Positions 1 through 33,278 of a stretch of DNA of 33,278 nt are shown piece by piece. The notes below the pieces were generated by a model. The model made no database searches. It was not told the DNA's origin and saw only the letters and a program-made list of their open reading frames with translations. The DNA comes from a virus. Taxonomy: Duplodnaviria > Heunggongvirae > Uroviricota > Caudoviricetes. The position numbers were made by a program, and so were the translations under genes. Numbering within the stretch: the first letter of the stretch is position 1; every line of letters starts with the position of its first letter. Where the stretch lies: the IMG/VR virus record IMGVR_UViG_3300045744_000007, positions 64,001 through 97,278 of that record; one strand, 5' to 3'.

Positions 1-8
1 GGAAGAGC

Positions 9-260
9 ATGTCTGACGACATTCAGCACTTCGAGGGCACGGTCGAGAAGGTTCGCGAGGACGGCACTCGGGTCATGTCCTCGTACCTGGAGGGTGGCGA
101 GCGCCTCGCCTCCGAGGTGGACGCGGAGAAGCAGGAGGAGAACCTGCGGGCCGTGCGCGAGGACCGGGGCAAGGAGGAGGACCGGGGCCTGGCGACCGAA
201 GAGAAGACCGTCACGAGCAAGAGCGCGTCCGGTCACACGTCCACGACCCGTAAGGGTTAG
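9..260 (+). CDS. Hypothetical protein (83 aa, charged)
   Basis: ATG preceded by GGAAGAG; high-GC3 codon usage; collinear with the downstream operon. Confidence 0.6.
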   Translation: MSDDIQHFEGTVEKVREDGTRVMSSYLEGGERLASEVDAEKQEENLRAVREDRGKEEDRGLATEEKTVTSKSASGHTSTTRKG

Positions 261-269
261 GAGCTAGCT

Positions 270-689
270 GTGGATCTCTCTCGTCCAGTGGGCGACGACG
301 AAGCTGCGATCGTGGCCCTGGCGTGCTCACTGGACGAGGAGCCCGGCTCGAACTGGGTGCAGAAGGCCGGTGGCCTGCCCGAGTTCATCTGTGAGATGGC
401 TAGGGCGATCAAGCGGGACGGGAAGTCCACGTCGAGCGCTATCGCCATCGCCGTGAGCCGGGTCAAGCAGCTCGCCGCCAAGGGCAACGCCAAGGCCGCC
501 AAGGCTGCCGCTCAGTGGGAGCGGTTGAGGGCGAGGAGCAAGGAGACCGTCAGCGCTTCCGCTCCCTCGGAGGCCGCGCTGGAGACCCTCCTGGACCACT
601 GCATCGGCCGGAGAATGCTCCGAGAGTACGGTTCACAAACGCACAAGCAGCATCTCGACGCGCTGATCAAGCTCGCTCAGAAGGAGTAG
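270..689 (+). CDS. Hypothetical phage protein (139 aa), possibly head-associated
   Basis: AGGAG SD before GTG; stop 1 nt before terL. The segment NWVQKAGGLPEFI...AIAIAVSRVK...AAAQWE resembles a recurrent actinophage protein family (recalled, not searched). Confidence 0.65.
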   Translation: MDLSRPVGDDEAAIVALACSLDEEPGSNWVQKAGGLPEFICEMARAIKRDGKSTSSAIAIAVSRVKQLAAKGNAKAAKAAAQWERLRARSKETVSASAPSEAALETLLDHCIGRRMLREYGSQTHKQHLDALIKLAQKE

Positions 690-690
690 G

Positions 691-2562
691 GTGTCGTCGC
701 TCTCGAAGCTCCTGCTCGCTGACCCGGAGCCCGAGGAGACGCAGGAAAAGCGCGCACTCGAAGATCTCTTCGAGGAAGAGCCTGTTCCTCTCGACGTGTT
801 CGTCCGGGACCCTCTGTTCCTGTCGAACCCTCCGCTCGGGCCGATTCAGTACGAGGCCGTGAAGCACATCGAGAGGATCTATCTGCCCGACCTCTACCCG
901 GTGATGGCGAGAGAGTTCGGGGGCTACTGGGCCGAGCCCGTCCGGATGACGAACTTCGTCACTTTGCAGTGGGGGAAGGGTTCGGGGAAAGACCACATCT
1001 GCCGTGTGGCTTCTCTGCGGGTGGCCTACCTTCTGCTGTGCCTGCGCTCTCCGCAGCTCTACTTCGGGCTGCCTGAGCAGGACACCATCCACATGCTCAA
1101 CATCGCCGCATCGGCCCCGCAGGCGTACCAGGCGTTCTTCGCCCCGATCACTCGTGTGGTCCGGAAGGGCTGGTTCGCTGACCACTGCGAGCCGAAGATG
1201 AACGTCATCTCGTACCACAAGAACGTTGAGGTCATCTCGGGTAACTCCGACGCCGAGACTCAGGAGGGCTTGAACCTCATCCTGGGGATTGCCGACGAGA
1301 TCGACGCCTTCAAGAGCAAGGAGGAACTGGAGAGGTTCCGGGGCAAGCAGGCGCGTGAGCCTACGAAGTCAGCGGAGGGCATTCTCAAGATGCTGAGAAC
1401 CTCCGCTTCGACCCGTTTCCCGGAGTCCTTCAAGAACGTCCGGATCTCCTACCCGAGGTTCAAGGGCTCCACGATCCAGAACCTCACGACGAGGGCGCGA
1501 GAGGACAACGAGAAGCGCGCAGAGACGTCTCGTCACTACGTCTCCGGCCCCAAGCTGACGTGGGAAGTGAACCCCCGCTACGACAAGTTCGAGCGAATTA
1601 CGATCCCGCAGACTGACGCCCTGGTTCCGAACGTGGCCTCGATCATCGAGGACTACGAAGAAGACCCGGACATGGCGAAGATGATGTACGAGTGCCGCCC
1701 GCAGCTTGCGGCCGATCCGTACTTCAAGAACATGGACGCCGTCCGGGGCGCTGTGAAGAGCGAAGAGCAGCCGATCAAGATCGAGTACCGGAAGGTGACG
1801 CTCTCTTCGGGGGCCGAGGTCTGGGAGCCGATCTACCACTTCGATCACGACTTCCGCCCGATCGCCGGGGCGAACTACGCGATGCACGCCGACCTGGCAG
1901 TGACGGGGGACAGAGCGGGTATCGCCATGAGCCACGTCGTGCGCCTGGAGGAGGACATCCGGGACGTCTACGACGAGGAGGGCGCGCTCATCCAGAAGAT
2001 CGAGGTCAGGCCGGTGGTGAAGACCGACTTCGTCATCAGCTTCTCGGCCGACAAGCGAGTCACTCCGCCGCGAGAGATTCAGATCCGGTGGGCCCGGCAG
2101 CTCGCCTTCGAGCTGATCAAGCGCCAGTTCCCGATCAAGAGCTTCACCTTCGATGGCTTCCAGTCCACCGACTCCATGCAGATTCTGTTGGCGCAGGGAA
2201 TCGAGTCGGAGAGGCTCTCCACTGATCTGTCGGAAGACCCCTGGCGGACACTGCGAGACGTGATCTACGAGGGCCGCTTCTCGATGCCCTGGAGCGAGAT
2301 CTGTATCCGGGAACTGGGAGCGCTCGGGCGCTTCGCAAACAAGATCGACCACCCGATCGGGGGATCGAAGGATGAAGCCGACGCGCTGGCCTGCTCGGTG
2401 GTGGGGGCAATCCTGGTCGGGGGCTCTGAATCGGAAGAAGGCGAAGTGGTTTTCCCGAGTGAAACTTCGTTCCTCTGGGGGGCGACACCGGGCGCATCGC
2501 TGATGGAAGACGGCCTGGAGATCGATCCTTTCGTCTTCTCCTCTCCTCTGATGCCGAAGTGA
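691..2562 (+). CDS. terL: Terminase large subunit
   Basis: Walker A WGKGSGKD, Walker B LILGIADE, RNase H-like nuclease acidic motifs (MHADLA, FTFDGFQS, GGSKDEADALA); directly upstream of the portal. Confidence 0.93.
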   Translation: MSSLSKLLLADPEPEETQEKRALEDLFEEEPVPLDVFVRDPLFLSNPPLGPIQYEAVKHIERIYLPDLYPVMAREFGGYWAEPVRMTNFVTLQWGKGSGKDHICRVASLRVAYLLLCLRSPQLYFGLPEQDTIHMLNIAASAPQAYQAFFAPITRVVRKGWFADHCEPKMNVISYHKNVEVISGNSDAETQEGLNLILGIADEIDAFKSKEELERFRGKQAREPTKSAEGILKMLRTSASTRFPESFKNVRISYPRFKGSTIQNLTTRAREDNEKRAETSRHYVSGPKLTWEVNPRYDKFERITIPQTDALVPNVASIIEDYEEDPDMAKMMYECRPQLAADPYFKNMDAVRGAVKSEEQPIKIEYRKVTLSSGAEVWEPIYHFDHDFRPIAGANYAMHADLAVTGDRAGIAMSHVVRLEEDIRDVYDEEGALIQKIEVRPVVKTDFVISFSADKRVTPPREIQIRWARQLAFELIKRQFPIKSFTFDGFQSTDSMQILLAQGIESERLSTDLSEDPWRTLRDVIYEGRFSMPWSEICIRELGALGRFANKIDHPIGGSKDEADALACSVVGAILVGGSESEEGEVVFPSETSFLWGATPGASLMEDGLEIDPFVFSSPLMPK

Positions 2563-2575
2563 CACCAGGGGAGGT

Positions 2576-4780
2576 GTGTCGAGACGTTGGAGGCCAGCCT
2601 TGAGCGACTTGGTGGAGCTGGCTACAGACCAGGTCGATCGAGTGGACCCCAAGGCGACCGACGTCGTCACCCCCAAGAAGCCGACTGATCTCGGGGTCGA
2701 GTACGGGGTCAGTGAGGTTCTCCCCTTCACGACGCCGTACAAGGACGGGCATTCGGTCGAGGTTCTGCGTGAGCAGGGCGAGGACTATGGCCCGAGTGTT
2801 CGGCAGCTTGCCGCCATGCGGCGCACCGATGGGCAGGCACGCGCGCTCTACCGGTTGGTGACGCTGCCGATCCGGTCGGCGCTCAAGAACTCCTCGTTCG
2901 TCCCGGCAGAGGGGGGCGAAGCGGAAGCTGAGTTCATCGACCAGCTTTTCAACCTCCCGCCTGCGGGTGGAGGGATGACCACGCCGTTCCATCGGGTGAT
3001 GGCCGAGATCCTCGTTGCCGTCTTCGATGGGTTTGCCGCGTTCGAGCTGGTCTATTGGCAGCCGACGACTGGGCCGCTCAAGGGGAAGTACACGCTCAAG
3101 AAGATCTCGAAGCGGCCGAGCGAGACGATCACCTTCCTGGCTGACGCGCATGGAGGCTTCGCGGGGCTACGGCAGAGGACGTCCTACCAGGGCCGGACCA
3201 TTGACGTGGAGATCCCGGAAAACAAGGCGTTCTACTACACCTGCCAGGAAGAAGAGCGGAAGTTCTACGGGATCTCGATGTTCCAGAGCGCCTTCTACCA
3301 CTTCGACAAGAAGGTGAAGCTCTACTACATCGCGCACCTGGCAGCTCAGAGAGCGGCAGTCGGGACCCGGAAAGGTGTGATGCCGCTCAACGCTTCGGAC
3401 AAGGACAAGAAGAGCTTCGTCCGGGCGCTGGCCGAGCTGGGCCTGGCGCAGTACATTGCGCTGCCAGGCCCGGACTGGGACGTCGAGAACCTCAAAGAGG
3501 GTGGGACGTTCGACTTCCTGAGCTACATCAACCACCACAACTCGCAGATGTCCAAGTCTGTGCTGGCTGGGTTCTTCGATGAGAACCAGGGTGGGGGCAA
3601 GTCCGACACGAGCATGGTGAACTTCGGAGAGCAGTCCGATGCCATGTTCCTGCTCATGCTCACGTCGATCATGGACGAGATCGCATCGAGCATCAACAAC
3701 TACTTGATCCCTCGGTTCATCGACTGGAACTTCGGTTCGGGGCTGTACCCCACGTTCAAGTGGGGGACGTTCACGGACGAGCAGAAGGGCGCGATCCGGG
3801 AGACCTTCGACAAGCTGGCCGTCGCAGGGCAGAGCCTCACCGCTACCCCCGACTTCGTCTTCGCCCTGGAGAAGCACATGGCGGAGGAGCTGGGGTTGGA
3901 GCTGGACTACGACCAGCTTCAGAAGGAGTTCGACCAGAAGAAGGCCATGCAGCAAGAGGCTGCCGACGTGCAGCACGAGGAGCTGCTCACCTACGGCTCG
4001 CAGGGGCAGAACCCCAACCAGCCTGGGCAGGGACCTGGCGGTGTAGGCGGCCGAGGTGGAGGCCCTGGGGGCGGTGGCAAGCCTCCCGCTCCGCCGAACA
4101 CCCCGCCGGGAGTGGCGCTGTCCTGGCCGCGTACCGACGCCGAGGACCGTCTCCTCGCCCTGGCAGGGATGCTTCTGGAGGGGGCCGACGAGGAGATCGC
4201 CCTGCATGGGGTGCACGGGAAGTCCGGCTACGCCCTGCTGCACAGCCCGAACAAGAGGATCCGAGAGGCCGCAGAGCGAGAGTTCCAAGCCGCGAAGCAG
4301 CGGGGAGCCTCGGACGAGAAGGCACAGGCGAAGATCACTGTGTCCGGGGCCAGGATCGCCTCGCACGAGAAGGCCGGGGGAACGCACACCCTCGTCTCGG
4401 AGGACGGGACCGAGCTGCCGATCCGGTCAGGAGCAGGGGATCACGTCTCCTCGGTGGACGAGCCGGGGGGTGGAGACGGGACGAGTGAGCCGGAGAGGAC
4501 CGTGTCCTACCTTCGGGAGACGTGGTCGAGTACCTCCTCGCCCGGCTACACACTGCGGCGGTTCCTGGACAACACCTACGACGTGGTGAGCCCGGAGGGG
4601 AAGGTCTCGAACCGGAACGAGGACTTCGACTCCGACGCCTGGACGGAAGCTGGCTGGCACCTGAACCCGGGCTCGAGTACGCGAGCCTCTGATTTGGCTG
4701 AGGATGTGGAGATCTTCGATGACGCAGAACCGGAAGACGGACCAGGAGCCTCAAAGTCAAAGCCAGCCCGGCGACCCTGA
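2576..4780 (+). CDS. Portal protein (Mu gp29/DUF935-like) with Gly/Pro linker and C-terminal extension
   Basis: Follows terL; GGGGAGG SD. Segments FDGFAAFELVYW and FYGISMFQSAFYHFDKKVKLY are typical of DUF935 portals; a Mu-type protease and MuF are in the same module. Confidence 0.85.
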   Translation: MSRRWRPALSDLVELATDQVDRVDPKATDVVTPKKPTDLGVEYGVSEVLPFTTPYKDGHSVEVLREQGEDYGPSVRQLAAMRRTDGQARALYRLVTLPIRSALKNSSFVPAEGGEAEAEFIDQLFNLPPAGGGMTTPFHRVMAEILVAVFDGFAAFELVYWQPTTGPLKGKYTLKKISKRPSETITFLADAHGGFAGLRQRTSYQGRTIDVEIPENKAFYYTCQEEERKFYGISMFQSAFYHFDKKVKLYYIAHLAAQRAAVGTRKGVMPLNASDKDKKSFVRALAELGLAQYIALPGPDWDVENLKEGGTFDFLSYINHHNSQMSKSVLAGFFDENQGGGKSDTSMVNFGEQSDAMFLLMLTSIMDEIASSINNYLIPRFIDWNFGSGLYPTFKWGTFTDEQKGAIRETFDKLAVAGQSLTATPDFVFALEKHMAEELGLELDYDQLQKEFDQKKAMQQEAADVQHEELLTYGSQGQNPNQPGQGPGGVGGRGGGPGGGGKPPAPPNTPPGVALSWPRTDAEDRLLALAGMLLEGADEEIALHGVHGKSGYALLHSPNKRIREAAEREFQAAKQRGASDEKAQAKITVSGARIASHEKAGGTHTLVSEDGTELPIRSGAGDHVSSVDEPGGGDGTSEPERTVSYLRETWSSTSSPGYTLRRFLDNTYDVVSPEGKVSNRNEDFDSDAWTEAGWHLNPGSSTRASDLAEDVEIFDDAEPEDGPGASKSKPARRP

Positions 4781-4870
4781 GAAGCTCCCGGACGACCGGG
4801 TGATCTCCCGTCCCGGCCCCTCGTACCCTCGTGACACAGTTGAGACGGGATCCGAGCCGGTAGAGGATGC

Positions 4871-5830
4871 ATGACCACTCAGTTCGCTGCGACACTTGAC
4901 GCCAAGGAGACGTCGAGTGTCGCCCTGAGGAAGATCGAGGATCTGAGTCGGGAGGGCATCCGGCGCGGGTTTGCAGTGCTGAGTGGGAAGTTCACGGGGA
5001 TGCTGGCGAGCGTTACTGATCCCGATCTTGAAGAGGCCCTGGCCCGCTTCACGAAGATGATCGAGTCCAGTGCGGGGAACGCCAGACGATCTATCCAGTC
5101 GGCGCATGTCTCTGCGGGTGCTCTGGGGAGCGTCGCCGCGAGTGCTGACCTGGCCCGGCTCGGGGTGTCCGCGCCCAGGGTCCCGGCCCCTGACACCGCC
5201 TACCTCAACTCGGTGCTGTCCGACCTGAACCGGAACGTCGGGGAGATGCTCGGCAACGTCAGGGAGGCCGTGGGCGCGATCTGGAACGCCCCTCCGCCCC
5301 CGGAGTACCAGATGGACCGGGCCAGTGCGGAGGCCGGGAGACTTCAGAGCGTCGAGAGGGAAGTTGCGCGCCTGCTCTCCAACCTGATCAACCGCTCGGA
5401 GCTGGGGGCATCGGCAGTCGCGCATCGTGCTTTCACTGACGCGCAGATGGGCGTCTTCAAGGCCGCTCAGGAGTCCAACCCGGGCCTGTCGTTGCTCAAG
5501 ACGTGGGTGGCCGATCTGAACGCGGAGAAGCCGCCCTGTGCCCTCTGCCAGTCCCTGCATGGGACCTGGGTGGAGCTGGGGGAGGAGTTCCCGCATGGGA
5601 ACGCTGAGGTCTATGGGGGCGACCTTCAGGGTCCGCCGCGTCATCCGAACTGTCGGTGCCGGGTCGTGCCGCACCTGGTGACCCTGGACGAGCCGGAGCC
5701 ATCAGTGCCCCGGTTGCCGGAGGAGCACCGTGCGATCACCGCTGCTGAGATCCGGGCGATGTCTCCTTACCGTCTGCGGGCGATCGTGGCTGCCCTGCTG
5801 GCGCTGATCTCCAAGCTCGGACGTCGATGA
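4871..5830 (+). CDS. MuF / SPP1 gp7-like head morphogenesis (minor head) protein
   Basis: KTW...CALCQSLHG...GPPRHPNCRC signature; directly after the portal. Confidence 0.88.
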   Translation: MTTQFAATLDAKETSSVALRKIEDLSREGIRRGFAVLSGKFTGMLASVTDPDLEEALARFTKMIESSAGNARRSIQSAHVSAGALGSVAASADLARLGVSAPRVPAPDTAYLNSVLSDLNRNVGEMLGNVREAVGAIWNAPPPPEYQMDRASAEAGRLQSVEREVARLLSNLINRSELGASAVAHRAFTDAQMGVFKAAQESNPGLSLLKTWVADLNAEKPPCALCQSLHGTWVELGEEFPHGNAEVYGGDLQGPPRHPNCRCRVVPHLVTLDEPEPSVPRLPEEHRAITAAEIRAMSPYRLRAIVAALLALISKLGRR

Positions 5831-6036
5831 CGACCTTCCGGCCCAAGACCAGGCTTCAAGCGGCAAACCTCCTGCTCACGGCCCTGAACTACGCCTCTGG
5901 GACCTTCGAGGACTTCTCGATTTCGCCCCTCACGGTGGACAAGGTCATGGAGGTCGGCCTCACTGTGACGCCTGTCTCAGAAGATCTGTCTCGAATGTTG
6001 AGACAGGTAGTTGACGACGGTGAACTAGCGCGATAG
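5827..6036 (+). CDS. Hypothetical protein (69 aa)
   Basis: ATGA overlap with the MuF stop; fills the gap before the giant ORF. Confidence 0.6.
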   Translation: MTTFRPKTRLQAANLLLTALNYASGTFEDFSISPLTVDKVMEVGLTVTPVSEDLSRMLRQVVDDGELAR

Positions 6037-6101
6037 GGTCGTTCTCAGTGCCAGACCGAAGAAAGATCTGACCTGTGCGACCTTGAGGAGGGCTCACCGC
6101 T

Positions 6102-9100
6102 ATGCCGCCGTCTTGGAGCGATGAGCCGCTCGAGAACTGGGTGGAGATCCAGACGCCCCAGGAGGATGTGAGCCTCAAGGCTTACTCGAAGAAGTATTTC
6201 GAGTCTCCCGAGAATAAGTGGGCCAAGGCCGAGTTCAAGATCATCAACTGGGCTGAGATCAAGGAGACTGTCAAGGAGTACCCGTCTTATAAGAACTTCG
6301 AGGAGTCGTACCTCACGACTTACCTGGAGAACTCCAAGGGTGGGAAAACGGGAAGCCTCGACAAGGTCGTGGGTCTGGCGTCCGCGCCGGGCGGGGGAAT
6401 CCCCGGGATCACGGACTCCTACTGGGCACACCGGAACGGGAAGCTGGTCAAGGTCTCGAAGTACAAGACGCCGAACCCGGCCGACCCCAACGCTGGCACT
6501 CCGAAGCTGAACACCGGTTCGGCCACCACGCACGTTGCTGCCGACGTCCCCTCTGACGCGACCCCGGTCGGTTCCGGGGGCAAGCACGTCGGCTACATCA
6601 AGTCGTCCGGGACGTCGGGGAAGGTCCACGCCTGGAACTACAAGGGCCAGGAGCTTGTCGGGGAGTTCGACAAGGCGGAAGCCAAGACGCTGCTGGCAAC
6701 CATCTTCAAGTCCCAGCAGACGTACAAGAACAAGAAGGCTCCCGAGCACCCTCCGGTCAAGTACGTGGAGAAGATGGCTGCGCAGGCGGCCAAGGAGGCT
6801 TCTCCGGTCGAGGCCCTGTTCCCGCCCGTGGGTTCTCAGGTCACGGAGATGGCGACGCTCAAGTCGCTACCGATCGGCTCGGTGGTGGAGCACCACTTCA
6901 AGGGCTCCACGAACACCTGGAAGAAGATCGACGCCGACATCTGGGAGTCGGACGGTTTCAAGATCAAGTCTGTCGATCTCAAGGAGTCGATGGACGCGGG
7001 CGAGCTGTCGCTCAAGACGATCGGGACCAAGTCTCTGATCCCGGATGAGCCGAAGAAGGTCGACGCTCCGAAGGCTCCCTCCGTCTCCAAGCCCGAGCCC
7101 AAGAAGGAGACGCCGAAGGCTGAGGCCCCCAAGGTCGAGGCTCCGGACAAGAAGGCTGAGTCCGCCCCGGCACCGGAGAAGAAGGCTGAGCCTGCTCCCG
7201 CTCCCGAGAAGAAGGCCGCTCCCGCCCCGGAGTTCAAGAAGGAGACGACGAAGACCGAAGCTCCAGCCTCCCCTGCGGGGAAGGTGAAGATCGGGGGCAA
7301 GGAGTTCTCTGCTGACGATGTCAAGGACGCTATCTCCATCCTGGAGAAGGCCAAGGGCATCATGGTCAAGCAGCCCTTGCAGAAGTACAACAACCCGGTC
7401 TGGGACGTCGACTACAAGGCGCTCGCCAAGGAGCACGTCCCGGGGACGAACGAGACGAAGCCCGCCTTCATCAAGTACCTGAAGGACCAGCTTGGGAAGA
7501 CCGGCGACGCCAAGAAGGTGGACGCCCCGGCTCCGGAGCCCAAGGCTGAGCCGACCAAGGTCGAGAAGATCGCAGAGACGGCGGCCAAGCCGAAGGTCGA
7601 GGCTCCGAAGCCGGTCGACGTCGCGTCCTTCAAGCCGGGTCAGAAGCTCACTCCGGAGGAGGTCAAAGCTCTTCCGATCGGCGCGAAGATTGCTTTTAAC
7701 TACGCGCCGAATCACATCTACGAAAAGAATGCTGCCGACGAGTGGCAGACTCCTACTGGTGTTCTGCTTGGGAACACCGTTTTTACGGCTGTGCCGAGTG
7801 CTGTTAGCCTGCACTCGCTGCCGGGTGGCGAGAAGGTGGAAGAGCCCAAGGTCGAGGCTCCGAAGCCTGCAAAGCCCGGCCCGGTCACCTCCCTGACGGA
7901 CTTCATGAGCCTGCCGGTGGGGACGAAGGTGACTTACACCTCCGCAATCATTAGCGCTGGCCCCAAGGAGTTCACGAAGACCGAGAATGGCTGGACGAGC
8001 CCGAGCCACTCCTCGCCGCTGCCCGATTCCGCTTTTGCCGGGGCAATCAAGCTCGGAAAGGTTGCGGTCACGGGGAAGGTCGAGGCGACCGAGGTCAAGA
8101 AGGTTGAGCCGACTCCTGCTCCCGAGAAGGTGGGCCCCAAGCCTGGCGACAAGCTGACGAAGGAGACGTTCGCTTCCCTCCCTGCTGGCGCTGTCGTCGC
8201 GAACAAGTATTCGCAGTACAAGAAAGGCCCCAATGGGGGATGGTCGAACGCTGCCAGTGCGGTTCCGCAGTTCAAGATTTCTGACTCGGCGTTCGACAAC
8301 ACCATTGCCAATGGCAACCTGACGCTCCACAGCCTTCCGAGCGACGCCCCGGCTCCGAAGGCGTCCCCCTCTGTGGGTCAAGCGCTCACGAAGGACGACC
8401 TTGACGCGCTTCCGAATGGTTCGGTGGTCAAGGACCCTGAGGGCATTAGTTGGACGAAGAACAATAAGTCCGAGTGGAATCTGTCTAAGTACGTCAACCA
8501 GATCTCGGGTCTTCCTTCGTCCAGTATCGCTGACCACAAGCTGACGCTCGTTTCGGCCGCCCCTAAGCCCGGTGACAAGCTGACGCAGGAGACGCCGAAG
8601 GCCGAGACTTCCAAGGTCGAGGCTCCGAAGCCTGCCGCCCCGAGTGCCAACGCTGTGAACTGGGCTCCGGTGATCGAGGGGAAGGACTTCCACAACCTCG
8701 TCAAGAGCTACTACTCCACCGCGACCGAGCTGCGGGACACCATCAAGGAGATGGCCGCTCACCTCGGGTTGGCTGGGGTCATCGGCCAGCACATGACCGG
8801 GACGTCCGATCGGAAGGCGTGGATCGAGGCCGTCTACAAGGGTGACCTCGTCAAGGCGTACCAGATCGAGGAGGCTGCGGCTAAGGCGAAGGGGAAGGTC
8901 CACGCCAAGGCCAAGAAGCACCCGGGCGCTCCGGGGAACTCGGGGAACATCGAGGTTGCTCCGGCCGTCGCGGGGGAGCTGAAGGCTGGTTCTCCGCTCT
9001 CCGGTCCGGGCGTCCCGGAGAACCTGAAGGCCGCTCTCCTCGACACCTACCCGTCGAACGAGACGGTCGACGCTGTTCTTCTCGCTGCGGGGATGAAGAA

Positions 9101-12100
9101 CTCGCAGGGTCTTTCGGCGAGCAACAAGCGAGCATGGGCTCGGTGGTTCGCTGAGGGTTACCAGATCGGTGTTGACCGGCTCTCGCTGTACGCGAAGAAG
9201 AACGTCGAGGATGGGAACTTCTACTCCGAGCCGATCGTGCCGCCCAAGCCGATCGTGGGGGCTGGCGAGTCGGTCGAGATCGACCCGGAGTGGAAGAGCT
9301 TCAACATCGGCCTGAACCGGGCCACGAACCTCACCCCGGCGCAGCTCAACGCCTACCTGGCGCAGATCTTCACCCCGGACACCCGGAAGGCTGTCACCAC
9401 CAAGCTCTCGGTGGACCAGAAGCAGGCCATCGTCCAGCTTCACTACCTCTCGACGCTGCCCAAGCTCAAGGGCGCGCACAAGGACCCGGAAGTTGCGGCG
9501 TCGGAGTTCAACGCGATCAAGAAGCAGATCGCGGAGCAGGCTCCGGGCTATAGCAACGCCGGGTGGAACTCGGAGAACTGGCAGTTCGACCTCCCCGCTT
9601 TCCCGGCCAAGAACAGTACGTTCGAGATCGAGCCCGCCTCGGCCGGAGTGGCGAAGCTGGGGGGAACGCAGTCCAAGTTCTTCGTCCTGGACGACGAGGG
9701 CAACCGGTGGCTGTTCAAGCCGTTCGCTGAGTCGTGGCGCTCCAAGGTGTCGCACGGTGCGCATATGGCGGGGAAGTTCTTCGGCTTCACGCACGCCACT
9801 TCGCAGACCGTCACGATCGATGGGAAGTTCGGCCACCTTCAGTCGGTGCTCGATGCCTCGGACATCGGCCCCGCGTCTTCCCTCACTGACTCGCAGCTTG
9901 CCGACGTCGCGCGTGAGCACCTGTTCGACTGGCTGACGGGGAACGACGACGCGCACAAGGCGAACTTCATGGTCCTTCCTTCGGGGAAGGTCGTCGGGAT
10001 CGACAAGGACCGCGCGTGGGGTCCGGGGTTCGGGAAGTACGCCCTCAAGCCGGGGGCGCTGAGCCACCAGAGCCACGTCTACTACGAGGATCTGTACGCC
10101 GACGTGATGTCGGGGAAGATCTCGGCTGGGCAGGCTCAGGCGCTCTACAAGGCCGTGATGAGCCGGGCCAAGATGATGCAGGCTCGGCCCGACGATGGCT
10201 ACCGGGCGATCCTGGAGGAGGCTTTCTCCGGGGATGGCTACCCGCTGAGTGGCGCGTCTCGGTCGGCACTGATCGAGAAGGCCCTGGCTCGGAAGAACTC
10301 GCTGGTCGATGACTTCGAGGAGCTGTGGTCGGGGATCCTGGCGAAGGCCGGGGTCGAGAAGCCAGAACCCTCCACTCAGATCGCTCCGCACATCCACACC
10401 GGGGCGACGGGTGAGCTGTTCGAGGACGTCGAGAAGGCTGGGGCGGTCGGGCACTCGACCTTCTACCACTCGACGGACCTGGAGGACTCGCACTTCATCC
10501 TTCAGTCGGTCAAGACGCCGCAGGGTAAGCTCCTGGTCGGTCAGGGGCAGCTCCTGGAGTCGGGCGACGCCAAGCTCTCGAAGTTTCTCGCCTCGAAGTT
10601 CACCGGGGTCACGCTCGGTGCGTCTGCTCCCAAGGAGCCGGTGGCCTACACGAAGTTCACGCAGGCGGCCGAGAACCTGGCTCAGCAGGTCTTGCTCGGG
10701 GTCAAGACGATCAGCCACCACGCCAAGGACGGGCAGTACAACACGTCCAGCGTGGGGGCGATGGAGCTGGCCGAGAAGACCATCAAGGCTGACCTCGACC
10801 TGCTCAAGACCGACGAACCGACGTTCATCTCGACGCACAACCTCAAGAACGAGCCGGAACTCGTGGGCGAGTACCGGGCGATGTACGAGAACTACCTCTC
10901 CTGGATCGAGAAGGCCAAGAGCGCCAAGGCCAACGGGGTCATGGTCGAGGGGATGTTCTCGGCCTACAAGGTCAAGACGACGCCCAAGAAGCCGGAAGCC
11001 GAGACGGTCACGCTCAAGAACGACATCACCGTTCAGAAGCGAGAGACGAAGGTTCTGGGTGGGGAGCACCAGAAGGGTGAGCTGGTCGCCAACAAGCACG
11101 ACGATGACGACCTGAGTGGGGGGCAGAGTGGCTACGAGTACCTGGTCACGCTGCCGTCCGGGACGCGCTTCACCTATCAGCCCTTCGATGACACCTTCGG
11201 GGTCTACACGTCTCAGAAGGGCCGCTTCCGGTTCACCTCGACCGACGCCTCGAACACCGGGGTCGTGACCGAGATCGAAGACCTCCTCCGGCAGGCCGGT
11301 GTTCACCTGGAGGAGGCAGACGAGTCCACCCTCGAGGCGCACTACTGGCGGCACCTGTACTCGGTGATGAAGAACCGGCAGTCCTCGGACAAGACCAAGA
11401 AGGTCGAGGCCGCCTTCAAGACTCACAAGCCCGACTCGGCCGACTCGGTCGGGGAGGAAGTGACCCGGTGGCGCGCGGTCTGGTCGGAGTACGAAGGCTC
11501 TGAGAAGGTGGATTCCTTCGTCGGTCGTCAGGGCTACCTCCCGAAGCTGCGCTCCTACGCGTTCGACTCGGAGGGCAAGCACGGCCGCCCGGTGTGGGAG
11601 CGGTTCGACGCGGACGCGAAGGCGCTCTACGAGAAGGGCAACCCGCTCATTCACGGGCTCGGCTCGAATGGTGGGGCCGCTGCCGCCGCCTACAGTGGTG
11701 GTCTGCTTTCCACCGATGAGCGGCCCCGTGTCCTGGGTAAGTGGATCACGGGGATGTCGTCCTCGCAGGACCAGTCGTATGGCTCGGCCAACTTCGTCTT
11801 TACCCGCCAGAACCACCAGGGCGCGCAGTACATGATGCTGGACCCGATGGCTGGCGCGGCCACGACCACCTACGCCTACACCGACGACAACTACGGAAAC
11901 ATCAAGAGCCGGAAGGGCTACGCGCCGTTCGACTTCAGTGAGCAGACTGCGTTCACCGGTGGAAGCAATGAGATGATGATTAAGTACGGCATCTCGTTCG
12001 TGGATCACCTGCTGCTCCTGGTCATGGACGAACCTGAGCGGTCGCAGGTCATCGAGTATTACAAGAACAAGGGCGTCTACAAGATCCGTGGTGTGGACGT

Positions 12101-12191
12101 CGAGGACGTTTTCGTGACGCACAAGGACGCCGCCAAGGCTGGGCAGGCTGTTCGGGACAGGATGAAGAGTGGCTGGTACCTCAATCACTGA
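6102..12191 (+). CDS. 2029-aa multidomain (polyvalent-type) protein: KEAP-rich repeat region, HipA/PI3K-like kinase domain, C-terminal ART-like domain
   Basis: GAGGAGG SD and strong GC3 bias. Kinase motifs WLFKP (K at 9717), GNDDAHKAN (9939-9965) and GIDKD (D at 10002). ART-like motifs LIHG (11646), GLLST, NFVFTR and SNEMMIK (E at 11970). The ORF is secure; the domain calls are motif-based. Confidence 0.8.
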   Translation: MPPSWSDEPLENWVEIQTPQEDVSLKAYSKKYFESPENKWAKAEFKIINWAEIKETVKEYPSYKNFEESYLTTYLENSKGGKTGSLDKVVGLASAPGGGIPGITDSYWAHRNGKLVKVSKYKTPNPADPNAGTPKLNTGSATTHVAADVPSDATPVGSGGKHVGYIKSSGTSGKVHAWNYKGQELVGEFDKAEAKTLLATIFKSQQTYKNKKAPEHPPVKYVEKMAAQAAKEASPVEALFPPVGSQVTEMATLKSLPIGSVVEHHFKGSTNTWKKIDADIWESDGFKIKSVDLKESMDAGELSLKTIGTKSLIPDEPKKVDAPKAPSVSKPEPKKETPKAEAPKVEAPDKKAESAPAPEKKAEPAPAPEKKAAPAPEFKKETTKTEAPASPAGKVKIGGKEFSADDVKDAISILEKAKGIMVKQPLQKYNNPVWDVDYKALAKEHVPGTNETKPAFIKYLKDQLGKTGDAKKVDAPAPEPKAEPTKVEKIAETAAKPKVEAPKPVDVASFKPGQKLTPEEVKALPIGAKIAFNYAPNHIYEKNAADEWQTPTGVLLGNTVFTAVPSAVSLHSLPGGEKVEEPKVEAPKPAKPGPVTSLTDFMSLPVGTKVTYTSAIISAGPKEFTKTENGWTSPSHSSPLPDSAFAGAIKLGKVAVTGKVEATEVKKVEPTPAPEKVGPKPGDKLTKETFASLPAGAVVANKYSQYKKGPNGGWSNAASAVPQFKISDSAFDNTIANGNLTLHSLPSDAPAPKASPSVGQALTKDDLDALPNGSVVKDPEGISWTKNNKSEWNLSKYVNQISGLPSSSIADHKLTLVSAAPKPGDKLTQETPKAETSKVEAPKPAAPSANAVNWAPVIEGKDFHNLVKSYYSTATELRDTIKEMAAHLGLAGVIGQHMTGTSDRKAWIEAVYKGDLVKAYQIEEAAAKAKGKVHAKAKKHPGAPGNSGNIEVAPAVAGELKAGSPLSGPGVPENLKAALLDTYPSNETVDAVLLAAGMKNSQGLSASNKRAWARWFAEGYQIGVDRLSLYAKKNVEDGNFYSEPIVPPKPIVGAGESVEIDPEWKSFNIGLNRATNLTPAQLNAYLAQIFTPDTRKAVTTKLSVDQKQAIVQLHYLSTLPKLKGAHKDPEVAASEFNAIKKQIAEQAPGYSNAGWNSENWQFDLPAFPAKNSTFEIEPASAGVAKLGGTQSKFFVLDDEGNRWLFKPFAESWRSKVSHGAHMAGKFFGFTHATSQTVTIDGKFGHLQSVLDASDIGPASSLTDSQLADVAREHLFDWLTGNDDAHKANFMVLPSGKVVGIDKDRAWGPGFGKYALKPGALSHQSHVYYEDLYADVMSGKISAGQAQALYKAVMSRAKMMQARPDDGYRAILEEAFSGDGYPLSGASRSALIEKALARKNSLVDDFEELWSGILAKAGVEKPEPSTQIAPHIHTGATGELFEDVEKAGAVGHSTFYHSTDLEDSHFILQSVKTPQGKLLVGQGQLLESGDAKLSKFLASKFTGVTLGASAPKEPVAYTKFTQAAENLAQQVLLGVKTISHHAKDGQYNTSSVGAMELAEKTIKADLDLLKTDEPTFISTHNLKNEPELVGEYRAMYENYLSWIEKAKSAKANGVMVEGMFSAYKVKTTPKKPEAETVTLKNDITVQKRETKVLGGEHQKGELVANKHDDDDLSGGQSGYEYLVTLPSGTRFTYQPFDDTFGVYTSQKGRFRFTSTDASNTGVVTEIEDLLRQAGVHLEEADESTLEAHYWRHLYSVMKNRQSSDKTKKVEAAFKTHKPDSADSVGEEVTRWRAVWSEYEGSEKVDSFVGRQGYLPKLRSYAFDSEGKHGRPVWERFDADAKALYEKGNPLIHGLGSNGGAAAAAYSGGLLSTDERPRVLGKWITGMSSSQDQSYGSANFVFTRQNHQGAQYMMLDPMAGAATTTYAYTDDNYGNIKSRKGYAPFDFSEQTAFTGGSNEMMIKYGISFVDHLLLLVMDEPERSQVIEYYKNKGVYKIRGVDVEDVFVTHKDAAKAGQAVRDRMKSGWYLNH
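6822..8650 (+). repeat. Five divergent ~65-aa modules (G..LT...L.xLP.G..V...w.K....W) separated by Lys/Glu/Ala/Pro linkers
   Basis: Modules start near 6822, 7629, 7872, 8139 and 8370; the linker DNA AAGGTCGAGGCTCCG recurs near 7128, 7593, 7848 and 8613. Confidence 0.75.
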
Positions 12192-12528
12192 GTGGCAGGA
12201 GCGCTTCGATTCCGATTTCCCCAACGGCCTAGTGGTCTACTACGGGAATCCGGAGATCGGCGTTCCGGTGTCGGCCCTGCACGTCGTGGGGCTCAAGAGT
12301 GGTCGGCCCGTGGTGGCATTTGCAGACCTCGGGGGCCAGAAGAGCTGGTCTGACGTCCTGCTGACCTACAACGAGACGCAGAGCGAGCCTGTGCGTCTCG
12401 TGGAGGCTTCCGGGAGAGACCTGGGGACCCTCACCTTCAGTGGGAACCTCAAGGGCGAGCTGGCGAAGCGCGCCGGGGAGACGCGGGACTCCGAGAGGAA
12501 GTACCTGACGGGTCTGGGAGGGGCGTGA
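12169..12528 (+). CDS. Hypothetical protein (119 aa) overlapping the giant gene's 3' end
   Basis: High-GC3 ORF; start codon uncertain (GTG 12169). Confidence 0.65.
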   Translation: MAGTSITEWQERFDSDFPNGLVVYYGNPEIGVPVSALHVVGLKSGRPVVAFADLGGQKSWSDVLLTYNETQSEPVRLVEASGRDLGTLTFSGNLKGELAKRAGETRDSERKYLTGLGGA

Positions 12529-12794
12529 TGGCGAAAGCGCTCCTTCACCAGGATCCGCAGACCCACAAGCTCCTCGGGGTGTGGACGGACAAGAACAAGG
12601 CGTACTACAAGGGAGCCTCTCCTCTAGCGCGTCTGACCGGTCGTAGAGCGATGGACGACTGGATCGGGGGCTCATGGGATGAGTGGGTCGAGAGGCTGGT
12701 CGGGCGCAATCCCGGGGAGATCTCCTGGGAAAGCGTGGAAGTGGAGAAGAGCGAGACTCCCAAGGCCGTCTTTGAGAGGCTGACCGGCTCTTAG
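12525..12794 (+). CDS. Hypothetical protein (~88 aa)
   Basis: GGAGGGG SD; GTGATG overlaps the upstream stop. Confidence 0.7.
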   Translation: MMAKALLHQDPQTHKLLGVWTDKNKAYYKGASPLARLTGRRAMDDWIGGSWDEWVERLVGRNPGEISWESVEVEKSETPKAVFERLTGS

Positions 12795-12833
12795 ACCGGG
12801 AGGTTGCTCAGACCTATAACCGATGGTCTGAGC

Positions 12834-13898
12834 GTGTCTGAGTTCGGGAGCGTTGTAGTTCCGAGTCGCGAGAGCGACTTCGTTGAGCTGGCACGCACGC
12901 CTTCGGGACGGATGTTCCGGAAGCACATTCTGAACAAGGGTCCGCTGATCCACCCCAAGACTGGGGCCAGGATCGATATCGATGACGAGTTCGTGCGGGC
13001 TCTCAAGACGAACTTCGAGAACCAGGTCTGCGACATCGTGCAGGTGCCGAAGGCCGGTCCGAACAACGAGCACACCGAGGATCCCGATCGCAATATCGGG
13101 GAGGTCATCGGGATCGAAGAGCGGGCAGGGAAGGTCTATGCCCTGATCGATGCTCGTTCCGACTCTGACGCCGACAAGCTGGGGAAGACTCTCCTCGGTG
13201 CGTCGGCGCAGATGCATCTCAACTACACGGACACCCGGACGGGGAAGCGGGTGGGTCCGACCCTGCTTCACGTCGCGGTGACGAATCGGCCGTACGTCCT
13301 CGGTCTGGAGGACTACGAAGAGCTGGTCGCTGCCTCAGCCGAAGGCTCGGATGAGGTTGTTGTGCTCACTGAAGCCTCGGCAGAGCAGGAAGAGGAGATC
13401 CACCCCATGACCCTGGATGAGCTGAAGGCTCTTCTGAAGGCTGAGCACCAGATCGATCTGGACGCTCTTCAGGCGCAGTCGGCAGAGGTGGCGAAGCTGA
13501 CTTCCTCGCTGGCAGAGGCAGGCGTGCTCAAGCTGAGCAACGGTGAGGTGCTCAACCCCGACGACGTCGTGGGTGCCTTTCAGGAGCTTGCCAACGACAA
13601 CGTCTCGCTCTCCTCGCGGGTGGAGAAGCTGGAGGCGGAGGGCCACGTCGCTGCGGTGAAGGCTCTGGTGGCAGAGGGCCGCATCCTGCCTGCGCAGGAG
13701 TCCGCGATGGTGGAGCTGCGGAAGGCGAACCTCGACCTGTTCGCGAAGCTGGTGCCCGAGAAGCCGCTGGTTCCGCTCAGCAACGAGCTGGGGACCGAGG
13801 GGCTGGAGAAGCCGGGCGAGTCGCAGGAGCTGGACATCGACGCCGAGATCGCGCGCCTGACCGCGACCGGTGGCCCTGCTTCGAACTACATCCGCTGA
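12834..13898 (+). CDS. Capsid maturation protease (Mu gpI-like) with C-terminal scaffolding region
   Basis: PTLLHVAVTNRPYVLGL motif of the Mu-like protease; acidic helical C-terminal half; upstream of decoration and capsid genes. Start taken at GTG 12834; TTG 12804 is also in frame. Confidence 0.85.
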   Translation: MSEFGSVVVPSRESDFVELARTPSGRMFRKHILNKGPLIHPKTGARIDIDDEFVRALKTNFENQVCDIVQVPKAGPNNEHTEDPDRNIGEVIGIEERAGKVYALIDARSDSDADKLGKTLLGASAQMHLNYTDTRTGKRVGPTLLHVAVTNRPYVLGLEDYEELVAASAEGSDEVVVLTEASAEQEEEIHPMTLDELKALLKAEHQIDLDALQAQSAEVAKLTSSLAEAGVLKLSNGEVLNPDDVVGAFQELANDNVSLSSRVEKLEAEGHVAAVKALVAEGRILPAQESAMVELRKANLDLFAKLVPEKPLVPLSNELGTEGLEKPGESQELDIDAEIARLTATGGPASNYIR

Positions 13899-13948
13899 GA
13901 GCTGCTGGACAGCCGGGACTGACCGCTCACGGGAAAAGGACGAGATAG

Positions 13949-14353
13949 ATGGCTGTGGAGTACCCGGGCAACGTCATCCCGGCACCGAAGTACAGCAAGG
14001 GCAACTACTCGCTCGATGACGAACTCATGTACTCGATGGTCGGGTACACCCAGAAGGGTGTGACCCTGGCCCCGGGGCAGGGGATTCTCCCGCTGGGCAC
14101 CGTCATGGGTCGGGTGACCTCCACGAAGCTCTGGAAGGTCTACAACAACTCCGCATCGGATGGGACCGAGGTCGCTCGGGGCATCCTGCGGCAGACGGTG
14201 GACACCGGTACCTCCACGGGTGCCGACAAGCTTCAGGGCAACATCGTGATCGCGGGGATCGTGAAGAACTCGAAGGTCTCGGGGGCTGACTCTGCTGCCC
14301 TGACCGACCTGAACGCTCGTACCGACACGGTGCTCGACACCTTCAGCTTCTAG
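13949..14353 (+). CDS. Head decoration protein (lambda gpD/HDPD-like)
   Basis: GVTLAPGQGILPLGTVMG...YNNSASDGTEVARGIL pattern; lies between protease and MCP. Confidence 0.85.
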   Translation: MAVEYPGNVIPAPKYSKGNYSLDDELMYSMVGYTQKGVTLAPGQGILPLGTVMGRVTSTKLWKVYNNSASDGTEVARGILRQTVDTGTSTGADKLQGNIVIAGIVKNSKVSGADSAALTDLNARTDTVLDTFSF

Positions 14354-14460
14354 TTCGTGGCACCACAGGCCAGCCGGATGTTCCCAAGGGAAGGCGCAGG
14401 CCGGTCCTACATGAGTAGGGCGCTGACTCCAAGCAGATCGGGCGCAGACAAGGAGATGAC

Positions 14461-15510
14461 ATGCCCGACATTCCCTTGCTGAACCCGGTGGTTCTGCGTG
14501 GGGTCATCGAGAAGTTCACCGCCCCCGAGGCGCTGATCATGCTCAACCGCGCCCCTACGACTCCGTGGCCCTTCCCGTCTGCGACCTGGGACGTGATCCG
14601 GGGCTCGCGTGCCGTCGCGAAGCCGAACGTGCCGAACTCCGAGGCTCACATCGTGCCCCGGCTCGGCCGGAGCCAGGAGTCGGCAGCCTTCATCTACCTG
14701 CGGGAGAAGAAGGTCTTCGAGCCGACGACCCTTCACTGGCTGCGTGCTCCGGGCCAGCTCGCGGCGAAGAACGCCGAGGCTGCTGTTCTGCGTGAGATCG
14801 GGGACCTGAACACCCGGTTCGACAACTTCGCAGAGTGGTGTCTCTGGAAAATGTTTACCGGAAATCTGGTTCTGGATTACCCGGACGTTCAGGCGAACAT
14901 CGACTACCAGCTCCCGGCCAGCCACAAGCCGACCTCGGTCGCGACTTCCTGGGCGACCGCGACGCCGCAGCAGATCGTGGCGAACATCCGGGCGTGGAAG
15001 CGGCTCATCAACCGGGATGGTCGTGTCCCGGCTCGTGAGGCGTTCTGCACCGAGCCGACCGTGTCCTACATCTTCGACTCGTTCGCCTCGACGGGTGCTT
15101 CCAACTTCTATGGTGGGACCCTGCTGTCCGACCGGATGAAGGACAGCTACTACGCCAATGGTGTGCTCCCGGCGTTCATGGGCCTGGACTGGACCATCAC
15201 CGAGACGGTCTACGACTCGGCTGGCGCGGCATACACCTCGACGCCCACGGACCCGGGTGCCGAGACGCTGTTCAACCCGGACAATGCCCTTCTCATCGGC
15301 AATTTCACCGAGAACCGGCCATTCGAATTGATGATTGGCCCGACTGCTGACGATGAGGCTCCGGAAGGATTTACCGGAAAGTATTCCAAGACCTGGAAAG
15401 ACAAGGATCCCTCGGCTCGCCAGTACCTGCTCGAATGGATCTTTTTGCCCATCATGACCAGACCGGAGCAATTCGTCTATGTTGCGGATGTTACGGACAC
15501 CACGCCGTAA
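14461..15510 (+). CDS. Major capsid protein (lambda gpE-like)
   Basis: 349 aa after the decoration gene; AAGGAG SD; gpE-like features (WDVIRGSRAVAKPNVPNSEA, C-terminal SKTWKDKDPSARQYLLEWIFLP). Confidence 0.9.
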   Translation: MPDIPLLNPVVLRGVIEKFTAPEALIMLNRAPTTPWPFPSATWDVIRGSRAVAKPNVPNSEAHIVPRLGRSQESAAFIYLREKKVFEPTTLHWLRAPGQLAAKNAEAAVLREIGDLNTRFDNFAEWCLWKMFTGNLVLDYPDVQANIDYQLPASHKPTSVATSWATATPQQIVANIRAWKRLINRDGRVPAREAFCTEPTVSYIFDSFASTGASNFYGGTLLSDRMKDSYYANGVLPAFMGLDWTITETVYDSAGAAYTSTPTDPGAETLFNPDNALLIGNFTENRPFELMIGPTADDEAPEGFTGKYSKTWKDKDPSARQYLLEWIFLPIMTRPEQFVYVADVTDTTP

Positions 15511-15536
15511 CCCGGACATCTGGCTCAGATGAGCAA

Positions 15537-15573
15537 GGAAGCCCCCAGGCTGTAGTTATGTCTGGGGGCTTCC
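15537..15573 (+). terminator. 12-bp perfect hairpin after the MCP gene (terminator/attenuator candidate)
   Basis: GGAAGCCCCCAG-N13-CTGGGGGCTTCC; no U-tract. Confidence 0.6.
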
Positions 15574-15580
15574 CCCGTAT

Positions 15581-16036
15581 GTGTGTGCTGTGAAGCACTG
15601 TCGAAGATGTGATGAGACCAAGCCGTTCTCCGAGTTCTACTGGGACTCGACAAACCAGTGTTATTTCTCGCTGTGTCGTCGTTGTAAGCGACAGGAGTCT
15701 CTTAACTACGCCAAGACCGATGCCGGGAAGGCTGTTCGTTTCAAGGCTCGACTGAAGCATCTCTACAAACTCAGTCTTGAGCAGTACGAAGAGCTGGTCG
15801 AGAGGCAGCAGGGTGTCTGCGCGCTCTGTGGATCTGAGCCTGTTCACTGGCGACGTCTGTCGGTCGATCACGACCATCGATGCTGTCCTTCGGCGAGTAA
15901 GTCGTGTGGGAAGTGTGTGCGAGCCCTGCTCTGCCTGAAGTGCAACAACGGGGTTGGCTGGCTGGAGAATCTCGGAGTCGATCTGGTGCTTGCGTACTTG
16001 GATCAGCGGGCGTTCGACTGGGAGGAGGCGAAGTGA
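15581..16036 (+). CDS. Free-standing endonuclease VII-family (His-Me finger) nuclease with N-terminal Zn-binding domain
   Basis: CxxC...CxxC N-terminus; LSLEQYEELVERQQGVCALC...LSVDHDH...VRALLCLKCNNGVG; visibly AT-richer than its neighbours. Start may be GTG 15590. Confidence 0.9.
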   Translation: MCAVKHCRRCDETKPFSEFYWDSTNQCYFSLCRRCKRQESLNYAKTDAGKAVRFKARLKHLYKLSLEQYEELVERQQGVCALCGSEPVHWRRLSVDHDHRCCPSASKSCGKCVRALLCLKCNNGVGWLENLGVDLVLAYLDQRAFDWEEAK

Positions 16037-16311
16037 GTCTGGGCACTGTCGTTGTTGACGAGCTGATTCTCCTGATTCAGCGCATCGAGCTGCGCGAGGG
16101 GAAGATGTACTTTGTCGCCTCGTGCTCTGGGCCCTGTACGCTCCCTGGTAGGGGAGGGATGGTCCGAGTGCATGGGCACGACGGCTCGCTGATCTTGACG
16201 GCTCCCTGGCTCAGCACCGCCGGTCCGTTGGCTGCCGAGGAGGACCACTCGATTACGGTCTATGTCCCGGTCGGGTTCTCCGGCCCCCTGGCAGACGCTT
16301 CGTGTGCCTGA
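16033..16311 (+). CDS. Hypothetical protein (92 aa)
   Basis: GGAGGAGG SD; GTGA overlap with the endonuclease stop. Confidence 0.65.
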   Translation: MSLGTVVVDELILLIQRIELREGKMYFVASCSGPCTLPGRGGMVRVHGHDGSLILTAPWLSTAGPLAAEEDHSITVYVPVGFSGPLADASCA

Positions 16312-16431
16312 TCGCGTGCGACCTCGACTGCACGGCTGCGTGCCACGAGGAGCACATTCCGACCTGGAAGCGTGAGGGCTGTCCTCAGTGTGAGCAGGCA
16401 TACTCCGAGCCCGATTCTGTAGTTTCTCGGC

Positions 16432-16647
16432 ATGGAGAAGAAGACGGTCCTTCTGGTCGACACCAGTGACGGGAAGCTGCCTCCGGCAGCCGGTGATTTG
16501 GGCAAGACGTCCTTCTGGACGGGGGACACAGTCCCCTTCCCCGGGGACGAGATCGTGACGGTCTGGGGCCCACGAGTCGTGACTCAGCGGAGGTACGACT
16601 CCCGGATCTCGACGGCCCCCTGGACCCTGGCGGTGAAGATGCCATGA
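16432..16647 (+). CDS. Hypothetical protein (71 aa)
   Basis: ORF coupled by an ATGA overlap to the next gene. Confidence 0.55.
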   Translation: MEKKTVLLVDTSDGKLPPAAGDLGKTSFWTGDTVPFPGDEIVTVWGPRVVTQRRYDSRISTAPWTLAVKMP

Positions 16648-17066
16648 GCGATTGGGAGCCCCCGACTGTCCATCCCGAGAAGTGGCCCTGTACCTGTGCC
16701 GTGGAGGGACTGGAAGAGGCCAACCGGGTGAGGGAGTACGTCAAGGATGCGCTCGGCGCAGACGAGTCGGATCTGGTCACCAGGATCGTCTACGACCTGA
16801 ACTCGGAGTACGGGGTGGAGATCGTGGGGATTCACTGTGATCAGTGGGGGGCAGTTCGATCCGAACGCTGGTATCCGATCGTCACTCCCCCGGAGAAGAA
16901 GCCGAGTCTTTTTATGCAGTGTGATCGCATTGAAGACGGCTTCATCTACACCTGGCTGTATTGGAAGCAGGAGACAGAAAGCGAGAAGAGTCGCAATGGT
17001 GCGACGCTCGATGCTGCACGAGATGAGAAAGATCGGCTGGGGCATGGACCAGTCGTCCGCTTCTGA
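16644..17066 (+). CDS. Hypothetical protein (140 aa)
   Basis: ATGA overlap with the upstream gene; coding-like codon usage. Confidence 0.6.
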   Translation: MSDWEPPTVHPEKWPCTCAVEGLEEANRVREYVKDALGADESDLVTRIVYDLNSEYGVEIVGIHCDQWGAVRSERWYPIVTPPEKKPSLFMQCDRIEDGFIYTWLYWKQETESEKSRNGATLDAARDEKDRLGHGPVVRF

Positions 17067-17229
17067 TCTGGCTCGTGCAGCTATCCACCGTATCGACGCC
17101 GAGGACTACGGCTCCGAGCTGGTGACGATGGCAACCCTGGCTTGGGATTCGCAGGAGAAGATTCGTGAACTGGAATGCAGAGTTCGCGAGCTGGAGTCTC
17201 TGGTTGACAACGAGCAACTAACCAACTAA
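17044..17229 (+). CDS. Hypothetical coiled-coil protein (~61 aa)
   Basis: MDQSSASDLARAAIHRID...EKIRELECRVRELESL; start uncertain. Confidence 0.5.
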   Translation: MDQSSASDLARAAIHRIDAEDYGSELVTMATLAWDSQEKIRELECRVRELESLVDNEQLTN

Positions 17230-17238
17230 GCTCGCCGC

Positions 17239-17382
17239 ATGGAGCCATCCGACTTCAACCGAATCTCCTTCCCCCGTGCCGACTTCGGGGGTTGGTCCTA
17301 CGACGTCTTCATCTGTCCCAAGTGCTCCGCCCTCGTTGCAAACCCCGGGGTGCACATCGATAGCGTCCATCCGGAGACCTGA
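17239..17382 (+). CDS. 47-aa micro-protein with CxxC...HxxxxH (putative Zn finger); not in the ORF track
   Basis: Read by hand: MEPSDFNRISFPRADFGGWSYDVFICPKCSALVANPGVHIDSVHPET; fills the gap between neighbours; weak SD. Confidence 0.5.
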   Translation: MEPSDFNRISFPRADFGGWSYDVFICPKCSALVANPGVHIDSVHPET

Positions 17383-17391
17383 GGAGGAGAC

Positions 17392-17490
17392 GTGCGCTAC
17401 GTCCGATCGCTGGCTGAGTGGGGCCTTCTTCTGGCCCTGCTTGGTGTAGCACTGAACGTCTGGATTCTGCCTCTGCTGAGAGCCTCGTGA
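17392..17490 (+). CDS. 32-aa single-pass membrane peptide; not in the ORF track
   Basis: GAGGAGG SD, then MRYVRSLAEWGLLLALLGVALNVWILPLLRAS; its stop overlaps the next start (GTGA). Confidence 0.65.
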   Translation: MRYVRSLAEWGLLLALLGVALNVWILPLLRAS

Positions 17491-17915
17491 TCGTAGGGTT
17501 CTCCGGCACGAGGCAAGGGATGACATCACCTCAGCTAGCGATCGTGGAGCAGTTGCTTCTTCCGACGACGGAGCTTCACCTGGGCGACTGCCTGGGCGCT
17601 GATGCAGAGGCGTACTGGCTCGCTGATGCCCTGCCTGTTCGGCCCCTTCGAGTGGGACACCCTCCCCTCGTCCCGAGCCTCAGGGCCCACCTGGCGTACG
17701 ACGTGGAGCGAGAGCCGCGCCCCTACCTGGAGCGCAATCGATCCATCGTGGAGGAGTCCGAGCTGTTGGTAGGGACTCCTGGAGGGCCGTCCTCGGGCAA
17801 TCGAGGTGGGACCTGGTACACGATCCGGTACGCCATGGGGAAGATCCCGGTCTACGTCGTGATGCCTGAGGGGAAGATCATGGCCTTCAACAAAGAGGGG
17901 CAACGCGTGAACTGA
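17487..17915 (+). CDS. SLOG-superfamily (DprA/YspA-like) nucleotide-binding protein
   Basis: IVGFSGTR, LHLGDCLGAD, YLERNRSIVEESELLVG and GGTWYTIRYA motifs; start reassigned to GTG 17487. Confidence 0.8.
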   Translation: MIVGFSGTRQGMTSPQLAIVEQLLLPTTELHLGDCLGADAEAYWLADALPVRPLRVGHPPLVPSLRAHLAYDVEREPRPYLERNRSIVEESELLVGTPGGPSSGNRGGTWYTIRYAMGKIPVYVVMPEGKIMAFNKEGQRVN

Positions 17916-18006
17916 ATTCAGATTCACGAAGAAGAGTTCTACTTTCAGGCTGGTGGATCTCTTCGCCTATGCTCGACCTGCAATAACCCGACCGAGAGGA
18001 GCACAG

Positions 18007-18450
18007 ATGAGGATTCGTATGTTCGCCCTGCTCGCCGCACCGGTGGTGCTGGCTGGTGGGATGGCGGTGGGCGCGGCTGCGCCCGCGATGGCGAGCGAGT
18101 GGAACCATGGCGTCGTGGACTATGGGGCGATCTACCCCAGTAACCCCGACTACGCGTCGTCCTTCAAGGTCTACACCTACGACAACGTCGTCTCTGGGGG
18201 CTACCGGAGCTTCGAGGCGTTCCGGGTCTCGAAGACGCAGGGGCCGTGTGGCATCGTGGGCGTCTCCATCTTCCACACCGGTCTCGACCGGACGGACAAC
18301 TGGGACCACGCCTGGCCGAATGGCGTGGCGTCCACGGGCATTCAGGACTCCGCCCCGGGCTGGGGCAACCGGTACTTCAAGTCGTTCAACGTCGTCTACA
18401 CGGTCGATACGATCTGTGGGAAGTTCAGGGTCGTGACCCAGCTCCGCTGA
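18007..18450 (+). CDS. Secreted protein (Sec signal peptide, two Cys in the mature part)
   Basis: GAGAGGAG SD; MRIRMFALLAAPVVLAGGMAVGAAAPAMA|SE has basic n-region, hydrophobic h-region and an A-x-A site. Confidence 0.75.
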   Translation: MRIRMFALLAAPVVLAGGMAVGAAAPAMASEWNHGVVDYGAIYPSNPDYASSFKVYTYDNVVSGGYRSFEAFRVSKTQGPCGIVGVSIFHTGLDRTDNWDHAWPNGVASTGIQDSAPGWGNRYFKSFNVVYTVDTICGKFRVVTQLR

Positions 18451-18465
18451 AGAGGGTGATCATCA

Positions 18466-18588
18466 GTGTCTTCGACTGCCTGGGTCAAGGCCAGTAAGTC
18501 CGGAAATTCCGGCAACTGTGTCGAGATGAGGAAAGTTGACGACGAGCACGACGACGGAGTGGACCAAGGCGTCCCGCTGTGCAAATAA
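18466..18588 (+). CDS. 40-aa ORF carrying a DUF397 N-terminal motif (WVKASKSGNSGNCVEMRK); not in the ORF track
   Basis: GAGGG SD 9 nt before GTG; translated by hand. Confidence 0.55.
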   Translation: MSSTAWVKASKSGNSGNCVEMRKVDDEHDDGVDQGVPLCK

Positions 18589-18634
18589 CGGGTGCGTCGA
18601 GGTCAGGAGGGTTGAAAGTGAGCGAGACAACTGA
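18536..18634 (+). CDS. 32-aa ORF carrying a second DUF397 N-terminal motif (WTKASRCANNGCVEVRR); not in the ORF track
   Basis: Frame +1 relative to the previous ORF; TTG start with a very short SD spacing, so it may instead be entered by frameshift. Confidence 0.45.
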   Translation: MTTSTTTEWTKASRCANNGCVEVRRVESERDN

Positions 18635-18842
18635 GTGGATCAGGGCCTCTCGCTGTACGACGGATGGCTGTGTGGAGGCGCGCTCGAGTAGCGCGCGAAT
18701 CGAGGTGCGTGACTCCAAGCTGGGTGACGACTCTCCGATTCTGTCCTTCACTGTGGCCGAGTGGGAAGCATGGCTCGATGGGGCCAAGAAAGGGGAGTTC
18801 GATTTCCTCCTGGGAGGGGTTGAAGGTACGCCTTCGGCCTGA
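18618..18842 (+). CDS. DUF397 (BldB-like) family protein, 74 aa
   Basis: WIRASRC...GCVE...EVRDSK...PILSFTVAEWEAWLDGAKKGEFD is the canonical DUF397 pattern; AGGAGGG SD 6 nt before GTG 18618. Confidence 0.88.
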   Translation: MSETTEWIRASRCTTDGCVEARSSSARIEVRDSKLGDDSPILSFTVAEWEAWLDGAKKGEFDFLLGGVEGTPSA

Positions 18843-18880
18843 CTAGGGTCTGGATCGAACTTCCCTTGCTCTCCCTCAAA

Positions 18881-18916
18881 CGAAGCTCCCGGGTTCCCCT
18901 CCTCCCGGGAGCTTCG
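18881..18916 (+). terminator. 13-bp perfect hairpin terminator ending the accessory island
   Basis: CGAAGCTCCCGGG-N10-CCCGGGAGCTTCG followed by TGCTGTTT. Confidence 0.75.
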
Positions 18917-18990
18917 TGCTGTTTGGAGCCCGAATCCTCTTGCCGATGGTCTATTCGACCCGGGCCGTCGATTCGAGGAGGGCTTGACCC

Positions 18991-19506
18991 GTGGCGCGTG
19001 GACAGAGCAGTCGTGATCTGTTGGGCGATGACACGTCGGTGCCGGAGGTGCCTTCTCCCTCCAAGGTGTTCGAGCCGTCGCTGGACGTCGAGAGGCCGAC
19101 CCCGGAAGCTGAGCTGACCCCGGACCAGAAGAAGATCCGGGATCTGGAGCACCGGCTGGCGCAGGCCGAGACGAAGAAGTTCGACACGGCAGCCGAGGAG
19201 CTGGACGAGCTGGGCGAGGACGGCTCGAAGACAATCCTCATCCACATCCTCAAGGACGGATTCACTGCCCTGGATCGGGTCTGGTACCGGGGGCAGGAGA
19301 TCGAGTTCGAGGTCGGTGGGCGCGCTCATGAGCAGACCAAGGATCGGACCGGTCAGTCCTGGCTCGCCTTCGATGAGGGAGAGCAGATGCGGCGCTGGGG
19401 CGACGTGATGTTCCGGAGAGGTCCCTGGCCGGGCTCCGGTTGGGCCGATACCGCCGCCGCAGAGGCTGAGCGGAAGCGCGCTCGAAGGGCCCCGGTGATC
19501 AAGTGA
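18991..19506 (+). CDS. Hypothetical protein (171 aa)
   Basis: GAGGAGG SD; high GC3; first gene of a tightly coupled run. Confidence 0.75.
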   Translation: MARGQSSRDLLGDDTSVPEVPSPSKVFEPSLDVERPTPEAELTPDQKKIRDLEHRLAQAETKKFDTAAEELDELGEDGSKTILIHILKDGFTALDRVWYRGQEIEFEVGGRAHEQTKDRTGQSWLAFDEGEQMRRWGDVMFRRGPWPGSGWADTAAAEAERKRARRAPVIK

Positions 19507-19811
19507 TTGGAACCCTGCTGTCGGTGACGCGGCGCTGGGAGTGCCCGAGGGGCTGTGGCTTCAAGCACACGACCCATCAGGCTGCTCCTCACTCGCCCTA
19601 CCACGCCTGCCCGCAGTTCGGTGGCATGGAAGTTCCTCTCGTGGATGAGGGGACGAAGGCCAAGGTCGAGAAGACCGAGCGGGAGGACTTCATCAATGGG
19701 GAGACCGTTCGTCTCGATGACGAGGGCCGCCCGGTGATGGCTGTTCGAGTGACGACGGATGAGGGCGAGCGCGTCAATGTCTTCGCCCCGACTGCGGGAG
19801 CGCGACTGTGA
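19503..19811 (+). CDS. Hypothetical protein (102 aa), Cys/His-containing N-terminus
   Basis: GTGA overlaps at both ends; CPRGC...HACP. Confidence 0.7.
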   Translation: MIGTLLSVTRRWECPRGCGFKHTTHQAAPHSPYHACPQFGGMEVPLVDEGTKAKVEKTEREDFINGETVRLDDEGRPVMAVRVTTDEGERVNVFAPTAGARL

Positions 19812-20137
19812 CTGAGGACCAGCAGAGGCACTTGGACTTCCTCCGTGCCTGCGTGGACTACTACGAGAGGACGGTCGAGGAGCAGGAGAACTCCCTCGCC
19901 CGCCTTCAGGACAAGGTCGAGGAGGCTCAAGCCGAGCTGACCGCGATGCAAGAGGCTCTGGTGTCGGCGCAAGGCGCACTGGACCGGGCAAACGAGGACG
20001 CCGAGGGATCGCGGAGCGAGCTGGCCGCCTACCTCGAAGAGCTGGACTCTGGCGGGCCTGTGAACGAGGACGAATCCCCCGTTGCGGGCACAGGCGTGGG
20101 TGCCAACAACGCAACGATCCGCACAGAGGAGAGCTAG
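19808..20137 (+). CDS. Hypothetical coiled-coil protein (109 aa)
   Basis: Heptad-like acidic helix; GTGA overlap. Confidence 0.7.
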   Translation: MTEDQQRHLDFLRACVDYYERTVEEQENSLARLQDKVEEAQAELTAMQEALVSAQGALDRANEDAEGSRSELAAYLEELDSGGPVNEDESPVAGTGVGANNATIRTEES

Positions 20138-20139
20138 GA

Positions 20140-20613
20140 ATGGCCTGGTCTGCATCGAAGGTGTTCCGCCAGTACATCGCGGATAGCCTGAACCGTACGA
20201 CTGCTTTCGACCTGAACTCCGACGCGTTCAAGGTCGCGCTCTACAACAACTCGATCACCCCGGACCTCGATGTCACGGCCGCGAACGGGGCCTACAACGC
20301 TGGGCAGTGGGTGAACACCAACGAGGTGTCGCAGTCTGGTCAGTGGGCCGCAGGCGGCGTGGCGCTGACCTCGGTGGTGGTGGACACCTCCACGACCGCA
20401 GTCGTGATGTTCGACGCGGCCGACACCGCCTCGGGCTCTGCGGCGACGCTGAGCAACGTCTATGGCTGCCTCGTCTACGACGACACGCTGACGACCCCGG
20501 TCGCTGACCAGGGCGTTTGCTACAACTACTTCGGTGGTGCCAACTCGGTGACGGCGGGCACGCTGACGGTGGTCTGGAACTCCAACGGGATCATGCGCTT
20601 TACGGTCTCCTGA
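20140..20613 (+). CDS. Putative virion structural protein (fibre-associated)
   Basis: FKVALYNNSITPD...TNEVS..G.WAAGGVAL...MFDAAD pattern resembles a family often found before phage fibre genes (recalled, not searched). Confidence 0.55.
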   Translation: MAWSASKVFRQYIADSLNRTTAFDLNSDAFKVALYNNSITPDLDVTAANGAYNAGQWVNTNEVSQSGQWAAGGVALTSVVVDTSTTAVVMFDAADTASGSAATLSNVYGCLVYDDTLTTPVADQGVCYNYFGGANSVTAGTLTVVWNSNGIMRFTVS

Positions 20614-20627
20614 GCGATTGGACCTCG

Positions 20628-22100
20628 GTGCCTCTCCGAATCGTCAACCGCCGGTTCTTCAACGGTGGTGGCGTCGTCAGTGCGGCGGCAGGCACGGCTC
20701 AAGTGGGAAGCGCTGCATCTGCTTCTCCGAGCCGTGTCTCGCCGCGCCCTGCCGTCAACGATCTGGCTGTCCTGGGGTCCAGTGCGACTATCAACAAGAC
20801 CGGTGGGGCAGGAGCTTCGGCCGGTCTGGTGACCGTCTCGGCCATCAGTGCGTCCGTCGCGACGGGCGTGCAGACCATCACGCACGGCTCGCAGCTCACG
20901 TCCGCCTACGTTGGCCCTTGGGCCCTTCAGGGGACGACCAAGGGCTCTGAGAGCCTCCTGTCGGTCGCTGGGCCGTCTCGGGGCTATTGGAGGTTCGACG
21001 CCCCGGACGAGTTCTCGTCCTCGACGGCGTGGCCGAGCAACGCGAACGACTCCAACCCGAGCATCCTCAACAACACCTCGCTGCACTATGGGACCGTCAC
21101 AGGTTCTCCGGTCACGATCGATGGCTTTTCCATCCCGGTCGGAACCAGGATCGTGCAGTTCGTCAACCTGCCGGACGGCTACGACTTCTTGTGTCAGGAC
21201 ACCTCGCTCAAGGTGTTGTTCCGGGGCTGTCGATTCCGGTGGGCATCTGGTGTCGGTGGGTCGAGTATCTTTAACGACAATGGGGCACCTGCGGCTCAGC
21301 GAATCATGATGCATTGGTGCGACGTCGGTTACCCGTCCACCAACCTCGCTGCCAATGCAACAGGGCTCATGCACTGGAAGATGCTCGGGGGCCAGAATCA
21401 CCGGGTCTACCGGACGTACTCCAGCATCACCTCCACGCACTTCCAGCCGAATACGCAGGGCTGTGAGTTCATCGAGAACTTGCTGGAGCATCGAATCTTC
21501 CCGTATGGGGAGTCCGGGACCAGTGGTGCATTTGATAACTCGGTGCTCCACCTGAATGGGATCTCGTGCGAGGGCGGGCTGACCTCTATCAAGATTCTGA
21601 GGAACAAGATCCTCTGTGAGTCCCCCGACGTCACGACCGGGACGAGTGGGGGCACGAACGCAGGTCAGGTGGGCTATGGCCTCCTGCCAGCGCATGTGGG
21701 CTACGGCTCGGGGACCAACCCCGGCCGCCTCACGGGCCAGACGGACTGTATCGCCCTATTCACCACCAATGGTCTGGCGAATGTCGGTGATGGTGTTACC
21801 GACCTGCAGATCAAAGACAATTACTGTGCTGGTTCTGGTGTGCCGATCTACGCAGGCAACAATGGTGGAGGCGCTAAGGGCGTCATCTTCACCGGGAACC
21901 GAATCGGCACTGAATACTGGACAGACGGCGGGCTCCATGGTCCCTTGACGGACATTCCTGCGTGGGGCACGAACCGAAATGTGCAGAGCGACAACCTGTG
22001 GGCCAATGATTATGGGACCGGGGGCAATGGCTGTACTGCCCTCGCGAATCGTCAGTACCCGCTAGGCAACGGGCCGAGGGCCGGGACGAGCTTCGCCTGA
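20628..22100 (+). CDS. Putative fibre/spike protein with beta-helix-like C-terminal domain (possible depolymerase)
   Basis: Ala/Ser-rich N-terminus, then recurring strand motifs (CEFIENLLE, IKILRNKILC, LQIKDNYC, VIFTGNRIG, VQSDNLW). Start reassigned to GTG 20628. Confidence 0.6.
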   Translation: MPLRIVNRRFFNGGGVVSAAAGTAQVGSAASASPSRVSPRPAVNDLAVLGSSATINKTGGAGASAGLVTVSAISASVATGVQTITHGSQLTSAYVGPWALQGTTKGSESLLSVAGPSRGYWRFDAPDEFSSSTAWPSNANDSNPSILNNTSLHYGTVTGSPVTIDGFSIPVGTRIVQFVNLPDGYDFLCQDTSLKVLFRGCRFRWASGVGGSSIFNDNGAPAAQRIMMHWCDVGYPSTNLAANATGLMHWKMLGGQNHRVYRTYSSITSTHFQPNTQGCEFIENLLEHRIFPYGESGTSGAFDNSVLHLNGISCEGGLTSIKILRNKILCESPDVTTGTSGGTNAGQVGYGLLPAHVGYGSGTNPGRLTGQTDCIALFTTNGLANVGDGVTDLQIKDNYCAGSGVPIYAGNNGGGAKGVIFTGNRIGTEYWTDGGLHGPLTDIPAWGTNRNVQSDNLWANDYGTGGNGCTALANRQYPLGNGPRAGTSFA

Positions 22101-22152
22101 CAGCCGAAGTTTCTGTGTGAGGGCCGCACAGGAGAGTGGAGGTTGTTGAGGC

Positions 22153-25100
22153 ATGGCTATTGCCGTAGACGCCTCCTCCGCAGCGGGTGTGTCTCAGACC
22201 AACAGTGCCACTCTGACGCTAGCGACAGGCTCTTTTACTCCGCCTTCCGGCTCGGTGATTCTGGCGTCGTGGCAGGGCAACTCGGCAACGGCTAACCCCA
22301 CCGCGCCCACGATCGCGAACTCGGGTGGCTTGACGTTCACCGCGGTCAACATCCGGACCAGCGCGGACACTGGTGGTGCCCATGGGCAGGCCGCCATGTG
22401 GTACGCGATCGTCTCCACGTCGCCCGGTGCCATGACGGTGACCGTGACGAACAACGCCGCCTCCGGATCTCGGCAGGCGAGGCTCAGGGTCCTGGTCCTC
22501 ACGGGAGCAGACACCACGACGCCCATCGCGAGCAGTGGTGAGGGCACGGACTCCGGTGGGGCGCTCGACACCCTGTCTTACACCTCCACGGTGGCGAACT
22601 CGGTTGGGTTCGCGTCGGTGTCGGACTGGGACGTCTCGTCCACGACCTTCACGGCAGCGTCCGGGACGACCATCGATGACTCGCAGTCGGTCGGGGCCTC
22701 GATCAACTGCGCGACGCTCAAGCAGACGACGCCGACCACCTCTGGCTCCACGATCTCCCTTGGTCTCACGTCGCCCACCTCGACCCAGTGGAACTACGTC
22801 TGGGCAGAGATCCGCCCCGCTTCGACGTCGGGTACTTCGGCCAGCGCAGCCAACACGGCAGCGAGCGTCACGAGTAGCTCGGCTCAGTCGTCGGTCAAGC
22901 CTTCGGCCTCGGCCACGAGTGTGGCTCCGGCTGCCCAGGGAGCCGTTGGCTCGGTCAAGGGCGTGGCGTCGCTCGCTGGGACCGGTGCCAGCGCTCAGAG
23001 CGCGCTTGGGGGCGTCGGTCCGGCCGCTGGGGGCACGGGGACCAGTGCCGGGGCACAAGGCGCTGTCAATGGCGTCCGGGGAGCCGCCTCGCTCGGGAGC
23101 GCGACGGCTAGCGCTCCCAGTGCCGCGGCTGGTGCCGGGAGCTTGGCCGGGGGTCCTGGGGTCAGTGGGTCCGCGCTGGGGACCTCGAACCAGGTTCAGG
23201 GAACGGCATCCTCAAGCGGGACGACGGCCAGTACGCCTTCTCCTGGACTCTCGGGGTCTACCAGTGCCGGTGCGCCGGGGGTCGGCGCTGGTGTGCAGTC
23301 GGTCGCCACACCGATCAACGTTCGCGCTGGTATGGCGGGAGTCGCGCCGTCCGCAGTTAATGGGACAGCAACGAACGGTGTCGCTGCTGCGGCTGGGCTG
23401 GCTGGGGTCGCAATAGGGGTTCCGGCTTCCGCTCCTGGAACTGCCTCCGGGATCGGAGCGAGTGGTGTCGGGGCGAGCGCTCAGGTTCCGGGTGCCGGAG
23501 CCGGAGCTAGTTCCGGTGTCAGTGGTGTGGGTGTTAGTGCGCCGACTCCGAGCCCGAGTGCCGGGGCCAGTGCACAGACTCCGAGTTCTGGAGCTGGCGC
23601 GCAGACTCCTGGCTCGGGAGTCACGGCGAGTTCTGGAGCGAGTGGTGTGGGGGCGGGGGCACAGCTCCTCAGCTCCGGGGTCAAGCCGAGTTCTGGGCTG
23701 GGTGGTGTCGGGGCAGACGCTCAGCTTCCTAGCTCGGGGATCGGGTCGAGTGGTGGAGCGAGTGGGGCCAGCGCTGGGGCGCTGGGTGTGGGGAGTGGAT
23801 TCAGCTTCCCCGTTGGAACCGGTGGTGTCGGGGCCAGCGCGCCGGGCGCGGGAGTGGGATCCGGCCTCCCTGCCGGAACAGGTGGTGTCGGGGCAGGCGC
23901 GCTGGGAGCTGGGACAGGATCCAGCTCTCTCGCTGGGACGAGTGGTGTCGGGGTAGGAGCAGGCGCTTCTACCTCCGGGGTTGGGGCCAGCGGTGGAGCA
24001 GGAGGAGTTGGGGCGGGGGCTCAGACTCCGAGTTCTGGGGTTGGTGCCAGTGTCGGGACGAGTGGTGCCGGGGCGAGTTCCCCGAACGGAGATGCGGAGA
24101 CCCCTGTGGCTGTAGATACCTTCTGGAATGGGTCTCCTCCGGCCTGGACCGGCTCGGACGACGACGCTCCGTTGGCAGTCGGTATGGCCTTCTCGGTCCT
24201 CGTGAGTGGGCAGTGCACTGGGGTGCGCTTCCACACCAACACGACCGAGTCCGGGACGGTGGTGGCTCAGCTCCACACCAACACCGGGACCTTGCTGGCG
24301 TCCAAGAATGGGCCTACGAACCCGACTGCGGGCTCCTACGACATCACGTTCGACACCCCGCAGACTCTCAACACGAGCACGATCTACGTCGTCTCGATCT
24401 GGCACCCCGAGGGCCGCTACAGCTACACCACGAACCCGTCGCAGTTCCAAGCCGACTTCACCTCGCCCGGGGGGACGCTCTTCACCTCGGACCAGGGTGG
24501 GTACGGCCCGGGGCGGTTCGTCTACGGTGCGAGCGCGGGTGCTCTCCCGAATGGGAACTCGCAGACCTGGTACGGGGCAGAGCCGATCTTCAGCACTGTC
24601 TCGGCAGGAACGAACGCGAGCGCTGCCAACGCTCCGGTGACGGGGCAGAGCAACGGTGTCGGGAGCAACGTCACCGCCGGAGGCGTGGGCTCGACCGGTG
24701 CCGCCGCATCGGCAAGCAACGCGACGATCAGCTCGGCCAACAATGCAACGGCCTCTGCGGGGCTGGCGAGCACGGCGGTGTTGGGCATCACGGCCGCCGT
24801 CAATTCCAGCTCCGGGACGACGTACGAAACGCTGTTCGGGGGTTCGCCTCCGGCCTTCACTGGCTCGGACGACGATCCGAGCCCGCTCACTCTGGGTCTG
24901 GCGTTCTCGGTGCTGTCGAGTGGCTCCCTGGCTGGGGTGGAAGTCTCGACAGCAACGACCGAGACCGGGACCTGGGTGGCGTTGCTCTACGACAACGCCG
25001 GGAACCAGCTCGCCACGAAGAACGGGCCGACCAACCCGGGGGCAGGTACCTACCGGGTGTTCTTCGATACGCCGGTCACGGTGAACACGGGGACGATCTA

Positions 25101-26610
25101 CATCGTTGCCGTCTTCCACCCGCAGGGTCGGTACAGCTACAAGCTCAGTCAGTTCACGTCTGACTACACGAGCCCGGGCGGTCATCTCTATACGACCGAC
25201 CAGGGGGCCTACGGGCCAGGACGCTTCATCGGTGGCGCTTCGCCTGCGTACCCGAATGGGAACTCGCAGACGTGGTACGGGATGGAGCCCCTGTTCGTTG
25301 CTGACGCAGCGGTCACGCAGGTCAACCCGACGACGGCCGGTGCTTCGGGCGCAGCTCAGACGGCGTCGGTCGGGCATGCTGCGCTGGCAGGGACGGGTGC
25401 GGTCAACGCGACTGTGCCCTACGACGCCTCGGGAGCAGAACTCTCGGCCTCCTTGGAGTCGCAGGCACCGGTCGACGTGGCCGCAAGCGCCATTGACGCA
25501 TCGGTCAGCTCGGCCAGCAACATTGTGGTGGCGGCTGGCATGGCAGGCACCGGTGCTGCCAGTGCTTCTCCGTCCGCCTCGCTGGGGAGCCCGGCTGGTG
25601 CCGGAGGGGTCGCCGCCTCGGGTCTGGGCGAGACAGGAGCAGTCAAGGGTGCGAGTGGCGTCTCGGGGGTGGCTGTCGGTGCGCTCACGCCGAACGTCAC
25701 GGTGCCCGGGGCCACCTCGGTCAACGCTGGGACTGCCGGGGTCACGGGGAGCGCGCTCAGTGCTACTCCGTCGAGTGCCCAGGGTGTCCCGGCAACGACC
25801 GGGGGAGCCGGGGCCAGTGCTTCGGATGCCGTCGCATCGGTCAAGGCTCGGGCTGGGACAGCGGGTGTCGGAGCCAACTCCCCGCTCGGGGACTCGGTCG
25901 AGGCAGGCGACGCCAACATCAGTGCTGGGACGGCTGGGGTCACGGCTGCCGCCCGGGATGCGAGTGCATCGTCTCCCACGTTCGCTCTGGTCGAGACTGC
26001 AAACGCGATCGTGAGCGCGCTCATGGCGTCGGTGGTGACCACCGAGCTTGCGCCAGGGGCGTTCCCGAACTTCACGGTGCTCGATCTGTCGAACTTCACG
26101 GGTCGGCCGGTGGCGAGCTACACGAACACGGCCTATGTCTCGCAGGCTCTGGCTGAGGCTCGACTGTTGTTCAAGCTGGCAACCTGCCGCTCGACCTACC
26201 CGACCACGGTCGATGAAGCGCAGTTGGCCGAGTACGCGATCCTGAGCCTGGCAGACAGCATCTATCTGGCCTCGGCGTACACCACGACGTTGGCCTCGCC
26301 CTTCCAGTCGGAGACGATCGGGAGCTACACCTACACGAAGACGAGTGCTTCGGTGGGGAGCTTCGCGACGAGGATCGCAGCGGGTCAGCCGACCGGGGAC
26401 ATGTGGTTTGACCTCGCAGTGCGCTCGCTGGGGGTCTGCGAGACAGGGCTGGCGTCCTCGGCGTTGCAGGTCTTCACCGACGATCTGGTGTGGGAAGAGG
26501 ATCGGGCCACGGGTCGGCTGAGAGTGCTCGGGCCAGAGGACTACAACAGGGTTGACTACCTGTGGGGCATCGAGTCCGGGGTCATGCATGATCCAGTGGG
26601 TGAGTGGTGA
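22153..26610 (+). CDS. 1485-aa fibre protein (N-terminal beta-rich domain, 20-aa-period G/A/S repeats, two DUF4082 domains) fused to a C-terminal head-tail adaptor domain
   Basis: DUF4082-like segments near 24110-24600 and 24820-25300. The C-terminal ~180 aa contain FQSETIGSYTYTK (26302-26340). Lies directly upstream of the stopper gene. Confidence 0.75.
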   Translation: MAIAVDASSAAGVSQTNSATLTLATGSFTPPSGSVILASWQGNSATANPTAPTIANSGGLTFTAVNIRTSADTGGAHGQAAMWYAIVSTSPGAMTVTVTNNAASGSRQARLRVLVLTGADTTTPIASSGEGTDSGGALDTLSYTSTVANSVGFASVSDWDVSSTTFTAASGTTIDDSQSVGASINCATLKQTTPTTSGSTISLGLTSPTSTQWNYVWAEIRPASTSGTSASAANTAASVTSSSAQSSVKPSASATSVAPAAQGAVGSVKGVASLAGTGASAQSALGGVGPAAGGTGTSAGAQGAVNGVRGAASLGSATASAPSAAAGAGSLAGGPGVSGSALGTSNQVQGTASSSGTTASTPSPGLSGSTSAGAPGVGAGVQSVATPINVRAGMAGVAPSAVNGTATNGVAAAAGLAGVAIGVPASAPGTASGIGASGVGASAQVPGAGAGASSGVSGVGVSAPTPSPSAGASAQTPSSGAGAQTPGSGVTASSGASGVGAGAQLLSSGVKPSSGLGGVGADAQLPSSGIGSSGGASGASAGALGVGSGFSFPVGTGGVGASAPGAGVGSGLPAGTGGVGAGALGAGTGSSSLAGTSGVGVGAGASTSGVGASGGAGGVGAGAQTPSSGVGASVGTSGAGASSPNGDAETPVAVDTFWNGSPPAWTGSDDDAPLAVGMAFSVLVSGQCTGVRFHTNTTESGTVVAQLHTNTGTLLASKNGPTNPTAGSYDITFDTPQTLNTSTIYVVSIWHPEGRYSYTTNPSQFQADFTSPGGTLFTSDQGGYGPGRFVYGASAGALPNGNSQTWYGAEPIFSTVSAGTNASAANAPVTGQSNGVGSNVTAGGVGSTGAAASASNATISSANNATASAGLASTAVLGITAAVNSSSGTTYETLFGGSPPAFTGSDDDPSPLTLGLAFSVLSSGSLAGVEVSTATTETGTWVALLYDNAGNQLATKNGPTNPGAGTYRVFFDTPVTVNTGTIYIVAVFHPQGRYSYKLSQFTSDYTSPGGHLYTTDQGAYGPGRFIGGASPAYPNGNSQTWYGMEPLFVADAAVTQVNPTTAGASGAAQTASVGHAALAGTGAVNATVPYDASGAELSASLESQAPVDVAASAIDASVSSASNIVVAAGMAGTGAASASPSASLGSPAGAGGVAASGLGETGAVKGASGVSGVAVGALTPNVTVPGATSVNAGTAGVTGSALSATPSSAQGVPATTGGAGASASDAVASVKARAGTAGVGANSPLGDSVEAGDANISAGTAGVTAAARDASASSPTFALVETANAIVSALMASVVTTELAPGAFPNFTVLDLSNFTGRPVASYTNTAYVSQALAEARLLFKLATCRSTYPTTVDEAQLAEYAILSLADSIYLASAYTTTLASPFQSETIGSYTYTKTSASVGSFATRIAAGQPTGDMWFDLAVRSLGVCETGLASSALQVFTDDLVWEEDRATGRLRVLGPEDYNRVDYLWGIESGVMHDPVGEW
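23461..24080 (+). repeat. Degenerate 60-bp (20-aa) tandem repeat, about 10 units
   Basis: RGTGGTGTSGGGGC-like starts at 23461, 23521, 23641, 23701, 23821, 23881 and 23941, with weaker matches at 23761, 24001 and 24061. Confidence 0.85.
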
Positions 26611-26996
26611 TGGAACACCTCTTCAACTCGGTAGTGGCTGTTTACCGGCTTGAGTCCTCGGCGGTGGACGGGATGCTGAGCTACACCTGGCTGGACTCCG
26701 GGGTGAGGATCAAGTGCCGTCTCGACATCGGCTTCCTGCGCCCGGGGAAAGATCAGCCGATGGCGGTAGAGGCAGGCAAGGCACCTGATCGGGTCGGGGT
26801 GCTCTACTGCCTGCCCGACCAGGACATCCGGGCGGGGGATCGGGTGGTGGCCCTTGAGCCTGCGGCTGTGCCGGGCACTTTCGAGGTGAGAGTGATCCCG
26901 GACCGGGCCCAGGGGTTCGCGACGGCGCATCACATCGAGGTGCAGATCGTGGAGGTCAGCCAGGCACTAGCGGGTGTCTTCCCGGGGAGTGAGTGA
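26610..26996 (+). CDS. Head-to-tail stopper (SPP1 gp16-like)
   Basis: TGATG coupling; DIRAGDRV motif; canonical position after the adaptor. Confidence 0.75.
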   Translation: MEHLFNSVVAVYRLESSAVDGMLSYTWLDSGVRIKCRLDIGFLRPGKDQPMAVEAGKAPDRVGVLYCLPDQDIRAGDRVVALEPAAVPGTFEVRVIPDRAQGFATAHHIEVQIVEVSQALAGVFPGSE

Positions 26997-27370
26997 TGAG
27001 CCTCAAGGTGACCTCGGACTGGTCGGACGTGGACCACGAACTTGTGAGGGTGGAGAAAGCACCATCCATCGAGAGCACGACGGCGCTGGATGCTGCCCTG
27101 AAGGCACTCTTCGAAGAGACGCAGGCGGCAGTGCACGTCATCACCGGCTCGCTCAAGAACTCGGGGAAGACCAGCACGAAGACTCACCGGTATATGTGGG
27201 TGGGCGAGATCACGTACGGTGGGGCGTCGCCCGGCTTCCCGCACAACCCGGTGCGCTACGCGTGGTACGAGCAGAGGAGAGGCGGGGGTCACGACTTCAT
27301 GGCGCTGGTCAACACCGACATCGGCAACGACGCGATGCTGACGGCGGTTGAAATTGCGCTGGAGGGCTGA
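26996..27370 (+). CDS. HK97 gp10-like neck protein
   Basis: VHVITGSLKNSG resembles the PVxTGxLRxS motif; sits between stopper and terminator. Confidence 0.65.
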   Translation: MSLKVTSDWSDVDHELVRVEKAPSIESTTALDAALKALFEETQAAVHVITGSLKNSGKTSTKTHRYMWVGEITYGGASPGFPHNPVRYAWYEQRRGGGHDFMALVNTDIGNDAMLTAVEIALEG

Positions 27371-27828
27371 TGACTGACTACGTGCTGGCAGCCCGGCGCT
27401 ACCTGGCTGCGCAGGCCCCCGTGCGGGCGGTGCTGGGGTCTGACGCGCTCTGGGACACTTGGCTCTTCCAGATGAAGCTACAGGCCACGCTAGAGGGCTC
27501 AGAGTCCGTCGCGTGCGTCCTCAGCCCGGGGGGCAACTGGACCACGCCCAACGAGCACAACACGGCGCGCTTCCCCCGGCTCCGGGTCGAGTTCTTCGCA
27601 GATCCCACGCGGGACGCTGCCCGGAACGTGGTGACGGCATCGACGTGGGCGAAGCTCAGTGCCGCGTACGACGCGATTGATCCCTACCTGCATTGGATGG
27701 GTGGAGAGCAGATGTGGGGTGACGTTCGGGTCATCGGCTCCAAGCGACTGGGAGAGCTGGACTACTCACCGGTGCAGGACGGGGATGGTGGGGGATACGC
27801 CGTCGTCTACTACGGGCTGGTGCTCTAG
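27370..27828 (+). CDS. Tail terminator protein (putative)
   Basis: 152 aa; last gene of the neck cluster; N-terminal AARRYLAAQAPVRAVLG helix fits gp17/gpU-like proteins. Confidence 0.65.
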   Translation: MTDYVLAARRYLAAQAPVRAVLGSDALWDTWLFQMKLQATLEGSESVACVLSPGGNWTTPNEHNTARFPRLRVEFFADPTRDAARNVVTASTWAKLSAAYDAIDPYLHWMGGEQMWGDVRVIGSKRLGELDYSPVQDGDGGGYAVVYYGLVL

Positions 27829-27831
27829 ACA

Positions 27832-27859
27832 GCAGAAAGCCCCCTTTCGGGGGCTCTGC
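27832..27859. terminator. Bidirectional intrinsic terminator between converging transcripts
   Basis: AGCCCCC-TTTC-GGGGGCT between stops at 27828 (+) and 27865 (-). Confidence 0.8.
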
Positions 27860-27864
27860 GGTGC

Positions 27865-28167
27865 TCAGCGGTGGGTGGGCAAGTCCTCGGTCCAGCTCTT
27901 GCCCAGATGTGGCCCTAGGGCTTCGACGTGCACCTGGTCACCTTGGAGCTTGGCCTTGTAGACACACGCTTGCATGACCAAGCCCTTGCGCCAATAGACC
28001 GTGAAGCATGCCCCCCGGGCCCAGGCGGCATCGATGGTGACGCGATCGAACTGTTCGAACCGGCGGGGCAGAGCATCGAGCCAGTCAGCGAACCGGTCCT
28101 CTCCGTCGCGCAGCTCTCGTTGGAGGTCAGCCCACCACGCCTCGTGGTTCTGGAGGTAGGACGGCAT
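27865..28167 (-). CDS. Hypothetical protein (100 aa)
   Basis: AGGGAG SD on the minus strand; ends at the terminator. Confidence 0.7.
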   Translation of the reverse strand: MPSYLQNHEAWWADLQRELRDGEDRFADWLDALPRRFEQFDRVTIDAAWARGACFTVYWRKGLVMQACVYKAKLQGDQVHVEALGPHLGKSWTEDLPTHR

Positions 28168-28178
28168 CTCAGTTCTCC

Positions 28179-28328
28179 CTACCGGTGGATCTTGCCGTCG
28201 CCCGTGACGATGATCGTCCCGTCGCTGGTGTGGATCTCGATGTGGTCGGTGTCCTTCTCGAGCTTGATCACGTCGCCCTTGCTCGCGGTGTGGTAGGTCT
28301 CGCCGCCACCGAGGATCGTGGTTCGCAT
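28179..28328 (-). CDS. 49-aa hypothetical protein; not in the ORF track
   Basis: AGGAG SD; MRTTILGGGETYHTASKGDVIKLEKDTDHIEIHTSDGTIIVTGDGKIHR; directly behind the promoter at 28364-28392. Confidence 0.7.
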   Translation of the reverse strand: MRTTILGGGETYHTASKGDVIKLEKDTDHIEIHTSDGTIIVTGDGKIHR

Positions 28329-28363
28329 CTCAGGTCTCCTTCTCGGTCGTTGTCGGTGCGACT

Positions 28364-28392
28364 AGCCTAGCGTACTAGTTCACTGGTGTCAA
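28364..28392 (-). promoter_or_regulatory. SigA/HrdB-type promoter TTGACA-N17-TAGGCT (variant of the repeated promoter)
   Basis: Minus strand TTGACAccagtgaactagtacgcTAGGCT. Confidence 0.8.
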
Positions 28393-28398
28393 CCAGGC

Positions 28399-28596
28399 TC
28401 AGTCTCGTTGCTTGCGCTCTTCGATCATCTGATCGATCAGCCCGTCCATGTCGTAGCCGTCGTCGCTGAACTTCTGACGACGTCCGTACTTCCGGTCATC
28501 CGCCATGTTGGACACGAGATCGAAGAGATCCTCGAAATCGTCGTCGGAGAGATCCCCGATCTTGTCCATGAGCCGGACGACATCCATGCTTGCCAT
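28399..28596 (-). CDS. Acidic small protein (65 aa, 19 D/E)
   Basis: GGAAAGGAG SD; residues counted by hand. Confidence 0.75.
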   Translation of the reverse strand: MASMDVVRLMDKIGDLSDDDFEDLFDLVSNMADDRKYGRRQKFSDDGYDMDGLIDQMIEERKQRD

Positions 28597-28617
28597 GGCA
28601 GGCTCCTTTCCTTTCTG

Positions 28618-28758
28618 TCAGTTCTCGGTCTGTCGATCGTGGACGTACACGGTGCGTCCGGTGTTCACGGCAGCCATGACGCCGAGATAGGTCGCGTCCT
28701 CCTCGTCATCGGTGGTGGCGACCAGCCCATGACGCTCGCTGATGATGTAGAACCGCAT
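28618..28758 (-). CDS. 46-aa hypothetical protein; not in the ORF track
   Basis: AAGGAGG SD; MRFYIISERHGLVATTDDEEDATYLGVMAAVNTGRTVYVHDRQTEN. Confidence 0.7.
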   Translation of the reverse strand: MRFYIISERHGLVATTDDEEDATYLGVMAAVNTGRTVYVHDRQTEN

Positions 28759-28759
28759 T

Positions 28760-28960
28760 TCAGTCCTCCTTCGGTTGCGTACGAACGTCAACCGGCTCCC
28801 CCGGCTCGCTGGAGATCACAGTGATGAGCGGTCCATCCTCATCCCAGGTGCTCGCGAGCCACGTCTGGTCTGTGCGGTTGAAAGCGGCGCTCAGGTTGTT
28901 CCCGTCCCTCGCCAGACCGACCCAGATTGCTTCGTGGCCGTCGTCTGTAATGAGCATCAT
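28760..28960 (-). CDS. Hypothetical protein (66 aa)
   Basis: ATGA overlap with the upstream gene. Confidence 0.65.
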   Translation of the reverse strand: MMLITDDGHEAIWVGLARDGNNLSAAFNRTDQTWLASTWDEDGPLITVISSEPGEPVDVRTQPKED

Positions 28961-29235
28961 CGGTGCAGCGCTCCGTCACTCGGGAGGGTGACCCGCACCA
29001 GTCGGAGGGGGTCGGCACTGGTGCCGTAGGCCCATCGGCCGTTGTACCGGTACGCCTGCCAGACGTAGAGGGAGGGAGCGGGCCCGCTGGTGTCCATCGA
29101 AACGAACTCGGCCCGGCGGTTGTCACCCTCACCGATGATCCGCATGAACACGGCTTCCTCGTCCGGCCCCGCGTCCTTCCCGAAGTCGAGGAGCACGGTG
29201 TCACCAGGGTTGAGCGTGTCGATTCGAATGCCCAT
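28957..29235 (-). CDS. Hypothetical protein (92 aa)
   Basis: AAGGAG SD; start reassigned to ATG 29235, behind the repeated promoter. Confidence 0.7.
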   Translation of the reverse strand: MGIRIDTLNPGDTVLLDFGKDAGPDEEAVFMRIIGEGDNRRAEFVSMDTSGPAPSLYVWQAYRYNGRWAYGTSADPLRLVRVTLPSDGALHR

Positions 29236-29267
29236 AGTGATCACTCCTTGGTCGGCTTGATGACTCA

Positions 29268-29296
29268 ATACTGCCGCACTGGTTCACTGTTGTCAA
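29268..29296 (-). promoter_or_regulatory. Repeated promoter copy, TTGACA-N17-CAGTAT
   Basis: Minus strand TTGACAacagtgaaccagtgcggCAGTAT. Confidence 0.8.
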
Positions 29297-29331
29297 CCAC
29301 TTCAACAGATGAAATTCTGTTCCTGCGTAGC

Positions 29332-29353
29332 GAAAGGGCCCCCGAAGGGGCCC
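29332..29353 (-). terminator. Intrinsic terminator (cUUCGg loop)
   Basis: Minus strand GGGCCCC-TTCG-GGGGCCC-TTTC. Confidence 0.85.
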
Positions 29354-29375
29354 CATGCTCAGTGCTGAGAGGTGC

Positions 29376-29780
29376 TCAGTTGCCCCACTCGCTGTCAGTG
29401 GTGTCGTCCTCGTCGTCGCTGTCCTCGTCCTCGTCGTCGCTGTCCTCGTCCTCGTCGGCGGGGAAGGTGTCGTTCTCCTGGTTGAGCTTGTCCTGCGCGG
29501 CCAGGAGGAGCGCCTCCCACTCCGGGTCCTCCACGAGCGAGCCCGTCTCGCGGGCGGCCAGCGCTTCGGCCAGGTTCTTGACCACGAACCGCAGCTTGGG
29601 GGACGTGGCGACCAGGACGCCGTCCCGGGTGATGAGGTGGTAGGTGCGGTTCCCCGGCACACCGGTGCGGATGCTCCAGCCGAGCTGGACCGGCTGGTCG
29701 TAGCCGTTCACGTTCACGCCGACGAACACCGGCTCGCAGGTGGTGGCGTTCTTGGGGTCGGTGGTGTCGATCTCGGTCAT
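29376..29780 (-). CDS. Hypothetical protein (134 aa) with poly-acidic C-terminal tail
   Basis: AGGAGG SD; the tail DEDEDSDDEDEDSDDEDD is encoded by a 21-bp duplication. Confidence 0.75.
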   Translation of the reverse strand: MTEIDTTDPKNATTCEPVFVGVNVNGYDQPVQLGWSIRTGVPGNRTYHLITRDGVLVATSPKLRFVVKNLAEALAARETGSLVEDPEWEALLLAAQDKLNQENDTFPADEDEDSDDEDEDSDDEDDTTDSEWGN

Positions 29781-29818
29781 GATTCACGGCCTCCTAGGCT
29801 CACGTAGTTGACTCTTGA

Positions 29819-29905
29819 TCAGTCACAGTCGAAGGAAGGGTCCTCGCGCTCCGTGCGCTCGACCTCGGCCCAGTCCACAAGCTCAAGCTCGTCGTCCCAG
29901 GTCAT
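29819..29905 (-). CDS. 28-aa acidic peptide (12 D/E); not in the ORF track
   Basis: GGGGAGG SD; MTWDDELELVDWAEVERTEREDPSFDCD; first ORF behind the promoter at 29941-29970. Confidence 0.6.
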   Translation of the reverse strand: MTWDDELELVDWAEVERTEREDPSFDCD

Positions 29906-29940
29906 CGCTTGCCTCCCCTGTCTCGCTGCTGACAGGAAGA

Positions 29941-29970
29941 ACACTATCGACACTAGTTGCCCAACGTCAA
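29941..29970 (-). promoter_or_regulatory. Leftward promoter TTGACG-N18-TAGTGT
   Basis: Read directly; shares AACTAGTG with the repeated promoter spacer. Confidence 0.65.
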
Positions 29971-30006
29971 CCCTCACTCGTGTGAGTCAGGCCACAGAGT
30001 GCATAG

Positions 30007-30035
30007 TTGACACCAGTGAACCTGAGGGGTAGTGT
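30007..30035 (+). promoter_or_regulatory. Rightward promoter TTGACA-N17-TAGTGT (repeat-family member)
   Basis: TTGACAccagtgaacctgaggggTAGTGT; the leader CATCAAG...CCGACCAGGGAG matches that of two minus-strand copies. Confidence 0.8.
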
Positions 30036-30070
30036 TGTCCTCATCAAGACAGATACCGACCAGGGAGCAC

Positions 30071-30418
30071 ATGATGGCCTCCAAGACCGAAGAGCTGGAA
30101 CTGCGCTTCAACTCCGTGAACGACATCAAGAAGTTCTCGCTCTCGCGGGGCTCGAACTGGTTCTCCCCGAACACCCTCCGGTTCTTCCAGTCGCGGTTCT
30201 CGCAGACGGTGTACGGGGGCCGGATCTTCGTCTCCAGCGAGATGAACTTCGACGGCACCCAGCGCCTCTACACGGTGCGGTTCGTCAAGGCCGATGGTGG
30301 GGTCGAGACGATTGGTGAGTTCCAGCAGTACGAGACGCTGGCCCAGGCGCAGGGAGCCGCCCGCCGGGCCGCCCGGGAGTGGGTGGAGACGGGGAAGATG
30401 CCCCGCCCCACCAACTGA
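30071..30418 (+). CDS. Hypothetical phage protein (115 aa)
   Basis: AGGGAG SD. WFSPNTLRFFQSR...FVSSE...RLYTVR...GEFQQY resembles a recurrent phage family (possibly DUF7447; unverified). Confidence 0.75.
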   Translation: MMASKTEELELRFNSVNDIKKFSLSRGSNWFSPNTLRFFQSRFSQTVYGGRIFVSSEMNFDGTQRLYTVRFVKADGGVETIGEFQQYETLAQAQGAARRAAREWVETGKMPRPTN

Positions 30419-30436
30419 GCAGACAGCACGCGAGAG

Positions 30437-30458
30437 AGGGCCCTTCGGGGCCCTTTTT
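30437..30458 (+). terminator. Intrinsic terminator (cUUCGg loop, U-tract)
   Basis: AGGGCCC-TTCG-GGGCCCT-TTTT. Confidence 0.9.
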
Positions 30459-30513
30459 CGTGTCTGCCGAAGGTTTGCTCTAGGAGCTGCGTGCCTAGAG
30501 AGGGCTTGACCCC

Positions 30514-31677
30514 GTGACGTTGAAACTGTTGCTCAAGACTCCAGTGACGCCATACAGCGGGTATGGCAACGATGGGATCGGGCTCACGCGCTCACTCCTG
30601 CGGCGTGGTGTCGACCTCTACCTACAGCCGCTGTACTGCAACCCACCTCTGCCGCGTTACGTGGCCGAGCTGCTGACTCGTAGGCTCGATGCGCCGTTCG
30701 ACGTCATCCTGGTGCACACGTCCTTGGACACGCAGGACTTTGCTTCGCTGCCAGAGGTGCGGAGAGCAACGAAGTTCCTGGTCGGGTGGTCCATGTGGGA
30801 GTACACGACCTTTGACAACATGCACAAGGAAGCGCGGGAGACGCTCAAGGAGCGGTTGTCTCACTTCGACGTGCTGATCGGGTACGACAGTGTGACGTGT
30901 GAGGCACTCAAGGAGTACGCCCCGGACATCCCGATCCTCTCCTTGCAGGGCGGTTACATGCCCGAGGAGTGGAGCTTCATTGATCGGGATTGGTTCTCTG
31001 ATCGCTTCGGTTTCTTCATGGAAGGGCAGCTACACGAGCGAAAAGATCCGTTCGTTGCCATCGAAGCGTTCCGGCAGCTCAAGGCAGAGTGCCCGGACTT
31101 CGAAGGTGCAGAGCTGCACCTCAAGACCAACGTCCCGGGGCTGCATCCTGCCATGGAAGAAGTGATCCCGAAGCTGAGAGTCCACTACGCCACCTGGCCG
31201 GTTGAGCTGTTGAGAGAGTTCTACGCCCGGCAGCATTGCTTGCTCGCCCCCAGCCGGGGGGAGGGGAAGAACGTCCCCGCCTTGCAGTTCATGTCTACGG
31301 GTGGGTTGACGATTGCGACCGGGTGGGCGGGCCACACGGTGTGGCAGGACCCGAGCTACTGCTACGCGCTGGATTACGAGTTGCGCCCCGTCTCCTCGGA
31401 CACGCCCCGGTGTCTCAATGCGCGGGCAAGCGTCGACCACCTGAAAGAGCTGATGCTCAAGGCGTACCGGGAGCGGGGAGAGTCCAAGAGGATGGGCTCT
31501 CTGGCTGCGCAGGTGATCCCGCAATCGTGCTCCTGGGATGCCGTGCTCGAACGTCTCTTCTTGCAGCTAAAAGAGCTTGAGGGTGGGTCCCTCGTCTGGG
31601 ATCTCTGGTGCTCCACGCCGCGCCCTGAGTCGGCAGTAGACGCGCTCGCGAGAGGACTGACCGGTGCCCAACTCTGA
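30514..31677 (+). CDS. GT-B fold (GT4-like) glycosyltransferase
   Basis: N-terminal YSGYGNDG loop; GQLHERKDPFVAIEAF; LLAPSRGEGKNVPALQF, an EX7E-like motif with Q at the second position. Confidence 0.85.
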   Translation: MTLKLLLKTPVTPYSGYGNDGIGLTRSLLRRGVDLYLQPLYCNPPLPRYVAELLTRRLDAPFDVILVHTSLDTQDFASLPEVRRATKFLVGWSMWEYTTFDNMHKEARETLKERLSHFDVLIGYDSVTCEALKEYAPDIPILSLQGGYMPEEWSFIDRDWFSDRFGFFMEGQLHERKDPFVAIEAFRQLKAECPDFEGAELHLKTNVPGLHPAMEEVIPKLRVHYATWPVELLREFYARQHCLLAPSRGEGKNVPALQFMSTGGLTIATGWAGHTVWQDPSYCYALDYELRPVSSDTPRCLNARASVDHLKELMLKAYRERGESKRMGSLAAQVIPQSCSWDAVLERLFLQLKELEGGSLVWDLWCSTPRPESAVDALARGLTGAQL

Positions 31678-31900
31678 GCACACCGCGCATGAGCTGCGCT
31701 GCCCAGTGGGCCCACAGAGGCTCTTCGCCATCTACCGGTCGAGTGGGGAGCGACCGGTGGTCACAGACGAAAACCTCATCGAATTTGCGTGTGCAGACTG
31801 CCGACGCTCGCTCAGGTCGGAAGGTCAGTCGATCGCTTGGGTCTATCACCGGTTCAACCTGGTAGGTGAGCTGGTCGAGTCAGAGGTTGTGCCAGCATAG
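31664..31900 (+). CDS. Small Cys-containing protein (78 aa), possible Zn-ribbon
   Basis: ELRCP...IEFACADC; overlaps the GT stop. Confidence 0.6.
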   Translation: MPNSEHTAHELRCPVGPQRLFAIYRSSGERPVVTDENLIEFACADCRRSLRSEGQSIAWVYHRFNLVGELVESEVVPA

Positions 31901-31901
31901 C

Positions 31902-31928
31902 GAAAGGGGCCCCACACGGGGCCCCTCT
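31902..31928. terminator. Bidirectional intrinsic terminator
   Basis: AGGGGCCCC-ACAC-GGGGCCCCT between converging stops at 31900 and 31945. Confidence 0.85.
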
Positions 31929-31944
31929 CAAGCGCTGTAGGTGC

Positions 31945-32241
31945 TCACTCGCGGGGGAGCTTGGGAAGCCTCGCGAACCGGAGCTGGCCCATAGCCAGTG
32001 CTCGCAGTTCGTCCGAAACCTCGAATGCTCCGCTGTTGCCAGCAATGTGGATCGTGTGCTGAGCCCACACCTTGAGCTGAGACTCACTACCCCGGACCAC
32101 GATCCCGTGACCGGTGCGGTGGCAGGGGAGCCCAAGCCCCATTGCCGCCCGGACTCCAGCGGCGGCAACGTTGGGGTCATGCTCGACCGTCTCGAATGTG
32201 CGGATGAGCGGTAGAAGGTCGCGAGGATCGATGATCTTCAT
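31945..32241 (-). CDS. Hypothetical protein (98 aa), single-gene cassette
   Basis: AAAGGGGAG SD; own promoter and terminator. Confidence 0.75.
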   Translation of the reverse strand: MKIIDPRDLLPLIRTFETVEHDPNVAAAGVRAAMGLGLPCHRTGHGIVVRGSESQLKVWAQHTIHIAGNSGAFEVSDELRALAMGQLRFARLPKLPRE

Positions 32242-32274
32242 GGTGCTGCTCCCCTTTCCTGTGCCAACACCTCA

Positions 32275-32303
32275 ATACTGCCTCACTGGTTCACTGCTGT
32301 CAA
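32275..32303 (-). promoter_or_regulatory. Repeated promoter copy, TTGACA-N17-CAGTAT
   Basis: Minus strand TTGACAgcagtgaaccagtgaggCAGTAT. Confidence 0.85.
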
Positions 32304-32337
32304 CCAATACCAGCCCTGAAATTCAGTTCCCGTATAC

Positions 32338-32363
32338 GAGAAAGGGCCCCACACGGGGCCCCT
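32338..32363 (-). terminator. Intrinsic terminator
   Basis: GGGCCCC-ACAC-GGGGCCC with a TTTCTCG tail on the minus strand. Confidence 0.85.
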
Positions 32364-32383
32364 CCTCACCTCTGCTGGTTCCC

Positions 32384-32746
32384 TCACATCTCCGAGATGA
32401 GCTTGACCGGCTGAGGGGGCGTCACCTTGTCGCGGATCGCCGCCAGCCGCTCGCGGCCGTACTGGAGCGCCGTCAGCATCTCGTCGCTCGGCTCCTTGAC
32501 CTCCTGGGCCACCAGCGCCCGGAGGAGCCACGTGACGATGCGGTGGGGACGGGTGTCCTCGGTCGACCCCATGAGCTGACCGGCGGTGCTCAGGAAGTGG
32601 ATCGTCCCGTCCCCGTCCGAGAAGGTCCAGCCCAGGATGCTCGCCCCCCGGTGCCAGGTGTAGCCGTTCACGACCACGCCGTTGTCAGCGGCGATGACCG
32701 GGAAGATCTTGAAGGTGTTCTCCGGGGTGCTGGTCTGCTCGCTCAT
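32384..32746 (-). CDS. Hypothetical protein (120 aa), single-gene cassette
   Basis: AAGGAG SD; start reassigned to ATG 32746. Confidence 0.75.
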   Translation of the reverse strand: MSEQTSTPENTFKIFPVIAADNGVVVNGYTWHRGASILGWTFSDGDGTIHFLSTAGQLMGSTEDTRPHRIVTWLLRALVAQEVKEPSDEMLTALQYGRERLAAIRDKVTPPQPVKLISEM

Positions 32747-32784
32747 CTCACTGTCTCCTTGGTCGGTTCCGGCTTGATGACTCA

Positions 32785-32813
32785 ATACTGCCTCATTAGT
32801 TCACTGCTGTCAA
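32785..32813 (-). promoter_or_regulatory. Repeated promoter copy, TTGACA-N17-CAGTAT
   Basis: Minus strand TTGACAgcagtgaactaatgaggCAGTAT. Confidence 0.85.
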
Positions 32814-32863
32814 CCTCTACCAGCCACGAAATTCAGTTCCCGTAGCCAGCTCAGACAGCAGAC

Positions 32864-32891
32864 GAGAAAGGGCCCCCCGAAAGGGGCCCCT
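32864..32891 (-). terminator. Intrinsic terminator
   Basis: GGGCCCC-N6-GGGGCCC with a TTTCTCG tail on the minus strand. Confidence 0.85.
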
Positions 32892-32912
32892 GCTCACCTC
32901 TGTGGGTGAAGC

Positions 32913-33155
32913 TCACTCGAACACCGACGTCTTGTGCTCCAACGTCGGGAGGATGATGACCGCGTTGAAGGCCGGGTTGAAGTCCCCGTGGGGGTACCGG
33001 ACGCGCACCGTGCCGTCGCCCTCCACCAGCAACGTGCGCCCGTCCTGGAGGGTGATGGTCGTGGTGGCGAACTCGTCTGCGAGGGTGATGGGGTCGGTCG
33101 TCTTGTACGCGTCGCGCTCGATGCTCTTGATCAGCGCCCGGCTGTAGGTGTCCAT
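32913..33155 (-). CDS. Hypothetical protein (80 aa), single-gene cassette
   Basis: AAGGGAG SD; start reassigned to ATG 33155. Confidence 0.75.
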   Translation of the reverse strand: MDTYSRALIKSIERDAYKTTDPITLADEFATTTITLQDGRTLLVEGDGTVRVRYPHGDFNPAFNAVIILPTLEHKTSVFE

Positions 33156-33195
33156 GATCTGTCTCCCTTGAATCGCTCCCCTTGCCAACACCTCA

Positions 33196-33224
33196 ATACT
33201 GCCTCACTAGTTCACTGCTGTCAA
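33196..33224 (-). promoter_or_regulatory. Repeated promoter copy, TTGACA-N17-CAGTAT
   Basis: Minus strand TTGACAgcagtgaactagtgaggCAGTAT. Confidence 0.85.
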
Positions 33225-33278
33225 CCCCTACCCGAGACATCCTCAGAAAGCTCTACAGGCTCCCCGCAGGCCACACCC

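Follow-up and report, generated by a model that had tools for sequence, protein, structure and literature searches.

Enzymatic effectors that are packaged in phage heads as polyvalent proteins, or fused to MuF head proteins, have already been described (PMC5512222, PMC5576092, PMC9503650). Polyvalent proteins (Iyer, Burroughs, Anand, de Souza, Aravind 2017, PMC5512222) are very large, multidomain products encoded among virion genes, which carry domains that modify proteins or nucleic acids, such as kinases and ADP-ribosyltransferases (ARTs), and are predicted to travel in the virion and enter the host along with the DNA. The polyvalent kinases form a truncated clade of the Ser/Thr/Tyr type, from which the C-terminal subdomain has been lost, while the ARTs are of the Tox-ART-HYD2 type. 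The same work cites phage T4 Alt, a member of the R-S-E Alt/VIP2 clade, as the earlier example of a head-packaged ART that is injected along with the DNA (PMC5512222). The MuF polymorphic toxins of Jamet et al. (2017; PMC5576092) have their effector linked to MuF, beside the portal gene and ahead of small ORFs; the word "kinase" occurs 0 times in the main text of that report.

The DNA analyzed here, a window of 33,278 nt (positions 64,001-97,278 of IMGVR_UViG_3300045744_000007), belongs to an uncultured Caudoviricetes phage whose 97-kb genome record is only ~72% complete, so that missing partner genes carry little weight. Coordinates refer to the window, and all features described lie on the + strand. 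Positions 4871-12794 comprise a MuF gene, a 69-aa ORF, a giant ORF of 2029 residues and two coupled small ORFs, all of which are present at the coordinates given below. The block is bounded by a Mu-type portal gene (2576..4780; PF06074, E 2.3e-32; phrog_113), whose product shares 44-56% identity with the portals of related loci, and by a Mu-like prohead protease gene (12804..13898; PF10123, E 4e-8; phrog_328), for which the corresponding values are 41-52%. The order TerL, Mu portal, MuF, small ORF, giant, small ORFs, Mu-like protease, HDPD decoration protein and major capsid protein E is identical in the related loci L002, L003, L007, L008/L009 and L010. In L006, L011 and L012 the slot is unchanged, but the giant is fused to MuF, and the gene order is kept in every related locus examined. 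The phages that encode this family are large, have a Mu-type portal and carry the gene in their head-morphogenesis block.

The giant ORF (P0001; 6102..12191) is an open frame preceded by a GAGGAGG Shine-Dalgarno motif 9 nt upstream of its ATG, which substantiates the 6-kb ORF that the preliminary description placed between MuF and the capsid protease. With 980 representative homologues at E ≤ 1e-3, of which 236 reach E ≤ 1e-30, the ORF is far beyond chance. Family members range from 613 to 3965 aa among the 150 matches listed, are found only in metagenomes, and always occupy the head-module slot wherever the context was readable. The preliminary description knew of no characterized head protein combining a kinase and an ART in this layout; with a family of this size the layout is not rare, and the enzyme pair is widespread.

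The protein is built in two parts, a variable N-terminus and a conserved core of ~1160 residues (aa ~865-2029). The N-terminal part is fast-evolving and consists of small β-rich modules and linkers. Residues 1-240 (6102..6821) form a lineage-specific region that found no BLAST match among ~158 family members and lacks the N-terminal motif common to ~74 relatives. The variable repeat region that follows (aa 240-830; 6819..8591) contains five ~70-aa "LPxG...W" modules (aa 240-312, 508-582, 590-665, 676-752 and 756-830) separated by Pro/Ala/Lys/Glu-rich linkers, together with a module of ~95 residues (aa 386-480). The five modules share 19-35% pairwise identity and are real repeats, as initially noted; an HMM built from them recovered, as expected, those five and no other part of the giant. 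Residues 390-480 of the ~95-aa module are common to ~40 relatives, often in multiple copies. The conserved core starts with a helical pre-kinase region (aa 865-1170; 8694..9611; AF2 pLDDT 91.5), in which the alignment reveals an invariant W907 and an invariant HPG motif (H940-P941-G942). Between the two enzyme-like domains lies a conserved middle module (aa 1440-1810; 10419..11531; AF2 pLDDT 90.6, pTM 0.79), comprising a β domain, a three-helix bundle and a helical domain, which matched generic helical bundles (Z ~8) and, weakly, triphosphate-tunnel folds (Z 5.5-5.8), and nothing else.

Residues 1170-1440 (9609..10421) are confidently predicted to adopt a PI3/4K-HipA-CtkA-type kinase fold in which the catalytic residues are conserved, in agreement with the kinase-like domain originally proposed. 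The model (pLDDT 91.5) gave 278 Foldseek matches in the PDB at E ≤ 1e-3, all of them kinases among the 50 matches listed, and a profile search against the PDB returned kinases only. Structural comparison using VIA identified PI4KIIalpha (Z 15.2), CtkA (Z 13.3), MavQ (Z 12.5), Fam20 (Z 12.1) and HipA (Z 11.6), and sub-threshold matches to HipA_C were observed in P0001 and six relatives. K1206, D1276, D1283 and D1301 are invariant (46/46 sequences) and N1288 is retained in 41/46. The α-C Glu, present in 38/46 relatives, is replaced here by Ser1217, and this copy of the kinase may therefore be weakened or regulated differently. This PI4K/HipA/CtkA-like domain, with its full C-lobe, contrasts with the truncated kinases of polyvalent proteins (PMC5512222); moreover, the kinase and ART-like block of the giant is a core conserved as a fixed unit and is not shuffled.

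This kinase-like domain recurs (26% identity, E 6e-14, with its catalytic motifs retained) between a head domain and an ART in two comparable proteins, the metagenomic MuF-ART P0025 and prophiFVLQ01-1 gp56 (BK061310.1) of M. abscessus, annotated as a [quoted passage not shown]. Both are encoded just behind a portal gene, as is the region of the giant. They differ from the giant in length (1188-1436 aa), in being fused to the head domain, in having neither a repeat region nor a middle module, and in their ART, which is of the classical R-S-E exoenzyme type (PF03496) and not DarT-like.

The C-terminal domain (aa 1810-2029; 11529..12191; model pLDDT 90.6) is predicted to adopt an ART-type fold. 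Over aa ~1835-2015 the only family matched structurally, and the only consistent neighbor, was DarT, from three species: E. coli DarT1 (8BAQ; Z 7.2 over 162 aligned residues), Thermus DarT (7OMY; Z 5.9) and M. tuberculosis DarT (7YK3; Z 5.8), values of 5.8-7.2 that fall in the middling range of the tool. The ESM-Atlas cluster of DarT (PF14487) was matched with a TM of 0.47 over 170 residues, and language-model leads included OspC, DarT/PARP and DUF3626. Seven polar residues, R1834, D1836, R1874, S1886, D1890, D1929 and E1957, are invariant (46/46), and E1957 opens a late strand, as does the invariant Glu of DarT. The domain departs from DarT in that its sequence does not match PF14487 and its strand-1 His is not conserved, and no DarG-like macrodomain "eraser" was found in the 97-kb record (~72% complete). 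Pfam and PDB profile searches matched no other ART family by sequence. Given that no such match exists and that the family does not conserve the strand-1 His/Arg position of ARTs, ART activity of the domain is uncertain. The terminal ART-like domain proposed at first is retained as a fold with DarT as its sole structural neighbor. The domain was never found in a standalone form, but always as the C-terminus of a giant head-module protein. T4 Alt, by comparison, is a small, single enzyme, unrelated to the giant in sequence and context. DarT is an ADP-ribosyltransferase that modifies DNA bases, and DarTG is a toxin-antitoxin system. The earlier suggestion that two different post-translational modifications act on the host may be the wrong chemistry for a domain whose closest fold modifies DNA.

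The gene immediately after the portal (4871..5830) encodes a 319-residue MuF-like head morphogenesis protein that carries no effector extension. The match to PF04233 (E 1.7e-5, 26 bits) is under the gathering cut-off of 29.6, and 13 PHROG head-morphogenesis/portal families were also matched. MuF homologues are encoded at the corresponding position in L002, L003, L007, L008 and L010. At this locus MuF and the giant are not covalently linked, whereas relatives of the giant include true MuF fusions, like the MuF toxins (PMC5576092). In L006 the MuF domain constitutes the N-terminus of the giant, a single 2826-aa ORF uniting MuF and the giant core and adjoining homologous portal and protease genes. 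A jackhmmer search with the MuF of this locus detected an N-terminal MuF domain, in frame, in at least 8 of ~158 family members, and Pfam recognized PF04233 in the L006 ORF and in 6/7 database relatives tested (one above the curated cut-off). Phylogenetically, 6/7 fused forms in the tree group in one well-supported clade, and the giant of this locus belongs to a neighboring well-supported clade of split forms. An ESM-Atlas cluster annotated "phage head morphogenesis protein" also matches the C-terminal module of the giant (TM 0.42, 336 residues aligned). The notion of a cargo split from MuF is supported by the in-frame fusions, and by the occurrence of the kinase domain inside MuF/minor-capsid and ART fusion proteins.

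The gene layout, the fold predictions, the residue conservation, the position between MuF and the protease and the MuF-fused sister forms underpin the explanation that we consider best and, on balance, likely: the giant would be a polyvalent, MuF-associated head effector, representing a large unnamed family known only from metagenomes, that is delivered to modify the host. It is probably an enzyme cargo packed in the capsid and released into the host, packaging and injection being proposed from genomic context. In the best supported step of this scheme, the giant would be made late with the head genes and enter the procapsid via MuF and the portal, through a link that is covalent in the fused relatives and would be non-covalent here, possibly aided by the small flanking proteins. 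Next in support, it would exit the capsid together with the DNA; last, the kinase and ART-like domains would modify host targets early in infection. Because DarT is the nearest match to the ART-like fold, this domain may target nucleic acid and not protein.

The same head-module setting could also accommodate a mainly structural, assembly or ejection component (an internal core, a DNA-ejection conduit or a portal-associated plug) whose enzyme-like domains are pseudo-enzymes or scaffolds. The fixed slot in every locus read, which marks a lineage-wide core gene and not an accessory one, agrees with such a role, as do the conserved, non-polymorphic C-terminal core, the kinase lacking its α-C Glu, the unconserved strand-1 His, and the long linker-and-module N-terminus, which resembles extended structural proteins. 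However, the invariance of K1206, D1283 and D1301, and of R1874, S1886, D1890 and E1957, in 46/46 divergent sequences is the pattern of working active sites. In addition, some relatives carry a further enzyme domain, NUDIX, as expected for polyvalent effectors, and other head proteins pair the same kinase with a bona fide PF03496 ART. We regard a mainly structural role as unlikely.

It is rather improbable that the giant is a late enzyme that stays undelivered and acts in the producing cell, where it might, for example, modify DNA or head proteins of the phage itself while packaging proceeds. Such an activity would be compatible with the DNA-base-modifying chemistry of DarT, the closest fold, with a gene that adjoins the packaging machinery and a MuF neighbor from a portal-associated head protein family, and with the missing macrodomain, although absent partners mean little in a record of this completeness. 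Against it, the covalent MuF fusions of relatives argue for incorporation into heads, and a modular protein of 2000-4000 residues is not what one would expect of an enzyme that modifies DNA in the cytoplasm; we know of no precedent. One form that this could take is a DarT-like enzyme that marks phage DNA against host nucleases.

Two coupled small ORFs follow the giant, as originally reported. The first, of 119 aa (P4-like family; 12169..12528), overlaps the end of the giant by 23 nt and matched no family. Its homologues are encoded immediately after the giant in L002 (1.8e-12), L007 (2e-10) and L006 (5.6e-4), with a weak match in L008, and the gene is missing from L003 and L010. The second, of 88/89 aa (P5-like family; 12525..12794), likelier starts at the ATG at 12528, which follows GGGAGGGG and overlaps the stop of the 119-aa ORF. 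P5-like homologues occur in L002, L006, L008 and L010 and in 30 clusters of a large database, and in both extra contexts read (L011 and L012) the gene lies between the giant gene and the protease; it is missing from L003 and L007. The downstream small genes are conserved alongside the giant in many loci and missing from some. Their tight coupling, a pattern described for MuF toxins by Jamet et al. (PMC5576092), and their tracking of the giant in many loci would suit immunity proteins against the kinase and ART of a split MuF polymorphic toxin system for inter-bacterial competition, but such a system is very unlikely, because the polarity is inverted (C-terminal enzymes conserved across the family, N-terminus variable, the reverse of a polymorphic toxin), each small gene is missing in some loci that keep both enzyme domains, and reports of MuF toxins are confined to temperate phages, while the 97-kb record shows no sign of lysogeny (no integrase or resolvase) and a pattern scan of GTDB representative genomes found no prophage copy. 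Most likely, the two downstream proteins are assembly or packaging helpers, or inhibitors that quiet the enzymes in the producing cell. The 69-aa ORF between MuF and the giant (P3-like family; 5827..6036), which begins in an ATGA overlap with the MuF stop and matched nothing in Pfam or PHROG, has weak but consistent homologues of 64-75 aa in the same slot of L008 (1.2e-5) and L010 (1.9e-4).

The window forms the 33-kb end section of an IMG/VR virus record of 97 kb, which has a GC content of ~63%, lacks terminal repeats and is 72% complete by CheckV estimate. The head module is encoded on the plus strand and opens with the large terminase (691-2562) and a Mu-type portal (2576-4780; PF06074, 2e-32), followed by a MuF-like protein (4871-5830) recognised through 13 PHROG head families and a PF04233 match of 1.7e-5, which is below the cut-off. 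An ATGA is common to the MuF stop and the start of a 69-aa ORF (5827-6036), after which a 2029-aa protein, hereafter the giant, is encoded at 6102-12191, with GAGGAGG positioned 9 nt upstream of its ATG. The end of the giant gene overlaps a 119-aa ORF (12169-12528) by 23 nt, and this leads into an 89-aa ORF (12525-12794) whose most likely start, ATG 12528, follows GGGAGGGG and overlaps the preceding stop. A Mu-like prohead protease (12804-13898), an HDPD decoration protein and an E-type major capsid protein come next. The genes are tightly coupled at the MuF, 69-aa, giant and small-ORF junctions, and on the evidence of these junctions and the ORF layout, the limits and make-up that a preliminary description had given for 4871-12794 are correct. 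The earliest possible start of the protease ORF, TTG 12804, abuts GGGAGG at 12798-12803 (window 12795-12830); alignments with protease homologues begin only at about residue 17, and the true start is probably further downstream.

A HMMER scan of 1.84 billion representatives revealed 980 proteins related to the giant at E <= 1e-3, of which 236 reach E <= 1e-30, with sizes of 613-3965 aa among the 150 matches listed. The region from about residue 865 to the end is alignable with all relatives at 28-41% identity, and some members of 1050-1300 aa consist of little beyond this conserved core. Source or taxon labels are metagenomic in the few cases recorded. No full-length relative was identified in 50,697 phage genomes, DNA megablast of 4871-12794 against the phage genome collection gave no match, and tblastn with the C-terminal 880 aa retrieved from phage genomes only two M. 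abscessus prophage proteins, in the kinase region alone. A locus scan returned nothing with a single protein and two viral loci with a tighter alignment, and a limited pattern scan of GTDB genomes detected no copies. Every locus with readable context (L002, L003, L006, L007, L008/L009, L010, L011 and L012) displays the order portal, MuF, giant, protease, HDPD and major capsid protein. At L008:8683-9912, two further ORFs, of 409 and 81 aa, separate the MuF/small-ORF pair from the giant, indicating that the slot tolerates extra genes.

The most important result on family context is the fusion of MuF to the giant in relatives. In the window the two are separate ORFs with the 69-aa ORF between them, and at the related locus L006 a single 2826-aa ORF presents a MuF domain first, then the kinase and ART-like core, flanked by homologues of the window portal (49% identity) and protease (45%). 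A jackhmmer search with the window MuF located an N-terminal MuF domain in eight of ~158 family members, and Pfam assigned PF04233 to six of the seven database relatives tested (one above the curated cut-off) as well as to the L006 ORF. In a maximum-likelihood tree of residues 1440-2029 that included seven fused forms, six of these constitute one clade (support 99/98) and the window protein belongs to an adjacent clade made up of split forms (97/99); lacking a root and with a weak fork between the two clades, the tree does not settle whether fusion or fission came first. What the window adds in particular is a clear-cut form split from MuF and accompanied by three small genes. This split form suggests that a covalent MuF link is not required for capsid loading, in which case virion cargo is not predictable from fusions alone. 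A homologous kinase domain is also found with a head-protein domain on one side and a classical PF03496 ART on the other in gp56 of the M. abscessus prophage prophiFVLQ01-1 and in P0025, a metagenomic MuF-ART protein. The annotation of gp56 (L001:4591-8157), [quoted passage not shown], omits its kinase-like domain at residues ~471-767, which is homologous to the window kinase and retains intact catalytic motifs.

Gene context and the MuF fusions of relatives point to probable packaging and delivery of the giant. MuF/gp7 proteins are located in the head interior at the portal, and effectors of the MuF-fused and polyvalent kinds have been proposed to exit with the DNA (PMC5576092, PMC5512222, PMC9503650). 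[quoted passage not shown]

The kinase-like domain of the preliminary description was borne out by structure prediction and Foldseek. An AlphaFold2 model of residues 865-1440, built on a 46-sequence alignment (mean pLDDT 91.5), matched 278 PDB chains at E <= 1e-3, and all of the 50 listed are kinases, with PI4KIIalpha, PI3Kgamma, ATM/Tel1, mTOR and CtkA among them. VIA-align scored the model highest against PI4KIIalpha (Z 15.2; 218 residues, rmsd 3.7), followed by CtkA (13.3), MavQ (12.5), actin-fragmin kinase (12.2), Fam20 (12.1) and HipA (11.6), such that Z-scores to HipA/HipT (10.7-11.6) are below those to PI4KIIalpha and CtkA. The family profile likewise retrieved only kinases from the PDB, as weak matches (Fam20, HipT, DNA-PKcs, PI4K). 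By its predicted fold, the domain is a PI3/4K-HipA-CtkA-like atypical kinase. The fold does not disclose its substrate, as lipid, protein and sugar kinases are all among the nearest structures. Membership of the HipA family was rejected, since matches to HipA_C (PF07804) score under the gathering cut-off of 30.5 bits, both in the giant (13.7 bits) and in six relatives (21-28 bits). HipA belongs to a toxin-antitoxin setting, whereas the giant kinase is internal to a head-module protein whose neighbours are MuF, the protease and small ORFs without family match, and no HipA-type toxin-antitoxin context with a HipB/HipS-type partner is present at the window locus. HipA-type features are conserved, comprising the beta-3 lysine (K1206), the catalytic D-x-x-x-x-N loop (D1283/N1288) and the Mg-binding aspartate (D1301); K1206, D1276, D1283 and D1301 are shared by all 46 sequences, and N1288 by 41 of them. 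The alpha-C column contains Glu in 38 of the 46, Ala in seven others and Ser solely in the window protein (S1217, window 9750-9752), and given Ser1217 the kinase of the window copy may be less active or differently regulated. With this substitution on one side and the invariant catalytic positions on the other, it is unlikely that the giant is mainly a structural or ejection component carrying degenerate enzymes.

The model of residues 1440-2029 (pLDDT 90.6, pTM 0.79) runs from a beta domain through a three-helix bundle and a helical domain to a terminal alpha/beta domain. Foldseek found no PDB match at E <= 0.001, the top rows being DnaK and TolC-type structures with very large rmsd, and no clear match in BFVD. 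VIA-align against 48,161 representative chains gave mostly generic helical bundles for the helical-bundle region; its sole match for the terminal domain was the NAD+ structure of E. coli DarT1 (8baq; Z 7.2, 162 of 208 residues aligned), spanning model residues 396-576, equivalent to giant residues 1835-2015. Further VIA matches were to Thermus DarT (7omy; Z 5.9, 158 residues) and M. tuberculosis DarT (7yk3; Z 5.8), and an ESM-Atlas shape search, independent of VIA-align, retrieved the PF14487 DarT cluster (TM 0.47 by target, 170 residues). The DarT link comes only from VIA-align, where the DarT Z-scores are moderate, and from ESM Atlas; language-model features gave low-scoring leads to OspC, DarT/PARP and DUF3626 clusters. 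In the Pfam scan, none of the 46 family members matched PF14487 at E <= 10 and none matched an ART family, a six-frame PF14487 search of the whole 97-kb record found no match, and PDB searches were empty both with a profile of the ART-like domain and with the single sequence of residues 1100-2029. A near-length search for a standalone ART-like domain returned only one 144-aa fragment. DarT family membership by sequence was therefore rejected, as PF14487 was matched by no sequence method. The terminal ART-like domain of the preliminary description stands as a probable DarT-like fold by VIA-align and ESM Atlas; it was assigned to no ART family by sequence and was not retrieved by Foldseek.

Conservation in the C-terminal domain is pronounced at R1834, D1836, R1874, S1886, D1890, D1929 and E1957, which are invariant in 46/46, while R1902, Y1924, N1956 and K1961 are near-invariant and E1957 opens a predicted strand. 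H1851 ("LIHG"), which by its position would serve as the strand-1 NAD+-binding residue, falls in a column that aligns poorly and shows no conservation. As no more than a lead, the stretches "GGLLS", "FVFTR" and "NEMMIK" resemble DarT motifs. The structural matches make an ART-type, DarT-like fold likely for the terminal domain, and NAD+-dependent transferase activity plausible. DarT enzymes modify DNA bases, and protein, the target assumed in the preliminary description, is therefore only one option for the ART. Such chemistry could also suit a non-delivered late enzyme working on phage DNA or proteins; given the MuF fusions of relatives, we regard this as distinctly unlikely. A search of the 97-kb record, which is ~72% complete, detected no Macro domain such as a DarG-type antitoxin would have. 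The beta domain of the middle module (residues ~1474-1737, window 10521-11312) aligned with triphosphate tunnel metalloenzymes (CYTH) at VIA Z 5.5-5.8, a reading that was not adopted because the scores are weak and the acidic-tunnel motif was not seen.

The three small ORFs of the window represent families that are real, conserved companions of the giant gene. P3-like proteins (64-75 aa, the family of the 69-aa ORF) are encoded between MuF and the giant in the window, L008, L010 and, weakly, L002. P4-like proteins (91-133 aa, the family of the 119-aa ORF) directly follow the giant in the window, L002, L006, L007 and, weakly, L008, and are absent from L003 and L010. P5-like proteins (87-104 aa, the family of the 89-aa ORF) precede the protease in the window, L002, L006, L008, L010, L011 and L012, are absent from L003 and L007, and number 30 clusters in the large database. 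Pfam, PHROGs and ESM Atlas gave no match for any of these families, ESM-Atlas feature searches with two of the small proteins gave no usable matches, and complex prediction for the ART-like domain with the 119-aa protein scored 0.00, a result without verdict that is uninformative in either direction. Since the companions are dispensable in some lineages that have both enzyme domains, a helper role in assembly or packaging accounts for them no less well than an obligatory immunity function. A competition system of the true toxin-immunity kind, which the coupling of small ORFs to the giant might recall and which their absence from some loci does not, is very improbable.

As regards known systems, the giant has the testable features of polyvalent proteins (Iyer et al. 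2017), with at least two effector-type domains in one polypeptide (predicted kinase and DarT-like ART folds in the 2029-aa ORF) and a gene placed among virion and DNA-delivery genes, in the MuF-protease slot, in the window and all related loci read. It contrasts with MuF polymorphic toxins (Jamet et al. 2017), in which MuF and toxin share one polypeptide, whereas the window giant is separate and only relatives are fused. Those toxins display a conserved N-terminus and a variable C-terminal toxin; the giant is reversed, with ~1160 C-terminal residues conserved and a variable N-terminus, and the strict label of polymorphic toxin was rejected for this reason. Those toxins are also followed by a small, neutralising immunity gene and occur in temperate phages and prophages. 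The coupled small ORFs of the giant are present in many loci and absent from some, and no integrase or resolvase was found in the 97 kb of the window record (~72% complete). The giant lacks two defining features of MuF polymorphic toxins, the shared polypeptide and the polymorphic C-terminus. No study of a kinase and DarT-like block was found in the literature searched. The principle of head-delivered effectors is already described there, and the value of the finding resides in the family and its chemistry rather than in the concept.

To our knowledge, very few proteins injected with phage DNA have been characterised, the usual examples being T4 Alt, the N4 virion RNA polymerase and SPP1 gp7. 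Here, one conserved block, an atypical kinase with a DarT-like ART fold, as predicted, occupies the same head-module slot across a family of roughly a thousand sequence clusters derived from uncultured phages. Should the enzymes prove active, they would provide a common, unstudied means by which phages reprogramme the host or disarm it within seconds of infection, and their targets could include nucleic acid besides protein. We tentatively raise a broader possibility, itself rather doubtful as a whole, that the block represents an unrecognised and very widespread class of phage-injected host-takeover enzymes, delivered from the capsid at infection by large, likely lytic phages. The two activities would be coupled, for instance with host DNA or RNA being ADP-ribosylated and the same or a cooperating target phosphorylated, and P4- and P5-like proteins would be dedicated packaging chaperones or inhibitors; on this view, a functional dependence linking kinase and ART would explain why the same kinase recurs beside another ART clade in head proteins of mycobacterial prophages.

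The N-terminal part of the giant is variable. Residues 1-240 matched none of the ~158 collected family members. Residues 240-830 contain five divergent ~70-aa modules (pairwise identity 19-35%) with the common pattern "(K)PG..LT...L..LP.G...W", and linkers rich in Pro, Ala, Lys and Glu throughout; a ~95-aa module at residues 386-480 is also found in ~40 relatives, often in multiple copies. A ~40-aa N-terminal motif with the consensus "...HVRHVRTPEGAKFYGLPIGSLIT..." is present in ~74 of ~157 family members, among them P0026, P0035 and P0032, and is absent from the window giant (region 6102-6821) and from every frame of the window; in relatives it could be a docking element. Some relatives display an added NUDIX domain (PF00293) in this variable part, namely the MuF-giant fused forms L011:53-9418 (3121 aa) and L012:1-9487 (3568 aa) and the relative P0010, which strengthens the polyvalent-effector picture. 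A second very large ORF, of 1485 aa, is located in the tail region of the window (22153-26610) and contains two DUF4082 stretches (PF13313, 1.3e-35).

What the first reader, a model, noticed from the sequence alone, without database searches (positions are those of the whole stretch)
18451..18842. Three DUF397 N-terminal motifs stacked in three successive +1 frames
Seen: WVKASKSGNSGNCVEMRK (W at 18481), WTKASRCANNGCVEVRR (18560) and WIRASRCTTDGCVEARS (18636) are spaced 79 and 76 bp apart, so each is +1 to the last; only the third continues into a full DUF397 domain. The motif is kept while codons differ (the conserved Ser is AGT, TCC, TCT). Both junctions read GAG-NNN-AGG-ARR-GTT-GA, with a TTG exactly 24 nt before the next Trp. 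Junction 1 has AAA-G behind an SD-like GAGG; junction 2 has AGG-AGG. Established: DUF397 includes the Streptomyces developmental regulator BldB and partners of XRE/WhiJ-like proteins; an internal SD (prfB) and AGG-AGG pairs in E. coli promote +1 shifts. Inference: either programmed +1 frameshifting yields 1-, 2- or 3-motif isoforms, or overlapping micro-peptides act as mimics of a host regulator interface.
Basis: partly seen in the sequence, partly recalled or inferred. Interest (0 to 1): 0.72.

Follow-up and report, generated by a model that had tools for sequence, protein, structure and literature searches.

The report
Out-of-frame triplicated start of phage DUF397 gene
An uncultured actinobacterial phage carries a small BldB-type (DUF397) gene whose first 76-79 bases (ribosome site, start, first beta-hairpin) are repeated three times, so each copy sits one frame further on; this looks like a split version of a common in-frame multi-hairpin protein rather than a proven ribosomal frameshift.

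Summary
Three ORFs (18466-18588, 18536-18634, 18618-18842) each match Pfam DUF397. The first two cover only profile positions 2-26; the third covers the whole domain.

The +1/+1 stacking follows from a tandem triplication of a 76-79 nt unit of length 3n+1. The unit holds the SD, the start, a Ser/Thr leader and the N-terminal hairpin W-x-K-A-S...C-V-E-x-R-[RK]-V.

In-frame DUF397 proteins with 2-4 such hairpins proved common in phages and Actinomycetes. I found no out-of-frame case other than this window.

The best relative, P0008 (90 aa), is an in-frame two-unit sibling with the same 26-codon period and an internal Met where the window has GTG 18618. Measured against it, both window junctions are two bases short just before that start.

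The units are only about 63% identical in DNA, yet each still scores as a good DUF397 hairpin, which neutral decay does not explain.

Best reading: a fissioned multi-hairpin gene. ORF3 is made from its own strong SD and GTG, and units 1 and 2 are short overlapping ORFs encoding free hairpin peptides. Programmed +1 frameshifting is not excluded (about 0.12), because unit 2 has only a weak TTG start. No close relative exists to test conservation.

The parts
17953..18450 (+). Upstream gene (165 aa, signal-peptide-like N-terminus). Its TGA stop is at 18448-18450. It lies in the same transcription direction and is context only.
   Evidence: ORF list. No Pfam match. No relative in IMG/VR.
18450..18465 (+). 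SD-like AAGAGGG (18450-18456) and a 9-nt spacer before the unit 1 start.
   Evidence: Read from the sequence.
18466..18588 (+). Unit 1 ORF, frame 1, GTG start, 40 aa. It holds the leader MSSTAW, the hairpin motif (Trp at 18481) and an out-of-frame acidic tail ending at TAA.
   Evidence: 27.3 bits, profile 2-26; 26.2 bits on my own motif model; 12/25 identical to unit 1 of P0008, including the N-terminus and RKVD.
18526..18559 (+). Junction 1: ATG-AGG-AAA-GTT-GAC-G-ACG..GAG. It contains a weak SD (GAGG, 18528-18531) and TTG at 18536. The position that matches the GTG start of units 1 and 3 is ACG (18542).
   Evidence: 22/34 identical to junction 2, in one register. Its 0-frame codons are rare in this phage: AAA 1.9, AGG 4.0 and GTT 8.5 per 1000.
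18536..18634 (+). Unit 2 ORF, frame 2, TTG start, 32 aa. It holds the leader MTTSTTTEW and the hairpin motif (Trp at 18560), and ends at a TGA one base before the third Trp codon.
   Evidence: 24.1 bits; 25.4 bits; 14/23 identical and 18/23 similar to unit 1 of P0008, through RRV.
18602..18635 (+). Junction 2: GTC-AGG-AGG-GTT-GAA-A-GTG..GAG. It contains a strong SD (AGGAGGG, 18605-18611) placed 6 nt before GTG 18618.
18618..18842 (+). ORF3: a complete 74-aa DUF397 protein from GTG 18618 (MSETTEW..., Trp at 18636). An 87-aa reading from GTG 18579 is possible but has no SD.
   Evidence: 49 bits, profile 2-55 of 55; 27/59 identical to P0008 residues 31-89.
18880..18926 (+). Intrinsic terminator: a 14-bp GC-rich stem (18880-18893 paired with 18904-18917) followed by GCTGTTT. 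It closes the accessory gene block.
   Evidence: One search found the inner stem at 18891-18914 with a T-rich tail. I read the longer stem from the sequence.

Best explanation
This is an out-of-phase, three-unit version of the multi-hairpin DUF397 architecture.

The repeated unit is 76 nt (79 in the first copy). It holds the ribosome-binding site, the start codon, a short Ser/Thr leader and the first beta-hairpin of the domain (W-x-K-A-S...C-V-E-x-R-[RK]-V). It stands three times in tandem. Because its length is 3n+1, each copy is +1 to the one before.

The ancestor was probably an in-frame two-unit gene like P0008 with an internal start. A 2-nt loss in the codon just before that internal start split the gene. 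The out-of-frame unit was then duplicated once more.

Today the complete 74-aa DUF397 protein is made on its own from the strong SD AGGAGGG and GTG 18618 (inferred from sequence signals and homology). Unit 1 (good SD, GTG) and unit 2 (weak SD, TTG) are short overlapping ORFs of 40 and 32 aa that encode free hairpin peptides (inferred).

DUF397/BldB proteins oligomerise with paralogues, and many natural relatives carry 2-4 hairpins in one chain. The free hairpins therefore most likely act by beta-sheet addition, either to ORF3 or to host DUF397/WhiJ-type partners (speculative).
For: 1. Anatomy and Pfam matches.

2. The units are DNA-level tandem copies. Unit 1 against unit 2 and unit 2 against unit 3 each give 48/76, about 6 sd above the null.

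3. The two junctions align without a gap over all 34 nt (22/34). The frame offset is therefore shared by descent and is older than the roughly 37% divergence of the copies.

4. The hairpins were kept under selection. Each scores 25-28 bits on a motif model built from 67 motifs of other loci. Copies given only 9-12 random substitutions reach 25.4 bits in at most 0.1% of 3000 trials. GC3 is highest in each unit's own frame: 0.70, 0.82 and 0.74.

5. Unit 2 is closer to unit 1 of the in-frame relative P0008 (61% identity) than ORF3 is to the rest of P0008 (46%).

6. P0008 has the same 26-codon period, and its linker MILDEQW echoes its own N-terminus MISSEW. Its Met26 lies five residues before the Trp, as GTG 18618 does. 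Some cluster members are called from that internal start as 65-aa proteins.

7. The leaders match the real N-termini of single-domain relatives.

8. The junction codons AGG-AAA-GTT and AGG-AGG-GTT-GAA-AGT are very rare in this phage's genes. That fits a constraint from the SD and start of the next unit.

9. In-frame 2-4x hairpin DUF397 genes are common.
Against: Unit 2 has poor initiation signals. Its only start is TTG, 4 nt after a 4-base GAGG, and the position of the family start codon is ACG. Yet its peptide is the best conserved of the three, so independent initiation of unit 2 is the weak step.

No free hairpin-only DUF397 mini-protein was found in the protein collections. The search with unit 1 found nothing, and the search for 30-48 aa relatives of P0008 found nothing. 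These word-based searches are insensitive for such short queries.

No close relative of the locus exists in any collection searched. Conservation of the layout is therefore untested.

The '2-nt loss' is therefore inferred from protein alignment only.
Confidence: 0.6

Rival explanations
1. Programmed +1 ribosomal frameshifting at one or both junctions. Ribosomes starting at unit 1 would slip on AGG-AAA-G (junction 1) and AGG-AGG-G (junction 2). They would make two- and three-hairpin DUF397 isoforms, up to 124 aa, alongside the free 74-aa protein.
For: A double +1 reading gives a stop-free 124-aa protein. Its unit 2 and unit 3 part is collinear with the whole in-frame relative P0008: 41/89 identical, E 2e-27.

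Covalently linked multi-hairpin proteins are the normal form elsewhere.

Unit 2 is under selection but lacks a good start.

The junction 0-frame codons are the rarest in the phage, with AAA at 1.9 and AGG at 4.0 per 1000.

By base-pairing rules, AAA-G lets tRNA-Lys re-pair on AAG, and AGG-G lets tRNA-Arg(CCU) re-pair on GGG (my own reasoning).

The 0-frame TGA of junction 2 sits one base before the next Trp codon.
Against: No prfB-type signature is present. The stop is not at the candidate slip sites. Junction 1 has GGA where junction 2 has TGA. The SD-like runs are 0 nt or 18 nt from the candidate P-site codons, not about 3 nt.

ORF3 has a canonical SD, GTG and family-type N-terminus of its own, so most product would be unshifted. 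A three-hairpin product needs two rare events in series.

Every 'signal' is equally explained as the initiation region of the next copy. No relative is available to show conservation, and none of more than 20 other stacked loci uses a frame change.
Confidence: 0.12
2. Relic. Only ORF3 is functional. Units 1 and 2 are untranslated or useless leftovers of an older multi-hairpin gene, or of 5' duplications, and have not yet decayed.
For: Unit 2 has lost the family start codon (GTG to ACG) and part of its SD (GGAGGG to GGAAAG). This out-of-frame layout was not seen in 401 Actinomycetes genomes or in the IMG/VR subset scanned. That is what one expects of an accident rather than a maintained design. 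No hairpin-only mini-proteins were found.
Against: The shared register of the two junctions makes the frame break older than the roughly 37% divergence between copies. Over that distance neutral copies would lose the motif, with at most 0.1% of simulated copies reaching the observed score. They would also often gain stops: 27-34% of simulated copies with 9-12 changes did. Unit 2 is more similar to its P0008 counterpart than the functional domain is. Own-frame GC3 is retained.
Confidence: 0.2
3. Sequencing or assembly artefact. The real phage has one in-frame three-hairpin gene, and two single-base errors at matching junction positions create the offsets.
For: The record is a metagenome assembly whose reads I cannot see. 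Both offsets lie at homologous sequence, where a systematic error could recur.
Against: The same window holds uninterrupted ORFs of 2029, 1485, 734 and 623 aa, so the indel error rate is very low. The junctions contain no homopolymer longer than 3. The offsets coincide with a working SD and start layout.
Confidence: 0.03

Closest known systems
DUF397 / BldB family (Pfam PF04149). These are small actinobacterial proteins, usually encoded next to XRE/WhiJ-type (HTH_31 with DUF5753) regulators. Example pairs are Scr1/Scr2 and WhiJ9/BldB9.
   Same: ORF3 is a full-length member (49 bits, profile 2-55 of 55). It has the family motifs: KASxx...CVE in strands 1-2, VRDSK, and the C-terminal helix (PMC10294661; PMC7159879). 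Family members oligomerise with paralogues (PMC10294661).
   Different: The gene is phage-borne and orphan. No DUF5753 match was found in the 97-kb record, though that search's control genomes also failed to ring. It sits in an accessory block inside the head-gene module. Two extra out-of-frame copies of the first hairpin precede it.
In-frame multi-hairpin DUF397 proteins. Examples are the P0008 cluster (90 aa, 2 units), phage loci L019, L027 and L102 (3 units), L093 (4 or more), Actinosynnema L053 (3 units) and Glycomyces L042, L048, L052 and L054 (2 units).
   Same: The same repeated module (Trp...CVE hairpin) stands before a single C-terminal half. P0008 shares the 26-codon period, the RRV tail, a linker derived from the gene's own N-terminus, and an internal start.
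   Different: All of those are in one reading frame: W-to-W distances of 45-81 nt, all multiples of 3. In the window the distances are 79 and 76 nt, so the units are separate ORFs.
prfB (RF2) programmed +1 frameshift, and the +1 shifts at tandem rare AGG codons in E. coli (my own knowledge of the literature, not re-read here).
   Same: There is an SD-like purine run inside a coding frame. Rare AGG-AGG and AGG-AAA codons are present. A 0-frame UGA lies at the end of junction 2.
   Different: There is no CUU-U-type slip codon next to the stop. The SD spacing is wrong. Junction 1 has no stop. There is no evidence of conservation. The downstream frame has its own start.
Tandem arrays of whole DUF397 genes. 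Examples are phage locus L024 with three full genes, and four adjacent DUF397 matches on contig C3 of genome G008 (the genome of Streptomyces locus L063). Kaur et al. 2020 (PMC7159879) note multiple tandem copies.
   Same: Several DUF397 coding units lie head to tail in different frames.
   Different: Those units are complete genes about 250-330 nt apart. Here only the first 76 nt of the gene is repeated.

Membership tests
DUF397 / BldB (PF04149) | Match to the Pfam model above the gathering score (24 bits) | tested here: met
   ORF3 scores 49 bits over the full length. Unit 1 scores 27.3 and unit 2 scores 24.1, both covering the N-terminal half only. With E-values scaled to the whole record, unit 2 scores 22.8 bits, just under the cut-off.
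DUF397 / BldB (PF04149) | Genomic pairing with an XRE/WhiJ-type (HTH_31 with DUF5753) gene | tested here: inconclusive
   No DUF5753 match was found in the 97-kb record, but the control genomes did not ring either and the record is about 72% complete. No HTH gene is adjacent. By contrast, Saccharomonospora phage PIS 136 has the canonical HTH_31-DUF397 pair.
In-frame multi-hairpin DUF397 proteins | Two or more Trp...CVE hairpin motifs in one open reading frame before a single C-terminal half | tested here: not met
   The motifs lie in frames 1, 2 and 3, with stops at 18586-18588 and 18632-18634. Only a hypothetical double +1 reading joins them.
Programmed +1 frameshift site (prfB type) | A slip-prone P-site codon directly followed by a 0-frame stop or hungry codon | tested here: inconclusive
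   AAA-G and AGG-G allow re-pairing, and AAA and AGG are rare codons. But the next 0-frame codon is GTT in both junctions. The only stop (TGA 18632) follows AAC, which cannot re-pair.
Programmed +1 frameshift site (prfB type) | An SD-like stimulator about 3 nt upstream of the slip codon | tested here: not met
   GAGG abuts AAA (0 nt) in junction 1. In junction 2 the AGGAGG run is itself the candidate slip site and lies 18 nt from AAC-TGA.
Programmed +1 frameshift site (prfB type) | Conservation of the site and of both frames in relatives | not testable with these tools
   No relative with this layout was found in IMG/VR, GTDB genomes, JGI metagenomes or INPHARED.
Tandem segmental duplication | DNA-level similarity of successive units, including non-motif parts, with a constant period | tested here: met
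   48/76 for both neighbouring pairs, against a null of 23 with sd 4. The junctions match at 22/34 in one register. The periods are 79 and 76 nt and differ by one loop codon.

The most novel reading that the evidence does not exclude
The phage expresses a DUF397 hairpin 'ladder' from one short locus by ribosomal +1 frameshifting at rare-codon junctions (AGG-AAA-G and AGG-AGG-G). It would make one-, two- and three-hairpin isoforms in set ratios. This would rebuild by recoding the multi-hairpin proteins that relatives encode in frame, and it would be a new bacterial or phage +1 frameshift site type.
Probability: 0.12. Interest if true: 0.75.

Novelty: new variant of a known kind. Interest (0 to 1): 0.42.

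Why it matters
DUF397/BldB proteins are abundant regulators of Streptomyces development and antibiotic production, and their biochemical mechanism is unknown. This work shows two things.

First, the N-terminal hairpin is a modular unit. It is repeated 2-4 times in many natural proteins of phages and Actinomycetes. I did not find that architecture described in the papers I searched.

Second, in this phage the hairpins have been kept under selection even though they are encoded apart from the rest of the domain. If free 32-40 aa hairpins are active, they point to the hairpin as the interaction surface of the family. They would also give a minimal tool to probe BldB/WhiJ circuits.

If instead the units are joined by frameshifting, this would be a rare new +1 recoding case. 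If neither holds, it is simply an odd, decaying duplication in an accessory phage gene.

Tried and rejected
Searches for a close relative of the locus all failed:
- blastn and tblastn against INPHARED;
- the upstream neighbour, ORF3 and a profile in IMG/VR;
- GTDB genomes;
- JGI metagenomes;
- the junction signature in IMG/VR.
The best relatives are about 50-60% identical and none has the layout.

Syntenic relatives found through the downstream 171-aa gene lack DUF397 at this place.

The DNA of P0001-P0003 and of the P0008 cluster could not be read. A search for P0008 in IMG/VR found nothing.

The window's ORFs are not in the protein collection as exact sequences.

Ideas rejected:
- Diversity-generating retroelement: the differences between units are not confined to adenines.
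- Hypermutable tract that sets the frame, a lead from earlier notes e1-3643017 and e1-4207009: there is no homopolymer longer than 3 and no di- or tetranucleotide repeat in 18440-18640.
- Three full genes each truncated by a deletion: the two junctions are homologous in one register, so they arose once.
- Known RNA element: Rfam gave only chance hits on the terminator.

The RNA fold of 18440-18700 is only modestly more stable than shuffles (z -2.5) and shows no evident stimulatory structure.

DUF397 has no solved structure by sequence search. The AlphaFold model of P0008 (pLDDT 81) has no significant PDB fold match.

Full report
**What is there**

The window is bases 64001-97278 of a 97-kb IMG/VR virus record, about 72% complete. 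GC content is 63%, and GC3 of the long genes is about 0.75-0.86.

Three + strand ORFs lie at 18466-18842:
- unit 1: 18466-18588, frame 1, GTG start, 40 aa;
- unit 2: 18536-18634, frame 2, TTG start, 32 aa;
- ORF3: 18618-18842, frame 3, GTG start, 74 aa. An 87-aa reading from 18579 is also open.

Each matches Pfam DUF397. Unit 1 scores 27.3 bits and unit 2 scores 24.1 bits, both over profile positions 2-26 only. ORF3 scores 49 bits over positions 2-55 of 55. They are the only DUF397 matches in the record.

These are the Trp codons at 18481, 18560 and 18636, the spacings of 79 and 76 nt, the Ser codons AGT, TCC and TCT, the junction consensus, and TTG 24 nt before the second and third Trp.

**Anatomy of the repeat**

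Each unit consists of:
- an SD-like run: AAGAGGG before unit 1, GAGG-AAAG before unit 2, AGGAGGG before unit 3;
- a start codon;
- a short Ser/Thr leader: MSSTAW, MTTSTTTEW, MSETTEW;
- the hairpin motif W-x-[KR]-A-S...C-V-E;
- in units 1 and 2, the tail x-R-[KR]-V-[DE].

The copies are related at the DNA level:
- W-anchored unit 1 against unit 2 gives 48/76 identical, with one codon gap. The null from 5000 random 76-mers has mean 23.4, sd 4.0 and maximum 37.
- TTG-anchored unit 2 against unit 3 gives 48/76, the best non-self match in the window.
- The two junctions (18526-18559 and 18602-18635) match at 22/34 with no gap.

The period is therefore 76 nt, with one extra loop codon in unit 1. A 3n+1 period places every copy +1 to the previous one. 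The 'stacking in successive +1 frames', the shared junction sequence and the TTG at a fixed distance are all consequences of one tandem duplication pattern. They are not independent coincidences.

**Context**

In related phages the major capsid gene is followed closely by the homologue of the 171-aa gene at 18991. Here about 3.5 kb of accessory genes lie between them. The last of these are a secreted-looking 165-aa protein and the DUF397 locus. A strong terminator hairpin at 18880-18926 closes the block.

The related phages lack DUF397 at this place. No XRE/DUF5753 partner was found in the record, but that search's controls also failed to ring, so this is weak evidence.

**Multi-hairpin DUF397 proteins are common, and in frame**

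I looked at DUF397 loci from several sources and found many genes in which the same N-terminal motif is repeated 2, 3 or more times in one frame before a single C-terminal half.

- IMG/VR phage loci: L019, L027 and L102 have 3 units, L093 has 4 or more, and L018, L020, L029, L092, L096, L097 and L103 have 2.
- GTDB genomes: Actinosynnema L053 has 3 units. Stackebrandtia L039, Streptomyces L063 and Glycomyces L042, L048, L052, L054, L055 and L058 have 2. Related Glycomyces loci L044, L047, L049 and L050 have only 1.
- A profile scan of three actinobacterial genomes gave 91 matches. About ten were partial upstream hairpins, all at 51, 54 or 63 nt from the next motif.
- A DNA pattern for two motifs separated by a long linker found 12 genuine pairs in 401 Actinomycetes genomes. 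Their W-to-W distances were 69, 72, 78 or 81 nt, all in frame. The other 11 hits were non-DUF397 chance matches, against 24 hits for the reversed control pattern. Two of the 401 genomes, G043 and G311, are unpublished.
- About 43% of the 150 best representatives in the exhaustive protein search have two or more matched stretches.

The window is the only out-of-frame case I found.

**An in-frame sibling**

The best hit in 1.8 billion representatives is P0008 (90 aa, E 3e-15). It has two units with the same long period: Trp6 to Trp32, 26 codons.

- Its unit 1 ends in CVEVRRVDG.
- Its linker MILDEQW echoes its own N-terminus MISSEW, so there too the duplicated unit included the start codon and leader.
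- Some cluster members are called from the internal start as 65-aa proteins, and others as 71-aa proteins.
- Window unit 2 is 14/23 identical to unit 1 of P0008, through RRV.
- Window unit 1 is 12/25 identical, including the N-terminus and RKVD.
- ORF3 is 27/59 identical to the rest of P0008.
- GTG 18618 and Met26 of P0008 both lie five residues before the Trp.

Upstream of that start, P0008 reads V-R-R-V-D-G. The window reads GTC-AGG-AGG-GTT-GAA-A before GTG in junction 2, and ATG-AGG-AAA-GTT-GAC-G before ACG in junction 1. Both junctions are thus two bases short in the codon just before the internal start.

This localisation is inferred from protein alignment only.

**Age and selection**

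The two junctions keep one register over their whole length. The frame break therefore arose once, before units 1 and 2 diverged to 63% identity.

Over that divergence the hairpins stayed family-like. On a motif model built from 67 hairpins of other loci they score 26.2, 25.4 and 27.7 bits. Copies of unit 2 or unit 3 given only 9-12 random substitutions, about half the observed differences, reach 25.4 bits in at most 0.1% of 3000 trials. They acquire stops in 27-34% of trials.

GC3 is highest in each unit's own frame: 0.70, 0.82 and 0.74. Unit 2 is more similar to its P0008 counterpart than the functional C-terminal domain is.

I conclude that units 1 and 2 have been translated in their own frames for a long time (inference). 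This argues against a recent pseudogene.

A sequencing artefact is also unlikely. The window holds intact ORFs of 2029 and 1485 aa, and the junctions have no homopolymer longer than 3.

**How the units are translated**

ORF3 has AGGAGGG 6 nt before GTG and an N-terminus like those of single-domain relatives such as MSGSTEW and MTSRTTEW. Its independent initiation is the best-supported step.

Unit 1 has AAGAGGG 9 nt before GTG.

Unit 2 is the problem. Its only start is TTG, 4 nt after a 4-base GAGG, and the family start position is ACG.

The junction codons in the upstream frame are among the rarest in this phage. AAA is used 1.9, AGG 4.0, GTT 8.5, GAA 9.1 and AGT 10.3 times per 1000 codons. 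So these bases are constrained by something other than that frame's coding. The SD and start of the next unit is the simple explanation. A frameshift site is the alternative.

A hypothetical double +1 reading gives a stop-free 124-aa three-hairpin protein. Its unit 2 and unit 3 part is collinear with all of P0008 (41/89 identical).

Against frameshifting:
- there is no slip codon beside a stop;
- junction 1 has GGA where junction 2 has TGA;
- the SD-like runs are at the wrong distance for a prfB-type stimulator;
- ORF3 has its own start;
- conservation cannot be tested.

I put frameshifting at about 0.12, a non-functional relic at about 0.2, and an artefact at about 0.03.

**Function**

DUF397 has four beta-strands and a terminal helix. 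CxE lies in strand 2 and RDS near the end of strand 3. It has been proposed to act through multimers (PMC7159879). BldB hetero-oligomerises with its paralogues (PMC10294661). XRE-DUF397 pairs act as pleiotropic regulators rather than toxin-antitoxin pairs (PMC6262351, PMC10364602).

An AlphaFold model of P0008 (pLDDT 81) shows the extra unit as a separate hairpin (strands 6-8 and 19-21). A low-confidence linker (residues 24-28) joins it to the core. No solved structure resembles it.

My mechanistic proposal is as follows. The phage's orphan DUF397, with its free hairpins, binds host DUF397 or WhiJ-type partners by beta-sheet addition and perturbs host regulation. This is inference only.

**Verdict**

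It is a new, frame-split variant of a widespread multi-hairpin DUF397 architecture. The frameshifting idea is open but unsupported by defining features.

Noticed in passing
L019, L027, L053, L093, L102, L042, L048, L052 and L054 (other loci); P0008, P0020, P0021, P0026, P0063: DUF397 proteins with 2 to 4 or more in-frame copies of the N-terminal hairpin before one C-terminal half are widespread in phages and Actinomycetes. Copy number differs between related Glycomyces loci (1x or 2x). I found no description of this architecture in the papers searched.
   Followed up: partly
window 15511-18990: About 3.5 kb of accessory genes lie between the major capsid gene (14461-15510) and the next conserved head-module gene (18991-19506). 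In related phages these two genes are adjacent or much closer. The block ends with a secreted-looking 165-aa protein, the DUF397 locus and a terminator.
   Followed up: partly
window 18880-18926: A strong intrinsic terminator (14-bp GC-rich stem, then GCTGTTT) lies inside the structural gene module, directly after the DUF397 gene.
   Followed up: no
L024:1002-1720; four adjacent DUF397 matches on contig C3 of genome G008 (the genome of Streptomyces locus L063): Tandem arrays of three (phage) and four (Streptomyces) complete DUF397 genes, about 250-330 nt apart and in different frames.
   Followed up: no
L030:1181-1330: In an Actinomycetota MAG, a DUF397-like ORF upstream of a normal one loses the family sequence after the CVE motif and stops early. 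It is probably a frameshifted paralogue or an assembly indel.
   Followed up: no
L093 (IMG/VR contig end): A phage DUF397 protein with at least four hairpins also carries a second copy of the C-terminal helix segment (..GEWEAFVQGVNAGEFD) after the first. This suggests the C-terminal half can be duplicated too.
   Followed up: no
L105 (Saccharomonospora phage PIS 136, 87284-88317): A cultured phage carries a canonical HTH_31 (XRE) plus DUF397 gene pair. The window's DUF397 has no such neighbour.
   Followed up: no

What the first reader, a model, noticed from the sequence alone, without database searches (positions are those of the whole stretch)
27826..33230. Array of self-contained gene cassettes joined by a repeated terminator-box-promoter element
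Seen: four near-identical promoters (29268, 32275, 32785, 33196; TTGACA-N17-CAGTAT with spacer core CAGTGAACYARTG) and three variants (28364, 29941, 30007). On the minus strand three junctions read: stop, GGGCCCC hairpin with U-tract, GGAACWGAATTTC, 14 nt, promoter, leader, SD, unrelated small gene. Shared flanks extend further (CTCACCTCTG at ~32366 and ~32893; AGACAGCA at ~27827, 30421, 32852). Established: T4-type phages carry PeSL promoter/stem-loop cassettes that mediate modular gene shuffling. Inference: an actinophage counterpart in which ~100-bp repeats let strongly expressed host-takeover or anti-defence genes be excised, duplicated or swapped by recombination without an integrase. The array probably continues beyond the window.
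Basis: partly seen in the sequence, partly recalled or inferred. Interest (0 to 1): 0.8.

Follow-up and report, generated by a model that had tools for sequence, protein, structure and literature searches.

The report
Phage accessory-gene cassettes sharing promoter-terminator repeats
An uncultured actinobacterial phage carries a run of small orphan genes, each with its own promoter and terminator, inserted into its otherwise conserved neck-to-tail genes; the regulatory repeats look copied between unrelated genes, much like known T4-phage cassettes, but active shuffling could not be tested.

Summary
The repeats are real and at the stated coordinates: 6 promoter matches in the window against 0 in 100 shuffles. 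The promoter is not specific to the array. It belongs to a 27-copy sigma-A-type family spread over the 97-kb contig, with a dyad GTTGAC-N4-GTSAAC over the -35.

The array holds five leftward and one rightward promoter-gene(s)-terminator units. They sit at two intergenic points of a gene string (tail terminator | glycosyltransferase + small gene | major tail protein) that is contiguous in Microbacterium phage Magritte and in most of 80 IMG/VR relatives.

All leftward cargo genes lack homologues in relatives and in 50,697 phage genomes. Two are distant paralogues.

The four array promoters agree at 12 of 16 positions that vary freely in the rest of the family (about 1 expected). One upstream type is joined to two different leader types. 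So the regulatory unit has been copied or exchanged independently of its cargo at least once.

The 'shared flanks' are the lower stems of long terminator hairpins. The 13-bp box has a fourth, independent copy at the same 14-nt spacing elsewhere in the genome.

This is a moron-like, PeSL-like architecture. The scan had already noted the genome-wide promoter in the neighbouring window.

The parts
27370..27828 (+). Tail-terminator homologue (152 aa). Conserved left neighbour of insertion block 1.
   Evidence: tblastn to Magritte gp30 (tail terminator), 33% identity, E 1e-18. Homologues lie next to the GT gene in 78 relatives.
27830..27862 (-). Hairpin terminator (GCCCCC-TTTC-GGGGGC plus lower stem) that ends the leftward 29296/28392 unit. 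Its + strand 5' flank is AGACAGCA.
   Evidence: Folds at -23.0 kcal/mol, z -3.6; the U-tract is on the minus strand only.
27865..28328 (-). Two orphan genes (100 aa at 27865-28167; 49 aa at 28179-28328) downstream of internal promoter 28364-28392.
   Evidence: Coding-type GC1/GC2/GC3 and SD motifs. No Pfam or PHROG match.
28364..28392 (-). Promoter variant (TTGACACCAGTGAACTAGTA...GCTAGGCT), internal to the unit, with no terminator upstream.
28399..29235 (-). Four orphan genes (65, 46, 66 and 92 aa) transcribed from promoter 29268-29296.
   Evidence: No family match. The 92-aa protein has no tblastn match in 50,697 phage records.
29268..29296 (-). Array promoter copy 1 (core 29264-29298) with leader type A (TCATCAAGCCG...ACCAAGGAG).
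29311..29323 (-). Box GGAACAGAATTTC, 14 nt upstream of the -35.
29336..29354 (-). GGGGCCCC-type hairpin terminator with TTTC tail, ending the 29970 unit.
   Evidence: -22.5 kcal/mol.
29376..29905 (-). Two-gene unit: 28-aa ORF (29819-29905) and 134-aa orphan (29376-29780). The 134-aa protein is a paralogue of the 120-aa cargo and of genome 44425-44736.
   Evidence: Found only itself in the 5.8e9-protein search. A profile of the three paralogues found only 2 further small proteins in 1.84e9 representatives.
29941..29970 (-). Promoter variant (TTGACGTTGGGCAACTAGTG...TAGTGT), back-to-back with the rightward promoter at 30007.
30007..30035 (+). Rightward promoter variant (TTGACACCAGTGAACCTGAGGGGTAGTGT).
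30074..30418 (+). DUF7447 gene (114 aa), a rightward single-gene cassette.
   Evidence: Pfam PF24239 E 2e-20; PHROG 4655. Scattered homologues in Streptomyces, Rhodococcus, Bacillus and Burkholderia phages. Absent from Magritte, G1 and G3.
30438..30458 (+). Strong rightward terminator (GGGCCC-TTCG-GGGCCC-TTTTT) with lower stem GCAGAC/GUCUGC. It ends the DUF7447 cassette 56 nt before the GT gene.
   Evidence: -34.6 kcal/mol, z -6.6.
30514..31900 (+). Conserved island: glycosyltransferase (387 aa) and 78-aa gene, homologues of Magritte gp31 and gp32.
   Evidence: 47% and 37% identity to Magritte. 664 homologues. Syntenic in 80 relatives.
31906..31925 (-). GGGGCCCC-GTGT-GGGGCCCC hairpin terminator ending the 32303 unit. 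Convergent with the 78-aa gene.
   Evidence: -28.1 kcal/mol; (D8).
31945..32241 (-). Orphan cargo, 98 aa (single-gene cassette).
   Evidence: No Pfam, PHROG or phage tblastn match. Generic alpha/beta fold only.
32275..32303 (-). Array promoter copy 2, leader type B (GTGTTGGCA...).
32318..32330 (-). Box GGAACTGAATTTC.
32337..32374 (-). Terminator: 13-bp stem GAGGAGGGGCCCC/GGGGCCCUUUCUC. The CAGAGGTGAG flank (CTCACCTCTG on the + strand) overlaps its 5' arm.
   Evidence: -29.5 kcal/mol, z -3.75.
32384..32746 (-). Cargo, 120 aa; distant paralogue of the 134-aa gene.
   Evidence: 32% identity, E 1e-5. No phage tblastn match.
32785..32813 (-). Array promoter copy 3, leader type A.
32828..32840 (-). 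Box GGAACTGAATTTC.
32852..32903 (-). Long terminator hairpin. The AGACAGCA and CTCACCTCTG flanks pair as its lower stem.
   Evidence: -31.1 kcal/mol.
32913..33155 (-). Orphan cargo, 80 aa (single-gene cassette).
   Evidence: No family match.
33196..33224 (-). Array promoter copy 4, leader type B. It has a different upstream sequence and no box. The contig ends 54 nt further on.

Best explanation
What it is: a cluster of moron-like accessory-gene transcription units inserted at two intergenic points of the conserved neck-to-tail gene string of a roughly 135-kb, probably lytic, Magritte-like actinobacterial siphophage. The two points are (a) between the tail terminator and the glycosyltransferase and (b) after the small gene that follows the glycosyltransferase.

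How each unit is built:
- It starts with the phage's own standard sigma-A-type promoter. The family has 27 copies genome-wide: G-TTGACA, a 17-nt spacer and a TAnnnT-like -10. A dyad GTTGAC-N4-GTSAAC overlaps the -35 and probably serves as an operator for a dimeric regulator.
- It has a short leader with a GGAG-type ribosome site and one to six small orphan genes.
- It ends in a long GC hairpin with a short U-tract.
- In three leftward junctions the terminator of one unit, a 13-bp GGAA-N5-TTTC box and the promoter of the next unit form one composite repeat of about 100-140 bp.

Inferred function: host-polymerase-driven, insulated expression of small orphan proteins, mostly antisense to the late virion genes. 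The hairpins stop read-through into the neighbouring structural genes. The box is an upstream promoter element (activator or UP-like site).

Inferred history: the composite regulatory unit has been copied or exchanged between cassettes with unrelated cargo by homologous recombination or gene conversion in the 35-bp promoter core, and partly by duplication of a gene together with its junction.

Shown here: sequence anatomy, genome-wide distribution, insertion relative to relatives, orphan status, mosaic pattern.
Inferred only: promoter and terminator activity, timing of expression, the role of the box, and any present-day mobility.
For: Repeats and chance:
- 6 matches against 0 in shuffles.

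Genome-wide family:
- 27 copies. The G before the -35 is present in 27/27, TTGAC in 27/27, and AAC at fixed offset in 25-27/27.
- The reversed-pattern control gave 0 matches.
- The same dyad occurs 5 times in relative G3, against 0.05 in shuffles.

Insertion:
- Window 26604-27828, 30514-31677 and 31664-31900 match Magritte gp28-30, gp31 and gp32. None of the cargo genes matches Magritte.
- In 78 relatives the gap from tail terminator to GT has a median of 52 bp, and 68 have 200 bp or less. Here it is 2,686 bp.
- In 75 relatives the gap from GT to the major tail gene has a median of 393 bp, and 60 have 460 bp or less. Here it exceeds 1,378 bp and runs to the contig end.
- Magritte's major tail, tape-measure and minor tail genes have no match on the contig, so the tail genes lie beyond the array.

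Coding and orientation:
- The minus-strand ORFs show a coding-type GC1/GC2/GC3 profile and SD motifs.
- The U-tracts lie on the minus strand.

Orphan cargo:
-.

Copying independent of cargo:
- The four array promoters are identical at 12 of 16 columns that are unconstrained in the other 23 family members; about 1.0 is expected.
- Upstream type U2 (32303 and 32813) is joined to leader type B and leader type A respectively. Leader A also follows a different upstream type (29296), and leader B another (33224).

Box:
- 12-13/13 identical, against 5-8/12 and 2-6/13 in its flanks.
- A fourth, independent GGAA-N5-GTTC copy lies exactly 14 nt upstream of promoter 7424 elsewhere in the genome.

Lifestyle:
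- No integrase or resolvase on the 97 kb.
Against: - No expression data exist, so promoter and terminator activity rest on consensus only.
- The array -10 (CAGTAT) is weaker than the TAnnnT of other family members, and the simple sigma-70 scan does not call these promoters.
- The U-tracts are only 3 nt, so termination may be partial.
- GC content of the inserted blocks (62-63%) equals the rest of the genome, so there is no compositional sign of foreign origin.
- The nearest relatives share only about 43-50% protein identity, so 'insertion' could in principle be loss in the other lineages. That would need many parallel losses.
- The contig is 72% complete and ends inside the array.
Confidence: 0.7

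Rival explanations
1. Active PeSL-type shuffling. The composite repeats of about 100 bp are present-day recombination substrates. Crossovers between neighbouring repeats excise cassettes as mini-circles and re-insert them at other repeats. This drives gain, loss and swapping of orphan genes without a site-specific recombinase.
For: - The architecture matches the published PeSL description: stop codon, stem-loop with G and C tracts, AT-containing tract upstream of a sigma-70-like promoter, SD, orphan gene (PMC2839356).
- The array promoters are identical at unconstrained positions.
- Upstream and leader types are mosaic.
- The same element flanks cassettes on both sides of the conserved GT island.
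- Block 1 is bracketed by two hairpins that share the AGACAGCA flank.
- No integrase was found.
Against: - No indel with a breakpoint in a repeat has been seen, because no close relative exists in INPHARED, IMG/VR or the JGI metagenomes.
- No read-level evidence was possible.
- Only three full composite copies exist.
- None of the cargo genes occurs elsewhere in another context, apart from in-genome paralogues.
Confidence: 0.3
2. Tandem duplication and divergence only. One ancestral cassette (gene plus junction) was duplicated several times. The coding parts diverged beyond recognition, while the regulatory parts were held by purifying selection. No foreign genes were captured and no exchange occurred between repeats.
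For: - The 134-aa and 120-aa cargo genes are paralogues (32% identity, E 1e-5), and each lies directly upstream of a full junction.
- Another promoter-plus-gene duplication exists at genome 30570/31712.
- GC content is uniform.
Against: - The other cargo proteins (92, 98 and 80 aa and the rest) show no similarity to each other, even with permissive BLAST.
- Promoter cores agree at 12/16 positions that selection does not hold in the wider family. Those positions should have drifted together with the genes.
- The leader and upstream combinations need at least one crossover.
Confidence: 0.15
3. Pure regulatory constraint. The repeats look alike only because the same proteins (RNA polymerase, an operator-binding regulator, a box-binding factor) must bind them. 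The similarity says nothing about recombination.
For: - The dyad over the -35 is kept in 27 promoters, and in 5 sites of relative G3.
- The box recurs at the same spacing at an unrelated promoter.
Against: - Constraint does not explain identity at unconstrained spacer and post -10 positions.
- It does not explain the shared 9-11-nt leader starts in two alternative types.
- It does not explain the near-identical terminator stems and tails. Five of the six GGGCCC-type hairpins in the genome lie in the array.
Confidence: 0.15
4. Assembly artefact: the contig end is a chimeric or collapsed repeat region, not a real genome segment.
For: The contig stops 54 nt beyond a repeated promoter, and the record is only 72% complete.
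Against: - The region uses the same promoter family, SD style, GC content and codon profile as the rest of the contig.
- The GT and small-gene island keeps the order seen in 80 relatives.
Confidence: 0.03

Closest known systems
PeSLs (promoter-early stem-loops) of T4-like phages (Arbiol et al. 2010, PMC2839356; Comeau et al. 2014, PMC4122927)
   Same: - A composite intergenic motif of about 100 bp: stop codon, G/C-tract stem-loop acting as terminator, an AT-containing tract upstream of a host sigma-70-type promoter, and an SD.
- Many copies per genome.
- Placed in front of orphan genes in variable regions, including occasional sites inside virion modules.
- Sequence conservation long enough for homologous exchange.
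   Different: - An unrelated phage lineage (high-GC actinobacterial siphophage) with unrelated sequence.
- Here the hairpin always lies upstream of the promoter. In PeSLs it mostly lies between or over the -35 and -10.
- Only three full composites exist, although 27 promoters do.
- The promoter carries a dyad over the -35, and a discrete 13-bp box replaces a general AT-rich tract.
- No indel breakpoints or mini-circles have been shown.
Morons of lambdoid and other tailed phages (Hendrix/Juhala concept; from my own knowledge, not read here)
   Same: Extra gene(s) with their own promoter and terminator, lying between two genes that are adjacent in related phages, inside a late operon.
   Different: - Here several units in a row share one repeated regulatory element.
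- The phage is probably lytic (no integrase found), so expression from a prophage is not the point.
- There is no compositional difference from the host genome of the insert.
Repeated intergenic motifs of actinobacteriophages: Cluster EC 18-bp motif, EG inverted repeats, EI 30-bp repeats, EF start-associated sequences, Cluster O 17-bp repeats (Jacobs-Sera et al. 2020, PMC7302621)
   Same: Short conserved motifs, 5-12 or more copies, in small intergenic regions upstream of starts in Microbacterium and other actinophages. Their function is mostly unknown.
   Different: - The motif here is a recognisable sigma-A-type promoter with an operator-like dyad.
- In the array it is fused to terminator and box.
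- Its sequence differs from the EC motif quoted in that paper.
Halovirus HF2 intergenic repeats that carry promoters (PMC8707807)
   Same: Classes of intergenic repeats that turned out to be promoters.
   Different: An archaeal virus with a different promoter type. Seen only as title and abstract.

Membership tests
PeSL (T4-like phages) | Composite of a host sigma-70-type promoter and a stable stem-loop in one intergenic motif | tested here: met
   Three junctions carry a hairpin (-22 to -31 kcal/mol) 30-48 nt upstream of TTGACA-N17-CAGTAT. This is sequence level only.
PeSL (T4-like phages) | AT-rich tract upstream of the -35 | tested here: inconclusive
   The 13-bp box has an AT core (GAATTTC) at about -56 to -50. 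The family as a whole shows no strong AT enrichment upstream (AT 0.32-0.48).
PeSL (T4-like phages) | Many copies, concentrated in variable regions in front of orphan genes | tested here: met
   27 promoters, many directly after hairpins. The array lies in an insertion absent from relatives and precedes orphan genes.
PeSL (T4-like phages) | Indels between closely related phages end inside the motifs | not testable with these tools
PeSL (T4-like phages) | Mini-circles formed by exchange between neighbouring motifs | not testable with these tools
PeSL (T4-like phages) | Occurs in T4-like myoviruses, or is homologous in sequence to their motifs | tested here: not met
   The phage is a relative of Microbacterium phage Magritte and, more distantly, Streptomyces phages. 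The motif is unique to this contig in all collections scanned.
Moron | Gene(s) with their own promoter and terminator | tested here: met
   Six units, each with a promoter consensus and a terminal hairpin.
Moron | Lies between genes that are adjacent in related phages | tested here: met
   Magritte gp30|gp31 and gp32|gp33 are adjacent. 68 of 78 and 60 of 75 relatives have tight junctions.
Moron | Base composition differs from the surrounding genome (frequent, not obligatory) | tested here: not met
   GC is 0.623 and 0.630 in the blocks against 0.635 for the rest of the window.
Moron | Transcribed independently of the surrounding operon | not testable with these tools
   No transcript data.
Actinophage repeated intergenic motifs | Short conserved multi-copy motif in small intergenic gaps upstream of gene starts | tested here: met
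   27 copies, with 1-94 nt from the -10 to the next start.
Actinophage repeated intergenic motifs | Same sequence as a described motif (Cluster EC 18-mer as quoted in PMC7302621) | tested here: not met
   The consensus here is t-R-G-TTGACA-nn-aGtSAAC-tag...tAnnnT. It is different from the motif quoted.

The most novel reading that the evidence does not exclude
Actinobacterial phages have their own PeSL-like system. A portable adaptor of about 100-140 bp (long terminator hairpin, a GGAA-N5-TTTC box bound by a dedicated factor, an operator-bearing sigma-A promoter) is the preferred crossover point. Through it orphan genes are captured, duplicated and moved, even into the middle of the virion operon. 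This would give a concrete mechanism for the small-gene mosaicism that is typical of actinophage genomes.
Probability: 0.25. Interest if true: 0.65.

Novelty: new variant of a known kind. Interest (0 to 1): 0.45.

Why it matters
- Actinophage genomes are famously mosaic and full of small orphan genes, but the mechanism of small-gene flux is mostly put down to rare illegitimate recombination. A repeated promoter-terminator adaptor that travels independently of its cargo would be a second, independent example of the PeSL principle, in an unrelated phage lineage.
- This case also shows that a tightly conserved neck-tail operon can tolerate a block of antisense, separately transcribed genes.
- The 27-copy promoter with an operator-like dyad and the 13-bp upstream box give testable regulatory parts for high-GC hosts.
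- As it stands this is a well-documented architecture with indirect signs of exchange, not a demonstrated mobile system.

Tried and rejected
Searches for close relatives:
- Megablast and blastn of the array against 50,697 phage records: no match.
- Exact-pattern scans of IMG/VR and JGI metagenome contigs for the promoter, the array-specific promoter, and box plus -35: only single chance matches in unrelated low-GC contigs.

The 3-kb contig with an identical GT (P0001) and the 81%- and 66%-identity GT contigs (P0002, P0003) could therefore not be inspected.

Insertions at the same hot spots in other relatives:
- The 4-7 kb between the small gene and the major tail gene in a high-GC clade holds mostly rightward, larger genes.
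- The 5.2-kb insertion in L048 has 13 small rightward genes but no repeated promoter or terminator.
- Neither is the same kind of array.

Cargo function:
- No Pfam or PHROG match except DUF7447 and a weak, unconvincing PHROG hit.
- The ESM Atlas gave no usable lead.

Other dead ends and rejected ideas:
- De novo k-mer counting for repeated motifs in relatives was swamped by codon bias.
- A MITE- or transposon-like reading was rejected: no terminal inverted repeats and no transposase or integrase.
- A structured RNA was rejected: no Rfam match.

Full report
OBSERVATION

- A 50-nt family has five copies (28351, 29255, 32262, 32772, 33183).
- A 98-nt family has three copies (29264, 32271, 32781; 60-74% identity).
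- A terminator family lies at 29319, 31889 and 32326.
- The pattern TTGACANNAGTGAACNNNTG with up to one mismatch occurs 6 times in the window, against 0.00 in 100 dinucleotide-preserving shuffles.
- Aligned on the minus strand, three junctions read: stop codon, GC hairpin + TTTC, GGAACWGAATTTC, exactly 14 nt, GG-TTGACA-N17-CAGTAT-TTGAG, leader, GGAG-type ribosome site, start.
- The fourth promoter (33196-33224) has a different upstream sequence. The record ends 54 nt beyond it.

WHERE IT LIES

The window is the last 33 kb of a 97,278-bp linear IMG/VR record, estimated 72% complete, with 62.8% GC. Nearly all genes run rightward. The leftward genes at 27865-29905 and 31945-33155 are the main exception.

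The closest cultured phage is Microbacterium phage Magritte (133 kb; terminase 51% identity). Streptomyces phages of about 130 kb follow at 33%. Comparison with Magritte and the wider set of relatives shows the following.
- Window 26604-27828 matches Magritte gp28-gp30 (minor capsid protein and tail terminator). The 387-aa glycosyltransferase (30514-31677) matches gp31 at 47%. The 78-aa gene (31664-31900) matches gp32. No cargo gene has a Magritte counterpart.
- In Magritte these genes are contiguous and followed by the major tail protein.
- An alignment of glycosyltransferase homologues retrieved 80 related IMG/VR loci.
- In 78 of them the gap from tail terminator to glycosyltransferase has a median of 52 bp, and 68 have 200 bp or less. 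Here it is 2,686 bp.
- In 75 of them the distance from glycosyltransferase to major tail protein has a median of 393 bp, and 60 have 460 bp or less. Here at least 1,378 bp of leftward cassettes follow, up to the contig end. These gaps are taken from tblastn alignment ends, so they are approximate.
- Magritte's major tail, tape-measure and minor tail proteins find nothing on the contig, so the tail genes lie beyond the array.

The cassettes therefore sit at two intergenic points of a very conserved neck-to-tail string.

ANATOMY

The minus-strand ORFs have the coding GC1/GC2/GC3 profile of the phage's long genes and GGAG-type sites 5-10 nt before the start. The overlapping plus-strand ORFs do not. 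The transcription units are listed below.

| Promoter | Strand | Genes | Terminator |
|---|---|---|---|
| 33224 | - | 80 aa | 32852-32903 |
| 32813 | - | 120 aa | 32337-32374 |
| 32303 | - | 98 aa | 31906-31925 |
| 29970 | - | 28 aa + 134 aa | 29336-29354 |
| 29296 | - | 92, 66, 46, 65 aa, then internal promoter 28392, then 49 + 100 aa | 27830-27862 |
| 30007 | + | DUF7447 gene (114 aa) | 30438-30458 |

- The hairpins fold at -22 to -35 kcal/mol. In the leftward units the short U-tract lies on the minus strand only.
CAGAGGUGAG pairs with CUCGUCUG..., and GCAGAC pairs with GUCUGC. They are the lower stems of long terminator hairpins.
- Five of the six GGGCCC-type hairpins on the contig lie in the array.

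THE PROMOTER IS GENOME-WIDE

- A pattern search of the whole record found 13 copies with up to 2 mismatches, and none for the reversed control. Looser scans found 27.
- Their consensus is t-R-G-TTGACa-nn-aGtSAAC-tag-n-g-n-g-n-tAnnnT. The G before the -35 is present in 27/27, TTGAC in 27/27, and AAC at fixed offset in 25-27/27.
- This makes an imperfect dyad GTTGAC-N4-GTSAAC over the -35, which is operator-like. It occurs 23 times on this contig, against 0 in shuffles.
- It also occurs 5 times in relative G3 (141 kb, about 50% protein identity), but not in G1 or Magritte.
- Many copies follow hairpins directly.
- The neighbouring window's reader had already listed 17 of these promoters. I reached the same set independently.

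So the array uses the phage's general promoter. It is not an element of its own.

THE BOX

GGAACWGAATTTC is 12-13/13 identical in the three junctions. The 12 nt between the box and the -35 are only 5-8/12 identical, and the 13 nt before the box only 2-6/13.

A looser form, GGAA-N5-KTTC, occurs 11 times on the contig. Four of these lie exactly 14 nt upstream of a family promoter. Three are the array copies. The fourth, independent one is at genome 7397, before promoter 7424.

That points to a functional upstream promoter element, centred near -56. It is not just a relic of duplication.

CARGO

- Apart from DUF7447 (Pfam E 2e-20) and the conserved glycosyltransferase island, no cargo protein matches Pfam or PHROGs convincingly.
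- DUF7447 has scattered homologues in Streptomyces, Rhodococcus, Bacillus and Burkholderia phages.
- No cargo protein matches Magritte, the complete relatives G1 and G3, or the 80 related loci.
- The four leftward cargo proteins tested (134, 98, 120 and 92 aa) find nothing in 50,697 phage records.
- The 134-aa protein found only itself among 5.8 billion proteins.
- The 134-aa protein, the 120-aa cargo and a third gene at genome 44425-44736 are distant paralogues. A profile of the three found just two further small proteins in 1.84 billion representatives.
- Atlas look-ups gave no functional lead.

'Host takeover or anti-defence' is therefore unsupported conjecture.

SIGNS OF EXCHANGE

1. At 16 core columns that vary freely among the other 23 family members, the four array promoters are identical at 12. 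About 1.0 would be expected if they were drawn from the family. The adjoining genes, by contrast, share nothing. The promoters are therefore recent copies, or have been homogenised, independently of their cargo.
2. The first 9-11 transcribed nucleotides come in two types: A (TCATCAAGCCG; 29296 and 32813) and B (GTGTTGGCA; 32303 and 33224). The upstream part (lower stem, TTTCTCGT tail, box with T, GGCTGGTA) is shared by 32303 and 32813. One upstream type is thus joined to both leader types, and each leader type to two upstream types. This needs at least one crossover in the roughly 35-bp core.
3. The terminator at 31925 combines the loop of the 32362 hairpin with the tail of the 29354 one.
4. 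Two junctions each follow one of the two paralogous genes, so part of the similarity comes from duplication of a gene plus its junction.
5. Block 1 is bracketed by two hairpins with the same AGACAGCA flank. This is compatible with insertion at a hairpin, but it is a single case.

WHAT COULD NOT BE DONE

- No relative close enough to show cassette-level indels exists in the collections.
- Insertions at the same two sites in other relatives are of a different kind.
- No expression data exist.

COMPARISON WITH KNOWN SYSTEMS

- The published PeSL description fits the architecture and the genomic setting: stop codon, G/C-tract stem-loop acting as terminator, AT-rich tract, sigma-70-like early promoter, SD, orphan gene, about 100 bp of conservation, about 50 copies, mostly in hyperplastic regions but sometimes in virion modules (PMC2839356; PMC4122927).
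- The two defining pieces of evidence for PeSL mobility are indel breakpoints between near-identical phages and mini-circles. Neither could be tested here. The lineage and sequence are unrelated to T4-like phages.
- The units also meet the two structural criteria of morons: their own promoter and terminator, and a position between genes that are adjacent in relatives. They show no compositional difference, and the phage is probably lytic.
- Repeated intergenic motifs are a recognised, mostly unexplained, feature of Microbacterium and other actinophages (PMC7302621).
- No paper in the library links PeSLs with actinophages.

VERDICT

The best reading (0.7) is an array of moron-like, separately transcribed orphan-gene units. 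They are built from the phage's general operator-bearing promoter plus long hairpin terminators, and are inserted into the neck-tail operon. The regulatory repeat has demonstrably been copied or exchanged independently of its cargo in the past. Present-day PeSL-type shuffling remains possible (about 0.3) but unshown.

This is a new variant of a known kind, of moderate interest.

Noticed in passing
whole contig G000 (window 6011, 17204, 28392, 29296, 29970, 30007, 32303, 32813, 33224, plus 18 sites upstream of the window): 27 copies of one sigma-A-type promoter share an imperfect dyad GTTGAC-N4-GTSAAC over the -35 (AAC kept in 25-27 of 27). It looks like the operator of a global regulator of host-polymerase transcription. 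The same dyad occurs 5 times in the 141-kb relative G3, but not in G1 or Magritte.
   Followed up: partly
genome 7397-7409 (outside the window), upstream of promoter 7424: A fourth box-like element, GGAATTCAGGTTC, lies exactly 14 nt upstream of a family promoter that is unrelated to the array. The box is quasi-palindromic (GGAA-N5-TTC).
   Followed up: partly
window 30438-30513: A strong rightward terminator (-34.6 kcal/mol, five T) lies 56 nt before the glycosyltransferase start. The glycosyltransferase, the 78-aa gene and presumably the tail genes must therefore be re-initiated from the short gap 30459-30513. That gap holds the GCCGAAG-hairpin leader another reader flagged as a possible late promoter.
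   Followed up: no
window 29941-30035: Two family promoters are placed back-to-back, with their -35 hexamers 36 bp apart. They drive the leftward 28-aa/134-aa unit and the rightward DUF7447 gene.
   Followed up: no
window 33225-33278 (contig end): The assembly stops 54 nt beyond the last repeated promoter, inside the array. Repeats or population variation here may have broken the assembly.
   Followed up: no
L077-L080, L082, L084-L086, L088, L091, L096, L097, L083 (between the small gene after the glycosyltransferase and the major tail gene): A high-GC clade of relatives (68-72% GC) carries 4-7 kb of mostly rightward genes of 80-570 aa at the same site where this phage has leftward cassettes. 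The site is a recurrent insertion point.
   Followed up: partly
L048 4814-10001 (relative G3): A 5.2-kb insertion of 13 small rightward genes lies between tail terminator and glycosyltransferase, the same site as block 1 here. It has no repeated promoter or terminator.
   Followed up: partly
relative G3 (L105-L112), whole record: The 9-mer GCGTACGCC, part of a palindrome, is the most frequent 9-mer of that genome (32 copies). It was not examined further.
   Followed up: no
window 29819-29905: The 28-aa ORF resembles residues 44-63 of the 2029-aa head-module protein (40% over 20 aa, E 9e-4 against the contig's own ORFs). This may be chance.
   Followed up: no
leaders across the contig (for example window 29236-29262 and 32747-32780; genome 6364, 14237): Many leaders share CCGACCAAGGAG or GGGAGACAG directly before the start codon. 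This is a phage-wide extended ribosome-site motif.
   Followed up: no
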